A DNA stretch of 64,000 nucleotides from a virus (taxonomy: Duplodnaviria > Heunggongvirae > Uroviricota > Caudoviricetes): positions 71,267-135,266 of the IMG/VR virus record IMGVR_UViG_3300035701_000006. One strand, given 5' to 3'. The notes under the pieces are model-generated. The model was not told the DNA's origin and did no database searches. It was given only the letters and a program-made list of their open reading frames with translations. Made by a program: the position numbers and the translations under genes. Positions 1 to 64,000 of the stretch are shown here, in pieces (position 1 is the first letter of the stretch; every line of letters begins with the position of its first letter).

Positions 1-36
1 CCCATCGATGCGCCGTCTGAAAAGACTGGGAGGTCC

Positions 37-483
37 TTGGCGGATACGATTGCTGCTAAGGGGCCTGAGCTTTCGGATCTGTTTGCGGATAGGGAAACGC
101 TCGACAAGATCATTGAAGCTTCGGAGATAACTCCCCAGCAGATGGCTGTCATGAGTCTCGTTTTCGGCCTTGATGGGAAGGGCGAACGCGATGGTCAGCA
201 AATTGCTTTGGAACTTGGAATATCGAAGCAGAGAGTGAACCAGTTGAAGGTCAAGGGAATTCAGAGGCTCAAGGATACGGCGCAAGCGATGGGTATCATG
301 GCTCCGACGCCAGTTGCACCAGCACCAGTCGCGCCCACAGGGCCAACGGAGTTAGAAGTTCCGGAAGTTATGCCGGCTGCAATCGAGCCCGAAGAGAAGA
401 TGGAGTCATTCTACAAGCTCTTCAGGAACATGCTCGTGGAGATGATCGTGAAGGGTGAGATGAACGGCGTGATCCTCGGGTGA
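37..483 (+). CDS. sigma-70 region-4-like HTH protein (TTG start; may be 5' truncated at window edge)
   Basis: C-terminal-half segment QIALELGISKQRVNQLKVKGIQRLK resembles sigma-70 region 4 HTH. Confidence 0.45.
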   Translation: MADTIAAKGPELSDLFADRETLDKIIEASEITPQQMAVMSLVFGLDGKGERDGQQIALELGISKQRVNQLKVKGIQRLKDTAQAMGIMAPTPVAPAPVAPTGPTELEVPEVMPAAIEPEEKMESFYKLFRNMLVEMIVKGEMNGVILG

Positions 484-761
484 TCGATGGACTTTCCAGC
501 AAAGCTCGACAAGGCACTGCGCCGCCCCATGCTGCGAAGCAAGCAGCGTGAATATTACCAGCCAGTGGACCCCACCACTCGTAAGCCGATTGGTACGAAG
601 CATGTGGAAATAGTTGGCGGGGAGATCTTCGAGCCGGTTGATAGGAAGGTAATATCTGGTCGTGGAGAGCCAGATACCTACACCCTAATACTCAAAGCGC
701 CGAGGGGTGGGATATACAGCTGGTCAAGCGAAGACCGCCCCGAGGATAGGTTCGACGAGGT

Positions 762-1100
762 TTAGTTACCACCTCTACAAATGACCTCGACGCAGCTCAC
801 GCATACCTTCTTGCCATGAATGATCGTAGGGTTCATGCTTTCGACTGACTTACTACATAGGATGCATACGGTTGTTGGGTCTACGCCTGCGACCTTACGG
901 ACGGTAGCTGCGCGCGGTCCGTTACCCTTGGGATTCGGCCGCGTGTCAATGTCATATTCGACGCTGTCACCAGCGATGAGTGCGTCGAATGGCGTCTGCT
1001 TGCAAGATGAGACGTGGAAGAATACGTCTTTACCGTCCTCGCCCTTAATGAAGCCGAATCCGCGGTCGGTGACGATCTTCTTTATGGTCCCGGTCGCCAT
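762..1100 (-). CDS. cold-shock-domain protein with C-terminal Cys-rich zinc-ribbon-like tail
   Basis: N-terminus KIVTDRGFGFIKGEDGKDVFFHVS matches CspA-type RNP motifs; CxxC pairs at C-terminus. Confidence 0.6.
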   Translation of the reverse strand: MATGTIKKIVTDRGFGFIKGEDGKDVFFHVSSCKQTPFDALIAGDSVEYDIDTRPNPKGNGPRAATVRKVAGVDPTTVCILCSKSVESMNPTIIHGKKVCVSCVEVICRGGN

Positions 1101-1399
1101 TCTCGCCTCCCAGTTTGGTTCTCGATTTCTGATCGCAGCTGCCTTTGTTTTGTTAGGTTCTCAATGGCTTCCGATCGTTGCGTTCTGATACGCCGCAATA
1201 GTCTGTTCCGCAGTGCTAGTTCAAGGCCGCTTTTGGCCCCCTCTTCGATTATCTTGAAAGCATGGAGTTCCGATATGTTAAATTTCTTGGCTATTCTTCT
1301 GAGTGGTGCAAGGCGGTGGACGTTGACCCACTGGATGATCTTTCGCTCAAGGATATTTGATTCTTTCGCCGCCCTCGACATTTCTATTCTTGTTGGCAT
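1082..1399 (-). CDS. small HTH-type DNA-binding protein
   Basis: basic helix-rich ORF overlapping the csd gene start; weak. Confidence 0.3.
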   Translation of the reverse strand: MPTRIEMSRAAKESNILERKIIQWVNVHRLAPLRRIAKKFNISELHAFKIIEEGAKSGLELALRNRLLRRIRTQRSEAIENLTKQRQLRSEIENQTGRREWRPGP

Positions 1400-2069
1400 C
1401 GTACTCTCCTATTTTTGTGCCGCCTTAGATACTTCAAAAATAACGTATGAAATTAAGATCACTCTATGAGGATGGTCATTGGGCGGTCGTAAAGTCCCAC
1501 CCAGGGAAGCTTGGTGGTTCCGGGCATACCAAGAAGAAGGAACGACTGTCATTCCTGGTACATCCGCAGGACAGGGAGAGGTTTAAGAAGTGGGGTCAGA
1601 GACGATCAAAATCTCGCCAGTAGATTCGACAGACCTTAATGCCGCAATCCATATCGGCACTATCTGAGCACTTTGAGCATATTCTATGGCCTTTCCAGCT
1701 GGATCTGAATGGCCGAAGGCACTTGAGGCATGTTCTAATGCTAGGCTCTTCAACCTGACTGCCGTTTCCGCGTTTCTGTGCGGCAATCATAACTGATATT
1801 TGCCCATAAGCCATGCAAGTACAATTCGTAATCACAAGATTCAATCAGTCCTCGTTTCCATTGCCTCAACCGTCTCCGCCGCCTAGGCCGTACTGCGAAT
1901 GCCCGATCAAGCCGTCGATACCGCCGCTGATTCCTCCGCTGAAGCAGATTAGGCCGGATGGTAATAGGCAGCCGCTGACGGAGATAGACACCATCGCGCA
2001 GAACTTCCTTATTATCAACGATATGTCGCGCTGACAGACTTAGTTCATGTATTTGAAGGACTGAAGGAC

Positions 2070-2669
2070 ATGCCCACCATGGAAGCCGCCAAGAAAGTAT
2101 ACGACCTGGAGCAGTTCTATGTTGACGGTTCCTGCACCAAGTATGATGGGGACGATGGAGTGGCGAACTTCCGCCTCTGGAAGTTTATAAGCAATAAGCC
2201 CCGTTCACGCCAAGAATGCCGAGACTTCTTCAAATCCATTGGTGTCAAGAAGAATCTGTCGCAGAGGACGTCGTCAGCTATAAACTGGCTTAGGTCCCGC
2301 AGTTTTGTGAGGTCGAATAGGCAGACGATAAAGGTCCGTGAGGTCCATGAGAAGGTACCGGTGCAGGAGAAGCAGAAACCATATAAGACGACTATGTCGT
2401 CGCCGCTCCCCAGGAACGATGATGGGAACATCGACATGGAGAGCTTTCACGAAATTATGAGGGAAAGGCAGGGTAGGCTCATCATTGGACCTCCGCAGTC
2501 CATGGCTCCTGACAGATTCGTTGAAGAAGTCGTGCAGCGCAATCCAACGTACATGGAAGGCCATATTTTGTGTGCTGCTCGTGCGTCAGGCACAGTCAGG
2601 TGGGATCACGTCAGGGATGTCATACACAAGGCATTTCCTGCGTTATGCGACTGTAAAAATACGTTGTGA
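2070..2669 (+). CDS. hypothetical protein
   Basis: 199-aa ORF, no recognisable motif. Confidence 0.4.
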   Translation: MPTMEAAKKVYDLEQFYVDGSCTKYDGDDGVANFRLWKFISNKPRSRQECRDFFKSIGVKKNLSQRTSSAINWLRSRSFVRSNRQTIKVREVHEKVPVQEKQKPYKTTMSSPLPRNDDGNIDMESFHEIMRERQGRLIIGPPQSMAPDRFVEEVVQRNPTYMEGHILCAARASGTVRWDHVRDVIHKAFPALCDCKNTL

Positions 2670-2988
2670 ACCTTGGTGTAGATCCTGGATTTATCGTTCT
2701 CGCCGCGGAACTTCAGCTGAAGATTCCACCTGAAGTAGCCGTCAACGTCCTATCCCACATATGGCATGATAAGGGCGTCGGTCTTAGCAACCAGACCAAG
2801 GATGCCCTCAGGGACTTTTCCAGGGGTGATGTGTCTATCGGCGAACTGAGTCAGGCTGTCACAGGCGACAAGAAGCTGATGGAGCTTGTGGGGCCGATCA
2901 TCAGCATCGGCGGGGCATACGGATGGGATTATAAGGTACAGAAGACCTTCGATAGGAAGGAGAAAAATTGGAAAGTGCGCGTAAGGCG

Positions 2989-3936
2989 TTATGAGTCTTC
3001 AGACGCTTGACCGCTGAACTTGCTCAGCCTGTCGTCGATCGATTTCACAAGAGACTTCTTCACGATATTAGCCACGCCCTTGACGTTCTTTGGCGTTATG
3101 TCCCCAACCTCATCCTTGTACCTCTTCAGTTTACGGAGCAGGTCTGCATAGGAATATCTCTCTAGCAGTTTGTAAATGACATTAGCATCTGCTTCGGCCG
3201 ACATCTCGAGTGCGCTTCCGAAGTCTCCGCTGTCGAACGCGTGCATGTAGGCGCGTGACCTGGCGGCCTTGACTGACTTATACTGGGAAATCATGACGTC
3301 GATGCTCTTATTAATCTCGCCGATCTTCTCGTTCAAGTCGTGCATGAGGTTATCCACATCGCCGATCGATGCGCTTTTGAGGGCTCCCCTGAGCTCTGCA
3401 TAGTCAATAAGGTCACGGTACAGTTCCGCCCGTTTTATGTCAATCTGACTGACGACTTTCTTGAACGTCTCGTAGTAATCCTTTATGTCTATTTCCCGCA
3501 GGGGTGTATATTTTTCCCATTTGTTCTGGAAGAGGTCATAGATCGATTCTGATTTTTCGAAGTCGTCGTCGACTTCATGGATATAGAAGTTAACTGGGTG
3601 CTGCGTACCCTCGATCGGCACATGGCTGGCGACTTCTGAGAGTTTTTGGTATCTCTTGAAATCTGGCGTCTCTGGAATAAGGTCGGTGATGAGGTGTACG
3701 TCGACGTCCGTCTTTGGGTTGTAGAGGTGGCTCGCGATGCTACCGACGACGGCCGCTCTCTTGAGCTTGTCCTTGGGCATGAAGCTTAGGATGCGTTCCC
3801 AGATCAGCTTATAGACTTCCGGTTTTAGTCTGTAAAACGGCTTCTCCTTGTTCCAGATATTTAGGGGTAGGGTGTCCTGGTAGATGTCCAGGATGCTTTC
3901 CCGCAGTAGAATGCTTAGACGGCTTGTGAATCGCAT
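2989..3936 (-). CDS. Pol-beta superfamily nucleotidyltransferase
   Basis: N-terminal AVVGSIASHLYNPKTDVDVHLI fits the hG[GS]x9-13DhD nucleotidyltransferase signature. Confidence 0.5.
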   Translation of the reverse strand: MRFTSRLSILLRESILDIYQDTLPLNIWNKEKPFYRLKPEVYKLIWERILSFMPKDKLKRAAVVGSIASHLYNPKTDVDVHLITDLIPETPDFKRYQKLSEVASHVPIEGTQHPVNFYIHEVDDDFEKSESIYDLFQNKWEKYTPLREIDIKDYYETFKKVVSQIDIKRAELYRDLIDYAELRGALKSASIGDVDNLMHDLNEKIGEINKSIDVMISQYKSVKAARSRAYMHAFDSGDFGSALEMSAEADANVIYKLLERYSYADLLRKLKRYKDEVGDITPKNVKGVANIVKKSLVKSIDDRLSKFSGQASEDS

Positions 3937-3962
3937 ACCATATATTTTTACAAAGATACCGC

Positions 3963-4406
3963 ATGAAACTCGCTGGCTTGTACCTCACTGAGGGATATGG
4001 ACGCGTCTGGCGCGGTCAGTATTCTGGGTACCAGACGGATCCAAGACCCAAGGTTCTGATCCTCGGTCACTGGCGCAATCCATCAACGGGTAACGATCTC
4101 GTCGGCGGAATCAACCTGAACTACCTATCAGATGAGGAGATCATTGAGCTTCAGAAAGCTCTCAAGCAGATCTTGCGTTCGCACAATCTGAAGAATAGGT
4201 ACTGGACCGGGCGGAGACTCCTACCAGACATATTTGGTAGCCCAGGTCGCCGCCGCTATTATAGGACGTACAAGAAGGACCTCATCCACTCCGTCACACC
4301 CGAGACGCTCAAATTCTACCTCGAGCCCAAGAAGCCGAAGTCGGGGCTGACAGGGCCGACGGGACTGGGACCAGCTAGCCCACCGCCGCGGAAGCCTGTG
4401 CTGTAG
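3963..4406 (+). CDS. hypothetical protein
   Basis: 147-aa ORF. Confidence 0.35.
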   Translation: MKLAGLYLTEGYGRVWRGQYSGYQTDPRPKVLILGHWRNPSTGNDLVGGINLNYLSDEEIIELQKALKQILRSHNLKNRYWTGRRLLPDIFGSPGRRRYYRTYKKDLIHSVTPETLKFYLEPKKPKSGLTGPTGLGPASPPPRKPVL

Positions 4407-4429
4407 GATGCCGTATCTAACGTAAATAA

Positions 4430-5110
4430 TTGCGTGGCATCCCTATTCGCGGAACGAATATGAACGCTCCTGATCTTAGCGGTTTTGATAAGATAAAGAC
4501 TTGGCTTGAGTTGAACAAGAGGATGGGTACGTACGAGCTTGCGATGATCGCACAGAAATCGCCGTCGACTATTAGGAACTGGAAGCGCAGAGCGGGCCAG
4601 AAGCTCAAGGAGTCCCCATTCCAGAACGTAAAGCACGTTCACAAGCGGCGTCCGATCGAGGTCATTGACGATCCGTCCGTCTGGGACAATGCCCAGTGGT
4701 TCAAGCGGAAGTACGTCGATGAAGGGTATGGAACGCCGACCATCGCCAGGATAATCAATAGATCCAATGTTCTTGTCGTGAATCGTCTGAAGAATCGGTA
4801 TCACATAAAGACGAGAACGCATAAGGAAGCCGTCAAATCGAATTCAAAGCTCTGCAATCTTGAGTGGCTTACGGAGCATTATGTCATCAAGCGGTGGAGT
4901 CTGAAGAAGTGCGCGCAGGTCGCCGGAGTCGTCCCGTATACGATCTACAACTGGCTCATAAAGTTTAAATTGGACCCCAGAAGTATTCACCAGGCCATGG
5001 CTGGCAATTCGAACCCGTTCTTCGGTAGGAAGCATAGCGAAGAGACGAAGGAAAAGATTCGTCGCTCCATACAGGCGCTGTACGCGAACAAGCAGACACT
5101 CAAGACGTGA
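4430..5110 (+). CDS. DNA-binding protein with C-terminal NUMOD3 motif (homing-endonuclease-associated)
   Basis: C-terminal FGRKHSEETKEKIRRS matches the NUMOD3 GxxHSEEtKxKI motif. Confidence 0.45.
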   Translation: MRGIPIRGTNMNAPDLSGFDKIKTWLELNKRMGTYELAMIAQKSPSTIRNWKRRAGQKLKESPFQNVKHVHKRRPIEVIDDPSVWDNAQWFKRKYVDEGYGTPTIARIINRSNVLVVNRLKNRYHIKTRTHKEAVKSNSKLCNLEWLTEHYVIKRWSLKKCAQVAGVVPYTIYNWLIKFKLDPRSIHQAMAGNSNPFFGRKHSEETKEKIRRSIQALYANKQTLKT

Positions 5111-6168
5111 TCCCACTACACATAAGAGACCTCGCATATCAGCTCTCGTCACATCCGTTCGTCAAGCATGTCAAGATCCGTAATTTCTGTCTAGACGTGC
5201 AATTTATCACCGGTATCACAGAGCGGTGGCTGACGTGCGACCATGACGTGACTGACGTCAGGCGGCACACATTTAAGTATGCGAAATCAGAAGTCGTGCC
5301 GGTCCGCATCCACACGGAATTCGAGACGGAGCCTGGGGATCCATTCGCTAGCGAGAAGAAAGAGCACCCAATCATTCAGTACAAGGAATTCGTCAAGGGA
5401 TCGTTCCTAGAGAGGCGCATGGTCATCCATAAGTTCATCATGCAGCTTTGTGGTCCTGGCTGGCGAAGGATCTGGTTCCCTGAAGAGGCCCTACTCGATG
5501 ATTTCAGGAACCTTCTCAAGCTTTCTAGTGAGAGATTCTGGCACGGCGATGTCTTATTGGCCGTCGGCGCGATTGGTATAAAGAACGAAGGAGCCCCAGG
5601 GCGCATGCTCATGGAGCACTTCTTCGATACAGGTATCGACCCCGGAAGGAAGGGAACGTATGATGACGGATGGGTTGCATCCAAGCTCTATAAGGCTGCA
5701 AAGCGGATATTAAAAGGGCAGGGGGATCTGACCCGGTATATCATGGCCAGAGCTGTCAATCAGCAAGGATACGGGCCCAGGATAGTAACTCCTGGTGCGT
5801 ATCTGGCCATCTTGAAGAAGTTCAGCCTGTCGCCAGCGAGCGTATTAGACGCGTGTCCCATGTTCGGGGGCAAGCTCATTGCAGCTGCGGCCGTGGGTGC
5901 CAGGGTCTACAGGTGTCCGAATCCGCAGCCTGAGGCTGAGGCTCTTGCGAAGTTTCTCGGCATTAAGGTGGAACGCTATACGAATCAACCCTGTGACGTG
6001 GCGTTCATAGATAAAGATTTTTATCCAACAAATATATTGCCCGGCCATCACAAGCACGTGTTCCGATGTGTTGATGCGCCACGTCCTGGTATTGAACAAT
6101 TCCAAGTTATGGTCACTCCTTATGCCCTACGGGCGAGAATTCTCAACACCATCCTGCACTTCCATTAG
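5107..6168 (+). CDS. hypothetical protein
   Basis: 353-aa ORF. Confidence 0.45.
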   Translation: MIPLHIRDLAYQLSSHPFVKHVKIRNFCLDVQFITGITERWLTCDHDVTDVRRHTFKYAKSEVVPVRIHTEFETEPGDPFASEKKEHPIIQYKEFVKGSFLERRMVIHKFIMQLCGPGWRRIWFPEEALLDDFRNLLKLSSERFWHGDVLLAVGAIGIKNEGAPGRMLMEHFFDTGIDPGRKGTYDDGWVASKLYKAAKRILKGQGDLTRYIMARAVNQQGYGPRIVTPGAYLAILKKFSLSPASVLDACPMFGGKLIAAAAVGARVYRCPNPQPEAEALAKFLGIKVERYTNQPCDVAFIDKDFYPTNILPGHHKHVFRCVDAPRPGIEQFQVMVTPYALRARILNTILHFH

Positions 6169-6534
6169 CAAAGATAGGTAAGGTCGTTGTCGCATCGATG
6201 GTAACTAAGAGCGGATACTTACCGTCTCATAGTAGACCATGGATTGTGAACGATGTGGTGGGAAGTTGACGGAATCCGAGGCGAAGGAAAACCCTCGTCA
6301 TTATTGCACTGTCAGCCCCAAGGGCAGTGGAAGATATGCTAAGGTCCACTGCAACAAATGCCATACGAAAGAGTTAGAGAACAAAGAGGTCAGTGAGAAT
6401 GGCACAGGGTAATCAAAAGACGCCTCTCGAGGAAATCTTACAGAAGAGGGGCAAGCCGGAAGTAAGCACCTTGCCGGTCAGGATTATTGAATGGTTGCCA
6501 CTCAAGAGCATAATCCCAACGCCGGAGATAACGC

Positions 6535-9048
6535 ATGACGCAGGTTAAAATTCCTGACCCGAACACGCTCGTCGACCAACAGATCGTAAACGTAGAAGGT
6601 CCTGATGGTATCATCACGACCTATGTTTACGATCTGGAGACGCGATGCCTTACGTACAAGGATTCCCAGATCATCATCCCTCCGTTCCATGGACAGACGC
6701 ACGTCACGTCTGACCCTGTGCCGGATGCGACAGAGGACCTTCACGGCCTGATGTCGTCGGATGACAAGGCGAAGCTGGATGCGCTACTCCAGATGAGGCT
6801 TGGGGTCCTCGGCTTTATGGGGTCGGGGTTCCCAGATGATCAGGGGTGGCTGCAGGGCGATATCATCCTCGCCGCGGGTACAGAGTTCATCAATCTGGAA
6901 CGGGTTGGGAACGTCATCCGGTTCACCGTTGACTCGTCAATCCCCCTATGCTCGTGCGAAGAGTGCGCCCAGATCTTCTGGATTCAGGACGAGAGCGACA
7001 TAGCCTCCATCAGGCCTCCGTCCTGTGGCGGGAAGCTTCCTGGCGCGAACGTCTACGGCGAGTTCAAGGTCTTTCTCCTGCCCGAGACGACCATCTTCGA
7101 TCCGGCTAACCCTCTCGCCACGCTCAACAAGAAGAACAGGTACCCTGCCGTCATCTTCAAGAGGTCGACCGACCAGCTCGTGCCTGGGCAGGCGGAATGG
7201 GAGACTATCCTCAGGCGCCGCAGTAATGGGACGACCTCGGTAGGCTGGGTTATGACACCAGGGCCCACACGGGCCAGGGCTGTCTGGTTCATGGGAGAGG
7301 ATTCCGACGGGAACGACATCCGTTTCGAGTTCGAGTTGAAGTCCGAACCCGGTATCCTCGGCGCGCTTCTCTACAAGGGCCATACTCTGACGCGACGCAT
7401 GGCTGTCATCACGAGCTATGCCCCATCCGTCCTGGCGACCAACCAGTACAACGTGAAGTACTGGGACATCCTCAAGGCGGAGCCGGTCGGCAGCAGCTTC
7501 GTGTCGACAAACATCTGGAAGTACCAGAACCCAGAGAACTCGCCGACGGCTCTCGTCAATCCGAGGCAGCTAGTCCTAGACGGAACGCAGGACATCCTGC
7601 CAATCGGTACGCTCGTGCAGCTTTGGGAATTCAAGATCGCTGAGGTGAGTGGCCAGGCGGTCCTCAAGAGGTTCTTCAACTTGGAGCCCAACCTCGGGGC
7701 GGAGACGCTCTGGGGTCTGACTGGGGCCGTCAGGTTCGGCGATCTCCTCACGGCGAGGAAAGAGTTGGAGTTTGGATCCGAGCCGCAGTCCGGCGTCAGG
7801 ACTGATATTCTCGATGCTTGTCTCTTTGAGCGGACGATCTGGGGGATTACCGGGTTTGAGGATCCCCTTCTCCTGTCGGATGACCTCGACAGCGGCAGCG
7901 GTGAAATCCTGGAGCCGTCTGGCGTGCAGATCAATAACCAGTATGAGGCTGACATCGATCCCGCGCTGCCAGGGCTGAAGGTCGTGGAGAATGTTCCGTC
8001 TGTTGAGAAGATGGAGAGGCCGATATTCCTGTGGCACAGAATCAATCACAGGAATTTCTATACCAGGACGCTCATCGGACAGCCCGAATCGAGCCGATTC
8101 CCGCCGATTGATATCCTGCTCAAGTCCCCCGTCGACAGCGTGGACGACGTCTACATGAAGATCATCCGGCGCGGCATTATCAGCTCTGGACCCTATATCA
8201 ATAAGCGATTCATCATCGCAAAGGGAGCTCAGTGGAAGCAGCTGCCGGCTGATGGGGCTATCAGGGTTCTCACCGGCAGCTTCCGGGACAGGGTCTGGAA
8301 CTACTTCGCTAAGACAAACTTCTCGAACTATGACGACGACGGAGTGATGCTGATCGGCACCGACATGTTCCCGTTCAGTGAGGATGCCACGGGTTCTGTT
8401 GGTGACGAAATCGGATCCGGTTCCGGTGGTAGTACGGTTGACGAAGTACCTCTGCACACGACCGTGGTCGAGCTCCTCCACCTGGATTTCACCTCGCCGG
8501 CTGTACGACTCGAGTTCTCAGTCAATACAACGTCCGGCGACGAGACGGTCCAGCTTCAGTTCAAGTCCGGTACGCTGGATATGAGCCAGCCATACGAACT
8601 CAACCTGTCCGGTGACAATCGCGATGACCTCGTCCGCGGCTTCAAGCAGGGCTATTACGTCAGCGGCATCTACACCCAGAGTGGGTTCATCCACAGCAAT
8701 GAGACTCCGGCGTCAAATCCGGAAGGATTCAAGTGCTACTGGGGCGGGTTCCTGCCCTATGAGATCGATGGGCAGACGGAGCGGTGGAACGTTCTCGAGA
8801 CGATGGTCAGGGACAACCAGCTCTGGATCTGGTGGAATAACCTGCTCATCCCGCCGAGCACGATCGAGAGCGCCAAGCTTCCGACGCCTGTGGTAGTGAA
8901 CACCCCGTACTTCCCGTTCTCATCACCCCTGGACGTTGGGAAGCTCGGACTCCGTCTGTGGCCGCAGGCGAAGATCAGGTCCGTTGAGGTCAGGGACCAG
9001 ATCCTGCGGTACAACGAGTTCGCTCACGGGCAGCTTGAGCTCAGGTAA
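6535..9048 (+). CDS. large hypothetical protein (putative virion structural)
   Basis: 837-aa ORF, TAA stop. Confidence 0.55.
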   Translation: MTQVKIPDPNTLVDQQIVNVEGPDGIITTYVYDLETRCLTYKDSQIIIPPFHGQTHVTSDPVPDATEDLHGLMSSDDKAKLDALLQMRLGVLGFMGSGFPDDQGWLQGDIILAAGTEFINLERVGNVIRFTVDSSIPLCSCEECAQIFWIQDESDIASIRPPSCGGKLPGANVYGEFKVFLLPETTIFDPANPLATLNKKNRYPAVIFKRSTDQLVPGQAEWETILRRRSNGTTSVGWVMTPGPTRARAVWFMGEDSDGNDIRFEFELKSEPGILGALLYKGHTLTRRMAVITSYAPSVLATNQYNVKYWDILKAEPVGSSFVSTNIWKYQNPENSPTALVNPRQLVLDGTQDILPIGTLVQLWEFKIAEVSGQAVLKRFFNLEPNLGAETLWGLTGAVRFGDLLTARKELEFGSEPQSGVRTDILDACLFERTIWGITGFEDPLLLSDDLDSGSGEILEPSGVQINNQYEADIDPALPGLKVVENVPSVEKMERPIFLWHRINHRNFYTRTLIGQPESSRFPPIDILLKSPVDSVDDVYMKIIRRGIISSGPYINKRFIIAKGAQWKQLPADGAIRVLTGSFRDRVWNYFAKTNFSNYDDDGVMLIGTDMFPFSEDATGSVGDEIGSGSGGSTVDEVPLHTTVVELLHLDFTSPAVRLEFSVNTTSGDETVQLQFKSGTLDMSQPYELNLSGDNRDDLVRGFKQGYYVSGIYTQSGFIHSNETPASNPEGFKCYWGGFLPYEIDGQTERWNVLETMVRDNQLWIWWNNLLIPPSTIESAKLPTPVVVNTPYFPFSSPLDVGKLGLRLWPQAKIRSVEVRDQILRYNEFAHGQLELR

Positions 9049-9051
9049 ACC

Positions 9052-9726
9052 ATGAGCGTTGTGAACGATCTTATCCCGTTCCTGATCGACTTTCAGGAAC
9101 GACATGCCCTGGATATTCGAAAGAAGGACGACGTCGCCTCGTTCCTGAAGGACCTCAGGCAGCCTGAGTTGTCCCAGTTCGTGACAAGCACGCCAGACGT
9201 GGAATGGGCCAGCTTCATCGACGAGAATTTCGGGCTGAAGGAGTCCACGCCAAATCAGATCGCCTCGATAATAGAAGAAGATGAGGGATTCGTGCCCGAA
9301 GTTCATGCCAAGAGTCTGACGCCAGCTACTATTTATCTCAAGGACGGATTTGACAGAGCGATGAACATATACATATCTGGGTCTGAGGCGCCTTACGTAG
9401 GGCCAAGGGGAACTACCCCGCCCATAGATGAAATTGAGGAAATCGCCTCGAGATATAAAGGTGACCCTATTGTGGCTGATCACGTGTCGCTGATGAAATC
9501 ACGACACGTGTTGCGCGTTGGGATAGGCAAGAAGACTGGTGCTAAATTTACTCGTGCCTGGTCGTTCGTGACGAAGGACCCCGATCCTATGTTCTGGAAA
9601 ATTGAGCATAGCAGGCCCGGGATCAACACCTCCGATCCCTCGCACACTGCGTATAACATCGAGCGTCAATTTGAGCATATCCTTACGATCCGCGTAGATA
9701 ACATTGCTCGTATCGAGAGGAGGTAG
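9052..9726 (+). CDS. hypothetical protein immediately upstream of RT-associated structured region
   Basis: 224-aa ORF; stop codon overlaps inverted repeat a1. Confidence 0.45.
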   Translation: MSVVNDLIPFLIDFQERHALDIRKKDDVASFLKDLRQPELSQFVTSTPDVEWASFIDENFGLKESTPNQIASIIEEDEGFVPEVHAKSLTPATIYLKDGFDRAMNIYISGSEAPYVGPRGTTPPIDEIEEIASRYKGDPIVADHVSLMKSRHVLRVGIGKKTGAKFTRAWSFVTKDPDPMFWKIEHSRPGINTSDPSHTAYNIERQFEHILTIRVDNIARIERR

Positions 9727-9873
9727 GCTGCCCAGCTGTCAAGCGCCGTTGCGCTTATCCTCGATGCCCGAAAGCTGCGGTTCGCGACCCATGGGGATGG
9801 AAGACCGCAGTACACGGGTTCATGTAAGCCAGTCCCTACGGGACTAGGTGTTTTAATGGCTGGGCAGCCTACC
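9721..9873 (+). ncRNA. retron-like structured RNA candidate flanked by 16-bp perfect inverted repeats
   Basis: AGGTAGGCTGCCCAGC at 9721-9736 and its reverse complement at 9858-9873 flank about 120 nt containing three internal hairpins; overlaps the RT start. Confidence 0.4.
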
Positions 9874-11334
9874 TCCGCTAGTAGATACGGGATGACAAGC
9901 CTACCCCATAAGCTCACCATTGACGACTGTCTCAAAACCGCCTCCCTAGAGTCTTCCGCCTTATATCTCGTCAACAAGATCGCCTTTGATCAGAAGCGCG
10001 GGTATACGAAGTCAACAGACGGCGAGACATATTGGGAATTTGGGGCCGGACTCGAATTCAATGTGAACAGGATCAAGGCCGAAATAGCCAGCAAGAGCTT
10101 CCGATTCGGGCCATGTCACAAGATTGTCAGGCGGATCAAGCAGAACAAGGTCAGGGACGTCTACATATCGTCCTGGCGCGATAGGATCGTCGAGCGCTGG
10201 CTCAATGATTGCCTCAATAAGCTTCTCAACGGCTGGTTCTCGCCGAACGCCTACGCCTACCGTATAGAGGAACTTGGGTTGGATAGTTGCCAGAATGAGG
10301 TAGCGCGATCTATAAACCCGTACTCGTTCATAGTGAAGCGCGACATCTCGAATTACTTCTATACCATCGACCATGGTATTTTGCTGGCGAAGCTCGCAGA
10401 GATCATAGACGAGCGCGATTACCTCTATGAGCTCGTCAGACAGCGCATCCAGTTCGGGTATGTCGAGGACGGGAGTATTCGGACGGCTACTATCGGCATC
10501 CCGTTCGGCGCGTCAGTAGCCTGTACACTCGCGAACATCTACCTGACGGACGCCGACAAGGTCGTCGCTGCCTTACCGGTGAAATATTTCAGGTACGCGG
10601 ATGATTTCCTTATCGTATCAGACAAGGAAGAGGTAGCGAGTGAGGCGGCCCGCCTATTAGACAGTATGATAACGGACCTCAAGCTAACCATGAAGCCAGC
10701 ACATTACCTTAATGCCTGCTTCGTAGACGGCAAATCGTCGTTTACGAAGGTGTCCAGGTTCAAGTACCTTGGTCTTGAATTTACGGCCGACAAGGTTAAG
10801 TTGGCCGTCGAGAAGCAGCGCAAGGTCATGAACTTCTTCAAACGGGGCCTTGAATATGTGAGCGGCAGAATCAAGAGGGCGACTGATATTGATGAGAAGC
10901 TTAAGATCGCCATTAAGATGATTAACACCATAGCTAAGGATCGGATTCGGAGCGTGGCTATCATAGATTATTACATCAAGCATATGAACGACGAGAACCA
11001 GCTCCGAGTAATGGACAGACTCGTGGCGGAGATGGTCATAAGCTGCGTGCTAGGCAAGAAATTTAGGCAGAAGGACTTCAGGGTCATACCCTACGAAAAG
11101 CTCAGAAAACTGGGTTTGATATCTATGCTACACAGGCACAGGTTATATGCCCATGGGCATCTTAGGTTAAACTTTATGTCACTGCATAACGAACTTATCA
11201 CGAGGCGTTTCGTTGACATGATGAACCGCCGGAAGGCTAGGATAGACCACATGAAGATGAGTCGGAAGATTCAGCAAGGAGTACAGTTGCCGTCAAAATT
11301 AACATATGCATCCGAGCATCAGGCGCGCGTTTGA
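9856..11334 (+). CDS. reverse transcriptase
   Basis: RT motifs KRDISNYFYTIDH (motif 2), IGIPFGASVACTLANIYL (motif 4), FRYADDFLIV (YADD motif 5), FKYLGLEF (motif 7). Confidence 0.8.
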   Translation: MAGQPTSASRYGMTSLPHKLTIDDCLKTASLESSALYLVNKIAFDQKRGYTKSTDGETYWEFGAGLEFNVNRIKAEIASKSFRFGPCHKIVRRIKQNKVRDVYISSWRDRIVERWLNDCLNKLLNGWFSPNAYAYRIEELGLDSCQNEVARSINPYSFIVKRDISNYFYTIDHGILLAKLAEIIDERDYLYELVRQRIQFGYVEDGSIRTATIGIPFGASVACTLANIYLTDADKVVAALPVKYFRYADDFLIVSDKEEVASEAARLLDSMITDLKLTMKPAHYLNACFVDGKSSFTKVSRFKYLGLEFTADKVKLAVEKQRKVMNFFKRGLEYVSGRIKRATDIDEKLKIAIKMINTIAKDRIRSVAIIDYYIKHMNDENQLRVMDRLVAEMVISCVLGKKFRQKDFRVIPYEKLRKLGLISMLHRHRLYAHGHLRLNFMSLHNELITRRFVDMMNRRKARIDHMKMSRKIQQGVQLPSKLTYASEHQARV

Positions 11335-12961
11335 GCAAGGGAACCGGCCATTCAGCCAGCATCCCGTTCTTGGTCCCCATGGCCAGGATCTCGCGTTCAG
11401 CCAGTTTGAACACCTAAAGGGACTGGTCAGACAGTCAACGGGCTCTGAGCGGATCGACATGGGCCAGATGATGGCTCTCCTCCAGCAGACCATAGCGCTT
11501 GAGGAGCCGCACAAGGAACAGCTCGAGCGCCTGGCAATTCAGATCGTTGCCAAGGTCTGGAAGGCTAAGCCGGAACTGTTCGAGGCTGAGATCGGAGAAA
11601 CCGGGCCGCCACCCGAGGAGGAGCCCGAGGAAGAGGAAGAGCTCACTCCAGAACAGATCAGAGAGATTAACAAGAGGATCACTCTCAACACGATCATTCA
11701 CGGTGCCTCCATCCACCAGATGACGACCATGCACCATCTGGCCAAAGAGGCTATCGACAGAATCGATCCTCAGCTCATTCCGTTCTACGATAAGTTATCA
11801 CGTACCATGAACTATAGCGGATGGTTCATGAATCTCGATATGCTGATGACCCAGCTCGGGCAGAAGGGTGGCCAAAACGAGATCGTTTGGGATGAGGATA
11901 CCCCGAAGATCCAGGCAAAAGGAATCATATTCCCCATCCTGGTACATGAGCTGTCCAAGGGCTGCGTGGAGCTAATTACGCACCATGGTCTCCCCAAGGA
12001 TCCCGACATGCTCAAGGTAGTGCTTAAGCATGCCGATAAAGACCTGGAAGAGATGTTCCACTTCTTCATGGGTCCAGAACTCTGGCGTAGGTTCTTGAAG
12101 CTGGTTGACATGGAGCAGATCCCAGAGATCGTCATGGCTCTATCGAAGCTGGAGCCGGATAAGCTTCATGAGATTATGTCCCTCATAGCTAGTAGCATGA
12201 AGGAAGATCCGACCAATGTGAAGAAGATGATCGCTGACCTCGTACAAGAACCGGAGGAATTTGAAGTGAAAGACTGGGAACCGGAAGAGCCAGGGTCGGA
12301 AGAGGGCAAGGGAGAGTTTGAGGACATCCAGAAGATCGCCGACTCGATCTCCGAGGATGTTCCGGCTCCTTCTGCCCCGACGAAGCCTGCTCACATGCCC
12401 ACAAAACCAGGGACTCCAGAGAAGCCAGACCCTTATAGGCCTCCGAAGCCCGCTTTCCAGCCGAAACCAAAGGCGGGAGCCGCTCCTTCTGCTCCGACGA
12501 AGCCTGCTCCTACGCCCACAAAACCAGGAACTCCAGAGAAGCCAGATCCCTACAGGCCTCCGAAGCCCGCTTTCCAGCCGAAGCCAAAGGCGACTCATGT
12601 GATGCAAGGAGTTGACGAGTGTACATTCGAAAGTAAATTAGATATGGCCATCACAGAAGCATTCGAGACATATAAGGTTACCATAGACTGCCATCCGCGG
12701 AGGTCTGACCCGTCTCAGTGTAAGCACCCCGAGTGTCCGACGAGGGTCGCCATTGGGGAGTACATGCCGAAGGCAGAGGCTATTCTCATGGCGAGAGATT
12801 ATTACGATCATGGTAGCAAGATGGAGCCGGAAGGTACGCCTGCCGTGCCAGCATACCACGGGACACACCCGGAAGACATCCCTGCAGAGCTTGAGCTCGC
12901 TGGTGGGCCTGTGGATCTGCCGCCGCCGGAAGAAGAGCTCGGAGCGGGTGGCGTGTTTTAA
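11306..12961 (+). CDS. proline-rich protein with internal tandem duplication
   Basis: 551-aa ORF; two tandem copies of about 40 aa; true start may be downstream. Confidence 0.5.
   Translation: MHPSIRRAFEQGNRPFSQHPVLGPHGQDLAFSQFEHLKGLVRQSTGSERIDMGQMMALLQQTIALEEPHKEQLERLAIQIVAKVWKAKPELFEAEIGETGPPPEEEPEEEEELTPEQIREINKRITLNTIIHGASIHQMTTMHHLAKEAIDRIDPQLIPFYDKLSRTMNYSGWFMNLDMLMTQLGQKGGQNEIVWDEDTPKIQAKGIIFPILVHELSKGCVELITHHGLPKDPDMLKVVLKHADKDLEEMFHFFMGPELWRRFLKLVDMEQIPEIVMALSKLEPDKLHEIMSLIASSMKEDPTNVKKMIADLVQEPEEFEVKDWEPEEPGSEEGKGEFEDIQKIADSISEDVPAPSAPTKPAHMPTKPGTPEKPDPYRPPKPAFQPKPKAGAAPSAPTKPAPTPTKPGTPEKPDPYRPPKPAFQPKPKATHVMQGVDECTFESKLDMAITEAFETYKVTIDCHPRRSDPSQCKHPECPTRVAIGEYMPKAEAILMARDYYDHGSKMEPEGTPAVPAYHGTHPEDIPAELELAGGPVDLPPPEEELGAGGVF
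12363..12596 (+). repeat. in-frame tandem direct repeat, 2 x about 117 bp
   Basis: two near-identical copies with scattered substitutions not restricted to adenines. Confidence 0.8.
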
Positions 12962-13010
12962 TCAGTTAGAAAATGGCCCCTTCTAATGAAGGGGCCATGT
13001 CGTATTCATC

Positions 13011-14108
13011 TTATGAGAAGATAATGCGCCAGCGGATCAAGAGCTCCACATCCGACGTCTTCTTGACTGGTACTGTCAAGATCCTGTGGCTGAAGATCCG
13101 CAGGGTGTTTCGAAGGACGCCGATGGCGCCTGTGATGGGCACGTTGCTGCTGTTGACCGGGACCCTGTCGAGCTGAACGTCGCTGCCGGAGTCCTGCTTC
13201 GAAACGACCAGGTAGTATGGGTCGATCTGGTTGAGGATAGGTGCCTCAGACCCGAAGCCGTCATCCGCACTACCTCCCGCCGCGACGATCTTGACCTGAT
13301 CACCTTCCTTGATGATTGTTGCATCCGTCGGATCGCTGATCGTGATGGTATCTCCCCCGGATGCGACGGCTGGGATTGAAGCACCATCGTAAGCGCCCCC
13401 GACGCCCTGGAGAAACAGTTGCCGGGGTTTGATTTCGCACTTGGGTAGCGTCGTCATTTCCGGACCGGCCGCGAGAGCCACCTCAGTGATCGTGAAATAG
13501 TCGCTCCCCGGGCTGCTCCCTGAACTACCAGAGCTGCCAGCTACACCAAAGCCGTTGTATTCGCTAGTGGTGACCGTCGTCTCCAGGAGTACTATGTTGT
13601 TGAGTGCTCGCACTTCCGGCTGGAGGAAGGGGGTCCCGGACGGCTGATAGGTGGTCTCAAACGCGATATTCTCGACCCTCTTGAGGGGCCGGGTCGGGTC
13701 AGCGAGGGGTATCGAATTGATGAGTTCGCCGTCGTAATCTGCGCCAACATCAAGCCTGATGGGAACCGGCTTGCCTGTAATTGGGTCGATTGTGTAATAT
13801 CTGATATCGTTCGTGTCGAGGGGTACCCCATCGGCGTCGTAGCTGGCCCCCAGAAGGACGTACTTGGCGGAGAACTCATTGTTCGGATCGATTCCAGAAT
13901 CCACCCATGTGCCGCTACCACTCCCGCCCGTGGGATCCCAGACGCGGCTGTGGGCGAGCCGGTGCGATAGGATTTCCTTCGCGAAGATCTTGACGATGTT
14001 CGGTTCGGACCACTGCTTGATGACGCGACCAAGCTTGTCCTTCAGGACAAATTCGATGATGCCCTTGAACTGCTTGGTTGCCATACGCTCATGAATGATG
14101 CGGCGCAT
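13011..14108 (-). CDS. hypothetical protein (putative structural)
   Basis: 365-aa ORF with Gly/Ser-rich segment. Confidence 0.5.
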   Translation of the reverse strand: MRRIIHERMATKQFKGIIEFVLKDKLGRVIKQWSEPNIVKIFAKEILSHRLAHSRVWDPTGGSGSGTWVDSGIDPNNEFSAKYVLLGASYDADGVPLDTNDIRYYTIDPITGKPVPIRLDVGADYDGELINSIPLADPTRPLKRVENIAFETTYQPSGTPFLQPEVRALNNIVLLETTVTTSEYNGFGVAGSSGSSGSSPGSDYFTITEVALAAGPEMTTLPKCEIKPRQLFLQGVGGAYDGASIPAVASGGDTITISDPTDATIIKEGDQVKIVAAGGSADDGFGSEAPILNQIDPYYLVVSKQDSGSDVQLDRVPVNSSNVPITGAIGVLRNTLRIFSHRILTVPVKKTSDVELLIRWRIIFS

Positions 14109-14118
14109 TTGTCATCCT

Positions 14119-14580
14119 TTATTTCTTCTTGGGCTTCTCTTCTTCGGGTTCTTCTTCGGGTTCTTCAGCGGGTTCTTCGACAGGTACTTCCGCTGGCGGC
14201 GTCTCTATTGGTTCCTCGGCTGGGGTCTCTGCTGGCGCAACCGCAGCTGCCGCAGCAGCCGCCGCGGCAGGAGAGGCCTCTATTGCCGCCTGTGAGCGGC
14301 CGATTTTCTGATCGAGGTCAACCAGCATCTTGTTGATTGTTTGCGACTGCGCGATAAGGTTCTTGATGGGCTCACGAATCCCATCGACTCTCCCCTTGTC
14401 CTCTGGGTGCTCCGTGACGTACTGCTCGAGGGCTTCTGCGGCGAGACCTTCTACGAAGTTCTTGTAGAACACGGTCCTGTCGAAGGCTTCGCGGATCTTT
14501 TCGATCCAGTCCCTGAGGATGTCGGCCTTGATCGTCTGTTCATCCAGCCTGCGGCGCTGGACGCTGGTCAGATACCTCAT
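14119..14580 (-). CDS. Ala-rich protein with acidic Pro/Glu C-terminal tail
   Basis: poly-Ala run followed by an EEPAEEPEEE tail. Confidence 0.4.
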   Translation of the reverse strand: MRYLTSVQRRRLDEQTIKADILRDWIEKIREAFDRTVFYKNFVEGLAAEALEQYVTEHPEDKGRVDGIREPIKNLIAQSQTINKMLVDLDQKIGRSQAAIEASPAAAAAAAAAVAPAETPAEEPIETPPAEVPVEEPAEEPEEEPEEEKPKKK

Positions 14581-15974
14581 CTGATACCCTCGCTGATTAA
14601 CGTGTTTAGCCGTTTCGAGAGGCTGCTCGATACCGGCCTGAGATAATTATCTACCATTGAAGGCGGAAGTTTGACCATGATCTTATAGGCCTGATCCCCA
14701 AATAGCACGGACGTCAGGGTTCCGGTGCCCTCTACGATGCCGACCTTGTCTACGGGGATGGTGACAACCTCGTTGGAATCCGGGCAGGCTACGTCGAACT
14801 GCTCCTTCACAATAACGGCCTGGCCCTTCTCAGCCGTATAACGGACGTCAGGGGCATCCGTGATAGGCTCCGTCAAGTAGATGCTCTTGAACCTGTCATA
14901 GGCATATCCGACGTCATTGGTGTCAAAGTAGCCTGCGCAATTCACCGCATCCGTGACGACATTGGTGAGGCCCTCGCTACCATCGGCCAGTTCCTTCATG
15001 ACCATCCCGACGTGCTTGATGTCGTCCTTATCCTGCTTCCTGGTGGCGTCGACGAGCTCCAGAAATAGCTTGTTGATGTCCTTGATGCGGTTTGCTGCTT
15101 CCTGGAGCTGAGCAGATTCCTGGACGCCCTTCTTCCAGATGACCTTCGTCGGTCCGGACTTGGACTTGGCGTAACCATTAACGACACCGCCATAGGAGGC
15201 GGTGTGTCCGAAGGCTTGTGGCCACATGGACTGCTTGCGGCGAACCTTGCCGGGGGCCCACTTATACTGGTCTTCCTTCATCGTCTCGCCCTTGACCTCA
15301 CCGGGTTCCGCTTCCATTTCTGCTTCCATCTTCTCGAGGAAGCCGTAATATTTCGGGTTCTCGACGAGGTGCCCCTTGGCGATTTTCTTTGCGAATTCCT
15401 CGTCGTCCGTGTGCTCGAGCTCTACCTTGATGCCCTTCTTCAGTTGGCCGGCGTCAAACTTGGCGTCCGGTTCGTCACCGTGCTTGATATTGAAAGCAGA
15501 GACGCCGCTCTTCTCGGAGATCTTTTGGATAGCATGCCTGATGAGATCCGCTCGCAGGTCATCCATGCCGCCCTTGGACTCTTCGAGGGCGACCCTCGTC
15601 AGCATCTCGATGAGGTCATTGGCCGCTGCGTCGACGAACTCGGCGAGCCGCTCCTCATCCATGGTACCGGAACCTTCTTGGATGGCTTTCATGGTGAATG
15701 TGAACAAGGTCCCCTGACGGTGATTCTTGTCGACCTCAATATGAATATCGTTTTCCCTAACGGTATCATCGATGTCTCTGATGATCTTATCTATTTTTTC
15801 ACCGTACTCGAGCCCTACAAGATACCCCTGTAGGTCACGCTCGTCCGATACTATATTGTATTCTGCCTTTTGGGATTTACAGATATTATCGAACTTCTTG
15901 AAGACAGCTAGTAATCTCTCATCAATGCCGGTCTTTTGATCGTTTCCCATGCTAAATGACCTTTGCCCCCGCAA
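14577..15974 (-). CDS. hypothetical protein
   Basis: 465-aa ORF. Confidence 0.5.
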   Translation of the reverse strand: MRGQRSFSMGNDQKTGIDERLLAVFKKFDNICKSQKAEYNIVSDERDLQGYLVGLEYGEKIDKIIRDIDDTVRENDIHIEVDKNHRQGTLFTFTMKAIQEGSGTMDEERLAEFVDAAANDLIEMLTRVALEESKGGMDDLRADLIRHAIQKISEKSGVSAFNIKHGDEPDAKFDAGQLKKGIKVELEHTDDEEFAKKIAKGHLVENPKYYGFLEKMEAEMEAEPGEVKGETMKEDQYKWAPGKVRRKQSMWPQAFGHTASYGGVVNGYAKSKSGPTKVIWKKGVQESAQLQEAANRIKDINKLFLELVDATRKQDKDDIKHVGMVMKELADGSEGLTNVVTDAVNCAGYFDTNDVGYAYDRFKSIYLTEPITDAPDVRYTAEKGQAVIVKEQFDVACPDSNEVVTIPVDKVGIVEGTGTLTSVLFGDQAYKIMVKLPPSMVDNYLRPVSSSLSKRLNTLISEGIR

Positions 15975-15985
15975 AACTAGCTTAG

Positions 15986-16741
15986 ATGAAACTCGTGCAG
16001 GTACTATCCAATCCGAAGCGATTCATGTCCCTCACAGAGGATGAGTTTAAGGTCTATAAGCATAATAAGGTGATGCTCATCGACCGCGTCAAAAAGGAAT
16101 TCCCCAGTATAGATCTTGCTAGGTCCAAGGTCCAGCTCAAGGCATTCTCGGGCCGCCTGAATGAGGCTTTGAGCGAGCACCCCACGTCCGTCCCATATAG
16201 GTTCTGTATTGAAGCTGCATTTGAGGAAAGTGATGCCGACGATTACGCCGGCGATGCGAAGAAGCAGTTCCTGACAGAGGTCGAGCACATTGCCGGTCCC
16301 GGTATGGCGGTAAAGTCGATTATTTTCGAAGAGATAGAGGACGATGACGCGGCGTACAACATCGTGGCACAGGCTCCGCGGTCAATTCACGCGAAGGTCC
16401 TACGTGAGATGTATGGGATGGATGAGGATGAAATAAGAAAGATCGTTAAGCAGGCAGAGGCGAATGGTAAGACATCCGGTTCCATAGTCGAAGATTTCGC
16501 CGTCTTCGTTAGAGATAGGCAGTATCAGGCGTTCACAGAATCCTTTGAGAAAGCTCCAGAATCCTTCGACAACCAGGAACCCCAGCGGATGTCGTTCAGA
16601 GAGTCAATAGAATTCATTGAGAAGAGCATTGAAGAACGTAGTGACGACGTCTTGTGCATGTTGGCCGAGTTCGCACAGTCCTCAGATATGAGCCAGGACG
16701 CCATCTTAAAAGCGATCAAGGGTAGGCGTAACAAAAGATAA
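15986..16741 (+). CDS. hypothetical protein
   Basis: 251-aa ORF. Confidence 0.45.
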   Translation: MKLVQVLSNPKRFMSLTEDEFKVYKHNKVMLIDRVKKEFPSIDLARSKVQLKAFSGRLNEALSEHPTSVPYRFCIEAAFEESDADDYAGDAKKQFLTEVEHIAGPGMAVKSIIFEEIEDDDAAYNIVAQAPRSIHAKVLREMYGMDEDEIRKIVKQAEANGKTSGSIVEDFAVFVRDRQYQAFTESFEKAPESFDNQEPQRMSFRESIEFIEKSIEERSDDVLCMLAEFAQSSDMSQDAILKAIKGRRNKR

Positions 16742-16817
16742 GAGTACATAAACATCAGAGCCATACAGATTACCGGGCGAAAATACCTAGGTAGAACTTA
16801 TCTGGAACCGAGGCAAC

Positions 16818-18602
16818 ATGACCACAATTATTAATCCAGATCTGATCCCGACTATCCTACCCGGCCAAATCTTCAGCAGGTTCGCAAACGACAGCACTAT
16901 CGGCATTCGGTGGCTGACTTCGGCAGACCCGGCTTTCTACGAGGCCATCAACAGGCCGATCGTTGACTTGGCCGTCAGGCAACTCATCCTAGCCAAGGCG
17001 CTCGATAATCTCGATCTCAGGCTCGGGCACATGGCGCTCTTCCCATTCCTGATCCCGCCGAAGCTCGTAACGAACGGATCCGGCGACATCGATATCCCGC
17101 TCGCCTGGATCTGGGATTTGCACGCGTCGATGCCGCAGAAATGGGAATATCCGCGCCTGGCATGGGTCAAGCGCCTCAACGGGACCAACGGCGGTAGCGG
17201 CGGTAGCGGCAGCAGCAGCGTCTACACGGGTAAGCTGCGGCTCGTCTTCACGGCGCAGCTCAAGGGATCGATCAACGAGGTCGCTGTCTTCACGGCTGAA
17301 TACGACATTGATTCGCCTCTCGGGTTCCAGGTAAGTCGTATAGTACCGCCGGACGTTGATGACGCGCCAGTCATCCTCGATTCCGTTGAGGCCACGACGA
17401 TTGACGGGTTCATCGAATTCCGCACCCTCGACACGGCCGATACGACGGTACAAACGTTTTACAACGCCCTCGTACCGCCTGGTGGCGGCTCGTCCGGCTC
17501 CGTGGAGCCTCCATCCACCTATGAGCTGGCCGACAGCCCGACGACCTCCGCTGCCGACACATACAGTCTGACGGCTGTTTCGCACGGCACGGGCCTTCTG
17601 ACGGCGAGCGCGTACAACTTGATCCCCGTGCTCGACGCGGACCCGAATATCTGGCTCGAGGCCTTCAACTTCCCGTTCCGCATCAGCGCCTCGCGGACGA
17701 GTTCTACTCCGGCTTCGTTCCCGATCGTTATCCCGAAGGGCATGTTCTCAGAGATGGATATCTGCTCGCCTGCCAGCGATCAGCCAACGGGAGACACGTC
17801 CGGAATGTTCTCGCCCGTCTGGGTCAATAGGATCGAACGAGTGGATGTGAACGCGAACAATCTGAAATTCATCTTTGCGACGTTTAATCTCACTGATGAT
17901 CAGGCTTCTACGACGCCAATAGAGTTCGCCGACATGACGCTTTCTAGGACGATGGCAGCAGGCCTGGTCGTGGAGATCAAGGCCATCGAGAACCTGTTTC
18001 TCCAGGCGGGAAGCGACAGCTCTCTGTTCCAACAGGGATTCGGCAAGGGTCATGTGGTCCTCTCCACGAAGTGGGGTGGGACGTCATCCGAGATTTCCGA
18101 CTTCTTCGACTCCTTCATGCCGATCATCGATGACCCGCCGGCCGCTATCTTCACGGATGAGGCGACTCACCTCGCCCCGTTCGCAGTCAGCAGGAGTCCC
18201 AAGACTGCGCCCACGTACGGTCAGGCACAGGCTCTTGTCGGCACGGCAGCACGCCGCAAGGTACCGCTTCATCCCAGTGACACGAACCGGTTCGTGGATG
18301 AGCAGGATACAGGGAAGGGTGATCCGGTCGATTTCTCGTCCGCATCCGGCGGTCTACCGCCTGATAAGCGTGAGAATCCAGACATCGAAAGGTATGGGTA
18401 CCTGGGTACTCTCGTCAGGTCTTTCGTCATGCTCGTGGTCAACTCGTCCGGCACGGATCACGATTATGATGCGGATATTCTACCAAGACTTACGGTCCTA
18501 CTTGGTCGTGCTCCTAAGCATGGCGACGAGTGGTTCGACGGGACCAGGATCAAGAGGTTCATCGAGATCTCCTCTGACAGCCCGGGAGTCTGGATCGGAT
18601 AG
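16818..18602 (+). CDS. hypothetical protein (putative structural, Gly/Ser linker)
   Basis: 594-aa ORF with GGSGGSGSSS linker. Confidence 0.5.
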   Translation: MTTIINPDLIPTILPGQIFSRFANDSTIGIRWLTSADPAFYEAINRPIVDLAVRQLILAKALDNLDLRLGHMALFPFLIPPKLVTNGSGDIDIPLAWIWDLHASMPQKWEYPRLAWVKRLNGTNGGSGGSGSSSVYTGKLRLVFTAQLKGSINEVAVFTAEYDIDSPLGFQVSRIVPPDVDDAPVILDSVEATTIDGFIEFRTLDTADTTVQTFYNALVPPGGGSSGSVEPPSTYELADSPTTSAADTYSLTAVSHGTGLLTASAYNLIPVLDADPNIWLEAFNFPFRISASRTSSTPASFPIVIPKGMFSEMDICSPASDQPTGDTSGMFSPVWVNRIERVDVNANNLKFIFATFNLTDDQASTTPIEFADMTLSRTMAAGLVVEIKAIENLFLQAGSDSSLFQQGFGKGHVVLSTKWGGTSSEISDFFDSFMPIIDDPPAAIFTDEATHLAPFAVSRSPKTAPTYGQAQALVGTAARRKVPLHPSDTNRFVDEQDTGKGDPVDFSSASGGLPPDKRENPDIERYGYLGTLVRSFVMLVVNSSGTDHDYDADILPRLTVLLGRAPKHGDEWFDGTRIKRFIEISSDSPGVWIG

Positions 18603-18614
18603 GAGAGCCTATAA

Positions 18615-19298
18615 ATGCAGAATATCACTATCACGAGACAATTTCCGATCATCGACGATTTCGTCGTGATGCCAGACTATAATGCTGGAAGGATTCCCCT
18701 TCACGACGCTCTCGCCATACCCGGCATTTCCAGGAATCAGTTGACGAACGTGACGCTTGAGAGCGCATCTCGGCGTGGTCAAGCATTCCTCGAGACAGAG
18801 CCGGGGCTCACCGAATGCTGCGACAACCCGCCAGCGGACCAGATCTCTGAGGTTGTCAAGACGAAAGTCCCGCCGTATCCGCCGGGTGGAGACGAGCCAC
18901 CGTACGATCCGAATAATGACTATCCGTCGTGGTGCCCGACCCAGCGGTGCCCGAAGGGATCTCTCTGGGCCGCCTGGGACATGCCTTTCTTTGGTCAGAC
19001 TACGCCGTGCAGCTGCATGGGTGGTACTGGCGGTTCGACCTTTACGACGCTCGCGGAGACCAGTGACTGCGTCTATTCTGGCATAACCAACAATGATCTA
19101 AGGGTTATGATTACCTGGGACGGTCAGTTGTGTGCCTGGATCATGAATATCGAATGTCTCAAGGCTCGTGTACTGGTTTGGGAGACCATCTGGACCGGCT
19201 GGGCCTATCCTGGCCCGACGGGAACCTATTGGCAGATGGGCCTGCAATGTGCTGATATGGCCTATCTGAACCATATTGACGTTAGCTTCCCATTCTAG
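18615..19298 (+). CDS. Cys-rich hypothetical protein
   Basis: 227-aa ORF. Confidence 0.45.
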   Translation: MQNITITRQFPIIDDFVVMPDYNAGRIPLHDALAIPGISRNQLTNVTLESASRRGQAFLETEPGLTECCDNPPADQISEVVKTKVPPYPPGGDEPPYDPNNDYPSWCPTQRCPKGSLWAAWDMPFFGQTTPCSCMGGTGGSTFTTLAETSDCVYSGITNNDLRVMITWDGQLCAWIMNIECLKARVLVWETIWTGWAYPGPTGTYWQMGLQCADMAYLNHIDVSFPF

Positions 19299-19306
19299 GG
19301 GGCAGC

Positions 19307-19828
19307 ATGAAGACGCTTGCGATCCTGATGCTGGTTGCGTTGCCATTCGTGTCCGTCGGCTGTAAGTCGATCTCGGTCGATCCGCAGGTGGCGGAGGAAG
19401 CTATCCTGCAGATCTCGACGAACGCGATGAACCTCGGCCTCGTGATCCTTTCGAAGGATCAGGCAAGCTGGGAGAAGGTGAAGGCGAACTGCGTGATAGC
19501 CCAGGACATCATCGCTACGGCAATCCTCCCATTCATCGCTGGAACTCCTCTGGATAAGCTCACGGTGGCCGCAGTCAACGAGGCCATACTCAAATATGGC
19601 GACAAGATTGACCCCACGCTCAAGGCTATTATCCAGCTGGCGGTCGATGAGGTGACGCACCTGGTCCAGTTTCCTCCGAATCCCACAGATAAGCTAACGG
19701 CGGATCAGAGGATGTTGATCATCTCGTTGTTCCAAGGTATCAATAACGGGATCAAGCAATTTCTGATCTGGGGTGGGCCTACCGCAAAGACTGCTCCGAA
19801 GGCAGTCAACAAGGTCACTCTGAAATAA
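19307..19828 (+). CDS. putative lipoprotein
   Basis: N-terminus MKTLAILMLVALPFVSVGC has signal-peptide and lipobox character. Confidence 0.5.
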   Translation: MKTLAILMLVALPFVSVGCKSISVDPQVAEEAILQISTNAMNLGLVILSKDQASWEKVKANCVIAQDIIATAILPFIAGTPLDKLTVAAVNEAILKYGDKIDPTLKAIIQLAVDEVTHLVQFPPNPTDKLTADQRMLIISLFQGINNGIKQFLIWGGPTAKTAPKAVNKVTLK

Positions 19829-19830
19829 TG

Positions 19831-19858
19831 AAACGGGCGGGGTAACTCCCGCCCGTTT
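19831..19858 (+). terminator. hairpin terminator candidate
   Basis: perfect 11-bp stem AAACGGGCGGG/CCCGCCCGTTT with 6-nt loop directly after the lipoprotein stop; weak T-run. Confidence 0.4.
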
Positions 19859-19874
19859 CTGTATCCGGAAATAC

Positions 19875-19903
19875 TTGACGCGTGGTCCGCAGTGTGTTAT
19901 AAT
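19875..19903 (+). promoter_or_regulatory. sigma-70 consensus promoter TTGACG-N17-TATAAT
   Basis: exact -35 and -10 hexamers with a 17-nt spacer; GGAGG Shine-Dalgarno and ATG 22 nt downstream. Confidence 0.6.
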
Positions 19904-19925
19904 CCGCGTACCAATGGAGGCAGCC

Positions 19926-20327
19926 ATGACCTAGAAAGATCTGACTCACTTTTACGTCATCGTCCGCGCCGACATCTCACTTCCCCAGCAGATAGTCCAG
20001 GCAGTTCACGCCGCCCACGACGCAGGCCGCGCAGTATCCTCTGACGGACGCCTCTCCACCGTCGTCTGCCAGGTTCCCTCCGAGCAACACCTGCTTCACG
20101 AGTATGACCGCATCACTTTCAGGGGTATTCGGTGCTTTCTGTTCCGGGAGCCTGATATGCGGGGGCAGGCGACTGCTCTGGCTACGGAGCCCGTCTGCGA
20201 CCGCAATTTCTTTTCTAGGTATAAGTTGTGGAAAGGAGGAGGCCATGTTGTAGGTGAGAGGACCGCCGTGGCTTGTCCCAGTGAGCTCCCCGTTTCTACG
20301 TCCACCATTACTGGAGACAAGCAATGA
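19926..20327 (+). CDS. PTH2-family peptidyl-tRNA hydrolase-like protein with in-frame TAG as codon 3
   Basis: ATG ACC TAG AAA... then 130 codons; VIVRADISLPQQIVQAVHAAH and TALATEPV...RYKLW align to the PTH2 motifs VVRxDLxMxxGKxxAQxxHAA and GPxP...TGHLKL; no ATG/GTG/TTG start downstream of the TAG. Confidence 0.5.
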
Positions 20328-20605
20328 TTCTTACCACCGAGCAGTGGGATGCCGTCCAGGCGATGAAGGCGGAGATCAAGGGCCTGGCCGAGATCCAGAA
20401 GAAGGAGAAGGCTATTCTGCGGACCCCGCATTTGAACATCCGCGTGCCTGATGGAAAGGGTGGCTTCTATCATGCTTGGTATTTCCAGTGGGAGATCCAT
20501 AAGAGGGCCAAGCAGATCACGGAGGCCCTGATCGAGTACAACAAGGCGCGTGGGAAGGACTTTTCCATGTACCTGGGCAAGCAGAAGGCCGAAGCAAATG
20601 GTTGA
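20324..20605 (+). CDS. hypothetical protein
   Basis: 93-aa ORF; ATG overlaps upstream TGA. Confidence 0.4.
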   Translation: MILTTEQWDAVQAMKAEIKGLAEIQKKEKAILRTPHLNIRVPDGKGGFYHAWYFQWEIHKRAKQITEALIEYNKARGKDFSMYLGKQKAEANG

Positions 20606-20657
20606 CCCAGAGCGTTCCTGGTGATAGGATACATGGGGCTCTATCAGGGAAACATAA

Positions 20658-20732
20658 GCGCCCGTAGCACAATGGCCAGTGCGCCGGTCTCTAAAACCGG
20701 CGATACGGGTTCGATACCCGTCGGGCGCACCA
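20658..20732 (+). tRNA. amber suppressor tRNA, anticodon CUA
   Basis: acceptor GCGCCCG/CGGGCGC, D stem GCAC/GTGC, anticodon stem CCGGT/ACCGG, loop CTCTAAA (anticodon at 20691-20693), T arm CGGGT-TCGATAC-CCCGT, encoded CCA. Confidence 0.75.
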
Positions 20733-20741
20733 ACAAAACCG

Positions 20742-21095
20742 ATGCTTGAACTGCAGCGGATCGTGAAATTCAGACCACCGCGTCATGTACGCACGATACC
20801 GGGATTCCTAGATGCCGATGACTGGACTTGCCCCATCTCGTTTTATTGCCTGTCAGATGGGGTTATGGTCGTGGCATGCGAGTTGGGTGTACACTTTCCG
20901 ACTGCTGTTTATGCGGATGGAATGGTATTCTTCAGGCCCAAATCGTTTGTCGCGAGATACATAGAAGCTGTACAGGCTACCAACGTACTAGCTCACCGTT
21001 ACATTCCGGATGTTGATGATATGACGTTACTGGCGCAGATCATCCAGGAAATCAAGAGCGAGGGCGAGTGGAGGCGAGTGGAGAGGATAAGATGA
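20742..21095 (+). CDS. hypothetical protein
   Basis: start placed at first ATG after the tRNA. Confidence 0.4.
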
Positions 21096-22291
21096 TCATC
21101 AAGTCAATGCTCGACGACGACCTTTACAAGTTCACGATGCAGCAGGCGATCCTTGAACTCTATCCTGATGCCATTGCCACTTATACCTTCACGAACCGTG
21201 GTCCTCAGAGGTTCAACGGTCTTGGCGGAGCTTTTCAAGCAGGAGAATTTCTGAATGCGCTCAGGGCTGAGATCGAGGAGATGGCGGACCTCAAGGTAAC
21301 CCAGGCGGAGATCAACGCGCTCTCGCAGTCCTTCTTCAAGCCCTGGTACAAGTACTTCCTTGCCTCCTATCGATATAACCCCGCGGAGGTTGTTGCGAGT
21401 CTGACCCCGGACAACAACCTGAACGTCATGGTAAAGGGTCGCTGGTGGTCTGCCATCCTCTGGGAAGTCAAGCTTCTGGCCATCATCAGCGAGCTCTACT
21501 TCAAGATGATCGACACGAAGTGGAACATGGACGCGCAGGAATCCAAGGTCTTCGAGAAGGCTAGCATGCTAGCAGACTGCTTGTATGCCGACTTTGGCAC
21601 GAGGCGCAGGCGGAGCTTTGAGGTACAGCGGGTCGTTGTCGAGAACCTCATCGGCAAGCCTGGCTTCGTCGGCACGAGCAATGTCCATCTGGCCCAGAAG
21701 TATGGCGTAAGGGCGATCGGTACCATGGCCCATGAGTGGGTCATGGCTCACAGCGTCCTGCAGGGCCTTCGCAACGCCAACAGGTTCGCCATGGATGCGT
21801 GGACCAAGGTCTATCGTGGTAGCCTGGGCATCGCACTGACGGATACCTATGGTACGGATGTCTTTCTCAAGGATTTTGACACGTTTCTGGGTAAGCTCTT
21901 CGACGGCGTAAGGCAGGATAGCGGCGACCCGTTCGCTTTCATCAATAAGGTGGTCCAGCACTATCATTTGCTCGGGATTGATCCGATGACGAAGACTATC
22001 GTGTTCAGCGACAGTCTCAACGTGAAATTGGCATGTCGCATTGCTGTTGCTTGCAAGGGCAAGATCCGGTGCTCCTTCGGGATTGGGACGAACTTCACGA
22101 ACGATTTCCAGACGCCGCCGCTCAATATGGTCATCAAGATGCAAAGTATTAATAACGCCCAGGTCGTCAAGCTCAGTGACGATCCGGCGAAGACGATGGG
22201 GGACATCGACGCGATTCGGGTAGCGAAATGGACGTTCATGAACGCCCCGCTGGGCGGTTCAGCGTCCGGAGGCTTTGGTCAGATCGCTTAG
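21068..22291 (+). CDS. pncB: nicotinate phosphoribosyltransferase
   Basis: N-terminus [19 protein letters not shown] is typical of the nicotinate phosphoribosyltransferase family; 407 aa. Confidence 0.75.
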
Positions 22292-22301
22292 GAGAACGGT
22301 G

Positions 22302-23081
22302 ATGACGGAAAGCAAGGAGAGTCCCAACCACGGTGAACATATCCGCAGAGGATACCTCCACGGCGATTGCTCCATTTGTTCGATTTATAGTGTCCTGGTC
22401 GTTGTCGATGTCCAGAACGATTTCCTACCTGGCGGGTCCCTGCCTGTGGCCGGAGGGAACAAGATCATTCCGGTCATCAACAGAATCCGTCGGCACTTCA
22501 GCGATGTCATTTTCACGATGGATTCGCACCCGGCGAACCACAGGAGCTTCGCGTCGAACAATCCTGGCAAGAAGCCATTCGAGATGGGTGAGATCGATGG
22601 TCGTCCGCAAATGATGTGGCCAGATCACTGTGTCCGCGGGACCAAAGGCTGGGAGCTGTCCGGGGAGCTGGATTGCATGACGTATGGAGGCGCCGCGGGC
22701 GACCTTGACGAAGATCTCGACGGCCGGAACCCGCTGCCGGAAACGCATGTCGTCGAGAAGGGTCAGAATCCGGATTTTGACAGTTATTCCGCGTTCAGGG
22801 ACGATGGCGGGGCGAAGACCTCGTTGAAATCCAGGCTGGTCATCAAAGACGGGTATTCTGAGGCGACGGACAAACCCAGGATGCCAGATCGCCTCTTCAT
22901 CTGCGGTCTCGCCACCGACTACTGCGTATTGCGGACGGTCATCGATGCCATCCTCATGCCCCATGACGTCGTCGTCATCGTAGATGCCTGCCGTGGTCTC
23001 GCCGGTGCCGAGGCTGCATTCAAGGACATGGTGGAGGCCGGGGCGAAGGTCATTGACAGCAAGACGGCTATCGTGGTGTGA
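22302..23081 (+). CDS. pncA: nicotinamidase / isochorismatase-family cysteine hydrolase
   Basis: VVVDVQNDFLPGGSL and CGLATDYCVLRTVIDA motifs; start moved to the ATG behind AGGAGA. Confidence 0.7.
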   Translation: MTESKESPNHGEHIRRGYLHGDCSICSIYSVLVVVDVQNDFLPGGSLPVAGGNKIIPVINRIRRHFSDVIFTMDSHPANHRSFASNNPGKKPFEMGEIDGRPQMMWPDHCVRGTKGWELSGELDCMTYGGAAGDLDEDLDGRNPLPETHVVEKGQNPDFDSYSAFRDDGGAKTSLKSRLVIKDGYSEATDKPRMPDRLFICGLATDYCVLRTVIDAILMPHDVVVIVDACRGLAGAEAAFKDMVEAGAKVIDSKTAIVV

Positions 23082-23142
23082 TACAAAACGACCCCGCCGG
23101 TCATCCCGACGGGGTCGTTTTGTATCCAAGCAAATATAAGAC

Positions 23143-23940
23143 ATGGGCATACTGGGAAACGAAAGCGAGAAGGTGTTATGCATCAGACGGAACCATTATA
23201 GGCCCGCGGAGTGCTTCGATATTGACAGATTTGGCAATCGATGCCGTTATTGCAGGGCATGTCGCAATCGCTCGATAAGATGCGCTAAGGGAATAAGGGT
23301 GCGCAGACTCAGAGCATCCAGATGCATAGGCTGCGGAAAGCCAGTGAAAAATGGCTCGCAATGCAGAAAATGCCAATTGCAAGGCACAGCGAATAAGACG
23401 AAGAGATATAGATTAAGAAAGCAGCTTGCTGTTAATCTTTTTGGCGGGAGATGCGCCGAATGTGGATTTACGCATACGAATTGCGCCGTATTCGATTTCG
23501 ACCATATTGATCCAGCTTCCAAATCTATGCCTATCGCAAGAGCGTTATTCCTAAGCTGGGAGAAGGCACTGGTGGAATTAAAGAAATGCAGGCTTTTATG
23601 TGTTAATTGCCATAGGATACGCAAATCGAGGCATGCCGGTACTAGTTATGCCTACGTCGTTTACAGAACAAATAGAGAAAGGGCGGTCCAAATGCTCGGC
23701 GGAGTGTGTTTACAATGTGGTAAAGCATATCCAGTGCCTGTGTTTGACTTTCATCACAAAGATCCGATGCAGAAGGTAGAAGAATCGTCTAGGTTATTTA
23801 GTAGAAGATGGGAGCTTGTTGAACCTGAATTAAAAGAGCGAGAACTGTTGTGTGGGGTTTGCCATAGGCTTACCCCACACAACGTTCCAGAATTGATAAA
23901 GATCCCGCGCGCAATGCGTGGATCTAATCGGTCAAACTGA
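23143..23940 (+). CDS. HNH endonuclease (Zn-ribbon rich)
   Basis: repeated CxxC pairs; FDFDHID...CVNCHRIRKSRH and FDFHHKD...CGVCHR motifs. Confidence 0.55.
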   Translation: MGILGNESEKVLCIRRNHYRPAECFDIDRFGNRCRYCRACRNRSIRCAKGIRVRRLRASRCIGCGKPVKNGSQCRKCQLQGTANKTKRYRLRKQLAVNLFGGRCAECGFTHTNCAVFDFDHIDPASKSMPIARALFLSWEKALVELKKCRLLCVNCHRIRKSRHAGTSYAYVVYRTNRERAVQMLGGVCLQCGKAYPVPVFDFHHKDPMQKVEESSRLFSRRWELVEPELKERELLCGVCHRLTPHNVPELIKIPRAMRGSNRSN

Positions 23941-24535
23941 CTTCCCAGTAAGCTTTCGAGATAAACTGATCCCAGGAGATTCTGCGCCCACCCTTGGGCA
24001 GGTGCGAGAGGGCAACCCAGTTGGGCTTCTTGGGCTGCTTCCTGAGCACCATCTTGGCTCCCTGGGGAGTCCTGTCAGCCTTCCTGGCATTGCACTTGAG
24101 ACAGGCCAGGACGCAGTTTGTCCACTCGCTTATCCCGCCCTTGGACTTGGGCAGAACGTGGTCGATTGTCAGCTCTTCCGGCCCAGGCTGTGCGCTGCAG
24201 TATTGACAGGTGTACTTGTCCCTTTTGAAGACGTTCCGCCTGGAGAATACCACTGCGCGCTCACCCTGCCCGCCATATCCGTTGAGCCGGATGACCTCGG
24301 GCACGACCAGACTGAGCCTGGGAGTCCTGATCACGACGCCTTCCATGGCTTCTCTGGCCTTGGATACGTCGATCCAGGTCAGGAGGTTGTGCTCCTCGTA
24401 GGTCGCCGGATCGATGATGACGGCATGGCCCTTCATGACCAGGGCAAATGCATTATGCACCGGCGTGGTCTGGATGGCCTGCCAGTTCTTGTTCAGGACC
24501 AGTACGGGCTGGTTGAGCGCTGCGACGGCTGTCAT
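23924..24535 (-). CDS. HNH endonuclease
   Basis: CQYCSAQ...DHVLPKSKGG...NCVLACLKCNARK is a canonical HNH motif. Confidence 0.6.
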   Translation of the reverse strand: MTAVAALNQPVLVLNKNWQAIQTTPVHNAFALVMKGHAVIIDPATYEEHNLLTWIDVSKAREAMEGVVIRTPRLSLVVPEVIRLNGYGGQGERAVVFSRRNVFKRDKYTCQYCSAQPGPEELTIDHVLPKSKGGISEWTNCVLACLKCNARKADRTPQGAKMVLRKQPKKPNWVALSHLPKGGRRISWDQFISKAYWEVSLTD

Positions 24536-25317
24536 AAGTCACCTCAAAAGCCCAGAACGAGTAAGCGAGCTTGGATGGCACTTGCACTTGCAGTTCAACG
24601 AATAACACCCCGTATGTCTATTCCCCCTGCAGCTATTGCTGATCCCATCCTTCATCTGATGGTATCGGTAATGCCGCTGCGAATTTGGGCGATCGACCGT
24701 GAAGCGGGATATAAGGCGCTCGCTGAGCTTGGGGATGCTCCTGGCCGGCGAGTCGCTGTTTTTCACTGTCTTACGGGTTCCCATAAGGCCTTCCAGATAG
24801 TGGGCTGCTTAGGCGCTTTCGCCCCGGTGATTGCCCCATGGCCATACGGCCATGTTGACGGGCATCTCTCCGTATCGCTGCCCACCTCCTTGAAGGCCTT
24901 GCGGCCTTGTAGGTCTGGTACCCCCGGCCGGACTTGCACCGACACTCCCAGTTCCGAAGACTGGTGCGCTATCTTTTACGCTACGGGGGCCTAACCCTCT
25001 AGGGCGCGTGTCGCGTTGTCGCCCCACGGGTTGTTATTGTGTTTGAAGCTGTGGTCTGGCAGAGGCTTTGGTGCTCCTGGGGACCAGCACGCTTGGCAAT
25101 AGACGAGTCCACGGTCCGTGAATTTAGGTATGATCTTTCCGTGTTTCTTTAATTCGCGCTCACAATCATGCTTCCTGTTGAGCGGAGCCTTACAACCATG
25201 GCATATCCACCGGGTCTTCTTACCGCGCCGAGGCTGTACTTGTTTTCTCATTTGGTATCCTAAGGAAAACAGATTATCCGGCAGGTGTCGTTTACAGACA
25301 CTAAATGCGAGATGTCA

Positions 25318-25394
25318 TGGTACCCCCGGAGGGAATCGAACCCTCGCCTTGACGTTCGGAGCGTCATATGCAGGATCCACTACAACACGGGGGT
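25318..25394 (-). tRNA. tRNA-Arg (CCG)
   Basis: reverse complement folds with acceptor ACCCCCG/CGGGGGT, anticodon stem TGACG/CGTCA, loop CTCCGAA, T loop TTCGATT, CCA. Confidence 0.55.
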
Positions 25395-25701
25395 GATCGA
25401 CCTTGCGTTTGCGGAATTCTGCCTCGCATTCTACACCTAGCATGCAAGACATGCAATTCTCCCAGAGCTCGCCGCCAAAGCAGGGTGGTTTGGGAGTGCT
25501 TCTCATAGATCGTATGGAATGCTGTCACCGCACTCGTCGCAGACCATCTCGGTGCCGCACTGCGTGCGCTTCAGGTGCTTGCAGACAGGCCCATCGTTTG
25601 CAAGGCACTCTCCCATGAGTCGTGCGCCTGCCAGCCTCGACGGAAGCCGACCTGCGAGAAGCTGCATCTTGACGGCTTCCCTACGCCTTCGTCTTGTCAT
25701 A

Positions 25702-25778
25702 TGGTGCCCCAGGCAGGACTCGAACCTGCCGCCTAGAAGTTAGGAACTTCTCGCTCTATCCAAATGAGCTACTGGGGC
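25702..25778 (-). tRNA. tRNA-Arg (CCU)
   Basis: acceptor GCCCCAG/CTGGGGC, anticodon stem AGAAG/CTTCT, loop TTCCTAA, T arm GCAGG-TTCGAGT-CCTGC, CCA. Confidence 0.65.
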
Positions 25779-25819
25779 GTGTTTTTGTCATCTTGATTGC
25801 CGCTATCTAGATCTCTGGC

Positions 25820-26149
25820 TTAATACCTCTTAATGGCTTCGCGGCGAGCGCGTCCTGCAGCGAGGATTCCAGCCTCTTGCAGCGCGTTGATCTTGTCGCG
25901 TAGCCCCCTATTCTCATCGCACAGCTCAGCGTGCTGCCTGATGTACTCCATTCCACCTTTTGCCATCTCCGCAAGGGCTTCATCTTTTCGAGCGACCTCT
26001 GCCGCCAATCGCAGATTGGCGATGTTGAGGTCGCCGCATTTCGTTTGCAGCGCGTCGCGCTGCGCGGTCAGAGTATGTATTACCAACTGCAAGGCGGCTT
26101 TCTCCCGCATAAGATCAGAGATCACTTCGGCAGAGCTCTTGGCGGTCAT
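25820..26149 (-). CDS. coiled-coil hypothetical protein
   Basis: 109-aa ORF. Confidence 0.35.
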   Translation of the reverse strand: MTAKSSAEVISDLMREKAALQLVIHTLTAQRDALQTKCGDLNIANLRLAAEVARKDEALAEMAKGGMEYIRQHAELCDENRGLRDKINALQEAGILAAGRARREAIKRY

Positions 26150-26152
26150 GCC

Positions 26153-26395
26153 TTACCTCGTTTTCTTCTCGATGTACTTGATGGCATCGCCGACGGTCTG
26201 GATCTTCTTGGCGGCTTCTTCCGAGATGAAGATGCCGAACGTGTCCTCTGTGCTCATTATGAGTTCGGCGGTGTCGAGTGAATCGGCACCCAGGTCGTTC
26301 ACGAGTGATTTTTCGCGGGAGACTACTTCCTTCGGGACGTTGAGCTGATTGTGGATGATTTTGATGACCTTCTGCTCAATATCGTCTGGCTTCAT
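26153..26395 (-). CDS. acyl carrier protein
   Basis: VNDLGADSLDTAELIM matches the ACP phosphopantetheine-attachment DSL motif; 80 aa. Confidence 0.65.
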   Translation of the reverse strand: MKPDDIEQKVIKIIHNQLNVPKEVVSREKSLVNDLGADSLDTAELIMSTEDTFGIFISEEAAKKIQTVGDAIKYIEKKTR

Positions 26396-26477
26396 GTTTC
26401 CTCCGGGGCACCACCGGGCGGCTGGTGGAGTACCAGCCGCCCTCCGCTGCTCCGGTGTACAGCCGCAAGATTAAGAG

Positions 26478-26836
26478 TGGTGGACCCGGGGGGAATCGAA
26501 CCCCCGTCTCACAGAGTTTTTCCTGGCCGTCCACGCTCATCTCCGCCGTCTGCGATTTAGCGTCTTCCCGGCTATGACAGGCGGCCTACTTTACCGGGGA
26601 TCGACGGGCGATTTGTTTTCTCATCCCGTTTCGGCTCGCAATACCTCGGGACCAGCCGAGCATTAACGTCCCAAATCACTGACTATCGGCGTATGTCAGG
26701 CGGGACGGACCGCTTTACGCGGCCATGAGCACGGGCTCAGCAGTTGTGTTTGCCTGACATTTTTAACGAGGCCAAGTCAGGCGGTCCTCGGAGCGCAGGC
26801 TTCGGATTCCCTCCATGATCGATGCCGATCGGGCCC
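26478..26836 (-). ncRNA. ssrA: tmRNA (ssrA-like)
   Basis: tRNA-like ends GGGCCCG...GGGGGTTCGATTCCCCCCGGGTCCACCA; internal UUGGCCUCGUUAAAAAUG segment resembles the E. coli tmRNA pre-tag region; possible tag frame GCA AAC ACA ACU GCU GAG CCC GUG CUC AUG GCC GCG UAA (ANTTAEPVLMAA). Confidence 0.6.
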
Positions 26837-26936
26837 AAATGCTACGGCTGTGGACAACGTCGACGGGCTGGTGCGCTCGCCGTGCTAGGCACGTGGCTGG
26901 CGACTGTTTCCGTCTTGTCTACAGCGGATTTCAAGA

Positions 26937-27015
26937 TGGTCGGGGCGACAGGATTCGAACCTGCGGCCTCTTGCGCCCAAGGCAAGCGCTCTAAACCAAG
27001 CTGAGCTACGCCCCG
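26937..27015 (-). tRNA. tRNA-Pro (UGG)
   Basis: acceptor CGGGGCG/CGCCCCG, D GCTC/GAGC, anticodon stem CTTGC/GCAAG, loop CTTGGGC, T arm GCAGG-TTCGAAT-CCTGT, CCA. Confidence 0.7.
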
Positions 27016-27020
27016 TTTTG

Positions 27021-27780
27021 TTAGTCGAGGAACCGAAGGAACCTGACGAAGGTCAGGGTGGCCTCGCTCTCGCGGTTGGGCATGACGCGGTGCCAGGTCT
27101 TCAGCTCGATGGTGGCGTGATCCGAGTGGGAGATCCGCCCCTTCACGTAGGTGTGGGCGTCACGACTCATGATTCGCCAGTTCTGGCTCCGCCGCTCCTT
27201 GAGAGGGATCTCCTTGTATTCGCCCTCGCTGAGGCCATTCGGGTGGTTGTGGCTGACATAGACCGTCTCGCCGTGCGCGCGGTAGAGGAACTCGCACATG
27301 TGAGGCTTGCCATTGCCGCGGCGAACGGGCTCGTTCCGAAGGATCATTTTGGGATCGGGGTTGATATCGGCTTGCACGAAGAACCACTCGCCCTGGCGTA
27401 CGTAAGCCTCGTTCCGGCGGCGTCTGCGACCCTCGACCTGCGCCCCCTTCTCGGCCTGGATCTGCCGGATGGCGGCGGGCTTGAGGGCTTCCATGGCGGT
27501 CCGCACATTGACGACCCCGTGATCGTTCGGAACGGAGGCGACGAACCAGGCACGTTCGTCGTGTCCGCAGAGGAACTTGCCCTTCTGGGCTCCGTCCTGC
27601 ATGTGAAGCAGGAGGTGCCTCTGCTTGGGCTGGACGTCAACCACCGCCAGCTTCATGTCGCCGCGGAAGGAGAAGAATTCGCCGTTCTTGTCCTTCTCCA
27701 CGTTCAGGCCGTTCGCGCCACGGTCCAAGGTCTTGAACCGGGCCCCCATCTTCTCGAACTGCTTGGCAATGGCTTCCATG
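27021..27780 (-). CDS. hypothetical protein
   Basis: start at MEAIAKQ with GGAGG Shine-Dalgarno; consensus promoter directly upstream. Confidence 0.5.
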
Positions 27781-27796
27781 TGTTCCTCCACTCCCC

Positions 27797-27825
27797 ATAA
27801 TACCATCCGGACGCCGCCAAGTCAA
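27797..27825 (-). promoter_or_regulatory. sigma-70 promoter TTGACT-N17-TATTAT on minus strand
   Basis: reverse complement of 27820-27825 is TTGACT and of 27797-27802 is TATTAT, 17-nt spacer, placed directly after tRNA 3' end. Confidence 0.55.
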
Positions 27826-27829
27826 GTAT

Positions 27830-27921
27830 TGGTGGGCCTGGCAGGATTCGAACCTGCATCGCGCACTAATCTGGTGCTTGCGGGTTATAGGTCCGCCATG
27901 TTACCGTTACACTACAGGCCC
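27830..27921 (-). tRNA. type-II (long variable arm) tRNA, anticodon loop CCUAUAA, identity unresolved (UAU?)
   Basis: acceptor GGGCCTG/CAGGCCC, D GTGT/ACAT, variable hairpin GCAC-CAGATTA-GTGC, T arm GCAGG-TTCGAAT-CCTGC, CCA; A31-C39 mismatch and C33. Confidence 0.45.
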
Positions 27922-27928
27922 TAATATT

Positions 27929-28014
27929 TGGTGCAGGTGAGAGGATTCGAACCTCCACGGCCCATTGACCATCAGGTCCTCGGCCTGACGCGGCTACCGT
28001 TACGCCACACCTGC
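27929..28014 (-). tRNA. tRNA-Leu (GAG), type II
   Basis: acceptor GCAGGTG/CACCTGC, anticodon stem TCAGG/CCTGA, loop CCGAGGA (C33), variable hairpin, T loop TTCGAAT, CCA. Confidence 0.55.
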
Positions 28015-28023
28015 GTTGATTTT

Positions 28024-28097
28024 TGGTGCCCGCTAGAGGAGTCGAACCCCTGTTTCCAGCGTGTGATGCTGGCGGCCGACCGTTAGCCTAAGCGGGC
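28024..28097 (-). tRNA. tRNA-Val (CAC)
   Basis: acceptor GCCCGCT/AGCGGGC, anticodon stem CCAGC/GCTGG, loop ATCACAC, T loop TTCGACT, CCA. Confidence 0.65.
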
Positions 28098-28171
28098 TGG
28101 TACCCGATAGAGGAATCGAACCTCTGTAACCAGCTTGTAAGGCTGGCGCACTACCATTATGCTAATCGGGC
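28098..28171 (-). tRNA. tRNA-Val (UAC)
   Basis: acceptor GCCCGAT/ATCGGGT, anticodon stem CCAGC/GCTGG, loop CTTACAA, T arm AGAGG-TTCGATT-CCTCT, CCA. Confidence 0.7.
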
Positions 28172-28447
28172 TTAAGTGTCGTCCTCCGTCGCGGTGATTA
28201 AGAAGTGAGCCCAGGGAGTTGCCGTGAAATAGATTCCGCAGCAGTAGGCTTCTTTGGGGCTCGCTCGCCCCATGACGAGTTTCTCTTCATAAGCCGGCTT
28301 TAACACGCCGTCCGTCATCTTGACGATACCGTCCTCGCGATGCTCGACCCATCCCAGGGGCTCACCACATTTTGGGCAGCACAGCTTGTCGAAGCCACTG
28401 ATGCCGATCGTTACGCCGTTTTCTGCGGGAACTTTATTTTCAGCCAT
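28172..28447 (-). CDS. small zinc-ribbon protein
   Basis: CCPKCGEP...CC pairs; 91 aa. Confidence 0.35.
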   Translation of the reverse strand: MAENKVPAENGVTIGISGFDKLCCPKCGEPLGWVEHREDGIVKMTDGVLKPAYEEKLVMGRASPKEAYCCGIYFTATPWAHFLITATEDDT

Positions 28448-28661
28448 CTGCTTCCTGGTCCGTGGCCAGCCTGATGATGATCGGCCTTACCTCGAAGCTG
28501 CGTCTGATACTGGAGTCGAGCTCGCTCAGCTTCTCTTCAGCCTCTCCTTTATCGCTGAAGAGGAAGTAGGCGTCCTGTTCGCCACTCACCCCAAGGATCT
28601 TTGTCATTTTGGGGCCGGACGGATGTGCGACGATGACAACCCAGAATAGCTCGTCCATAAT

Positions 28662-28928
28662 TCACCTGACGTGCTTCTTGACTCCGTGGACCGAGAGGCC
28701 GACGATCCGGTTGTCATCTTGCGCTCGGAGAACCGTTATGTCGTGGTTGATCCACTGACCGTAGTGGTTCACGTTCTCGAGGTAGACCTCTATCATGTCC
28801 CCTTCTTTGTTGTAGAAAAAGCACGGCTTAAACTTGACGTTCTTGTATTTCTTAGCGAGCTTTGCCAGGATCTTGCCGAGCTCGTCCGGGTTCTTTGCAT
28901 GCCAAGCGCGTGCCATATATGCCTCCAC
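28662..28928 (-). CDS. small hypothetical protein
   Basis: 88-aa ORF. Confidence 0.3.
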   Translation of the reverse strand: MEAYMARAWHAKNPDELGKILAKLAKKYKNVKFKPCFFYNKEGDMIEVYLENVNHYGQWINHDITVLRAQDDNRIVGLSVHGVKKHVR

Positions 28929-28942
28929 TTCTTAAGTACCTT

Positions 28943-29028
28943 TGGTGGACGCGAGAGGATTCGAACCTCCACCCCTTTGACGGGACCAGGTCCTGAGCCT
29001 GGCGCGGCTGCCGTTACGCCACGCGTCC
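28943..29028 (-). tRNA. tRNA-Leu (CAG), type II
   Basis: acceptor GGACGCG/CGCGTCC, anticodon stem CCAGG/CCTGG, loop CTCAGGA, variable hairpin CCC-GTCAAA-GGG, T loop TTCGAAT, CCA. Confidence 0.65.
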
Positions 29029-29038
29029 ATTTTGTTGT

Positions 29039-29115
29039 TGGTGCCCACGGCGGGATTCGAACCCGCAGGAACCTGATCCTAAGTCAGGCGCGTCTGCCAG
29101 TTGCGCCACGCGGGC
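29039..29115 (-). tRNA. tRNA with anticodon UAG (Leu codon family) but short variable arm
   Basis: acceptor GCCCGCG/CGTGGGC, anticodon stem CCTGA/TCAGG, loop CTTAGGA, 5-nt variable, T arm GCGGG-TTCGAAT-CCCGC, CCA. Confidence 0.5.
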
Positions 29116-29116
29116 G

Positions 29117-29189
29117 TAGGCGGGAGGGGAGTTGCACCCCTATACCCTGATTTTAAGTCAGGTGCGTCTGCTAGTTGCGCCACCCGCCC
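29117..29189 (-). tRNA. tRNA with anticodon UAA (Leu codon family), short variable arm, no encoded CCA, T loop TGCAACT
   Basis: paralog of preceding gene (same 5' half); acceptor GGGCGGG/CCCGCCT, loop CTTAAAA. Confidence 0.45.
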
Positions 29190-29665
29190 TAGCGGTAGAA
29201 AGTGTAGGTGTGCTGTATGGGGCTGAGGGCCGATCTGAGATTGTACCACGCGGCGTATGTGACCTGGATGTCCCAGTCTACAACGATTTCTACGTTGCCT
29301 GGATTGTTCTCTGCGTCGCATTTCACGACGAAATGCTGGATGAGCCCGCGGCATTGATAACTCGTGAGAAGCGCGTATATATGTCCCGCGATGGCTGCCA
29401 AGGTCTGTTCGTTTTTGGGCTCAGTACGGAAGTTTTCGATTGTCACGTTTACGTCGCAGGCAATCTCGGTCAGCGTCGATTGGACTGGTTTGCGGCAGCC
29501 AGTCTGTATTTGCCACTCTCGCTCGTTTTCCGTGTTTGTCGGAATGAATTTCAAGTGAGGCAGAGTTCTCATGTGCGTAGTTCTGAATCGATAAGCTTTC
29601 TTGCCCGGTTTATCATCTGCCTTGTCAGCTTTCCGCCGACGATAATCGGGTACTTTCTTAGGCAT
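29189..29665 (-). CDS. hypothetical protein
   Basis: 158-aa ORF. Confidence 0.35.
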   Translation of the reverse strand: MPKKVPDYRRRKADKADDKPGKKAYRFRTTHMRTLPHLKFIPTNTENEREWQIQTGCRKPVQSTLTEIACDVNVTIENFRTEPKNEQTLAAIAGHIYALLTSYQCRGLIQHFVVKCDAENNPGNVEIVVDWDIQVTYAAWYNLRSALSPIQHTYTFYR

Positions 29666-31011
29666 GACTTGAGGCTTCTGACCGTACCACGGCAGGCCTC
29701 GATGGATTTCTGGACGTCTGACTTATCCATCGCCAGTATGGCGGTGAAGAAGTCAAACGCCTTTCCGCACTTCTCGCAAGCGTAGAGGCGTTCCGGATTG
29801 GGTTCGTATCCCCTTATTAGCGGAGCGAAGCACTTTGGACAAAGGTGCTTGAGGGGCACTTCGCACTGCCCGACCTTGATTACGTAGGTATGCGGCATTG
29901 GGGTCGTCCCACAAAGTCCACTGTCGTCTCGTCTGCGGGTTCGCCCATGTGAGGTTCGTTGAAGGTGATCCTGGCAGGGCTACCTGCCTTTCGGATGAAC
30001 TCTTTGATGGTGTGGTTCTTTCCGCGGAACCTTACGGTGTCGCCCACTCTTATGGGCTTGCCGGTGCTGTCCATGACGCAGACACACTCGTAGTGTCCGC
30101 AACCGTGGCAGAAGGAGGGGGTCATGCCCTTTAGCATCGCGTCACCGTCACCTTGGGAGGTCTCCAATCCAGCCACTCCTGGGCAGATTCGCGTATCTGG
30201 CTCCATTTAGTCTTCTCAGAGTCGGTTGGAGCACCAACGTGCATGTTTGCCGCCAACGCGACCATGACCTCCTTGTCCTTGTTCTGCTATAGACGGCTAG
30301 GCTTTCACCCGCTTTTTACTTTGTTCACGATGGCACATACAATTACATTCTGGATCGTTGCAGACTGCACAAGGTTTATCCCAATCGCACATTGGGATTC
30401 CGTCCCCACCACAAACGGGAAAGACATTGTGAATACATTTGTTTGGCTCACAGATTTCGCACCGCTTCATGTTTTGTCTCTCTATAGACGGCTATCCGTT
30501 CCCTTGGGTACTCCCACGAGATGCCCGCCAGGAGTTCAGGACCTGTTCGGCGCGGAAATCGCTGGCATCGCGATCTTTTCCGCTCGTCTTGATAACTTCC
30601 CCGCTCCAGTACGTGTGGAGGGCGAGATCGAGCGCTTCCGAGAAAGGGGATCACGAGGGCGACGGCGACGCACATCAGGAAGAGGCTCCATGGCCTGCCG
30701 TTGCACGATTCCACGGGGAGGGTGAAGGACCCGACCATGCCCGCGAAGCAAGTCAGGTACAAAATCAGGCGGCGCGTGAGGTTCATGGGCTCTCCGTGTT
30801 CAACGGCCCCTACTCCTCCTCGTCGTCCTCTTCCTCTTCCTCCTCTTCCTCCTCGTCGTCTTCGTCCTCGTCTTCGTCGGGCGGCGGCTTGGGGTCGTTC
30901 ATGGCAGCCTCCTTCGCCTAAAAAACGTTGTCGTCGTAGAAGACCTCAGACTCCTTGTCGGTCAGGATGAAACCATCCTTTCTCGCATGACCTTGTGAGT
31001 GATCTTGCTCA

Positions 31012-31089
31012 TGGTGCCCCCGGAGGGATTCGAACCCACACATTCCCAGGTTTGAGCTGGGCGACTCCTGCCAATTGGTCTACGAGGGC
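31012..31089 (-). tRNA. tRNA with anticodon CAA (Leu codon family), short variable arm
   Basis: acceptor GCCCTCG/CGGGGGC, anticodon stem CCCAG/CTGGG, loop CTCAAAC, T loop TTCGAAT, A73, CCA. Confidence 0.5.
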
Positions 31090-31412
31090 TAAAGGTCGTC
31101 GAGGGACGGAGAGTCAGGAATCCTGTCCTCTGCCATTGAGACAGAAAGGAGGCTGCCGATGCGCTCCATACGCCTTAGAGTGCCAGCGTTGGGCTGTTTT
31201 TGGGCAGCCAATTCCTCGCATTTCGCATTGCAACGACGCCAGAAGGCGGAAAGGTAGTATAAGCGGTAGGCCCAGATGGCGTTGGCGCAGGCAAAACCAG
31301 TAAGGCCCAACCACCATACTAAGCTCTCCAGTGGGCCTTTCCTGGAGAAGCAGCCGACAAACATGGCGACGCAACACAACAACTCGATTCTGGAGAACGT
31401 TTTTAACTTCAT
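31089..31412 (-). CDS. small membrane protein
   Basis: hydrophobic 107-aa ORF. Confidence 0.35.
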   Translation of the reverse strand: MKLKTFSRIELLCCVAMFVGCFSRKGPLESLVWWLGLTGFACANAIWAYRLYYLSAFWRRCNAKCEELAAQKQPNAGTLRRMERIGSLLSVSMAEDRIPDSPSLDDL

Positions 31413-31502
31413 CCCGTCATATCCTTATACAGACGCGGGCGGGCTAGGTGTCGAGATCATGTACACCGCTTGACACGATAGCCACCGCCCGCGCTTGTCG
31501 AC

Positions 31503-32480
31503 TTATTTCTTCTCCGCCGGTACGTGTAGATCCTTGAGGAGCGTACCGGGATCCAGGATAAAGTTCGATCCCGTGGGCATCATGATGACCTTGATGTCCT
31601 TGCCCAGTTCGTGAATCAGTGCGTACTGGAGCAGCGCCGGCGTGAGTGATGCCGACAGCTGCCTATTGGCCTCAGCTTCCTTTTCTGCCTTGGCCAACAT
31701 CGCCGCGCCTTCACCCTTTGCGCGTTCAACTGCCTGCATTGCTTTATTCGTCTCAATCTTAATCTTCTGCTCCTCCTCTAGCGACTTCTGAGAGGCGATC
31801 TGCTTTTGTTCGATCGCCTGCTCGAAGGCATCGGAGAAATCCACGTTGTCCAAGAGCAGATCCACGACCTCGATTGAATGAATCTTGAGCTCCGACTCCA
31901 ACCGAGTGGAGACCGCCTTGCGGATAATCTCGCGGTTTGGGGCGACCATGACCGACTCATACTTGACGATCTCGTCCTTGAAATTCTGGTAGACTCGGGG
32001 CTTCACGAGAACCTCGAAGAACGTCGCGCCGACCGTCCTGAATAACTGCTGAATGGCGTCCTTGGAAACGCGGATGTTAAGGGTGGCATCCACGTGGACC
32101 GTCTGGCTTTCCTTGGAGAAACAGGACAACTGCTTGAACACGTGGCTCTGGATCTGCGTGTTCTCGATCTTGGCGGATCGCCAGGGAAGGGTGAACTGCA
32201 ATCCCTCCTCCACCTGCCCTTTGATTGCGCCGAACTCGTAGATAACGCCGATGTGCCCGGTGGGGATCTGGTAGGCCGAGTAGGAGGCGGTGAGGAGGCC
32301 GAAGCTGGCCACGAGGAAGACCCAGCTTCCGATGCCAACCATCTGTCTGAGCTGCTTGTCCTTCTCGCCCATGGCCGCGATGAGGACGCGAGCGACGACG
32401 AACAACAGTACGATCAGACCAAACCAGACGAAGTAGCTCATACGCTCCTCCTTGAATTGGGGTCTGCCTTGAAGTACCAC
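31503..32480 (-). CDS. SPFH/band-7 (stomatin/prohibitin/HflK-like) membrane protein
   Basis: N-terminal TM helix, then an SPFH-like core and coiled-coil C-terminus. Confidence 0.65.
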   Translation of the reverse strand: MVLQGRPQFKEERMSYFVWFGLIVLLFVVARVLIAAMGEKDKQLRQMVGIGSWVFLVASFGLLTASYSAYQIPTGHIGVIYEFGAIKGQVEEGLQFTLPWRSAKIENTQIQSHVFKQLSCFSKESQTVHVDATLNIRVSKDAIQQLFRTVGATFFEVLVKPRVYQNFKDEIVKYESVMVAPNREIIRKAVSTRLESELKIHSIEVVDLLLDNVDFSDAFEQAIEQKQIASQKSLEEEQKIKIETNKAMQAVERAKGEGAAMLAKAEKEAEANRQLSASLTPALLQYALIHELGKDIKVIMMPTGSNFILDPGTLLKDLHVPAEKK

Positions 32481-32526
32481 AAGGTTGAGACCCAGTCAAT
32501 TCTTAAATACTGTTGTCGGAAGCCTT

Positions 32527-32612
32527 GGTACCCCCAGCAGGACTTGAACCTGCAAGCCTTTTGGGCGACGGATTAAGAGTCCGTTGTGGTTGCCACTACC
32601 ACGGTTGGGGGC
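32527..32612 (-). tRNA. tRNA-like, anticodon CUU (Lys) with extended variable arm
   Basis: acceptor GCCCCCA/TGGGGGT, anticodon stem ACGGA/TCCGT, loop CTCTTAA, 13-nt variable hairpin GCC-CAAAA-GGC, T arm GCAGG-TTCAAGT-CCTGC, CCA. Confidence 0.45.
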
Positions 32613-32642
32613 TCCAAGGCTTCCGTCAAAAGTAAATAAAAT

Positions 32643-33293
32643 ATGAAAAACAAAACAATTAATATTCGGTGCCACCAGTGCAAGAAATGGTTCAAGAAAG
32701 ACAGGCGGATGTATTGCAAAGCCAAGAAGCGCAAACGGGTTGGATTTTTCTGTTCTATTAAATGCCTCAAAGAATATCAATCTATTCTTTTCGCAACCAA
32801 TCCAAAAGAATCTCCGCACAAATGCTCTAGATGTGCGCACATGTTCAGAGGAAAATGCCGCCTTTGCAGATCGTGCAGGGAGTTATTCAAGATTTGTATC
32901 TTGTGCAAGCGTCTATTGCCGAAAGCTAAGTACAAAGACTCATTTTGTCCAGCATGCCGATCACAATATCAGACGAGTATTTGGATAAGAAAAAAAGTAA
33001 AGGCTATAAAGTATCTTGGAGGAATATGCAAGGATTGTCGGAAGATTGGGCCAAAAGACTATTATCTTTTGGATTTTCATCACAGGGATCGTAGAAAAAA
33101 GGATGTTGCTTGGAACAACATCAGGAAAAGATCATGGCCGAGGGTATTATTAGAGATTTCTAAATGCGATCTACTGTGTTCAAATTGCCACCGCCGCAGA
33201 CATCACAAGGAAGGAGGCTACTATATTGCTAACAGAAAACATGGGAAATTCATGGTGCCCCCGGCTGGAATCGAACCAGCTTCCCCGCTTTAA
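32643..33293 (+). CDS. HNH endonuclease (paralog of the 23143 gene)
   Basis: LDFHHRDRRKKD...CDLLCSNCHRRRHH plus multiple CxxC pairs. Confidence 0.55.
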   Translation: MKNKTINIRCHQCKKWFKKDRRMYCKAKKRKRVGFFCSIKCLKEYQSILFATNPKESPHKCSRCAHMFRGKCRLCRSCRELFKICILCKRLLPKAKYKDSFCPACRSQYQTSIWIRKKVKAIKYLGGICKDCRKIGPKDYYLLDFHHRDRRKKDVAWNNIRKRSWPRVLLEISKCDLLCSNCHRRRHHKEGGYYIANRKHGKFMVPPAGIEPASPL

Positions 33294-33327
33294 AAGAGCG
33301 GTACAGAGCCAATCTGTACACGGGGGC
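33253..33327 (-). tRNA. tRNA-Lys (UUU)
   Basis: acceptor GCCCCCG/CGGGGGC, D TACA/TGTA, anticodon stem CCGCT/AGCGG, loop CTTTTAA, T arm GCTGG-TTCGATT-CCAGC, CCA. Confidence 0.7.
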
Positions 33328-33642
33328 GTGTCTGAATCTGCATTTGCCATCGCGTTTCATCCGCGGCCTCCTTTCTTAAGAGTCTTTTCGTATGCGACGA
33401 TTTCTGGGGTAGTCATATCCAGGTCGAGCAATGCGTTAAGTGCTGCATTTCTGATGGCTTCTGCCTGAGTTCGTCCGACGCCGACGCCAGTTTTTGAACC
33501 AGGGTAAGGCCATGTGCCGAGCTCGAACCTTGCATGGCGTCCTATTCCGCAGCGGTCCAGATGGAGCTTCCAGCCGCGCTTCTTCATGGCGTCTACGATG
33601 GCGTGGGTGTAATAGTCTGCCATCTCTGCCGCCTCCTGATGA

Positions 33643-33718
33643 TGGTAGCCCGGACGGGAGTCGCACCCGTATCTCCAGGTTGAAGGCCTGGTATCCTACT
33701 GTTAGAATGGACCGGGCC
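33643..33718 (-). tRNA. tRNA-Glu (UUC)
   Basis: acceptor GGCCCGG/CCGGGCT, anticodon stem CCAGG/CCTGG, loop CCTTCAA (C33), T loop TGCGACT, CCA. Confidence 0.5.
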
Positions 33719-33719
33719 A

Positions 33720-33795
33720 TGGTAGCCTCGACCGGAATCGAACCGGCATTTTCGCCTTGAGAGGGCGATGTCCTGAACCGTTAGACGACGAGGCC
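33720..33795 (-). tRNA. tRNA-Glu (CUC)
   Basis: acceptor GGCCTCG/CGAGGCT, anticodon stem TCGCC/GGCGA, loop CTCTCAA, T loop TTCGATT, CCA. Confidence 0.6.
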
Positions 33796-34167
33796 GCAAA
33801 ATTATCTTATGAAGCTGTCCATGCTCTACGAAACCAAGCCGTACTCCGAAATGACGCCTCAGCAGCGAAGCAATGCCAAAGCTCAGAGAGCCAAGTCATA
33901 CAAATCGGACCGCAGGGAGAATGGTCGAGCTGCTTCTGGCTCCAATGAGACTAACACAAGGACTACCGCGAAATGGCGCGAGGCTAATCCTGGAATGTAC
34001 AGGGCCCAGGTCAAGGTGAACACCAGAGTCAAGTCGGGCGACCTCTCGCCGGTCGGATCGGGCAATGCTCGGCACCACCGTTCCTACAAAGGCAATGGCG
34101 GCGGAAAGTTCAAAGAAGTGCCCATCTCTACCAACGCCAAAAAGGCCAACGAGAAGAGATCCGGCGT

Positions 34168-34623
34168 ATGAGATTTGCACAACGGCTGGATGAAGCTCTC
34201 GGCACTCGACCCCTTTCACTATTAAAGGGGGCTCTCGTAGTTCCGGTCCCGAATCCCCGTGTGAACCTCCCCGAGAAAGGCCTCCAGATTCGCGGCGAAT
34301 ATCACATCACGATCCTAGAACCAGATGAGGTTGGCGATCTCCAGGACAGGAAAGGGTGGCGACCTGAACAGCTTGCTGAGAAATTCGTCGGTCAGGTCGT
34401 CCCAGGAGAGCCGAAATATGGCTGTCTTGGACGGCAGGTAGAGCCTGGAAAGGATGCTGATGATCCGAGCGCGAACGCAGTCTATTTCATCGTAGTGGAC
34501 TGGTCGGAGGCGCAGGATCTAAGGCATCGTCTTGGCTTCGAACCGACTGACCTACATGTCACCGTCGGATTTCGTCAGAAGGATATTCACGGCGTACCGA
34601 AGGACGCGTCGACTTGCCTCTAG
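34168..34623 (+). CDS. hypothetical protein (shares RLDEALG N-terminal motif with the 52585 ORF)
   Basis: 151-aa ORF. Confidence 0.35.
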   Translation: MRFAQRLDEALGTRPLSLLKGALVVPVPNPRVNLPEKGLQIRGEYHITILEPDEVGDLQDRKGWRPEQLAEKFVGQVVPGEPKYGCLGRQVEPGKDADDPSANAVYFIVVDWSEAQDLRHRLGFEPTDLHVTVGFRQKDIHGVPKDASTCL

Positions 34624-34795
34624 TCGTCATCCCGATCCGGCTGAGTTTCTTCGTCATCTGGCTCTTCAATCGCGCTTTCTATCTGCTCCTGAAGATTTAT
34701 CTTCTCCTTGCGGATGACAGGCTTACCTGCGCCCCACTTCATCATCCCTTTCCTACCCGCCTGCTTCAGGAACTTCTTGCCATAGGTGTTCTGGC

Positions 34796-35158
34796 TCATG
34801 GTTTATGCGCTCCAAATCCGTGTTCCACAAACCATTGAGTGAGATGCTTGTTCAGCCAGTCGTCGCCAGCACCCCATAATCCGATATCATGGCCGGCCTT
34901 CTGACTCTCGATGAACTTGTGGTTCATGATCTCGCACATGCCAAGCTCAAATATGTACACCTTGCGAGGATGGTCGTGTCCTATGAGGTCCAATAGCTTG
35001 TTGCCGACGTGTCTGTAGTCCGCTGCGTAGCGGTTGGCCCAGTCACAAGCGGCTTGATGCTCGGAGCACTGCCAGTTGTAGGTGATGCGAAGGAAGTCGA
35101 TGTGACGAAGGAGCTCACCCTTCTGCGCCAGGATGAATGCAATGGCTTCTATGTCCAT
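34796..35158 (-). CDS. hypothetical protein (possible phosphoesterase-like GHDH motif)
   Basis: LIGHDHP and GAGDDW motifs; weak. Confidence 0.3.
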   Translation of the reverse strand: MDIEAIAFILAQKGELLRHIDFLRITYNWQCSEHQAACDWANRYAADYRHVGNKLLDLIGHDHPRKVYIFELGMCEIMNHKFIESQKAGHDIGLWGAGDDWLNKHLTQWFVEHGFGAHKP

Positions 35159-35195
35159 GGGGCACCCTCGTAACTTTGAGGTGCCGTCTCGTGTG

Positions 35196-35270
35196 TGGTA
35201 CCCCCGGGAGGAGTTGCACCTCCACTACGAATTTAGAGGATTCGCAGGCTATCTATTACCGAACGGGGGC
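35196..35270 (-). tRNA. tRNA-Arg (UCU)
   Basis: acceptor GCCCCCG/CGGGGGT, anticodon stem CGAAT/ATTCG, loop CCTCTAA (C33), T arm GGAGG-TGCAACT-CCTCC, CCA. Confidence 0.5.
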
Positions 35271-35405
35271 GTGGAGCGATCGAACCCTCCTTGCCATCTT
35301 CAGGTGCTGACATCCCTGGCGCTTTAGGCCCTAGGTGCCGCACGCCCGAAGACGTTCAGCGTTGTGGCGGCTGTATAAGTAGCTCCGCCGACCTGAAGAT
35401 GGCGT
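35271..35405 (-). ncRNA. Y-RNA-like structured RNA candidate adjacent to rsr
   Basis: 12-bp terminal helix CCAUCUUCAGGU/ACCUGAAGAUGG (plus 35294-35305 with 35391-35402); internal UUCG hairpins; 3' T-arm mimic GGAG-GGUUCGAUCG-CUCC; lies immediately downstream of the TROVE gene. Confidence 0.45.
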
Positions 35406-35437
35406 GGAGGGTGGGTGATTGCTCACCCACCACTCCT

Positions 35438-37081
35438 TTACTCGCTGTCGGCCTTTTCCTTCCCGAACGTGTCCAGGTCGATCTTGCGGACTTCCTCGAC
35501 CTGGTTCGAAGTGCCGTTCACGACCAGCGGGATGTACCTGAGCACCGAGTCCGACCACCCACTGACGTAGTGAACGTCCGGGTAACCCGCCGGGGCGACC
35601 CAATCGCGGTACGGCGCGATGTTGATGAGCACGGCCTTGGCCTTCGGGCTGCGGGTGCGCTTGTACTTCTCCCACGCCGTAAGGAACCCGCTGCCGGCCC
35701 AGTCCTCGCTGTCCGTGATTCCGATGAACGTGTCGATCACGAGGCCGCGGTGTCCGAGGTACTCGATCGGAGCACCGAGGTTCGTCCCGCCGATCGCTAC
35801 GCCAATCTTGGCCGCGATGTCCATGATCGTCGAGCGGCGGCTGAGACCCTTGGTCAGGTCGGTCCTGACCCCGTTCTCGAACGGCAGAAGGATGACGTTC
35901 TCCTGCTTCTTGAACAGCGCCGCTCCGAACAGACCCGCGATGTCGCACATGCGTGTGCTGCCGCGGTCGGAAACCTGGCTGCTCATCGAGCCGGAGACGT
36001 CGTTCGAGATGCAGACGCGGCCCGGAAGAGTCTCGACGTTCTCGAAGCTCTGCTCGAGGGCATCCACGATGGCGTCCTTGACGGCCTGATGGCCCTGGAA
36101 CGCCTGGAACGCGTTGAAGAAGCGGAACGGGAACTGCTTGCTCTTGCGGACGTTCTCCTTGTCAGAGAGCTTGCCCGCAACCAGCTTGGCGACTGCGTCG
36201 TCCTTGAAGACGTCGTGCCGCTCCATCGTGGCGAGGTTCCGTAGGAGGGCCATGTACGGCATGCCCGCCAGCAGCGCCTTCCAGATGTTCACGGTCATCT
36301 TCTTGACGGACGGGACGACGACCTCCCACGGGAGGCGGTACTTCACGACGAGGTCGATGATCTGAGCCTCGTCGGTCGAGCGCTTGAGCGTCTCAAGTGC
36401 CCAGACGAGCGGATTGGTCGGAGAGGGACTGGCACCGACGCTCTGCCAACCCTTGACCAGCCATCCGAACAGCTCTTCCTGGGCGCGGTTGACAGGCCGG
36501 GGATGTGCCATCCGGATGATGTCGCGGAGCGTAATGTCTTCGGAGCGTGCCGAGCCGTACTTCACGGCGTGGTACTCCGAGATGTGCTGCAGCCAGCGCT
36601 TGACGGCATCCCGTGCCTCGCCGCCGAGACCCTTGCGGATCTCGCCCGTGCGGCAGAGCGACACGAACTCGCGCAGGTCGTCGGGGGTCTTGACAACGTG
36701 CTGGAAGGCCGCCCGGAAGTTAGTCTTCTTGGCGGTCTTCTCGTGCGCGGAGAGCACGGTGAGGCCCACGACGGGGGCCAGCTTCATGAGGCCCTTTGTG
36801 CGGGCGTAGACGAGGGCCTTCGCGAGGAAGGTGGGGTCCTTCTCCGCCATCTTGGTGATGACGTCCACCGTTTCCTTGGCGAGGGTCTTCTCGTCCGCGT
36901 AGAAGGTGTTCCCGAGCGTGTTGGTCGTGAGGACTGCGAGCGTGTCCTCTTCGATCGACCGGTCGAATGTGGGGAATCCCTCCTTGTTGAGCTTCGTGGC
37001 CTTCCGGTAGGTCTTGGAGATCTGAAGGCCCGTGCGGGGTGACGCCGGAGACGTGCCGAACAGCTTGCTTGCCCTGGCCAT
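35438..37081 (-). CDS. rsr: Ro60/Rsr ortholog (TROVE domain plus vWA domain)
   Basis: TTNTLGNTFYADEKTL resembles the TROVE GGxYYASExKL segment; C-terminal vWA with MIDAS motif DVSGSMSS; AGGAGG Shine-Dalgarno before ATG (MARASKLF). Confidence 0.75.
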   Translation of the reverse strand: MARASKLFGTSPASPRTGLQISKTYRKATKLNKEGFPTFDRSIEEDTLAVLTTNTLGNTFYADEKTLAKETVDVITKMAEKDPTFLAKALVYARTKGLMKLAPVVGLTVLSAHEKTAKKTNFRAAFQHVVKTPDDLREFVSLCRTGEIRKGLGGEARDAVKRWLQHISEYHAVKYGSARSEDITLRDIIRMAHPRPVNRAQEELFGWLVKGWQSVGASPSPTNPLVWALETLKRSTDEAQIIDLVVKYRLPWEVVVPSVKKMTVNIWKALLAGMPYMALLRNLATMERHDVFKDDAVAKLVAGKLSDKENVRKSKQFPFRFFNAFQAFQGHQAVKDAIVDALEQSFENVETLPGRVCISNDVSGSMSSQVSDRGSTRMCDIAGLFGAALFKKQENVILLPFENGVRTDLTKGLSRRSTIMDIAAKIGVAIGGTNLGAPIEYLGHRGLVIDTFIGITDSEDWAGSGFLTAWEKYKRTRSPKAKAVLINIAPYRDWVAPAGYPDVHYVSGWSDSVLRYIPLVVNGTSNQVEEVRKIDLDTFGKEKADSE

Positions 37082-37137
37082 TCTTGGCCCTCCTTGATGG
37101 AGCCGGGGCAAAAGCCCCAGCAGTTTCCTGGAACGTG

Positions 37138-37166
37138 ATTTTATCTCGCCTTGTCTCCTCAGTCAA
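37138..37166 (-). promoter_or_regulatory. sigma-70 promoter TTGACT-N17-TAAAAT on minus strand upstream of rsr
   Basis: reverse complement of 37161-37166 is TTGACT and of 37138-37143 is TAAAAT, 17-nt spacer. Confidence 0.5.
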
Positions 37167-37890
37167 GTATTCGCGGCCAGAAGACGAATAGGCCCCTGTC
37201 GTTCGGGAATATCTGCAACCTGAATCGATCGGCATGGACCTTTGCAAACTCATCTACTGCCGTGTGGACGCCGGATAGCGTGGCCCACATCTTTTCTTCG
37301 TGGAGGTGAAGGAGGTAGTCGTGTCCGCAGATGATTCCGTTCGGTTCTATTTTGGGAAGCCAAGCCTCGAGCTCCTCTTTCGTCTTCTCGTAAGTGTGAA
37401 GGGTGTCTATGAACAGGAGGCCGACCGATTCGTTCTGGAAGTCGGCAGAGGCCGCGGTGCTGTCCTTGGCGATGAACTTCCAGCCCCAGTTATCGATCCC
37501 AATGATTTCTTTCGCTCTTCCTTCGGCAGTCGGATCGGTGTCATAGCTGATAAGATATGGTGCACGTGTGTAGAAGTCGGGTGGAGTGGGTCCGCTCTTA
37601 TGCCAATGCCTCTCCAATGCCAGGAAGGCAGCCCCTGGCAGTTCGATGCTGTGCTTAGATCCGGCTAGGAGGGCGATTGTCGAATAGCCGTTTCCGACAC
37701 CAAGCTCGACTACCTGGCCCGGAGTCTGTTGGGCCAGGACGTAAAGAAGTGGAAGATGTGATGCGATGTCGAAGCCCTTTTGGGCATAAGGCTCGCCCAT
37801 CGCCCGGAACATCGCGTTGACGAGACCGTTCATAAAAGAAAGAAGAGTTCGGGGCTCGCACTTGCAGCCACTATCCTGGGAAGGTCCCAC
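37159..37890 (-). CDS. class I SAM-dependent O-methyltransferase (TylF/MycF-like)
   Basis: VVELGVGNGYSTIALL (motif I), FIDTLHTYE, GIICGHDY. Confidence 0.6.
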   Translation of the reverse strand: MGPSQDSGCKCEPRTLLSFMNGLVNAMFRAMGEPYAQKGFDIASHLPLLYVLAQQTPGQVVELGVGNGYSTIALLAGSKHSIELPGAAFLALERHWHKSGPTPPDFYTRAPYLISYDTDPTAEGRAKEIIGIDNWGWKFIAKDSTAASADFQNESVGLLFIDTLHTYEKTKEELEAWLPKIEPNGIICGHDYLLHLHEEKMWATLSGVHTAVDEFAKVHADRFRLQIFPNDRGLFVFWPRILD

Positions 37891-38145
37891 AGGTCAGGAC
37901 CCCCGCACCCGTTTCCGGGGCGGTCAGATTGTCGGTGGCTTTTGAGCAGCTTTCCGCTTTCCACTTTCAGCTCTGATGCGGCCCTGTCGGGCCGCAAGAA
38001 GCTTTAGCACTTTCAGCGGTCAGCTTTCACTGGTTTTCACCAGTCCATGGTAAGAGGATCCTTTCGGATCGCCCCTGATTTTCAACCTTTCGGTTGATCC
38101 CATGATTCTCCCACTTCGCTAGCCAAGCCCCGAACTCCATTTCTC

Positions 38146-38763
38146 CTAATCGGGGATCTCGATGGTCGTGGTCGCGTTGATGAGGCTGAGCTTCCCGTCC
38201 AGGTCGCCCAGCGTCTTCTGCAGGTCCTCCACCTCCTTGGCCAGCCCGGTCTCGCTCAGATGCAGGATGATATCCTCGGGGCTGGCCGACGCGCCCTCGG
38301 AGACGATCCGAGCACCCGCCCGGCGGGTCTGCGTCTTCAGCTGACCCACTGCGCTCATCAGGCCCTCGAGCAGGCTCTGCAGGTGCGGAGCAGCCTCTTT
38401 CCGCCAGGACAGCCAGTCCGCCATGGACCGGGACTTCCCGTTGACCACGACCACGGTCTCGTGGTTCTTCTTCTGGATGGCCCCGCGGATCTTCACGATC
38501 CGCTCCAGCAAGTCGGTGTGAGCCTGGCGCTCCCTGGCCACCACGACTTCGGACCCGCTTTCCTTGGCCAGCGGGTCCTTGATCTTCTCGGGCCGACCGA
38601 CGTTCCCCACGATGAACTGCCCCTTGGAGGCGACCCGCTTGAGGGTCGTCTTGATCTCCGCCAGCCCCTCCGTGATCGTTGTCTTCGCCATCGTCGTATC
38701 CTCCCTGTGAAGTCCTGTAAATCGTACCAGAGAGGTGGTATCACTGACGGGCTCGGTGGTCAA
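38146..38763 (-). CDS. hypothetical protein
   Basis: 205-aa ORF followed by GNRA hairpins. Confidence 0.45.
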   Translation of the reverse strand: MTTEPVSDTTSLVRFTGLHREDTTMAKTTITEGLAEIKTTLKRVASKGQFIVGNVGRPEKIKDPLAKESGSEVVVARERQAHTDLLERIVKIRGAIQKKNHETVVVVNGKSRSMADWLSWRKEAAPHLQSLLEGLMSAVGQLKTQTRRAGARIVSEGASASPEDIILHLSETGLAKEVEDLQKTLGDLDGKLSLINATTTIEIPD

Positions 38764-39468
38764 TCCCCGGCTTCGCGATCATGTCAGATTGTCACCACGA
38801 TTACACCGCTCTCCATTCGGACGACGATCTTTCCATGGCTAAACTCGACCTTGCGGACCTTTTGGTTTAGCCGTTCGACGGCTTGTATGATTGCCGCCCT
38901 AGCACCGTCACTTGGCGGCTTGTGGAGAAATGGCCTGATAGCCTTCTCTAGTTCGTTGCACATTCAGTAAGTCGTCGATTGGGGCAATTAGTGTTCAAGG
39001 GGTTGTCGCAGTGCCGTTTTTTGGTTTCATGAAGCAGGTCTTCTGCTTCAATCCCCCGCTCCGTACATCGGCCTGGACGCCACGACGTTCATCCAGTCTC
39101 GGAGCTTTTTGTTCATTGGCTGTGAGTGAAGTATCCTCGAACGGCAGCCCCAATTGTTCTTATGTACTTTTGGCCAGATATTCACGGACCAAATGTTCGA
39201 ATCTCTTACCCCTAGTGGGGCCGGGCGGCAGCTTCGAAATGTCGTATACCATCGTATCGACCCATCTCACGTCTTCGTGCATTCCATTGGACTTCAGAGC
39301 CTTCTTTGCAATGGCGCGGGCCTCTTCCTTCGACTCTGCCCTTACGCAAGCGCTACGCCATCCGTCCGTGTGGTACCAGGATAGCCTCTGATGAGGGTAT
39401 TTCTTGAGTTTGAAGATGACTAGGAAGGCTTGCATATTTGGCCCGCCCGAAGGCGGTTGATTTTAGAT

Positions 39469-39645
39469 GGGGCAATTTGTGGCCAAGGTTTCTGCCGCAG
39501 TAACACGGTTTGGGACCCTTTCGGATCGCCAAACCACGTCATTGCCCCGTTGGTCTTGGACTTGCGCCCAAGCCGATGTTGGCGTCTGCGGTCGCCCTGC
39601 CAACATCCGGAGCTCAGAATGGAAGTAACCTCGACCGGCAGCCCC
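39469..39645 (-). ncRNA. structured RNA unit f of the conserved-terminal-helix family
   Basis: 3' motif CCUUGGCCACAAAUUGCCCC pairs with 5' motif GGGGCUGCCGGUCGAGGUUACUUC; internal GNRA hairpin GAUCC-GAAA-GGGUC. Confidence 0.5.
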
Positions 39646-39689
39646 AAAAACAAATTTTAGCACATCAACCCCCGCGGGTCAAGTATTGG

Positions 39690-39764
39690 TGGCTCCCCCA
39701 GGAGGACTCGAACCTCCATTACTCGGGTAACAACCGAGTCGCCTACCAATTGGCGGACAGGGGA
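39690..39764 (-). tRNA. tRNA-Asn (GUU)
   Basis: acceptor TCCCCTG/TGGGGGA, D CGCC/GGCG, anticodon stem CTCGG/CCGAG, loop TTGTTAC, T arm GGAGG-TTCGAGT-CCTCC, CCA. Confidence 0.65.
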
Positions 39765-39765
39765 A

Positions 39766-39840
39766 TGGAGCCGACGGTGGGATTCGCACCCACGTTCTCC
39801 TGCTTACGGGGCAGGTGCATGGCTTCTATGCTACGTCGGC
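39766..39840 (-). tRNA. tRNA-Thr (CGU)
   Basis: acceptor GCCGACG/CGTCGGC, D GCAT/ATGC, anticodon stem CCTGC/GCAGG, loop CCCGTAA (C33), T arm GTGGG-TGCGAAT-CCCAC, CCA. Confidence 0.55.
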
Positions 39841-39856
39841 GTCGAAAAGGCTCGAA

Positions 39857-40531
39857 CTATCGGAGTGTGCGCAGGATGTCGTCAAGTTTGTCCTGGAAGG
39901 TAAGGTTCAGGCCCTCGGGCCACTTGGACATATCCGGCATCTCCGGTTTTATCCAACCGGTGGACCGGTCCCACACCTTTAACCACTCGTGGAAGCACCC
40001 ATGCTCGCCTATCTCATCAGCGACGCGGATGTTGACTGACTCTGCTGGGAGTGAATCGCCCTCATATACGGCGGTCTCGATGCCCGATCTTGCTACGTCG
40101 GTGAGCATCGGTCGGATGCGGTTCCTTCTTATGAGGTCCTGTTTGAATTTGGCAAACTCCTTGTCCCGAACGGGTTCCTTTCCTCCCAGTTCCCTCACCT
40201 TGGTCTCGTACTCCCGTACGGCCTCCACAGGAAAGCGGTTGCCCGGCTCATGCATTGCCAGCAGGTTGACTGAGTCCTCATCAGATAGGAGCGCGTCGGG
40301 CTCCACCAGGACCTCAATCAACGCGGGCTCTGTCCCTTCCTGCAACCATTCGTCAATCGAATCAGCCGCGCAGTATTGAAGTGAACTTTCCCCGCTGAAC
40401 TTCCTGTTCCTGAATAGGTAGATTCCCTCGCCGGATGCCTGGCCCCTCTTAAGGGTATCGCGCCTGAGCCCGCTGCGTATGATGTCCTTGACCCTGTCGA
40501 TACTGGTAATGTGGCTCCAGGATTCAATCAT
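39857..40531 (-). CDS. hypothetical protein
   Basis: 224-aa ORF. Confidence 0.4.
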   Translation of the reverse strand: MIESWSHITSIDRVKDIIRSGLRRDTLKRGQASGEGIYLFRNRKFSGESSLQYCAADSIDEWLQEGTEPALIEVLVEPDALLSDEDSVNLLAMHEPGNRFPVEAVREYETKVRELGGKEPVRDKEFAKFKQDLIRRNRIRPMLTDVARSGIETAVYEGDSLPAESVNIRVADEIGEHGCFHEWLKVWDRSTGWIKPEMPDMSKWPEGLNLTFQDKLDDILRTLR

Positions 40532-40548
40532 ATCCTAGGTTTGATTGC

Positions 40549-40624
40549 TGGAGGGCGCAGCCGGAGTCGCACCGGCCTACATCCGATTTGCAATCGGAGG
40601 CATTTGCTGCTCTGCCATACGCCC
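40549..40624 (-). tRNA. tRNA-Cys (GCA)
   Basis: acceptor GGGCGTA/TGCGCCC, anticodon stem TCCGA/TCGGA, loop TTGCAAA, T arm GCCGG-TGCGACT-CCGGC, CCA. Confidence 0.6.
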
Positions 40625-40695
40625 CGAGAGTGCTGCCGGTTTCCTCCGGCTTGGGGAACTCCGTCCTACGACTTTCGCCGAGCACTCGTATTTGT

Positions 40696-40785
40696 TGGCG
40701 GAGGACGGGGGAATCGGACCCCCACCGGTTTTCACCGGATGCGTTTAGCAAACGCACGCGACAAACCAGTATTCGCCTGTCCTCC
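40696..40785 (-). tRNA. tRNA-Ser (GCU), type II
   Basis: acceptor GGAGGAC/GTCCTCC, anticodon stem TGCGT/ACGCA, loop TTGCTAA, variable hairpin CCGGT-GAAA-ACCGG, T arm GGGGG-TCCGATT-CCCCC, CCA. Confidence 0.7.
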
Positions 40786-40870
40786 TGGCGGAAAGCCGGG
40801 GAGTCGAACCCCGAAGCCTCATCGGCTCTCGACCTCCAATCGAGTGGGCTTGCCAATGCCCAAGCTTTCC
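40786..40870 (-). tRNA. tRNA-Ser (GGA), type II
   Basis: acceptor GGAAAGC/GCTTTCC, D GGGC/GCCC, anticodon stem CTCGA/TCGAG, loop TTGGAGG, variable hairpin, T arm CGGGG-TTCGACT-CCCCG, CCA. Confidence 0.7.
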
Positions 40871-40885
40871 GTAGTAGATAATTCA

Positions 40886-41527
40886 ATGGACATCTCTATT
40901 ATCATCCCGACTTGCGGTCGGAAGACCCTAGCCCGCACCCTCCAAAGCCTCCAACTGGCAGGCTTCGAGTCCGGCGACGAGGTAATCGTCGTGGGCGACG
41001 GACCTCAGCCGATCGCGGCTGATATCTGCCGGACGTTCAAGCCGTACATGGACATTAAATATTTCGAGCACGGCCCGACCTGCTGCTTCGGGAACGCCCA
41101 ACGCGACGTCGGCATGCGCAAGGCCGTTAAGAGCCTGCTTGCGTTCATGGACGATGACGACGAATACATACAAGGATCGCTCAACGTCATGCGGGCCTAT
41201 GCCGGACAGAATCCTGGGAAGGTACTCGTCTTCCAGATGTACCACAGGTCAGTCGGCCTTATCTGGAATGAGAAGGTCTTCAAGGAAGGGCAGGTTGGGA
41301 CCCAGACGGTTGTGCTGCCCAACATCCAATCGCAGCTGTCTGCATGGACTTGCGAACAGGATCCGGAACGCGACTATATGGGCGATTTCTATTTCTTCCG
41401 CCGAACGATCGACAAATGGCCGGGTAAGGACGCCGAGCTCGTCTGGGTGCCCGTCCCAATAGCCGTCCACCGCATGTCCTGGGTCCAGTCCGAAATCGTC
41501 GGAGAATGGAAACCCATTCAAAAGTGA
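40886..41527 (+). CDS. family-2 glycosyltransferase
   Basis: DISIIIPTCGR and DEVIVVGDG motifs typical of GT-A/GT2. Confidence 0.6.
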   Translation: MDISIIIPTCGRKTLARTLQSLQLAGFESGDEVIVVGDGPQPIAADICRTFKPYMDIKYFEHGPTCCFGNAQRDVGMRKAVKSLLAFMDDDDEYIQGSLNVMRAYAGQNPGKVLVFQMYHRSVGLIWNEKVFKEGQVGTQTVVLPNIQSQLSAWTCEQDPERDYMGDFYFFRRTIDKWPGKDAELVWVPVPIAVHRMSWVQSEIVGEWKPIQK

Positions 41528-41533
41528 GGGCCT

Positions 41534-42940
41534 ATGCATTATTACGTCTTCCCGGAAGTCGGCATATGGGGCGGAATCAAGAAGGGATTCCACTATGTCG
41601 AGCATCTCAGTACGGTCGATAAGGCCGCGGCCGTGACCCCCGGAGGCGCGAAGCCGGACTGGTTCAGGTTCAACTGCGAGGTCGTGGCCAGGGAGTCTCT
41701 CCAGGTCGCGCCGAACGACGTCGTCATCTTCTCCTGGCATGGGGACGCGTCCTTCGTACTTTCCCTGCCCTGTCAGAAGAAGATCTTCCACGTCCAGGAT
41801 GCCTCGCCCGGCGCGCTCAGCCTGCTCCAGCATCAGGAATTTGAGCTCATCACGTCCGGTCTCGCAATCCTGGGCGAATGCAACAAGGCCGGCCGCGTAG
41901 CCCGCTACATCCCCTACGGCATTCCAGACTGCTTCCGCTGGAACTGGGAGCCTAAGGACCCGGGGACAGTGGCCATCATGCCGCGCAAGAATCCGGAATA
42001 CGTCGAGGTCATCAGGAAATCGCTGGCGCCCGGAATGCGCCTGATCACCATCGACAAGATGAATGAGGAGGCTGTGGCGGAGACTCTCAAGCGAATGGAA
42101 GTCTTCGTGGCCATCTCCACGGAAGAGTCGATCGGCTTGCCGCCCCTGGAAGCCATGAGTGCTGGCTGCGCCGTCTGTGGGTTTCCCGGCATCGGCGGCT
42201 ACGAGTTCATGCGCCATGCGGAGACGGCTCACGTCGTCGTCAACGGCGACAAGGAGAAGCTCGCGCAGGGCCTGAACGACATGGTATTCATCCACAAGGA
42301 AGAATATCGGAACAGGCTCAGGAACAATGCCCTCCAGCTCATGCAGAACCACACCATGGCACTCGAGCGCGAGCGGCTCATTAGGGCGATCACGCCGCCG
42401 CGGATGATCAACAAGATCAATGAGTGGCACCCCGTCTTCAGGATGCGGACGAATGGGTGCGGTATCGTCGAGCTGGCTGCGCTCCTGCCGACCAGCGCAG
42501 TCGTCGCTGAGATCGGCAGCTATGCCGGCGAATCCACGAAGATCTTCATGGACACCAGGCGCATCGCGAGGCTCTATGCCATCGATCCGTGGCTCAACGG
42601 GTACGACAACTGGGACTTCGCGAATTTCTCGGACATGCGTGCCGTCGAGGCTCAGTTCGATGCTAGGACGATCGGTCTCAGCGTGATCAAGATGAAGATG
42701 CTCAATGTCGAGGCGGCCAGGAAGATTACCGAGCCGCTGGACATGGTCTATATCGACGGATGCCATCGATATGCCGCGGTCAAAGAAGACATCAACATCT
42801 GGGTCCAGAAGATCAAGCCGGGAGGCCTCTTGGCCGGGCACGATTATAACATCATGGAGACCCGGAAGGCCGTCGATGAATTCGCGAACGGTAGGCAGAT
42901 CCTGCTGTACGACGATTCCAGCTGGGCCATCAGGGTATGA
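41534..42940 (+). CDS. fused glycosyltransferase (N-terminal) and class I SAM methyltransferase (C-terminal)
   Basis: C-terminal half VVAEIGSYAGEST...YIDGCHRYAAV...GGLLAGHDY is TylF/Methyltransf_24-like; N-terminal half is GT-B-like. Confidence 0.55.
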   Translation: MHYYVFPEVGIWGGIKKGFHYVEHLSTVDKAAAVTPGGAKPDWFRFNCEVVARESLQVAPNDVVIFSWHGDASFVLSLPCQKKIFHVQDASPGALSLLQHQEFELITSGLAILGECNKAGRVARYIPYGIPDCFRWNWEPKDPGTVAIMPRKNPEYVEVIRKSLAPGMRLITIDKMNEEAVAETLKRMEVFVAISTEESIGLPPLEAMSAGCAVCGFPGIGGYEFMRHAETAHVVVNGDKEKLAQGLNDMVFIHKEEYRNRLRNNALQLMQNHTMALERERLIRAITPPRMINKINEWHPVFRMRTNGCGIVELAALLPTSAVVAEIGSYAGESTKIFMDTRRIARLYAIDPWLNGYDNWDFANFSDMRAVEAQFDARTIGLSVIKMKMLNVEAARKITEPLDMVYIDGCHRYAAVKEDINIWVQKIKPGGLLAGHDYNIMETRKAVDEFANGRQILLYDDSSWAIRV

Positions 42941-43806
42941 AGCATTACGGCATTATGCTCGTCAGGGGTGATGAGGACATCCTCGACGAGGTCATGCGGC
43001 GCAATCACAAGTTCTTCGATGCCATCTACGTGTTAGACGGCACGGATGACAACTCGCAGACCTCGAAGATCCTCAAATCGTACTCCAACCTCGAGTTCTA
43101 TGCGACGGATGCCGACTTACCGAAGGATGCCATCCGCGGAGACGGAATGCGGAGCATCCTGCTGGAGGAACTCCAGCGGCGGCACGGGTACGAGGGTTGG
43201 GTCACCCTTCTGCATTCGGACGAGATCTTCTACGACGTAGATCCGCGGAACGTCATCCGCGACGTGGAGCTGAACGGCGTAGAGATGGTCGAGTGGACCA
43301 GCGTCCCGTTCTTCCTACACACGTCCCAGAAGGCCACGTACAAGTACGACAAGTCGAAGTCCATCGTTGAACAGGTGACGTGGGCAGCGTTCCCGGGCTG
43401 GCCGGAAGTCCGTCAATTCAAGAACAAGGAAGGCATCCGTTACGCCCCGGATCAGTACATGCAGACCTGGCCGACGGGATTGGCACAGTGGGAATACTGT
43501 TTCTGCACTTATAACGCCTTCCGGCATTATATGTATCGGGATCCGGAAATCGCTTACAAGATGGCCCTGGACCGGCGAGGCTTTTGTGATTATGGAGAAT
43601 GGATCGTCAAGGCGGGGTCCTGTTTCGTAGACATCCTGCCGGACAACGTCCCTTCAGAAGAGCTGCAGAAGAAGTTCCAGCAGACTCTTCGGAAAGCCAA
43701 CATCAGGAATGACTTCAACTTACCGAAGAAGTTCAATTTTGCAGCGAACGTCGGCCCGAACAAGATCATCGTGAACGGGAAAACGGGACAATTGCGTCCG
43801 ATTTGA
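42937..43806 (+). CDS. putative glycosyltransferase (GT-A-like DxD)
   Basis: YVLDGTDD motif; overlapping-stop operon with neighbours. Confidence 0.4.
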   Translation: MKHYGIMLVRGDEDILDEVMRRNHKFFDAIYVLDGTDDNSQTSKILKSYSNLEFYATDADLPKDAIRGDGMRSILLEELQRRHGYEGWVTLLHSDEIFYDVDPRNVIRDVELNGVEMVEWTSVPFFLHTSQKATYKYDKSKSIVEQVTWAAFPGWPEVRQFKNKEGIRYAPDQYMQTWPTGLAQWEYCFCTYNAFRHYMYRDPEIAYKMALDRRGFCDYGEWIVKAGSCFVDILPDNVPSEELQKKFQQTLRKANIRNDFNLPKKFNFAANVGPNKIIVNGKTGQLRPI

Positions 43807-44444
43807 GGTGCTCCATGTTCCTGAAGAGCTTTGTAGAAGTAGACGAAGCCGTTGCGGTCGTCCAAAGAGAGGGCATCATCCCGCACCCCTGCGTCCCTAA
43901 GAACTGGGACCTGTCACTCGTCGTCCCGCAACTGTCCGGAGACGTGCTCGACATGGGCTGTAACGGGTCTATGGTCCTGGCCAACTGCGTGAATAGGAAA
44001 CTCGCTGGCAAGAAGATCGGCATAGACCTCATTCCGTCTCAGGCGCCGCCTGGTGCGATTCATCTTGTTGGGAGCCTGACCGAGACGGGACTTGAGAGCC
44101 GCTCGTTCGACTGCATCACCTGTCTGTCCGTCGTCGAACATGGGGTCAACGTGCCGAACTTCTTCAGGGAGAGTGTGAGATTATTGAAGGAGTCGGGTCG
44201 GCTCTTCATTACGTTCGACTATTGGGACCCGAAGATCCGCCCGACCATGACGATATTCGGCCTGCCGTGGCACATCTTCTCGAAGGACGATGTCATTGCC
44301 ATGATCTGGGTCGCCGACCAGTACGGCCTCAAGCCTGTCCGCCCGGTTGACTGGACTTTAGGCATCCCTGTCATAAACCCGAGTAATATCTCCCCATGCG
44401 AGCTCGGCTACACCTTCGGATTTATCGAGTTCTGCAAGTCGTGA
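43803..44444 (+). CDS. class I SAM-dependent methyltransferase
   Basis: LDMGCNGS (motif I-like) and DCITCLSVVEHGVNVPNFF...GRLFITF (Methyltransf_11-like). Confidence 0.5.
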   Translation: MRCSMFLKSFVEVDEAVAVVQREGIIPHPCVPKNWDLSLVVPQLSGDVLDMGCNGSMVLANCVNRKLAGKKIGIDLIPSQAPPGAIHLVGSLTETGLESRSFDCITCLSVVEHGVNVPNFFRESVRLLKESGRLFITFDYWDPKIRPTMTIFGLPWHIFSKDDVIAMIWVADQYGLKPVRPVDWTLGIPVINPSNISPCELGYTFGFIEFCKS

Positions 44445-44445
44445 G

Positions 44446-44531
44446 TGGCGGCGAGTGGGAGAGTCGGACTCCCAAGCCTGTGACGGCTTCCCGCTTCGAA
44501 CGGGGTGGGCTTGCCAATGCCCAAACTCGCC
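44446..44531 (-). tRNA. tRNA-Ser (CGA), type II
   Basis: acceptor GGCGAGT/ACTCGCC, D GGGC/GCCC, loop TTCGAAG, variable hairpin, T arm GGGAG-TCCGACT-CTCCC, CCA. Confidence 0.6.
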
Positions 44532-44533
44532 AG

Positions 44534-44607
44534 TGGTACCCCCGCGAGGAATTGCACCTCGACTTCCACTTCCGCAGAGTGACGTGCGTCTGTTACACCA
44601 CGGGGGC
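44534..44607 (-). tRNA. tRNA-Arg (GCG)
   Basis: acceptor GCCCCCG/CGGGGGT, anticodon stem TCACT/AGTGG, loop CTGCGGA, T arm CGAGG-TGCAATT-CCTCG, CCA. Confidence 0.5.
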
Positions 44608-44616
44608 GTTAATGTT

Positions 44617-44702
44617 TGGCGGCGAGTGCGCGAGTTGAACGCGCAAACCCTTACGGGCTTCCCGCTTCAAACGGGGTGGGCTTGCCAATGCCCAAACTCG
44701 CC
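44617..44702 (-). tRNA. tRNA-Ser (UGA), type II
   Basis: paralog of Ser(CGA): same acceptor and D arm, loop TTTGAAG, T arm GCGCG-TTCAACT-CGCGC, CCA. Confidence 0.6.
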
Positions 44703-44703
44703 A

Positions 44704-44777
44704 TGGTGCCGGCCCCGGGAATCGCACCCGGACTAGCGGCTTATGAGACCGCCGCACTACTATTATGCTAGGCCGGC
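44704..44777 (-). tRNA. tRNA-Met (CAU), elongator-type
   Basis: acceptor GCCGGCC/GGCCGGC, D GCAT/GTGC, anticodon stem GCGGT/GCCGC, loop CTCATAA, T arm CCGGG-TGCGATT-CCCGG, CCA. Confidence 0.6.
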
Positions 44778-45035
44778 TAGCTGGCCATCTTTGGCTTGTA
44801 TTGCGTCTTGCGGAAGTTCTTCCAGGAGCGATCTTCCCTGCTGCTGATGCGCAGGTCATCATAGGAATCGGGCAGGTACTTCTTGGACCGCTTCCCGCGG
44901 TTCCCGCCGTCCGCCAGAGCTCTGATCTCCGGGAACGTGTGCGGGTTCCTGTGGTAGTGACGGCTGGCCCTGTGGCGGACTGTGCCGATGCCAAGAAGAT
45001 AAGCAGGCGGTTGGTTCATAACCCACCCTTGAAAA

Positions 45036-45109
45036 TGGGGCCGCCCCCCGGATTCGAACCGAGATCGTCCGGATACAGGCCGGAGGTCCTACCGTTGAAC
45101 GAGGGCGGC
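45036..45109 (-). tRNA. tRNA-Thr (UGU)
   Basis: acceptor GCCGCCC/GGGCGGC, D GTTC/GGAC, anticodon stem TCCGG/CCGGA, loop CCTGTAT (C33), T loop TTCGAAT, CCA. Confidence 0.55.
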
Positions 45110-45529
45110 GAGCTCTGACCTGACCTTCATGAGGATCTTACCTAGGTGATTTTCGCCCTTACCCCTGCAAACGCCCCAGAACGTATCTCCCCATGTGTTG
45201 CCTTCTACGAGTATTTTATTTCCGGTTGCCAGAAGCTTATCACGGAGGTCTGGATGGTTGAATTTCTGCCTGACGAGAGCTTCCATAACCCGCAACTTGT
45301 TCTGTTCCCAATTGGGTCTGAGGGTCACTTGACGCCCCGCGCGCTTCGCCTTGCCTGGAGTGAGCATCTCGCGGATCTTCTGCTGTTCCAATGGGTCCGC
45401 CGTCTTAGCCGCCTGAAATGCGTGCTCTGCAGAAAGATAGACGTTTCCTTCAAGCATGATAGAGACTGGGTAAAAGTTCGACAGGAACCTAAATCCGCCT
45501 TCGAATTCCAGGATGGGGATGTGGTCCAT
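45089..45529 (-). CDS. NADAR-domain (YbiA-like, DUF1768) protein
   Basis: FLSNFYP, SAEHAFQAAK and NHLGKILMKVR motifs; start at internal MDHIPILEF to avoid tRNA overlap. Confidence 0.65.
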   Translation of the reverse strand: MDHIPILEFEGGFRFLSNFYPVSIMLEGNVYLSAEHAFQAAKTADPLEQQKIREMLTPGKAKRAGRQVTLRPNWEQNKLRVMEALVRQKFNHPDLRDKLLATGNKILVEGNTWGDTFWGVCRGKGENHLGKILMKVRSELAALVQR

Positions 45530-45567
45530 ACCCCTATTGAACCAGGTCGCCGTGCTAGTGTCAAGAA

Positions 45568-45642
45568 TGGAGCCGGCAGCGGGGATCGAACCCGCGATCT
45601 CCTCTTTACCAAAGAGGTGCACTACCGCTGTGCTATGCCGGC
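45568..45642 (-). tRNA. tRNA-Thr (GGU)
   Basis: acceptor GCCGGCA/TGCCGGC, D GCAC/GTGC, anticodon stem CCTCT/AGAGG, loop TTGGTAA, T arm GCGGG-TTCGATC-CCCGC, CCA. Confidence 0.7.
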
Positions 45643-45643
45643 G

Positions 45644-45717
45644 TGGTGCCCACGCGAGGAGTTGCGCCTCGGTTTCATCCATGTCACGGATGCGGCCTTC
45701 TGTTAGCCGACGCGGGC
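45644..45717 (-). tRNA. tRNA-Val (GAC)
   Basis: acceptor GCCCGCG/CGTGGGC, anticodon stem CATCC/GGATG, loop GTGACAT, T arm CGAGG-CGCAACT-CCTCG, CCA. Confidence 0.55.
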
Positions 45718-45756
45718 ATTTCGGGGAAAGATACATCTAGAGCTCAAGGAGCCCCC

Positions 45757-47562
45757 ATGTTATTCGAAGACGAACTTGATTTCGCCTTGACCGACCAGCT
45801 CCCATCTTCATTCCTGCTTGAAGACCTCGAGTCGAAGATGGGTCTCTTCAGGAAGGAATTCAAGACGAGGTTTCCTCAGATCGCCACGAATAAACCAGAG
45901 GAAGCCGAAAGGCAGGTTCGGAAAATCGCCAGCGTCGATCCGACTGAAAAGAAGACCTATGTCGTTTGGATCATGGACCAGGTCAAGAAGGAAGAATTCA
46001 TCCTCGCTGACCAGGGTGATTGTGAACGCGTTAAGGCAGCCTTGGCATTCTTTGACAAAAGCAAGGCTAGGCGAGAATTCAAGGATGCCGCGATCGCAGT
46101 CTTTCAGGAACTTGGAAAGAGCTTACCGCCGGATCAGGCTGCCAATATTGGAAAGTATACGTTTAGTGACGTTGAGGCTGTCAAGGACAAACTTGGTGGC
46201 GAAAGCATCAAGAGCCGGCGCGAGATGCTGAGACAGGCCGCAGAGAAGGGCTCCGAGTACGTTTATGACGACGGGAAGTGGGCCATCATCATGGTCACGG
46301 AGCCAGAAGCCGCGGTCAAGTATTCCTGGCAAACGAAGTGGTGCACGTCGAACGCGAACACCGCCCGTGGTTACCTGGATGATGGCCCCCTCTATGTCGT
46401 CCTCAAGAAAGGGTCTGAGGGTACCTTCGAGAAGTATGGACAGCTTCATTATCCATCCCGCCAGTTCAAGGACGTCACGGACCGTGAGATCAAACCCATC
46501 CCGCAGGAAGTGAAGGAAATCTTCAAAAAAATGAAGCTGTCGTCGCCTGCAGATGCGGCAGGGCTCGCGTCCGTCTTGCAACAACGCCTGCCCCAGTATG
46601 AGTCGATGATCGAGAAGGACGACAAGGCGGCGAACACGTATGCCGCGACCCTCCTCAAGATCGGCGACACAGCCAATGTCAGCAAGAAGCTACTTTCGCA
46701 TATGCTCGAGTCGGTTCTTAGTGGCAATGCCAGGGAGGGCAAGCTGCCGGAGATCGAACCTGATGTGCTTCGCATGACGGAACAGCGCATCTTCTCCAAG
46801 GGCGACAAGTATCAGATGGACCGCTATATCAAGCAGGTCATTGGAGATAAGCCTGACCAGCTTACGGAGTTCAAGCGCGGCCTTATCGAGAGCGGAAACG
46901 TTGACATGATCGTACATTTCTCCACGAGCCACATGGAAGGGGAAAGGTGGCCGGAGGCAGAGGCGGTCATCAAACAGAAGGTCGATGCCAATATGGTTGG
47001 TATCGCACCCCTGGCAAAGCAGTACGCTCAGAAGAACGTCATGGGTGAGTGGGACGTCGCTGCGGAAGCCGTCAAAAAGGACCCGAATGACGCCGTGAGG
47101 TACGCACAGGACGTCATTAAGGGGGAATGGCCGGAAGGTGAGGATGCCATTTCTAAGGATGCAAGCTCGAGCTGGATCTACTCGTTCATCCTTCAGAAGA
47201 GGTTCCCGCTTGGCGAGCCAGTCATTGCGAAGGACACGGAAATGTCCTACCAGTACGCAAGGGCGATCATCAAGGTAGGCGAGAAGGGTTGGCCGGACAA
47301 AAAGCTGCAAGAGGCGATCGAGCAGTCGGTCCTCAGGGATCCCAAGGTCGCAGCCCTCTTTGCCATCAAGATCTATCAGAAGAGATGGCCCGCGGCTGAA
47401 GCGGCGCTTTGGGGATTTGTTGAAGCCGCGAAACGCCCCGGGGCGTCAAAGGAAGTCAAGGAGGACGGGATGGAAGCCGAGAAGTACATCAAGAGGTACG
47501 AGGATGTGCTGGGCGGATTCGCACCACCGAATCGTCCCTCGGCGGAGAGCTTCCAGGACTAA
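45757..47562 (+). CDS. hypothetical protein with degenerate internal WPE-type repeats
   Basis: AGGAG Shine-Dalgarno before ATG (MLFEDELDF); repeated KGEWPEGEDAI / GERWPEAEAVI / KRWPAAEAAL segments. Confidence 0.5.
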   Translation: MLFEDELDFALTDQLPSSFLLEDLESKMGLFRKEFKTRFPQIATNKPEEAERQVRKIASVDPTEKKTYVVWIMDQVKKEEFILADQGDCERVKAALAFFDKSKARREFKDAAIAVFQELGKSLPPDQAANIGKYTFSDVEAVKDKLGGESIKSRREMLRQAAEKGSEYVYDDGKWAIIMVTEPEAAVKYSWQTKWCTSNANTARGYLDDGPLYVVLKKGSEGTFEKYGQLHYPSRQFKDVTDREIKPIPQEVKEIFKKMKLSSPADAAGLASVLQQRLPQYESMIEKDDKAANTYAATLLKIGDTANVSKKLLSHMLESVLSGNAREGKLPEIEPDVLRMTEQRIFSKGDKYQMDRYIKQVIGDKPDQLTEFKRGLIESGNVDMIVHFSTSHMEGERWPEAEAVIKQKVDANMVGIAPLAKQYAQKNVMGEWDVAAEAVKKDPNDAVRYAQDVIKGEWPEGEDAISKDASSSWIYSFILQKRFPLGEPVIAKDTEMSYQYARAIIKVGEKGWPDKKLQEAIEQSVLRDPKVAALFAIKIYQKRWPAAEAALWGFVEAAKRPGASKEVKEDGMEAEKYIKRYEDVLGGFAPPNRPSAESFQD

Positions 47563-47582
47563 GCGCACCCAAGTCGAAGTGA

Positions 47583-47660
47583 TGGTCGGAGTGGAGGGAT
47601 TTGAACCCATCGGCCTTCTGGTCCCGAACCAGACGCTCTGCCAAGCTGAGCTACACTCCG
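47583..47660 (-). tRNA. tRNA-Pro (CGG)
   Basis: acceptor CGGAGTG/CACTCCG, D GCTC/GAGC, anticodon stem TCTGG/CCAGA, loop TTCGGGA, T loop TTCAAAT, CCA. Confidence 0.6.
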
Positions 47661-48418
47661 GATTTCTTCTTGAAAGTCAGCAGTTCGACCTTCACCTTCG
47701 AGTTCCTGTTCGCCGTCGAATTCACGATGAGGTAGGCGATCCTGGAGACGATCTTTTCATCGACCGAGACCGCCTTCCATCTGGGTTCGAGAGCGGCCCA
47801 CGCCTCTTTGAGATCCTTCGGCATCTTGATGCCCATCTGGTCCAAAGCTTCTCGTATCGTCGGGACTAGGCTGTTGGGCATTCTGTCCTTTGCGGTCTTG
47901 CTCGATCTCATCTCCGTCCTTGAGACTAGCGTGAACATACCGGACACGTCGATCGATTCGACGCTTATTGCCTTGCCATCGTCGTCGACAAACTCCTGGC
48001 TCTTGTCACCAGAAGCTCTCACCAGCGCTGCTAGTTCCATCGAGCCCATCGCCCTGTTCGTTCTGATCTCCAAGATGTCAGGCTGTGAATCAGCGTCATA
48101 GCAGGCGATCAGGCAGCGCAGTAGGAAGATGATCCAGCCCTCGCGGGTCATGTTGTCGCGGACCAGGCTCGCATACTGCTGGGGTCCTATTCTCTCGAGC
48201 AGGATAGCCACGTGCCGCATCAGCAGCTTGTCAGCCGTCCGCTCTATCTCGTTGATTCCGCAGGGCAGCTTCTCAAGGATCTTCTCCCTCGCCTCCGGCG
48301 GCAGCCTGCCGTAGAAGACCTGGCAGATGTCGTCGTAGAGGTTCCAGAGGGCGTTTGAATAGATCTTGGGGTCGTACGGGGCGACGTCGCTGACCTGCTT
48401 CTTTATGATTTCGCGCAT
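47651..48418 (-). CDS. hypothetical protein
   Basis: 255-aa ORF. Confidence 0.45.
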   Translation of the reverse strand: MREIIKKQVSDVAPYDPKIYSNALWNLYDDICQVFYGRLPPEAREKILEKLPCGINEIERTADKLLMRHVAILLERIGPQQYASLVRDNMTREGWIIFLLRCLIACYDADSQPDILEIRTNRAMGSMELAALVRASGDKSQEFVDDDGKAISVESIDVSGMFTLVSRTEMRSSKTAKDRMPNSLVPTIREALDQMGIKMPKDLKEAWAALEPRWKAVSVDEKIVSRIAYLIVNSTANRNSKVKVELLTFKKKSGV

Positions 48419-48433
48419 GACGTTGAAATACTA

Positions 48434-48507
48434 TGGGGTGAGCGCCCAGATTCGCACTGGGATTCGCAGAGCCACAGTCTGCTGTCCTACTATTGGACGA
48501 CGCCCAC
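48434..48507 (-). tRNA. tRNA-His (GUG)
   Basis: 5' G plus acceptor, D GTCC/GGAC, anticodon stem GCAGA/TCTGC, loop CTGTGGC, T arm CCCAG-TGCGAAT-CTGGG, C73, CCA. Confidence 0.65.
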
Positions 48508-48591
48508 ATTGATGTTTAGTCCGCCTCACTGGTTCTGCCCCAGTTTCTGGCCCTTATCAGGGGCCTGTTCTTCTATTGAACTAGAGGCGGG

Positions 48592-48664
48592 AGCACCCGA
48601 CCGGCATCGAACCGGCAGTCTGCGCCATGGCAAGGCGCCGTGTTACCCATTACACCACGGGTGC
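48592..48664 (-). tRNA. tRNA-Gly (GCC), CCA not encoded
   Basis: acceptor GCACCCG/CGGGTGC, D GTGT/ACAC, anticodon stem GCGCC/GGCGC, loop TTGCCAT, T arm GCCGG-TTCGATG-CCGGT, U73. Confidence 0.6.
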
Positions 48665-48670
48665 GGATGC

Positions 48671-48775
48671 GGGCAATTGGCGATCAAGGTACCGGCCTTT
48701 CGGCCTTTCACGGGGAGTCGAGGGCCTTTCGGCCCATCTACTCTGGAATGTGAAGTAACCTCGATCTAGCAGCCC
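48671..48775 (-). ncRNA. structured RNA unit a of conserved-terminal-helix family (two GGCC-GAAA-GGCC hairpins inside)
   Basis: 5' GGGCUGCUAGAUCGAGGUUACUUC pairs with 3' CCUUGAUCGCCAAUUGCCC. Confidence 0.55.
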
Positions 48776-48783
48776 GCGAATAT

Positions 48784-48860
48784 TGGTTGCGGGAGTGGGA
48801 ATCGGACCCACCACAGGAAGGTTATGAGCCTTCCCAGCCCACCAGGGTTATTCCCCGCGA
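48784..48860 (-). tRNA. tRNA-like with Met-type anticodon loop CUCAUAA, imperfect acceptor (possible pseudo-tRNA)
   Basis: anticodon stem GAAGG/CCTTC, T arm GTGGG-TCCGATT-CCCAC, CCA present, but acceptor strands do not pair cleanly. Confidence 0.35.
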
Positions 48861-48870
48861 TTTTCATAAT

Positions 48871-48996
48871 GGGGCAATTGGCGAACAAGGATCTTTTAGC
48901 GTGCTGCTGTTACACTACTGACGGCTTTCGCCGTCAGCCGGGAGTTGCACCCGGACCACTCACTTTGCAGGTGAAGGAACCTCGTTCTGCAGCCCC
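48871..48996 (-). ncRNA. structured RNA unit b: permuted tRNA-Cys-like core inside conserved terminal helix
   Basis: between the terminal motifs: anticodon arm UUCAC-CUGCAAA-GUGAG, T arm CCGGG-UGCAACU-CCCGG, acceptor strands CUGACGG and CCGUCAG joined by a GAAA tetraloop, then D arm GUGU-AACAGCA-GCAC. Confidence 0.55.
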
Positions 48997-49004
48997 GAAA
49001 TATT

Positions 49005-49083
49005 TGGTCTGGGTGACTGGATTCGGACCAGCGGCCTCCTGACCCCCAGTCAGGCGCTCTAAGCCAGGCTGAGCTACACCCAG
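49005..49083 (-). tRNA. tRNA-Pro (GGG)
   Basis: acceptor CTGGGTG/CACCCAG, D GCTC/GAGC, anticodon stem CCTGA/TCAGG, loop CTGGGGG, T arm GCTGG-TCCGAAT-CCAGT, CCA. Confidence 0.65.
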
Positions 49084-49095
49084 ATAAATGTCAAG

Positions 49096-49168
49096 TCCCG
49101 GCGGGAGGTGCTGCCCCTCCACCCTCGGCTTCAAAGGCCGGTGTCCAGAGCTGCTAGACAACGCCGGG
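49096..49168 (-). tRNA. tRNA-like, possible Gln (UUG), atypical T loop, no CCA
   Basis: acceptor CCCGGCG/CGCCGGG, anticodon stem CGGC/GCCG, loop CTTTGAA, T arm GGAGG-GGCAGCA-CCTCC; strand assignment ambiguous. Confidence 0.3.
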
Positions 49169-49169
49169 T

Positions 49170-49253
49170 TGGTCCCGTGGGCTGGAATTGCACCAGCACG
49201 GTCAGAGACGCCAGATTTACAGTCTGGTGGGCCGCTATTTGCCCAACCACGGG
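49170..49253 (-). tRNA. tRNA-Tyr (GUA), type II
   Basis: acceptor CCCGTGG/CCACGGG, D GGGC/GCCC, anticodon stem CCAGA/TCTGG, loop CTGTAAA, long variable arm, T arm GCTGG-TGCAATT-CCAGC, CCA. Confidence 0.7.
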
Positions 49254-49258
49254 AATAT

Positions 49259-49335
49259 TGGTGGACCCGACCGGCCTCGAACCGGCGAACCTCCTGCTTG
49301 CAAAGCAGGCGCTCTCCCAACTGAGCTACGGGCCC
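49259..49335 (-). tRNA. tRNA-Ala (UGC)
   Basis: acceptor GGGCCCG/CGGGTCC with G3-U70, D GCTC/GAGC, anticodon stem CCTGC/GCAGG, loop TTTGCAA, CCA. Confidence 0.65.
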
Positions 49336-49344
49336 TTGATTTTC

Positions 49345-49419
49345 TGGTGGAGACGCCGGGGGTCGAACCCGGATCTGCTGGTTGCGGACCAGCCATGTTA
49401 CCATTGTCACCACGTCCCC
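49345..49419 (-). tRNA. tRNA-Ala (CGC)
   Basis: acceptor GGGGACG/CGTCTCC with G3-U70, anticodon stem GCTGG/CCAGC, loop TCCGCAA (C33), T arm CCGGG-TTCGACC-CCCGG, CCA. Confidence 0.5.
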
Positions 49420-49420
49420 G

Positions 49421-49493
49421 TGGAGCTGGCGGGATTCGGACCCGCTGCCTGCTGCATGCCGAGCAGCCGCTCTGCCAAATGAGCTACAGCCCC
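49421..49493 (-). tRNA. tRNA-Ala (GGC), CCA not encoded
   Basis: acceptor GGGGCTG/CAGCTCC with G3-U70, D GCTC/GAGC, anticodon stem GCTGC/GCAGC, loop TCGGCAT, T arm GCGGG-TCCGAAT-CCCGC. Confidence 0.55.
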
Positions 49494-49595
49494 AGTTCCC
49501 CAGTCTGCATTTCTACAAACTGGGGTCCGTAGAGTCACCGCGTTGGAACCCCACGGTCCTCCTTTCCGCTCCCAATGGGAGCAAGGGGTGAAGAT

Positions 49596-49671
49596 TGGTG
49601 GGCAGTAGTGGAGTCGGACCACTCTCTCCCGCTCTTCAGGCGGGCGCCTCGACCGCGATGGCTTACTGCCC
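49596..49671 (-). tRNA. tRNA-Phe (GAA)
   Basis: acceptor GGGCAGT/ACTGCCC, anticodon stem CCCGC/GCGGG, loop CTGAAGA, T arm AGTGG-TCCGACT-CCACT, CCA. Confidence 0.6.
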
Positions 49672-49916
49672 GCTATTTCTGCTGGGCTTTTGCCCAGGTC
49701 GTTGTTGGACATGCTCGTCGGAAATTCCACCCCTGGTCGTCCCGACCTCGGACGACCGTCTGGATGCCACGGCTGCCTGGGGACTGATTTTCCGACGAGC
49801 TGTATCACCACCGCGCCGCAGCTCATAAATTCCTTACGCTCACGTCTCGTTCATATTTCTTCCATAGCATTTTCGCGCTAAATGCTACGGGTTGGTGGTA
49901 TGGTGAGGGCAATTCG

Positions 49917-50037
49917 AGACCAAGGATATTGTCGCGATTTCACCAGCGCCCCCGTTGGGTCGAACCGGTCCGCGACGTACCGGCACGGGGTCAGGAATCG
50001 AACCTGTTGACCATGAAGTAACCTCGGTCAGCAGCCC
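49917..50037 (-). ncRNA. structured RNA unit c of conserved-terminal-helix family (degenerate tRNA-like core)
   Basis: 5' GGGCUGCUGACCGAGGUUACUUC pairs with 3' CCUUGGUCUCGAAUUGCCC; internal T-loop-like UUCGAUU and UUCGACC elements. Confidence 0.5.
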
Positions 50038-50213
50038 TCAAGATTTCTTACGCCGGAAATAACGGTGTTTGTGGACCGAATGCGCTGGCGTGTATCCGAT
50101 GCTCAGAGCTTTGTGATGTTTCGGAGGGTCGCCTGGCGGGTCGCTGCCGTAGAAGACGTCTCCTTTCTTGATGATCTCGTTTGGTCTCAGTTTGCGCCAG
50201 CCTTTTCTGGTCT

Positions 50214-51086
50214 TCATACCGTGGGGAAGTCGAATACCTGTCCGCGCTGGACGAAACCGAGGAAGCCGTCGGCCTTCGGGTCCTGGGGTGGCTTCGGCTG
50301 GTAGTGGTACAGCCACATCTTCTTCTTGATGTCGGTAGGAAGCGTCTTGAGATCGTCGTAATGCGCGTGGACCTTGGAGTAATAGGGCGCAGTCTCGCAG
50401 TCGTGGAAGATCAGGTCAGCTGACTGGTAGAACTTCGTGATCTGGTTCGGACAGAACTGCGTATCCGTCGTGAAGAAGATCCGGGGGCCCTTCGCTATGA
50501 AAGGGTCACTGCTCTGGCTCCCCGCCTGTCCTGGCAAGCCAGATATGATCTGCGCCCTGACGCTGGGCGGGCGACGGATCATGCTGGTGCACTGCTGGAT
50601 CATGAGCCCGTAGCTGTGCGTGATCTTGAAGCCGCTCATGATGTGTACTGTCTGGACCGGCGTGAAGGAAATGTCCTCCCAGAAGAAACTGTTGTTGATG
50701 GGTACCGGCTGGCACTCGAAGTAGTCGGTGATGTTCATCACCTTCTCTTCTAGGCTCTCGAGCCCGCCGCACAGGCTGTGCTCCCAAAGCTCCTTCATGA
50801 GCTCCGGGACGCAGAACAGGAGAGGCCTCGGGTCGCCAGGCTTCTTGGTGAAGTAGCGGACGAACGCCAGGTACTCCATCCCGCCGATGTGGTCCGCGTG
50901 AAGGTGCGAGATGTAGGCGGCGTCGATGTTCCGCGCATCCAACCCCAGCTTGCCCAGGGCGAACCGAATGTCGCTCCCGCAGTCGATGAGAAGCCTCTTG
51001 CCCGAGGCGGCCTGCACGATTGCGTTGGATTGGAAGTATTCTTCCGTCGTGAACGCGCTGCCACATCCCGCAAAGATGAGCTTCAT
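50214..51086 (-). CDS. MBL-fold metallo-hydrolase (RNase Z/ElaC-like candidate)
   Basis: ISHLHADHIGG (HxHxDH zinc motif), 290 aa, within tRNA island. Confidence 0.6.
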   Translation of the reverse strand: MKLIFAGCGSAFTTEEYFQSNAIVQAASGKRLLIDCGSDIRFALGKLGLDARNIDAAYISHLHADHIGGMEYLAFVRYFTKKPGDPRPLLFCVPELMKELWEHSLCGGLESLEEKVMNITDYFECQPVPINNSFFWEDISFTPVQTVHIMSGFKITHSYGLMIQQCTSMIRRPPSVRAQIISGLPGQAGSQSSDPFIAKGPRIFFTTDTQFCPNQITKFYQSADLIFHDCETAPYYSKVHAHYDDLKTLPTDIKKKMWLYHYQPKPPQDPKADGFLGFVQRGQVFDFPTV

Positions 51087-51165
51087 CTGTGATACCTCCG
51101 CCGCTTAAATACCACGAGCTATCGTTCGGGTCAATTCCCTCTTAATCGAGAGAAGTTGTTGTTGG

Positions 51166-51262
51166 ACATGCCGGGCGCTCTGCCATTGAGCTACCGCCGG
51201 ACTAAGCGTCCTTGTCAGGGCGCTTAGTCCGGTAGACAGGATTCGGACCTGTATCTCCCAGC
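51166..51262 (-). other. split or permuted tRNA-like fragment pair joined by a 12-bp hairpin
   Basis: minus RNA: anticodon-3' CUGGG, T arm ACAGG-UCCGAAU-CCUGU, then hairpin CCGGACUAAGCG...CGCUUAGUCCGG, then 5'-half CGG-UA-GCUC-AAUGGCA-GAGC-G-CCCGG. Confidence 0.4.
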
Positions 51263-51285
51263 TGTATCACCCCTCAGGAGCCCCT

Positions 51286-51316
51286 AAAAAGGCGCTGTTC
51301 ATTCAGCGCCTTTTGC
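51286..51316 (-). terminator. rho-independent terminator candidate after tRNA-Gln
   Basis: stem GGCGCUG/CAGCGCC with 7-nt loop followed by UUUUU on the minus strand (also T-run on plus strand). Confidence 0.5.
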
Positions 51317-51340
51317 GGGGCTCCTTTGGCGGCAAAGGAA

Positions 51341-51414
51341 TGGCTCCCCCGGGAGGATTCGCACCTCCGTCTCCTGATTCAGAGTCAGGTGTCCTACTAC
51401 TGAACGACAGGGGA
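51341..51414 (-). tRNA. tRNA-Gln (CUG)
   Basis: acceptor TCCCCTG/CGGGGGA with U1-A72, D GTTC/GGAC, anticodon stem CCTGA/TCAGG, loop CTCTGAA, T arm GGAGG-TGCGAAT-CCTCC, CCA. Confidence 0.65.
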
Positions 51415-51415
51415 A

Positions 51416-51489
51416 TGGCGGTGCCAACGGGAGTCGCACCCGTGACCTCTGCTCGACAGGCAGACGTGATCCTGTTTCACCATGGCACC
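51416..51489 (-). tRNA. tRNA-Asp (GUC)
   Basis: acceptor GGTGCCA/TGGCACC, D GTGA/TCAC, anticodon stem TCTGC/GCAGA, loop CTGTCGA, T arm ACGGG-TGCGACT-CCCGT, CCA. Confidence 0.65.
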
Positions 51490-52133
51490 TATTTGATCTT
51501 GTCCCATCTTTCGGCGGTTTCAGGCTTTATAGTGACAGAGCTCTTGTTGTTCTTTATTTCTTCGCGGGAGAAAACGTAAGCAATGTCCGTGAAAAGGTCG
51601 TATCCAACCATAAAATCAAAGTCTCCATCGTCATAACGTTTAAGGCTGCCTCTGCCATCTGAACATCTTAGCCTTATGAATGGGAGACCATACCTTTTAT
51701 CCTCGCTAGCCCATCTTACCTGTAGCTTTATTAGTTTGTTGCGTCTGATAATTAAGTCCAAACTTTCGTCGTCGAAAGCTGGTTCATAAACCTCGAATCC
51801 GTAAAGTGCGAGCCTGAATAGTACCGCTGCCTCAGCTATGCGGCCCTTTCTCTCGTTTGTCAATGGTTGATCTATGAAGAACTTGGACCGATTTCCTCGA
51901 TCCTTTGGGTGGTTCTTTTTACCACTAGCGGTGCCGCCGTCTTTGACTGCTTTGAGCTGTTCTTCCTTCGTTAACGGGTGATTTCGCAGCCACTTTATGG
52001 CTGTACCGTTGGACACTCCAAGCAATCGTGCGATTGTCTTGGTTGGCAGCCGTCCATTTTCTCTGAGTCGGATAGCGGATTCTTTCATATCGACCCCCTT
52101 TCTACGCTTATTTTTGCGTAGAAAGGGGGTCAA
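51489..52133 (-). CDS. HTH-domain protein with possible PD-(D/E)xK-like nuclease C-terminus
   Basis: TIARLLGVSNGTAIKWL HTH; FDDESLDLII...KLQVR acidic/Lys motif; 10-bp hairpin immediately upstream of start. Confidence 0.35.
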   Translation of the reverse strand: MTPFLRKNKRRKGVDMKESAIRLRENGRLPTKTIARLLGVSNGTAIKWLRNHPLTKEEQLKAVKDGGTASGKKNHPKDRGNRSKFFIDQPLTNERKGRIAEAAVLFRLALYGFEVYEPAFDDESLDLIIRRNKLIKLQVRWASEDKRYGLPFIRLRCSDGRGSLKRYDDGDFDFMVGYDLFTDIAYVFSREEIKNNKSSVTIKPETAERWDKIK

Positions 52134-52137
52134 GTAT

Positions 52138-52216
52138 GGGGCAATTGGCGATCAAGGAGACTGGCCTTTCGGCCGTTCATTGCCAAAGAATGAAGTAACC
52201 TCGATCTAGCAGCCCC
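52138..52216 (-). ncRNA. structured RNA unit d (minimal: anticodon-arm-like hairpin plus GNRA hairpin inside conserved terminal helix)
   Basis: 5' GGGGCUGCUAGAUCGAGGUUACUUC, hairpin UUCAUU-CUUUGGC-AAUGAA, GGCC-GAAA-GGCC, 3' CCUUGAUCGCCAAUUGCCCC. Confidence 0.5.
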
Positions 52217-52261
52217 AATATTTGTGGGAGCGCGTCTCCGCGCTCAACCGAATGTAGGTGA

Positions 52262-52388
52262 GGGCAATTGGCGAACAAGGCTCCTGTTTGGTGCTCTACC
52301 AATTGAGCTACCGGGCCGTAGTGGCCCAGGTGGGACTCGAACCCACAACCACCCGATTATGATTCGAAGTAACCTCGTTCTGCAGCCC
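52262..52388 (-). ncRNA. structured RNA unit e: permuted tRNA-Met-like core inside conserved terminal helix
   Basis: anticodon arm UUCGA-AUCAUAA-UCGGG, T arm GUGGG-UUCGAGU-CCCAC, acceptor strands CUGGGCC and GGCCCGG joined by a 5-nt loop, D arm GCUC-AAUUGGUA-GAGC, all between the two conserved terminal motifs. Confidence 0.55.
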
Positions 52389-52394
52389 TCAATT

Positions 52395-52468
52395 TGGCGG
52401 GCTCGGGAGGTTACGCTCCTCCGCTGCCGGTTTTGGAAACCAGCCGACTGCTGTTATCTTACGAGCCC
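52395..52468 (-). tRNA. tRNA-like with atypical T loop (AGCGUAA) and 9-nt anticodon loop containing CCA
   Basis: acceptor GGGCTCG/CGAGCCC, T stem GGAGG/CCTCC, G73, CCA. Confidence 0.3.
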
Positions 52469-52584
52469 GAGCACCATGCCGGTATTGCTCCGGCTCCTCC
52501 ACGTTGGGAACGTGGCGTCCCACTTTTAGACGAATGGTGCGAATGTTTCTGATTCTCAAAGATACTGAAATAAAGGAGAGACCC

Positions 52585-52998
52585 ATGGCGTTCGAGCAGA
52601 GGCTTGACGAGGCTCTCGGCATCCAGACTGAGGGCTGGAAGCAGAATCTCGGAATCGCAGGGATGGGTCTCGCAGCCGCCGCTGGTTATGGGAAAGGTCC
52701 CGTCGGAAAAGCAACAGCTCCGATGATTATGCCTCCAGCAATCCAGCAAGTTGAAAAGAAGGAATTTACCATTGAGGTCGATGGGAACGAAAAGAAGGTT
52801 AGCAAAAATGAGGCCGATACGCTCGTGAAGAAAGGCGTCAAGTTTATTGTCAAGGACGCTCCGAACATGCCGACTGCTGGAGGCCTAGCCGGCGCGACAT
52901 TCACGCTAGAAGACCCTCAGATCAATTCCACCCAGGATTGGCTCGAATTCAACCAGGGGCAGTATCCTTCCACAGGCGCTGGCATCTCTGAGAAGTGA
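52585..52998 (+). CDS. hypothetical protein
   Basis: AAGGAGAG Shine-Dalgarno before ATG (MAFEQRLDEALG). Confidence 0.4.
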   Translation: MAFEQRLDEALGIQTEGWKQNLGIAGMGLAAAAGYGKGPVGKATAPMIMPPAIQQVEKKEFTIEVDGNEKKVSKNEADTLVKKGVKFIVKDAPNMPTAGGLAGATFTLEDPQINSTQDWLEFNQGQYPSTGAGISEK

Positions 52999-52999
52999 T

Positions 53000-53073
53000 T
53001 GGAGCGGCCGACCGGAATCGCACCGGCATTCCCAGTTTGGAAAACTGGCGTCTTACTGTTGGACGACGGCCGC
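53000..53073 (-). tRNA. tRNA-Gly (UCC)
   Basis: acceptor GCGGCCG/CGGCCGC, anticodon stem CCAGT/ACTGG, loop TTTCCAA, T arm GCCGG-TGCGATT-CCGGT, U73, CCA. Confidence 0.65.
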
Positions 53074-53236
53074 AAGTTCTTGCCAATTCTCTTTCGAAAT
53101 GCACAAAACGCAGGGCGGGGGCCACCGTTTGGCCCCCGCCCGTTGTTGGCTGCTTACTTACTCGTCCCGGGTTGTCAGAGATCAGGTTGGCCGCATGCCC
53201 ATATGGACAGGGCGGACATCCACGGCCCCAAATAAC

Positions 53237-53277
53237 ACCAAGGCCCCGCGAACTTCCGCGGGGCCTTGGTGTTACTT
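53237..53277. terminator. long perfect hairpin, bidirectional terminator candidate
   Basis: 17-bp stem AACACCAAGGCCCCGCG / CGCGGGGCCTTGGTGTT with AACTT loop. Confidence 0.45.
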
Positions 53278-53568
53278 CTATGTGCCCCGCTTTCATGGCC
53301 CCTTATTGTCGAAGCTAAGTGCCGTACCTTCGACAACGCGGGGCGAACACGGCTGCTCGATATATGAGTGCAACCGTGCCCTTAAGGCTTGTTTCAGTCG
53401 CCACATTGTAGATCTGGTAGTCACAGTAGGCTCGCTTCCTTGACGAATCCTCTGACGCTACTTTTGCCTGACTGGCGCATTTTAACAGATGTGCGTCAGT
53501 CTGTCAAGTATTTGCATTAGCGATCCTCGCAGTCGTCGCGAGACTAAGACGGCTGCAAATATACGCTT

Positions 53569-53955
53569 ATGAAGTTCGAAGACATTCTCGGCAGGATCTT
53601 GAAAGAGGAAGACGCCCCCATGGCGTCTATCCCGACGCAATTCCAAACCAAGGATGTCCAAGCATCTTACCACGGACATGGTGCGACGAGCGTCAGCAAG
53701 GTTAATGTCTGGTGGAACCTCGAGATCGACCCAAGGCCCTGGGGCCTCAAGGACATCACCATCACCCTTTCCGCCCTGTCCGGCATCAGAGATACTGAGA
53801 CGGAAGAAGGAAAAGTAGGAGAGCCGATATCCTGGGACGTTCAGGATTACAAAGTTGAAATAACGTTTATGGAAGGCTCCGGTCTAGCTCCCACCATGGT
53901 AGATATAGACGACGTGCGGAGGACCATAGAGGTTACTTTCGGATTCGGCCCGTAG
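53569..53955 (+). CDS. small hypothetical protein
   Basis: 128-aa ORF. Confidence 0.35.
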   Translation: MKFEDILGRILKEEDAPMASIPTQFQTKDVQASYHGHGATSVSKVNVWWNLEIDPRPWGLKDITITLSALSGIRDTETEEGKVGEPISWDVQDYKVEITFMEGSGLAPTMVDIDDVRRTIEVTFGFGP

Positions 53956-53979
53956 CAAATCTACCGTAGTGAGGATACT

Positions 53980-54225
53980 ATGAAACTGAGCAGGCTCCAC
54001 GAAGATAAAGATCTCACCCCAGGCGGCTCCAAGGAGTATTCTGCCACGGAAGCCGCTGTCTATCCGAAGCATACAGCTTCGGGCCCTGGCGTGAAAGCGC
54101 CGCCCAAGGGCGACGTGAGTCAGATCGTGGACGTCGGGTCTCCAGGCTACTCGACAGATACTCTCATCCCAAGCCAGATCCATCGCAAGGGTCAAAAGCC
54201 GAAGGTCGATAGGCTGAAGATCTAG
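53980..54225 (+). CDS. small hypothetical protein (MKLSRLHED N-terminus)
   Basis: paralogous N-terminus to the next ORF. Confidence 0.35.
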   Translation: MKLSRLHEDKDLTPGGSKEYSATEAAVYPKHTASGPGVKAPPKGDVSQIVDVGSPGYSTDTLIPSQIHRKGQKPKVDRLKI

Positions 54226-54276
54226 CCCGCCCACCCCGCCGAAGTAAAAATATCTTAGCATGTATGGGAGTAGCCT

Positions 54277-54543
54277 ATGAAGTTACAAAGGCTGTACGAA
54301 GACGAGCTGCAGACGCAGGCACCTCAGATCCGATCCGATGTAGATATCTCGATGGAAAAGGCTGTCATAGCTTATGATGTGACGAAAATAGGAAGCCGGC
54401 TAAGAATGGCTTCTAGCGTCGCGGGGCAGGAAGCTCAGAAGGCCGGTGACAGTCCCATAGCCCATGGCCGTCGTGGGTGGTCAATGAAGGCGTCTTTCCT
54501 CGCAAAAAAGGCGGATGACCTCGCGACCGACATCATGTTGTAG
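54277..54543 (+). CDS. small hypothetical protein (MKLQRLYED N-terminus)
   Basis: paralogous N-terminus to the previous ORF. Confidence 0.35.
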   Translation: MKLQRLYEDELQTQAPQIRSDVDISMEKAVIAYDVTKIGSRLRMASSVAGQEAQKAGDSPIAHGRRGWSMKASFLAKKADDLATDIML

Positions 54544-54551
54544 ATAACATA

Positions 54552-57500
54552 ATGGCGAATAACACGTCTGAAATCACGCTGCCGTTCGACGGGCAGGAAT
54601 TTATAGACGCCTCGAGAACTCTGTGGCGCTACGATTCATCGATCCAAGCCTGGCGGCACGTCGGTCCCGTTGAGAACGTCCCGCTTGCTAGCGACATCGC
54701 TACCGGTCTCCTGTCCGCCGTCTTCAAGCAGATGTTGGACAATATTCCGGAGAAGGGCGGCGGCTTCGGAATCGTCGTGAAGCCGTTTCTGTCACTGAAG
54801 TCTCCGACGAATCCTGATGGCGTCATAACGGGTAAGGTCAATGTCATCAGCGATTCGATGGACATTAGCTGCCTCGGAGTAGATGGCAAGCCCCTGATAG
54901 GCGAATGTGGTAGATTCTTGCCGGACGTCGCTCCAGGCTCCGGTGAAGAGGTAAAGCGGCCGTCCATCACGTTCAAGCTGTCGGAGGAGTTCCTCAAGAC
55001 CCTGTGTATCGAGCTCGTGTCGGCTCCGGGTCCGACGGGCAAGAAGGGTGGGCAGGGAGATCCCGGCAAGCCTGGAACTGGCGATGGTCCCCAAGGAGAT
55101 GACGGCGACAGCGGAAAGAATGCTGCGGGTCAGCTTAAATTCGCCGGAATAGACATCCGCGATACGGATGACGTGTTCGACACGGCAGTGACTGCCGTCG
55201 AAGTGGATCAGGAAGGTGGCAAGCTGGCCGTCACCAAGTCGAAGGTTCGTGCCCCAGCGGACGATACACCTGCGACTCAGGCCATCTCGACGCAGATAGA
55301 CAGGTCCATCGAGTTCTCCAGCGGATTCGACTACACCATCTTGATGGCACCGAACGACCCCATTAACAGACCCGATGTCACGATGGTCGGCCTGCCGCAG
55401 GGGTTCGAACCGAATGGTACCAACAAGACGACTCTGAACGCCGTAAGGTTAAGCGCGTTCCTGGGCCTCGTCATCGACGATTACAAGAATCGCCTAGCTA
55501 AGATAGATGAGGCTTATACGAAGGAAATTCACGACTTCATCGTCGACAAGGACGCGAAGGCGCGCGACGCCATCAACAGTCTCGCCTGTCAGCTCTCTGA
55601 GGCTGAATGGAACCTCCCGATAGACTACTGCTGTCTGCCAGGTACGATGATAACGGTAGACAACTTTATAGTAAAGCCAATAGAGGACATTAAGGCGGGC
55701 GAATTGGTTCTTTGTTCGGATGGCAAGATTCACCGGGTGAAGAGGTCAATGGTCCGCCAGGTCGATGAACCCATAGTAGACATCTTGATCAGCGGTGGCG
55801 GCAGGATTCTATCCCTGACCGGTGAACACCCTGTCCTCACGGCTCCGTTTGAAGCAGTACGAAGGAAGGGCCATGGTCGGCGTAGAACCTATCGGCACGA
55901 CATTAGCAAGCAAGATTTCTACTGGTCTGCGGCATTATCTCTCAGGGAGAATGATCTCCTGTTCTCGCCGTATCCGGTGATTCGCTCGACTAGCTTGCCG
56001 CTCGATCTTTGCGAATTCCTAGGCTATTATGCAGCTGAAGGTGATGCAAGAAACTACTGCGTAAGGTTCGGGCTGGGACTACATGAAGGGCGGCTTGCTA
56101 GTAAGATAGCTACCATCGGATTGAGGCTCGGCGCTACTAGCACTAGTGTCAATAGGACGCGATCGTCGATTCAGGTGTGCGTTTATGGCAAGAGGATGTG
56201 TGAAATCTGTGTACAGCACATAGGTAAGGGTGCTAAGAGCAAGGTACTGTCGAAGGAGATAATGGGGCTGCGAGGCCTTGAATTCGCATATTTCGTCAGG
56301 GCACTCTTTGAGGGAGATGGTAGCGTCACTTTCTCTTCTACCGCACCTAGATCACAACTTGCAACCGCATCCGTGAGCATGGCTGAACAAGTTTATTGGC
56401 TCTTGCTCGCGAACGGCATCGTTTCTACCAAATGGTATGGCACATTCCCAGGAGGTCCTAGCAACCGCAGCAAGAGAAGCTTCCAAAGCAGAATCAGTCT
56501 TTCACGCAACGAAACAGCCAAGCTCTGGCCGCAAGTTGGGGGCACTGAGCTATCCATTCCGTCAGGCACGTTCGCTATAGACGGTGGCGTCGCATACCGC
56601 GTGGTAAAGGTGACGAAGAGGAGATATAAGGGATCCGTCTACAATCTGGAAGTGGAAAAGGATAACACGTACATCGCCAACAGTGTTGTCGTGCATAACT
56701 GCCTTGGACTTTCGCCCGGCGATTGCAAGGGTTCGAATGATCCAAAAGAGGCTACGTTCAGGCTGGCGGGAAGCATATTCGGCCCATCATTCTGCGAGAC
56801 GTCCAAGGCTGAAGATCTTGGTACTTATTACGTCCCTGCGGGTGCGGGTCAGTCCAGACCCCTCGTCGAGGTGAAGTACCCCAATAGCGGAGGCATGTCC
56901 TCGACGCAGCTTCCCGTCGGGGGTTATATCGTGGTCTACGAGGGTGGCACGTTGAAGGACGCCTCGAGACCGGACCTCGGTAACTTCGTTGGTAGGCCCG
57001 ATATCGGATTTGGCCTCACAGTTAGCTTCATCGGTGTTGGTGGTAGTATCAAGATAATCCCAGACATCACATCCTGCGACAGGAATGATCCCGTCAGCGT
57101 TGAGGCGGCCTACCGCAACGCTGATATCAGTAAGAAATCTGTCTGGGCGATCCTGACTGCAGTCCCTAAGATCAACCTCGCAGCAAAGATGCCGGCCCCC
57201 TATGACAATCCCTCTGGCGTCATCGCCGTGCATATTTATCGCGTGCTACCCTGTGACGCCGGCGATGTGTACTTTGGTAGCGCCACGTATGGGGTTGATC
57301 CGGAGCATTCAAGCACCATGATCGCCCAGGTCCTGCGAAAAGCGGGGTCTATTGGCATGATGACGGTCGACTTCGCGACGAAGGATGGGGCTGCCATTGC
57401 TGGTACCGATTACACCGCGCAGAACGGTACGCTCAGCTTTGGTGAAGGCGAACTTGTAAAGATCATCACCATTCAGATAGCTCACTCAGAAGACGGCGAA

Positions 57501-57605
57501 GGCGGAATAAAGTCGTTCACGATCTCCCTGAGCAACCCGCAAGGAGGCGGCCTCGGCGATCTTACTACGACGACCATGGAGATACTCTATTCCGAGTACG
57601 CATAA
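54552..57605 (+). CDS. intein-containing collagen-like / Calx-beta domain protein (putative structural)
   Basis: G-X-Y run GPTGKKGGQGDPGKPGTGDGPQGDDGDSGK; C-terminal Calx-beta-like MMTVDFATKDGAAIAGTDYTAQNGTLSFGEGE; interrupted by intein. Confidence 0.7.
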   Translation: MANNTSEITLPFDGQEFIDASRTLWRYDSSIQAWRHVGPVENVPLASDIATGLLSAVFKQMLDNIPEKGGGFGIVVKPFLSLKSPTNPDGVITGKVNVISDSMDISCLGVDGKPLIGECGRFLPDVAPGSGEEVKRPSITFKLSEEFLKTLCIELVSAPGPTGKKGGQGDPGKPGTGDGPQGDDGDSGKNAAGQLKFAGIDIRDTDDVFDTAVTAVEVDQEGGKLAVTKSKVRAPADDTPATQAISTQIDRSIEFSSGFDYTILMAPNDPINRPDVTMVGLPQGFEPNGTNKTTLNAVRLSAFLGLVIDDYKNRLAKIDEAYTKEIHDFIVDKDAKARDAINSLACQLSEAEWNLPIDYCCLPGTMITVDNFIVKPIEDIKAGELVLCSDGKIHRVKRSMVRQVDEPIVDILISGGGRILSLTGEHPVLTAPFEAVRRKGHGRRRTYRHDISKQDFYWSAALSLRENDLLFSPYPVIRSTSLPLDLCEFLGYYAAEGDARNYCVRFGLGLHEGRLASKIATIGLRLGATSTSVNRTRSSIQVCVYGKRMCEICVQHIGKGAKSKVLSKEIMGLRGLEFAYFVRALFEGDGSVTFSSTAPRSQLATASVSMAEQVYWLLLANGIVSTKWYGTFPGGPSNRSKRSFQSRISLSRNETAKLWPQVGGTELSIPSGTFAIDGGVAYRVVKVTKRRYKGSVYNLEVEKDNTYIANSVVVHNCLGLSPGDCKGSNDPKEATFRLAGSIFGPSFCETSKAEDLGTYYVPAGAGQSRPLVEVKYPNSGGMSSTQLPVGGYIVVYEGGTLKDASRPDLGNFVGRPDIGFGLTVSFIGVGGSIKIIPDITSCDRNDPVSVEAAYRNADISKKSVWAILTAVPKINLAAKMPAPYDNPSGVIAVHIYRVLPCDAGDVYFGSATYGVDPEHSSTMIAQVLRKAGSIGMMTVDFATKDGAAIAGTDYTAQNGTLSFGEGELVKIITIQIAHSEDGEGGIKSFTISLSNPQGGGLGDLTTTTMEILYSEYA
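55632..56699 (+). mobile_element. intein (Hint domain) with LAGLIDADG homing endonuclease
   Basis: block A CLPGTMITVDNF, block B LTGEHPVLT, LAGLIDADG-type motifs GYYAAEGD and LFEGDGSV, block F/G VYNLEVEKDNTYIANSVVVHN followed by +1 Cys. Confidence 0.75.
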
Positions 57606-60307
57606 TGAGCTTGATTCCGATAAAATTTCCGCCGAACCCCAGCGACGGGATGATCTTCGAGATCCTTCCCGGCGTGTATTACCAGTACGAAAAGGGGACG
57701 AACTGCTGGATTAAGCTGGACGGTTATGACACCATCGGTCCTGCGACTCCGGTACAAGACGGTATTATGGAGTCTGTGGACTATAAGAAGCTCATCGGTC
57801 TCATCGTTCCCCCGCCGATCATCGCGCTGAAGCCGGAAGACTGTGAGGTCTGGCTCGATACCGGCACGATAGACTTCAGGACTGCGGACGACTTCGTGAC
57901 CATTGAGGGTAGCGTGAACCTGACCCATGGGGGTCAGATCCTCAACGAGCCCTGGCACATCGTGGGAAACGTCTGGGGAATAGACTTCGGCATTGACCTT
58001 GCCGAGTTACTAAAAGAAGTGGAAAATCGCGGGAACCTCACGCGCCGCATGAGGCCAGGCGAGACCGGCGACCAGGGGGATAAGGGTATAAGCGGCTCTG
58101 ACAATCTCGACACGGGGCCGGTAGGCGACGTCGGAGCGGACGGCACGAACGCGCCGTTTGGCGGCATCGTGACGGATGAGCCAACGAGCCTGGAGACGGT
58201 CGGAGAGAAGAACGTCGCCATCGTCGACGTCACGACGGAAGAGAACAATAAGGAAGGCCGCATTGTCATTACGAGGGCTAACGTTGGCAACCCGCTCGCC
58301 TGCCCGTCGGAGATCATTCCAAAACCACCCAAGAGCCCCTGGGCGCTAATCCTGAACGATAACCCGAGTAAGGCTATCTTCACGAAGGAAAGAGCTGTCA
58401 ACACGGATTGCGCCGTATCGTGCCACATCTGCGTCAATTTGCATTACCTCTATATCGATCCGATCCTCCAAGCGATCTACAATAGGTTCGTTGAGCTCGT
58501 TCTGGCGCTCAAGAAGCAGAAGGAAGACGTCGTCAAGTCGTGGCTGACTACGATGCTGACCGTCTACAACAAGCAAAAGGCCGCCCTCTGCTGCGCTATT
58601 GAGAACTACACGTCGAGGCAGAGGAACGCGAACGCGAGACAGCGCATCGAGGACCAGAGGATTTCCGCCGCGATGGGCGACTTCAGCCTCATCGTCGACG
58701 GGGCTGGCGACCGCGAGCAGATGGACATGGATCCGGAGAAGACGTGCAAGGGAGGCAGCCAGGCGAAGACAGGTGGGACGGACTGCAAGACATGCCAGCT
58801 CGAAATGACGATCGACGGGAAGGTGAACGGATCGCCGCAGACAGCTGTGACTGGCGAGCTTCCTGCCGGGGCCTACGTCGCAGAGATAACGACCTGCTGC
58901 ATCAACAAGGCTGGCAACACCGGCAAGTGGACGGGGAAGGCAGCGCTGGGATACGTCACTTCTCACGACTGCCAAGTCGACAACTTCGATCCGTTTAAGC
59001 CTCTCGGCGATTCGTCGAGGCACGTTACGGTCTATTTCCCTGATTTCGGCGATTTTTCGACGAACAACCAGGCCGAATCTGTGTACAAGAATCAGACGCT
59101 CAGTTTTAACCATAATGGCGGGGAGATCAAGGCTTGGCTTGATGACACTTACCTGCAGGACAATTCCGGAAATATTGTCATCTGCATCAGACCGGCGAGT
59201 TGCTACAGGGCTCCACAGGGTCCTATCAATCTGACTTCGGGCCACACGCTGGAGGATATCATCAACGTCTTCGATACGGATACGTCGCCGAACAACCTCA
59301 TCGGGGCGGGCTTGCCGTTCCTCGGGTCCATGAACACCGTCCAGAACTATTCCTACGGCGAGAAGCATACGGGGTCTGCTTGTGACCCGACGGACGTAGA
59401 CTGCGACGAGTACGGTCCGAACCTGACATTCGGCCCGCCTCTCATGCGGAATGAACTCAGGTTCTTCTTCTACGACGGATCTGATGGACTGTCTCTCTGC
59501 TTCGTCATCAACAAGAAGAACCTGAGCGACATCCAGCATACCATCAAGATGCAGATGTCCGTCGACGAGAATTCAGCTCCGGTCAATATCATGGTCTCAG
59601 ATGAGCCGGGGGAGTTCGGTGGCGGTCCTGACAATTTCGTGGGCGAATTCGCCTATCCTGGGACGCTTGGTGTCGTCCATGGGGATGGCGGCGTCATCGG
59701 CTACCTCGACAAGACGAACGCGCACTGGAACGTCAGGGTCAAGTTCCTTGACCTCGGCAACCTACAGCGCGTCAGGTTCATGAGCAGTGAAGGGACGGTC
59801 ACCACCATCGCAGCGACCTCCTATACGGATAACGAGCTCCCAGACCTGCCGCCGGGGGCACCCGGCATCTCCACCGCCTTAAAGGACAGGACCTTCATCT
59901 TTAGTCCGACGGGTCCCGGATGCTACATGCCAGCAACGCAACTTGATTGGTATATCCGCGGGCTCAGGATCGGAGCCTGTTGCGCGGCCGTCATCGACGT
60001 CAGCGGCACGACTTGGGCCGTTATCAAGCGGTCCATCGGTCCTGACGGTACGTGCGGCGGTGGCGAGAGTCTCGGATCAGAATGCATCAGTAGATTCATA
60101 GACGGGCGCGGGCATCCGAGCATTGCTTGGCCCGTTACGCTTCCGAGCCTTGAAGGCATCGGTATGCCGACGTCCGGAGAAGTCCACTTCGTTGAGGATG
60201 CGGAGTTGGAATCCACATTCATGAGCAAGATCCAGGCGGGGCAGGTTATCATGTCCATCGGCGACCTCTCAGAGCATACCTTCATCCTGTTCCCGAAGAT
60301 GTTCTAG
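57605..60307 (+). CDS. collagen-like repeat-containing large protein (putative structural paralog)
   Basis: GETGDQGDKGISGSDNLDTGPVGDVGADGTN G-X-Y segment; 900 aa; TAG stop in frame with next ORF. Confidence 0.55.
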   Translation: MSLIPIKFPPNPSDGMIFEILPGVYYQYEKGTNCWIKLDGYDTIGPATPVQDGIMESVDYKKLIGLIVPPPIIALKPEDCEVWLDTGTIDFRTADDFVTIEGSVNLTHGGQILNEPWHIVGNVWGIDFGIDLAELLKEVENRGNLTRRMRPGETGDQGDKGISGSDNLDTGPVGDVGADGTNAPFGGIVTDEPTSLETVGEKNVAIVDVTTEENNKEGRIVITRANVGNPLACPSEIIPKPPKSPWALILNDNPSKAIFTKERAVNTDCAVSCHICVNLHYLYIDPILQAIYNRFVELVLALKKQKEDVVKSWLTTMLTVYNKQKAALCCAIENYTSRQRNANARQRIEDQRISAAMGDFSLIVDGAGDREQMDMDPEKTCKGGSQAKTGGTDCKTCQLEMTIDGKVNGSPQTAVTGELPAGAYVAEITTCCINKAGNTGKWTGKAALGYVTSHDCQVDNFDPFKPLGDSSRHVTVYFPDFGDFSTNNQAESVYKNQTLSFNHNGGEIKAWLDDTYLQDNSGNIVICIRPASCYRAPQGPINLTSGHTLEDIINVFDTDTSPNNLIGAGLPFLGSMNTVQNYSYGEKHTGSACDPTDVDCDEYGPNLTFGPPLMRNELRFFFYDGSDGLSLCFVINKKNLSDIQHTIKMQMSVDENSAPVNIMVSDEPGEFGGGPDNFVGEFAYPGTLGVVHGDGGVIGYLDKTNAHWNVRVKFLDLGNLQRVRFMSSEGTVTTIAATSYTDNELPDLPPGAPGISTALKDRTFIFSPTGPGCYMPATQLDWYIRGLRIGACCAAVIDVSGTTWAVIKRSIGPDGTCGGGESLGSECISRFIDGRGHPSIAWPVTLPSLEGIGMPTSGEVHFVEDAELESTFMSKIQAGQVIMSIGDLSEHTFILFPKMF

Positions 60308-60316
60308 GGGGGAGAC

Positions 60317-60703
60317 GTGCGACTACATACGCTTCACGAGGAGATAAAACCCAATCCGTATCCCATCCGATGGGACGAGATACCGGCAAGCAGGTTCATA
60401 GACACCACGATTAAAGCATCTCCATCGTATAATACCATAGAGATCGCTGAGTATTCCGACGGAGTTTTCATTGTTACCATGCCTACTTGGATGGTCCAGG
60501 GAATAAAGCATGTCTTGGTCAGGGACGGGATGGCGTTCACAGAGCAGCAGGAGATTACGAATAGGTATTTGGGCTTCCATACGTTAGAATACGATGATTG
60601 GATGAAACTACGCAGAAAGGATCCAAAAGATGTGGAAATCATTAAGCTCGCCATAAAAGAGCTCAGGGACGAGAACCAGTGGATTGGTGATTACTACTAT
60701 TGA
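60317..60703 (+). CDS. hypothetical protein
   Basis: GTG start after GGGGGGAG. Confidence 0.4.
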   Translation: MRLHTLHEEIKPNPYPIRWDEIPASRFIDTTIKASPSYNTIEIAEYSDGVFIVTMPTWMVQGIKHVLVRDGMAFTEQQEITNRYLGFHTLEYDDWMKLRRKDPKDVEIIKLAIKELRDENQWIGDYYY

Positions 60704-60709
60704 GTTCTA

Positions 60710-61321
60710 GTGAGGAAATTCGACAGTAGATATGTTATGCTCAAGCTCAAGGAATCACAATTCTGCGGCCTTAGCCGCGCAGCCGATTGGCTTCTCTGGC
60801 TGAAGGATAACGCACTGGATCTATATGAGGATCTGAGAACGTTCCACAAGATGGGCCGCGGATGCAAGGCGAATCGAGAGAGGATGATGTTCATCCGCGA
60901 CAGCCTCTACAAGAGAAGCCTCGGGGAGAAGTTTGAGCAGTTCGTCATGATGCGATATCCGAATCTCATCGTGAGGGAAGAGCTCCCGCCAGTTCCGACT
61001 CGCCAGACGAGACAGAACACGGCTCCCGTACTACCCATTCCGCTGCAGTCCAGAAACGTCAAACTAAACAAGCACAATGTATTCAGATTCTATAGGCCTG
61101 AAATGCTCACGTTTCCGCATAAGGTCATCATACAGAATAACAATAAGGAAGAACTGGAACGGCTCGTCAGGGAATTTACGGGCAAGATGATCGGCGTCAA
61201 TATCCTGACCATCGACGACACAGCTTATATTGAATATCTCCTACCAAAGTTCGTTGATGTCATACCCAAGCTCACTCCGCAGATGTATGAGACGAAGGCC
61301 TACAGAGTCGCCCATAATTAG
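60710..61321 (+). CDS. hypothetical protein
   Basis: 203-aa ORF. Confidence 0.4.
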   Translation: MRKFDSRYVMLKLKESQFCGLSRAADWLLWLKDNALDLYEDLRTFHKMGRGCKANRERMMFIRDSLYKRSLGEKFEQFVMMRYPNLIVREELPPVPTRQTRQNTAPVLPIPLQSRNVKLNKHNVFRFYRPEMLTFPHKVIIQNNNKEELERLVREFTGKMIGVNILTIDDTAYIEYLLPKFVDVIPKLTPQMYETKAYRVAHN

Positions 61322-61380
61322 TATTTAGATTCTGTAGATAATTATACTACTAAAAGCAGTTCATGGAGCAAAAATAAAAT

Positions 61381-62115
61381 ATGAGATCTAGAGTATTACA
61401 ACTTACGCAATTCCTACCCGGTATTGGGTACCATGCTGTCTGCGGTGTATTCGAATCAAGTCGCGGACTATCTCCAGACGGACGTTGGTATGGTGCCGTT
61501 GATATGGGCAGGCGGCGCTACAGGGTCATTCTCGACGGGGAAGATGCGGTTCTGGCACACGAAGATGCCCAGGCCAGACCTATACTCGAGGACGCCGAAG
61601 CCAATCCGCTCTTTGAGACAGTGTCCGCGGGTGCGGTTGCCGACTTTACGGGTGGTGGTCCTGATTTCGCCGAGTCGTACAACGACAACTACGAAATGCC
61701 GATGGGATACAGGGAGCGGACATCCCAACGACACGCCGACGGACGCCCAACGTTCGGGACTCCACCGTTCGGACCTCCCATCGACGAAGATGACCCCGGG
61801 GATGACCCGCGCAAATGGTCGGAAATCAGGAAAAGCTCTTCGACGATGGTTTACTCGAAGAGCGATGGCAAGAGCGTCAGTGTCCTGGAAATTTCGGATG
61901 TCGGAGATGGCGCGCTTGCGAGGTCATCCGCTTATCCAATCAATGATCTGGACGGCTTCAGCCCTGCCATCGCGGCCATCATAGGTAAGGACGAGGCGAC
62001 GTGGCGTGAGGCACCGGCTCACGACCGCGCTTACGCGATGCTCATGTACGATGGTGGTCAGCATGAGACCGAGTACGGCAGTGTTGAAGAAGCTATAAAG
62101 TCAGAGATCGGCTAA
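61381..62115 (+). CDS. hypothetical protein
   Basis: 244-aa ORF. Confidence 0.4.
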   Translation: MRSRVLQLTQFLPGIGYHAVCGVFESSRGLSPDGRWYGAVDMGRRRYRVILDGEDAVLAHEDAQARPILEDAEANPLFETVSAGAVADFTGGGPDFAESYNDNYEMPMGYRERTSQRHADGRPTFGTPPFGPPIDEDDPGDDPRKWSEIRKSSSTMVYSKSDGKSVSVLEISDVGDGALARSSAYPINDLDGFSPAIAAIIGKDEATWREAPAHDRAYAMLMYDGGQHETEYGSVEEAIKSEIG

Positions 62116-62694
62116 CCTACCGAGCGAGCCTCCCGTCGAAAATATAGCTGGAGGCTATATGAAGGTCACCCTGGACATAAAGATGGAGCTTGGGAAGGCA
62201 TCGATAGGCAGCAGGAAGCTATTTAAGTTCCTAGTGGACAGGTACTTTAGGGACGGTGAGAGCTTATTTAACGTTGATGATGAAGTTCCTGGGTTGGAGT
62301 CTCAGGAAGCTTCTGAAGCCATGGAGGAACTCATCCGGCGCGGCTTCGCGTTCAGGGTCGCTGCGCAGCCCGGGGTCATTAAGCTGAATCGTACGCGGCT
62401 TGATTCCATTCGTCCGAAAGGTACCAATGCGACTCAGTAGCCTGTACGAGACAGTGGGTACGCAGTGCATCGCCATAAGGCCTATGCCATTCTTTCGGAG
62501 GCCCAAGAGAAAGAAGGAAAGCAAGAACATCCTCACTCCGACGGATCAGCAGTATGCCTCCGGCGGCCCACAACCGCCGACGGAAAGGAAACCCCAGGCA
62601 AAGACATATCTCATGCGGCGCGCGAGGGTTTATACAAGTTAACGAAGAAGTGGCTATTAGAGTATATAGTTGTAGCAATAGCCACGGAGGAAAC

Positions 62695-63064
62695 CATGCC
62701 AGAGAAAGTAGCACCGTACGAGGAGCCGGTCCGTCATGCGGCACTCGGCCAGCAGCCGTTGCCGCATCAGCCGAAAGAAGTGTGGCGAATCGATGTGTAC
62801 GGCTCTGTGCCGCACATCGACCCAATGACGTATTTCATGACTAGCGGAGAGGCGGTCGTAAAGGCGAAGAGATTGGAAGCGGATCTGTGGCAGGCAGCTG
62901 CAAAGGCTCGTAAGTTCGCCAACCTGCTGCAGAAGACGAAGGGCAAGAACAAGTATCTGGAGCTGGAACTCGTCGGCGGTGGTATCGTCCTTGTCAAGAC
63001 AAAGAACAGCCGCCCGAATCCGCGGCTGTTAATGAAGAAGCCCAATGATCACCCTAGCCCTTGA
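62695..63064 (+). CDS. hypothetical protein
   Basis: GGAGGAAACC before ATG (MPEKVAPYEEP). Confidence 0.35.
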
Positions 63065-63680
63065 AGGTATCGACTTCTCTGGTAAGTCGACGCAGGTTGA
63101 TCTCTTGTTAAAGGAACTGAAAGCGAAGTCGAAGAACGCTCTCTCCTTTAAGAGGCCCGGTGGTACGCCGCTTGGTGACAAGATCAGGGAGCTTATCAAA
63201 TTCTCGCCGATCAAGATCGACTGGCAAACCGAGCAACTTCTCTTCGCCGCGGAACACAGTACCCTCATCAAGAGCCTGTCCACCTGCTCAGTGACGCCGG
63301 AGCTTCAAATTGACCTCATCGTCTTCGACAGGTGGAATCCAGTATCTGCCGTGGCTTACGGATCGCAGGCTGGCCTCAGCGTGGATTACCTCCGCCAGCT
63401 CTATTCGCTGACCCCGTCGTTCAAGCTGGATTTCTTGTTTATCATGGACATTCCGTGGGAGGAAGCAAAGAAAAGATCTGCGGCCAGAAGCGAGACGTGC
63501 AAGATAGAACAGCGCGGTGACGAGTACATGAGCGCGGTGTACGGTGCCTATTCCAAGATGTTCGACACGAGCGGGTATCTAACGTTCGTGGCGCAGTTCG
63601 CTTCTAAGGTCGTGAGGATTGACGCGACTGCTAGCGCAGCTGAGATTCACGGGATGATCAAGGACGTGTGCGGAATCTGA
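63045..63680 (+). CDS. tmk: thymidylate kinase
   Basis: P-loop LEGIDFSGKST and FKRPGGTPLGDKIRE dTMP-kinase motifs. Confidence 0.65.
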   Translation: MITLALEGIDFSGKSTQVDLLLKELKAKSKNALSFKRPGGTPLGDKIRELIKFSPIKIDWQTEQLLFAAEHSTLIKSLSTCSVTPELQIDLIVFDRWNPVSAVAYGSQAGLSVDYLRQLYSLTPSFKLDFLFIMDIPWEEAKKRSAARSETCKIEQRGDEYMSAVYGAYSKMFDTSGYLTFVAQFASKVVRIDATASAAEIHGMIKDVCGI

Positions 63681-64000
63681 AGAAGTCAAGGATTCCCTTG
63701 AAGATCGACAGGTCCGCGCTGCTGGATTTGGTGACTTCGAGCGGGTAAAGACCCTGCTGCAATAACTTGAAAATTGCCATTTCACCGGATTCAGCGTTCA
63801 GGGATCCGGTTACTACGGTGCTGGACAGCGTGTCTTTGCCATCCTTTCGGATGACCTTAGCTGCTCTGTAACTCCACTTGAAAGATTCGGTCATGGCCGA
63901 TTCTGCCCCTATCAAGGTTTATCATCCATTCGGTTATCTACACGTGAAATACGACAAGGTCTTAGTAGACCACAAGTTTGAGTTGAAGTTTGCAAAAGCT

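What the first reader, a model, noticed from the sequence alone, without database searches (positions are those of the whole stretch)
48671..52388. Six-member family of structured RNAs with a covarying terminal helix, some enclosing circularly-permuted tRNA-like cores (Y-RNA/YrlA-like)
Six loci share a 5' motif GGGGCUGC-N-GNNCGAGGUUACUUC and a 3' motif CCUUGNNC-GCCAAUUGCCCC on the minus strand: 39469-39645, 48671-48775, 48871-48996, 49917-50037, 52138-52216 and 52262-52388.

The two motifs pair, and the variable positions covary across copies while keeping Watson-Crick or G-U pairing. GAUC pairs with GAUC, GAAC with GUUC, GACC with GGUC, and GGUC with GGCC. That is direct evidence for a conserved helix.

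Inside the helix, units b and e contain an anticodon arm, T arm, an acceptor stem closed by a GAAA or short loop, and a D arm. This is a tRNA permuted at the 26/27 junction, which is the architecture described for bacterial YrlA Y RNAs that bind Ro60. Other units carry GGCC-GAAA-GGCC hairpins instead.

The units sit between tRNA genes, about 12 kb from an rsr (Ro60) gene. One locus holding several paralogous copies with a permuted-tRNA core is unusual.
Basis: partly seen in the sequence, partly recalled or inferred. Interest (0 to 1): 0.9.

Follow-up and report, generated by a model that had tools for sequence, protein, structure and literature searches.

The report
Seven phage Y-RNA genes beside Ro60
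A probable giant bacteriophage carries seven related small-RNA genes of the Y-RNA type, the partners of the Ro60 protein it also encodes, and two of them imitate an almost complete tRNA; this is a known kind of RNA in an unusually large and varied set.

Summary
Seven minus-strand units, not six, share a 5' module GGGGCUGC-N-NNNCGAGGUUACUUC and a 3' module CCUUGNNN-GCCAAUU-GCCCC. These form two helices, P1 and P2, around a conserved internal loop.

Covariation is strong. In the window alone 99% of cells pair and 4 pairs carry compensatory changes. Over 30 units from this and seven related contigs, 96% pair, 11 of 14 pairs are compensatory, and 0 of 500 shuffles match.

A Ro60/Rsr gene (TROVE plus vWA) lies at 35438-37111 on the same strand. 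Two units lie only 1.9-2.4 kb upstream of it. Relatives carry 3 to at least 10 such units, mostly directly upstream of their Ro60.

Unit e matches Rfam YrlA over the whole model (54 bits, E 1e-10) but falls below the gathering score. Units e and b hold a T arm, a closed acceptor stem, a D arm and an anticodon-arm-like hairpin. ARAGORN calls them tRNA-Met and tRNA-Cys after in-silico de-permutation.

Covariation places the chain break inside the anticodon stem (28/29), not at 26/27.

Verdict: these are Y RNAs of the YrlA kind, expanded and diversified in an uncultivated huge-phage clade. They form a new variant of a known kind.

The parts
52260..52390 (-). Y RNA unit e, the canonical YrlA-like member. 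On the minus strand: P1 is 52390-52385 with 52265-52260. The internal loop is UGCA (52384-52381) opposite GCCAAUU (52272-52266). P2 is GAACGAGG (52380-52373) with CCUUGUUC (52280-52273). UUAC is 52372-52369. The anticodon-like hairpin is 52366-52354 with loop AUCAUAA. The T arm is 52346-52330. The acceptor stem is 7 bp, CUGGGCC/GGCCCGG, closed by ACUAC (52329-52311). The D arm is 52308-52293.
   Evidence: Rfam YrlA 54.1 bits, E 1.3e-10, model positions 1-114 of 114. Fold z-score -3.84. The de-permuted construct is called tRNA-Met(cat) by ARAGORN.
52137..52217 (-). Y RNA unit f, a short class B member: P1 and P2 enclosing a small hairpin and a GGCC-GAAA-GGCC hairpin.
   Evidence: Fold z-score -4.79. 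The class B architecture is conserved in 6 phage contigs, with 22 predicted pairs of which 8 carry compensatory changes.
49905..50039 (-). Y RNA unit d: P1 and P2 enclosing a T-arm-like hairpin (CAGG-UUCGAUU-CCUG) and further stems. It has no full tRNA core.
   Evidence: Motifs. Fold z-score -2.66. ARAGORN finds no tRNA among 4350 de-permuted constructs.
48871..48996 (-). Y RNA unit b, tRNA-like with a variant elbow. It has an anticodon-like hairpin (loop CUGCAAA), a T arm with loop UGCAACU, an 8-bp acceptor stem closed by GAAA, and a D arm with loop AACAGCA.
   Evidence: Fold z-score -4.09. De-permuted constructs are called tRNA-Cys(gca). Orthologues are L011_1859, L016_9306, L017_9477 and L021_11677.
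48669..48777 (-). Y RNA unit c, class B-like: P1 and P2 enclosing two GGCC(C)-GAAA-GGCC hairpins.
   Evidence: Fold z-score -5.73, with the MFE structure at 0.24 frequency in the ensemble.
39468..39646 (-). Y RNA unit a, a long member: P1 and P2 enclosing three GNRA- or loop-capped stems. It lies 2.4 kb upstream of rsr.
   Evidence: Fold energy -91.2 kcal/mol, z-score -5.81. A promoter-like site ends 8 nt upstream of its 5' end.
38980..39152 (-). It lies 1.9 kb upstream of rsr.
   Evidence: 5' and 3' motifs. P2 is GUUCGAGG/CCUUGAAC. Fold z-score -2.98.
35438..37111 (-). Ro60/Rsr orthologue. The ORF is 557 aa; its true start was not determined.
   Evidence: Pfam TROVE E 6.7e-24 and vWA_Ro60 E 9e-11. 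PDB matches: human and Xenopus Ro60 at E 2e-22, D. radiodurans Rsr at 4e-20, Thermus phage phiLo Ro60 at 2e-18.
39654..39682 (-). Sigma-70-like promoter TTGACC-17-TAAAAT with an extended TG, ending 8 nt before the first G of unit a.
   Evidence: It belongs to a recurring AATACTTGAC-N17-TAAAAT motif. This is a consensus match only.
37138..37166 (-). A promoter-like site of the same type, TTGACT-17-TAAAAT, just upstream of the Ro60 ORF.
   Evidence: This is a consensus match only.
34168..34623 (+). 2H phosphoesterase (2H-SAK), an RNA-end-healing or repair type enzyme next to Ro60. It is context and is not shown to belong to the system.
   Evidence: Pfam PF22547, E 4.4e-20. The same neighbour is seen on contig L018.

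Best explanation
The seven units are genes for Y RNAs, the non-coding RNA partners of the Ro60 (Rsr) protein that the same element encodes.

Shown here:
- Each RNA closes on itself through two covarying helices, P1 and P2.
- P1 and P2 are separated by a conserved asymmetric internal loop, 5' UGC(N) opposite 3' (G/A)CNAAUU.
- P2 is NNNCGAGG/CCUUGNNN with an invariant G.U pair.
- The same module is conserved in multiple copies next to Ro60 in related huge-phage contigs.
- One unit (e) is homologous to bacterial YrlA.

Inferred:
- P2 and the loop form the Ro60-binding site. It is the counterpart of the GNCGAA / GGUCCGA site of bacterial and animal Y RNAs.
- The variable interior is the 'effector' module that recruits a second partner.
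- The interiors fall into classes. One is a near-complete tRNA mimic with a closed acceptor stem (e, b). One has a T arm only (d). One has GAAA-capped hairpins (c, f). One has long multi-stem interiors (a, g).
- One phage Ro60 would therefore be coupled to several different partners or substrates. By analogy with the Ro60-Y RNA-PNPase machine of Deinococcus, Salmonella and Thermus phage phiLo, these would be host exoribonucleases or tRNA-binding enzymes. The setting would be tRNA or RNA surveillance and repair during infection.
- Five units are embedded in the tRNA array with tRNA-like spacing. They are probably cut out of polycistronic tRNA transcripts. Unit a, and the Ro60 gene, appear to have their own promoters of one shared type.
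For: - The window holds 7 units, and the 3' motif occurs 7 times against 0.16 expected.
- Covariation in the window: 99% of cells paired, 4 compensatory pairs, 0 of 500 shuffles reach the score.
- Covariation over 30 units from 8 sources: 96.2% paired, 11 of 14 pairs compensatory, score 0.503 against 0.156, 0 of 500 shuffles, slid controls 33-55% paired. The G.U pair at CG-A/U-UG is kept in 29 of 30 units.
- Ro60 is encoded on the same strand, and units g and a lie 1.9 and 2.4 kb upstream of it.
- Unit e matches Rfam YrlA at 54.1 bits, E 1.3e-10, over the full model. The alignment includes P1, the UGC loop, P2, the YUAY motif, the T arm, the closed acceptor stem and the D arm.
- Contigs found through Ro60 homologues of 53-68% identity each carry 3 to 7 units, mostly directly upstream of Ro60 on its strand.
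- Loci found independently by DNA motif also have Ro60 adjacent: L021 (a 266-kb IMG/VR contig with at least 10 units) and L047.
- The long RNA immediately upstream of Ro60 in L016, L017 and L021 has GGUCCGAGG/CCUUGGCC. This is the animal-type GGUCCGA motif with a bulged C.
- Precedents: YrlA within 4 kb of rsr on the same strand in 254 bacteria and 22 phages, and Yrn2, tRNA-Asp and Yrn1 co-transcribed in Deinococcus (PMC4201824). Thermus phage phiLo Ro60 binds two phage Y-like RNAs and host PNPase (PMC12135203).
- Classes A and B are conserved across phages with compensatory changes: 21 of 33 pairs and 8 of 22 pairs.
- Promoter-like sites of one type precede unit a and Ro60.
Against: - There are no expression, end-mapping or binding data. 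Everything rests on sequence.
- No unit reaches the Rfam YrlA gathering score of 69 bits, and six of seven give no YrlA hit at all. Relatives gave none at E<=1.
- Five units lie 11.6-15.3 kb from rsr, outside the 4-kb rule of Chen et al.
- The published 5' motif GNCGAA(N)G is only approximated, as NNCGAGG. In relatives the 'motif' itself covaries (CGCGG/CCGUG, CGGGG/CCCUG, CGUCG/CGAUG). Ro60 recognition would therefore have to rely on shape, the G.U pair and the loop rather than on that sequence.
- Most related loci were found through Ro60, which biases the co-occurrence.
- The partners of the effector modules are unknown.
Confidence: 0.8

Rival explanations
1. Units e and b are true circularly permuted or split tRNA genes. 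The precursor would be opened in the acceptor loop by RNase P with 3' trimming and CCA addition, and possibly religated at the P2 end. This would give a functional or chargeable tRNA-Met or tRNA-Cys.
For: - De-permuted constructs are called tRNA-Met(cat) and tRNA-Cys(gca) by ARAGORN, and ten orthologues are called likewise.
- Unit e has a 7-bp acceptor stem followed by A, and an anticodon-like loop AUCAUAA.
- M. smegmatis YrlA, which has a 7-bp stem, is cut by RNase P and receives CCA in vivo (PMC4201824).
- The related contig L016 encodes RtcB 3 kb from Ro60.
Against: - Unit b's acceptor stem is 8 bp closed by a GAAA tetraloop, with no discriminator or trailer. Most orthologues are closed the same way by GAAA or GCAA.
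- The 'anticodon' differs between orthologues: GCA, UUG, AUC, UCC.
- The phage already has tRNA-Cys(gca) and two tRNA-Met(cat) genes.
- The same P1/P2 module encloses non-tRNA interiors in five of the seven units.
- No bulge-helix-bulge motif is evident by eye at P1/P2 (no motif scan was run), and no bacterial splicing endonuclease is known (bioRxiv 10.1101/312249).
- De-permuted e and b are not close to any tRNA of the window. Their best global alignment scores are 27 of 73 and 20 of 70.
Confidence: 0.05
2. The units are structural 'punctuation' of the long tRNA-array transcripts, independent of Ro60. They would act as processing stalks for RNase III or RNase E, or as stabilising or insulating hairpins.
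For: - Five units sit between tRNA genes with 6-11 nt AU-rich spacers, like tRNAs themselves.
- P1 and P2 form a long closing helix.
- There is no direct evidence of protein binding.
Against: - Unpaired nucleotides are also conserved: UGC opposite AAUUG, and UUACUUC. So are class-specific interiors across phages whose Ro60 proteins share only 53-70% identity.
- The units cluster directly upstream of Ro60 in relatives rather than being spread through the tRNA arrays.
- Unit e is homologous to YrlA.
- Unit a has its own promoter-like site and is not flanked by a downstream tRNA.
Confidence: 0.07
3. The units are a family of mobile or selfish repeats (MITE-like or homing-associated) with terminal inverted repeats that happen to fold.
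For: - There are multiple copies with conserved ends and variable middles.
- An HTH plus PD-(D/E)XK endonuclease ORF (51489-52133) lies between units.
Against: - The ends are not simple inverted repeats. They form two helices around an asymmetric conserved loop, with compensatory rather than identical changes.
- All copies are on one strand.
- Orthologous classes keep their position relative to Ro60 in distant relatives.
- No target-site duplications are evident in the flanks.
- Rfam gives no intron or mobile-element match. The best is a group II fragment at 15.5 bits, E 2.7.
Confidence: 0.03

Closest known systems
YrlA (Rfam RF02553), the bacterial and mycobacteriophage Y RNA of Salmonella and M. 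smegmatis (Chen et al. 2014, PMC4201824; structure in bioRxiv 10.1101/312249)
   Same: - Both are encoded with Rsr/Ro60 on the same strand.
- Both have a terminal stem with a 5' UGC loop, a CGA-containing strand and a YUAY motif.
- Both have the order T arm, closed acceptor stem, D arm, which is a circularly permuted tRNA mimic.
- The T, acceptor and D arms of unit e are nearly identical to the Rfam consensus.
- Several Y RNAs per genome, and co-transcription with tRNA, are known.
   Different: - Scores fall below the Rfam gathering cut-off, and most units are not detected at all.
- Both strands of the Ro-site helix are conserved and covary. In Salmonella and M. smegmatis only the 5' strand is recognisable.
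- Class A units carry an anticodon-arm-like hairpin whose 7-nt loop has U at position 2 and a purine at position 6. Published YrlA 'lacks the anticodon loop'.
- Half of the class A RNAs have a variant elbow, with T-loop UGCRA and D-loop AG.
- There are 7 to at least 10 paralogues per genome instead of 1-2 (up to about 5 small RNAs near rsr in Deinococcus).
Animal Y RNAs and Deinococcus radiodurans Yrn1/Yrn2
   Same: - Both have a long stem formed by the 5' and 3' ends carrying the Ro60 site, with a variable loop or effector module.
- Several paralogues share one protein.
- The relatives' long RNA next to Ro60 carries GGUCCGAGG/CCUUGGCC, the GGUCCGA motif with a bulged C.
   Different: - The window's own seven units lack the bulged C.
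- tRNA-like modules are not a feature of animal Y RNAs.
- The genes here sit in a phage tRNA array.
Thermus phage phiLo Ro60 with Yrl1/Yrl2 (PMC12135203)
   Same: A phage-encoded Ro60 with phage-encoded Y-like RNAs upstream of it. The CGA(A) motif lies in a stem-bulge-stem. Binding to Ro60 and to host PNPase has been shown experimentally there.
   Different: - phiLo has only two RNAs.
- The proteins are distant. The window's Ro60 matches phiLo Ro60 at E 2e-18, and cultured-phage Ro60 proteins are under 30% identical to it.
- phiLo has no tRNA-array context.
Circularly permuted tRNA genes of Cyanidioschyzon merolae and some archaea (Soma et al. 2007, as cited in bioRxiv 10.1101/312249)
   Same: [quoted passage not shown]
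   Different: Those are matured by a splicing endonuclease and ligase into real tRNAs. Here most acceptor stems are sealed by GNRA tetraloops, the anticodons are not conserved, and the same terminal module encloses non-tRNA interiors.

Membership tests
YrlA (Rfam RF02553) | Covariance-model score at or above the curated gathering score of 69 bits | tested here: not met
   Unit e scores 54.1 bits (E 1.3e-10, full model). The other six units give no hit at E<=10. Relatives gave none at E<=1.
YrlA (criteria of Chen et al. 2014) | Encoded within 4 kb of the Ro60/Rsr gene on the same strand | tested here: inconclusive
   All seven are on the same strand. Units g (1.9 kb) and a (2.4 kb) meet the distance rule. 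Units b, c, d, e and f lie 11.6-15.3 kb away. In relatives most units are within 1 kb.
YrlA (criteria of Chen et al. 2014) | 5' motif GNCGAA(N0-1)G followed by a conserved YUAY | tested here: inconclusive
   The motif here is NNCGAGG, with A replaced by G at position 6 and a variable first position. The whole strand covaries in relatives. YUAY is met as UUAC in 5 units. Unit b has UUCC and unit g has AUAC.
YrlA (criteria of Chen et al. 2014) | tRNA-like domain in the order T arm, closed acceptor-like stem, D arm, with conserved elbow nucleotides | tested here: met
   Met for e and b. Unit d has a T arm only. Units a, c, f and g lack the domain and would correspond to 'YrlB-like' companions.
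YrlA / Y RNA | Physical binding to Ro60/Rsr, and tRNA-type modifications (pseudouridine 55, dihydrouridine) | not testable with these tools
   This needs EMSA or RIP with the phage Ro60, and modification mapping.
Y RNA (general) | [quoted passage not shown] | tested here: met
   P1 and P2 covary. Ro60 is present. The module co-occurs with Ro60 in 8 related contigs, and in the 2 motif-ascertained loci that could be assessed.
Permuted tRNA gene (functional tRNA) | An acceptor stem that can be opened to give a 7-bp stem with a discriminator and CCA; a conserved anticodon; a junction processable by a known endonuclease and ligase | tested here: not met
   Only e has a 7-bp stem followed by A. Unit b and most orthologues are sealed by GNRA loops. 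Anticodon triplets vary among orthologues. No BHB-like junction was evident by eye; no motif scan was run.

The most novel reading that the evidence does not exclude
The class A RNAs may be more than passive tRNA look-alikes. They would present a complete anticodon arm on a Ro60-tethered scaffold. They could then act as baits or decoys for host enzymes that attack or modify tRNA anticodon loops, such as anticodon nucleases of anti-phage defence. This would deliver those enzymes, or the damaged RNAs, to a Ro60-exonuclease or repair complex. Unit e has a 7-bp acceptor stem, A73 and a CAU loop. It might in addition be nicked by RNase P, receive CCA and be aminoacylated as a two-piece tRNA. The family would also be a living intermediate of the proposed origin of Y RNAs from tandem tRNA transcripts. 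A class A unit has exactly the order expected for the middle of a tRNA dimer: anticodon arm, variable loop, T arm, acceptor 3' strand, spacer, acceptor 5' strand, D arm.
Probability: 0.1. Interest if true: 0.85.

Novelty: new variant of a known kind. Interest (0 to 1): 0.55.

Why it matters
Y RNAs are conserved from bacteria to humans, and Ro60 is a major autoantigen. What their variable 'effector' modules do is still largely open.

This phage clade offers a natural series for that question. One Ro60 is paired with 7 to 10 RNAs that share a rigorously covarying protein-site module. Their interiors differ and are each conserved across phages. That makes the modular tether model directly testable, with pull-downs per module and compensatory mutants designed from the covariation.

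The class A members add the missing anticodon arm to the YrlA tRNA mimic. They share the unusual elbow variants of the phage's own tRNAs. This bears on the tRNA-dimer origin of Y RNAs. It also suggests a link between Ro60 RNPs and the tRNA warfare between phages and hosts.

On the practical side, the current Rfam model misses almost all of these RNAs, so Y RNAs in viral metagenomes are probably much under-annotated.

Tried and rejected
1. A 52-position covariance model of the stem module alone (R1) was meant to capture the variable interior through local ends. With filters off it found only fragments of two units. I abandoned it in favour of regex and structure scans.
2. An exact scan of IMG/VR for the 3' motif gave 5 contigs. 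All are chance matches inside coding sequence with no 5' partner.
3. The search for related loci with the Ro60 protein on IMG/VR found nothing. The relatives came from the protein database and the look-up of encoding contigs.
4. A genome-contig scan with the 5' motif gave 28 hits in very diverse bacteria. That first looked like wide conservation. About 70 hits are expected by chance for 18 specified bases in 596 Gb. Inspection showed that 27 lack both the 3' motif and Ro60. Only L047 is real.
5. Rfam on three related loci gave no YrlA hit at E<=1. Rfam at gathering threshold on 18 of those genome loci gave none either.
6. A blastn of the 4.3-kb region against GenBank phages matched only tRNA genes.
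7. PHROGs on ten large ORFs gave no phage structural or hallmark protein. The phage assignment rests on a tail-sheath domain fragment, on relatives filed in IMG/VR and on the tRNA array.
8. I tested whether e or b derive recently from the phage's own tRNA-Met or tRNA-Cys. They do not; no tRNA in the window is close to them.
9. Its two outer pairs show no compensatory change, whereas the competing helix with the strand after the D arm does.
10. I searched for family-2 termini in the related loci and found none.

Full report
CONTEXT

The window is dominated by a minus-strand array of RNA genes.
- ARAGORN finds 41 tRNAs plus a tmRNA, all but one on the minus strand.
- Rfam at gathering threshold finds only tRNAs and the tmRNA.
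- Protein genes between them are mostly unknowns.
- The recognisable ones are a tail-sheath C-terminal domain fragment, an intein-containing protein, methyl- and glycosyltransferases, a NADAR protein, an Apyc1-like metallo-beta-lactamase, a 2H phosphoesterase and a reverse transcriptase.
- GenBank phages hold no close DNA relative.
- Two relatives found by DNA motif are IMG/VR viral contigs of 106 and 266 kb.
- I therefore treat the element as a probable uncultivated huge phage. This is inferred, not proven.

THE OBSERVATION

All six reported loci are present on the minus strand.

A seventh unit lies at 38981-39151. Unit d ends at 49907, not 49917.

The 3' motif occurs 7 times against 0.16 expected.

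A scan that asks only for 'GCTG' plus a 6-bp P1 and an 8-bp P2 recovers six of the seven units. It finds no convincing extra members above the shuffled background.

The common anatomy is as follows.
- P1 is a 5-6 bp helix, GGGGC/GCCCC and variants.
- An asymmetric internal loop follows, 5' UGC(N1-2) opposite 3' (G/A)CNAAUU.
- P2 is an 8-bp helix, NNNCGAGG/CCUUGNNN, followed by UUACUUC.
- A variable interior of about 25-125 nt comes next.

Each unit folds with P1 and P2 as the closing helices. The z-scores run from -2.7 to -5.8.

In the window alone 99% of cells pair. Four pairs show changes on both sides, in 11 cells. No shuffle out of 500 reaches the covariation score, and slid controls pair at 34-50%.

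THE Ro60 LINK

ORF 35438-37111 (minus strand) is a Ro60/Rsr orthologue.
- Pfam gives TROVE at E 6.7e-24 and vWA_Ro60 at E 9e-11.
- PDB matches are human and Xenopus Ro60, D. radiodurans Rsr and Thermus phage phiLo Ro60, at E 1e-18 to 1e-22.

Units g and a lie 1.9 and 2.4 kb upstream on the same strand.

A sigma-70-like site, TTGACC-17-TAAAAT, ends 8 nt before the first G of unit a. A site of the same extended type (AATACTTGAC-N17-TAAAAT) precedes the Ro60 ORF. These are consensus matches only.

RELATED SEQUENCES

Ro60 homologues of 53-70% identity are numerous in metagenomes.

I fetched seven non-redundant contigs through them: L006, L008, L011, L014, L015, L016 and L017.
- All are tRNA-rich.
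- Each carries 3 to 7 copies of the same P1/loop/P2 module.
- Most copies lie in a tandem block immediately upstream of Ro60 on its strand. Others lie inside tRNA arrays.

A DNA-motif scan independent of Ro60 found L020 and L021 in IMG/VR. L021 has at least 10 units, 22 tRNAs in 14 kb, and a Ro60 of 56% identity.

The same scan of 596 Gb of prokaryotic genomes gave 28 hits. About 70 are expected by chance. On inspection only one is real: L047, a Parcubacteria MAG contig with Ro60 140 nt downstream.

The family therefore appears confined to this Ro60-bearing clade. Cultured phages hold only Ro60 proteins under 30% identical.

COVARIATION ACROSS THE FAMILY

I aligned the stem modules of 30 units (A1).
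- 96.2% of cells pair, against 78.7% in shuffles.
- 11 of 14 pairs have compensatory changes, in 69 cells.
- The covariation score is 0.503 against 0.156, reached by 0 of 500 shuffles. Slid controls pair at 33-55%.
- Even the 'CGAGG' core covaries: CGCGG/CCGUG, CGGGG/CCCUG, CGUCG/CGAUG.
- One G.U pair, the G of CGA with the second U of CUUG, is kept in 29 of 30 units.

A conserved wobble pair flanked by a conserved asymmetric loop is what a protein-recognition site looks like. This is an inference.

In L016, L017 and L021 the long RNA next to Ro60 has GGUCCGAGG/CCUUGGCC. That is the animal-type GGUCCGA motif with a bulged C.

HOMOLOGY TO YrlA

With relaxed thresholds, unit e matches Rfam RF02553 (YrlA) over the entire model. 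The score is 54.1 bits and E 1.3e-10, against a gathering score of 69 bits.

The alignment equates these features:
- P1;
- the UGC loop;
- P2;
- UUAC with the family's YUAY;
- a short helix closing the tRNA junction;
- the T arm;
- the closed acceptor stem, CUGGGCC-ACUAC-GGCCCGG;
- the D arm, UAGCUCAAUUGGUAGAGC.

The last three are almost identical to the consensus. A 15-nt hairpin is an insertion relative to the model.

The other six units give no YrlA hit, and none appeared in three related loci.

THE tRNA-LIKE CORE

Twelve class A RNAs were aligned (A2): e, b and ten from relatives.

RNAalifold predicts P1, P2, a hairpin, a T arm, an acceptor stem and a D arm. Of 33 predicted pairs, 21 carry compensatory changes.

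In ten of the twelve RNAs the hairpin after UUAC has a 7-nt loop.
- The loops are AUCAUAA, CUGCAAA, AUCAUAC, CUUUGGA, UUGCCAA, CUUACAA, CUUCUAA, UUAUCAA, CUCUUGA and CUUCCAA.
- All have U at position 2 and a purine at position 6. That is the U33/R37 signature of anticodon loops.
- L016_4039 has a longer hairpin with a shorter loop, and L017_9336 has no hairpin.

I re-joined the pieces in silico in tRNA order.
- ARAGORN then calls tRNA-Met(cat) for e and tRNA-Cys(gca) for b.
- For the orthologues it calls Met, Gln, Gly, Val, Arg, Asp, Lys and Gly.
- Unit d and L016_3823 give no calls among thousands of constructs.

Two qualifications apply.

First, the published YrlA structure is described as lacking the anticodon loop, with its ends leaving through the anticodon stem (bioRxiv 10.1101/312249). 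Chen et al. call the optional hairpin 'V' (PMC4201824).

The same two or three nucleotides ([A/G]G[U/C]) can instead pair with the nucleotides right after the D stem ([A/G]C[U/C]). That helix has compensatory changes in all three pairs: AU/GC/GU, GC/CG and UA/CG. Only 2-9 of 500 shuffles reach its values.

My reading is a composite anticodon arm.
- Two pairs (27-28 with 42-43) come from the strand after the D arm.
- They stack on a 3-bp hairpin with the 7-nt loop, giving 5 bp in all.
- The chain break is at 28/29.
- The third position behaves like the 26-44 pair of tRNA.

With twelve sequences this is suggestive, not decisive.

TERTIARY SUPPORT

In 15 class A RNAs the T-loop and D-loop change together. 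UUCGA goes with GG (8 RNAs). UGC(A/G)A goes with (C/G)AG (7 RNAs). In tRNA numbering, 18-55 changes from G.U to A.G.

The same two elbow types, and a third (UCCGA), occur among the window's genuine tRNAs.

The two types may be two orthologous lineages, so the association is not 15 independent events. Even so, it shows that the mimics track the phage's own tRNA design.

CLASSES

- Class A is the full tRNA mimic: e and b.
- Class A' has a T arm only: d, L015_9841, L017_4569.
- Class B is short, with a GNRA-capped GC hairpin: f, c and five orthologues. It has 22 predicted pairs, 8 of them compensatory.
- Class C is 190-250 nt, lies next to Ro60 in relatives, and shares a conserved GGGUGCAAAGGACG...GCGAAAGC core.
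- The window's long units a and g do not obviously belong to class C.

HOW IT MOST LIKELY WORKS

Shown: the conserved, covarying closing module; the homology of e to YrlA; and the genomic coupling to Ro60.

Established elsewhere:
- Ro60 binds the terminal stem of Y RNAs.
- The rest of the Y RNA tethers a second protein, such as PNPase in Deinococcus and Salmonella. Thermus phage phiLo Ro60, its Yrl RNAs and host PNPase do the same (PMC4201824, PMC12135203).
- Y RNAs can be co-transcribed with tRNAs (PMC4201824).

Inferred here:
- The phage makes one Ro60 and a panel of Y RNAs.
- The common module docks on Ro60.
- The different interiors direct the RNP to different partners or substrates.
- The tRNA mimics engage tRNA-binding factors.
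- The neighbourhood (2H phosphoesterase, NADAR and an Apyc1-like enzyme here; RtcB and LigT in relatives) points to RNA repair or counter-defence during infection.
- Five units are embedded between tRNAs with 6-11-nt AU-rich spacers. They are probably released by the tRNA-processing machinery.

RIVALS

1. True permuted tRNA genes. This is unlikely for three reasons. Most acceptor stems are sealed by GNRA loops. The anticodons are not conserved. The same module encloses non-tRNA interiors.
2. Ro60-independent processing or stability elements. This does not explain the conserved unpaired nucleotides, the class conservation, or the clustering at Ro60.
3. Mobile repeats. The changes are compensatory rather than identical. 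All copies are on one strand. Their positions are conserved.

NOVELTY

Phage Ro60 genes with one or two Y-like RNAs are known (PMC4201824, PMC12135203, PMC7824862).

I found no paper describing 7-10-member Y RNA families in huge-phage tRNA arrays, or YrlA-type RNAs with an anticodon-arm mimic. The held library is incomplete, and the two main reviews could not be read.

I rate the finding a new variant of a known kind, of moderate to good interest.

Noticed in passing
window 51158-51273 (-) and 49701-49811 (-): A second two-member RNA family shares the termini GGUGAUACAGC...GCAUGUCCAACAAC, which form a helix ACAGC/GC-A-UGU with a bulged A. The first copy folds as a cloverleaf with a T arm (UCCGAAU), a long closed acceptor stem and a D arm (z-score -3.6). 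It gives a weak full-length Rfam YrlA hit (19.9 bits, E 0.94). The second copy encloses a different interior. It may be another Y-like scaffold with a different protein site. It was not found within 10 kb of Ro60 in seven of the related loci (L006-L017; L020, L021 and L047 were not scanned).
   Followed up: partly
window, tRNA genes throughout, e.g. 24916-24990, 35196-35270, 44534-44607, 49170-49253, 51341-51489, 53000-53073 (-): About 14 of about 44 tRNAs have a non-canonical elbow: T-loop UGC(A/G)A instead of UUCRA, together with a D-loop AG instead of GG (18-55 changes from G.U to A.G). About 8 others have T-loop UCCGA. Y RNA unit b shares the first variant. G55 would preclude pseudouridine 55 formation by TruB.
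   Followed up: partly
window 52395-52468 (-): A probable tRNA-Trp(CCA) lies immediately upstream of unit e. It has a 3-bp D stem and an odd T-loop (AGCGUAA). ARAGORN at default settings and Rfam both miss it. ARAGORN finds it at a lowered threshold (-ps90).
   Followed up: partly
L008:13985-14286 (+) (NCBI JABAOF010006209.1, 212-kb contig): A bacterial class A RNase P RNA (Rfam 204.6 bits, E 6e-65) sits inside the tRNA/Ro60 region of a related, probably viral, contig. The element may carry its own RNase P RNA.
   Followed up: no
window 20658-20732 (+): The only plus-strand tRNA has anticodon CUA (ARAGORN 'tRNA-Pyl', Rfam tRNA 70 bits). It is an amber suppressor, which hints at stop-codon recoding in this element.
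   Followed up: no
window 53509, 39684, 37168, 27827 (-): A promoter-like motif AATACTTGAC-N17-TA(A/T)(A/T)AT recurs four times on the minus strand. The copies precede unit a, the Ro60 ORF, and two other positions. This suggests one promoter class for the RNA-gene region.
   Followed up: partly
window 50214-51086 (-), 45089-45736 (-), 51489-52133 (-): Protein genes are interleaved with the RNA genes. One is an Apyc1-like metallo-beta-lactamase (Pfam anti-Pycsar Apyc1, 99.9 bits). Its fold is also that of RNase Z, so a tRNA-processing role is not excluded. The others are a NADAR-domain protein and an HTH plus PD-(D/E)XK endonuclease.
   Followed up: partly
window 54552-57605 (+) and 9856-11334 (+): A 1017-aa ORF contains an intein with a LAGLIDADG domain and a Calx-beta domain. 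A separate 492-aa ORF matches reverse transcriptase (PHROG 1423, E 1.6e-38), and a related contig (L014) also carries an RVT_1 gene near Ro60.
   Followed up: no
window 52090-52133 (both strands): A perfect 13-bp inverted repeat, CCCCUUUCUACGC-AAAAAUAA-GCGUAGAAAGGGG, lies between unit f and the endonuclease ORF. It gives spurious miRNA hits in Rfam. It may be a terminator or an operator.
   Followed up: no
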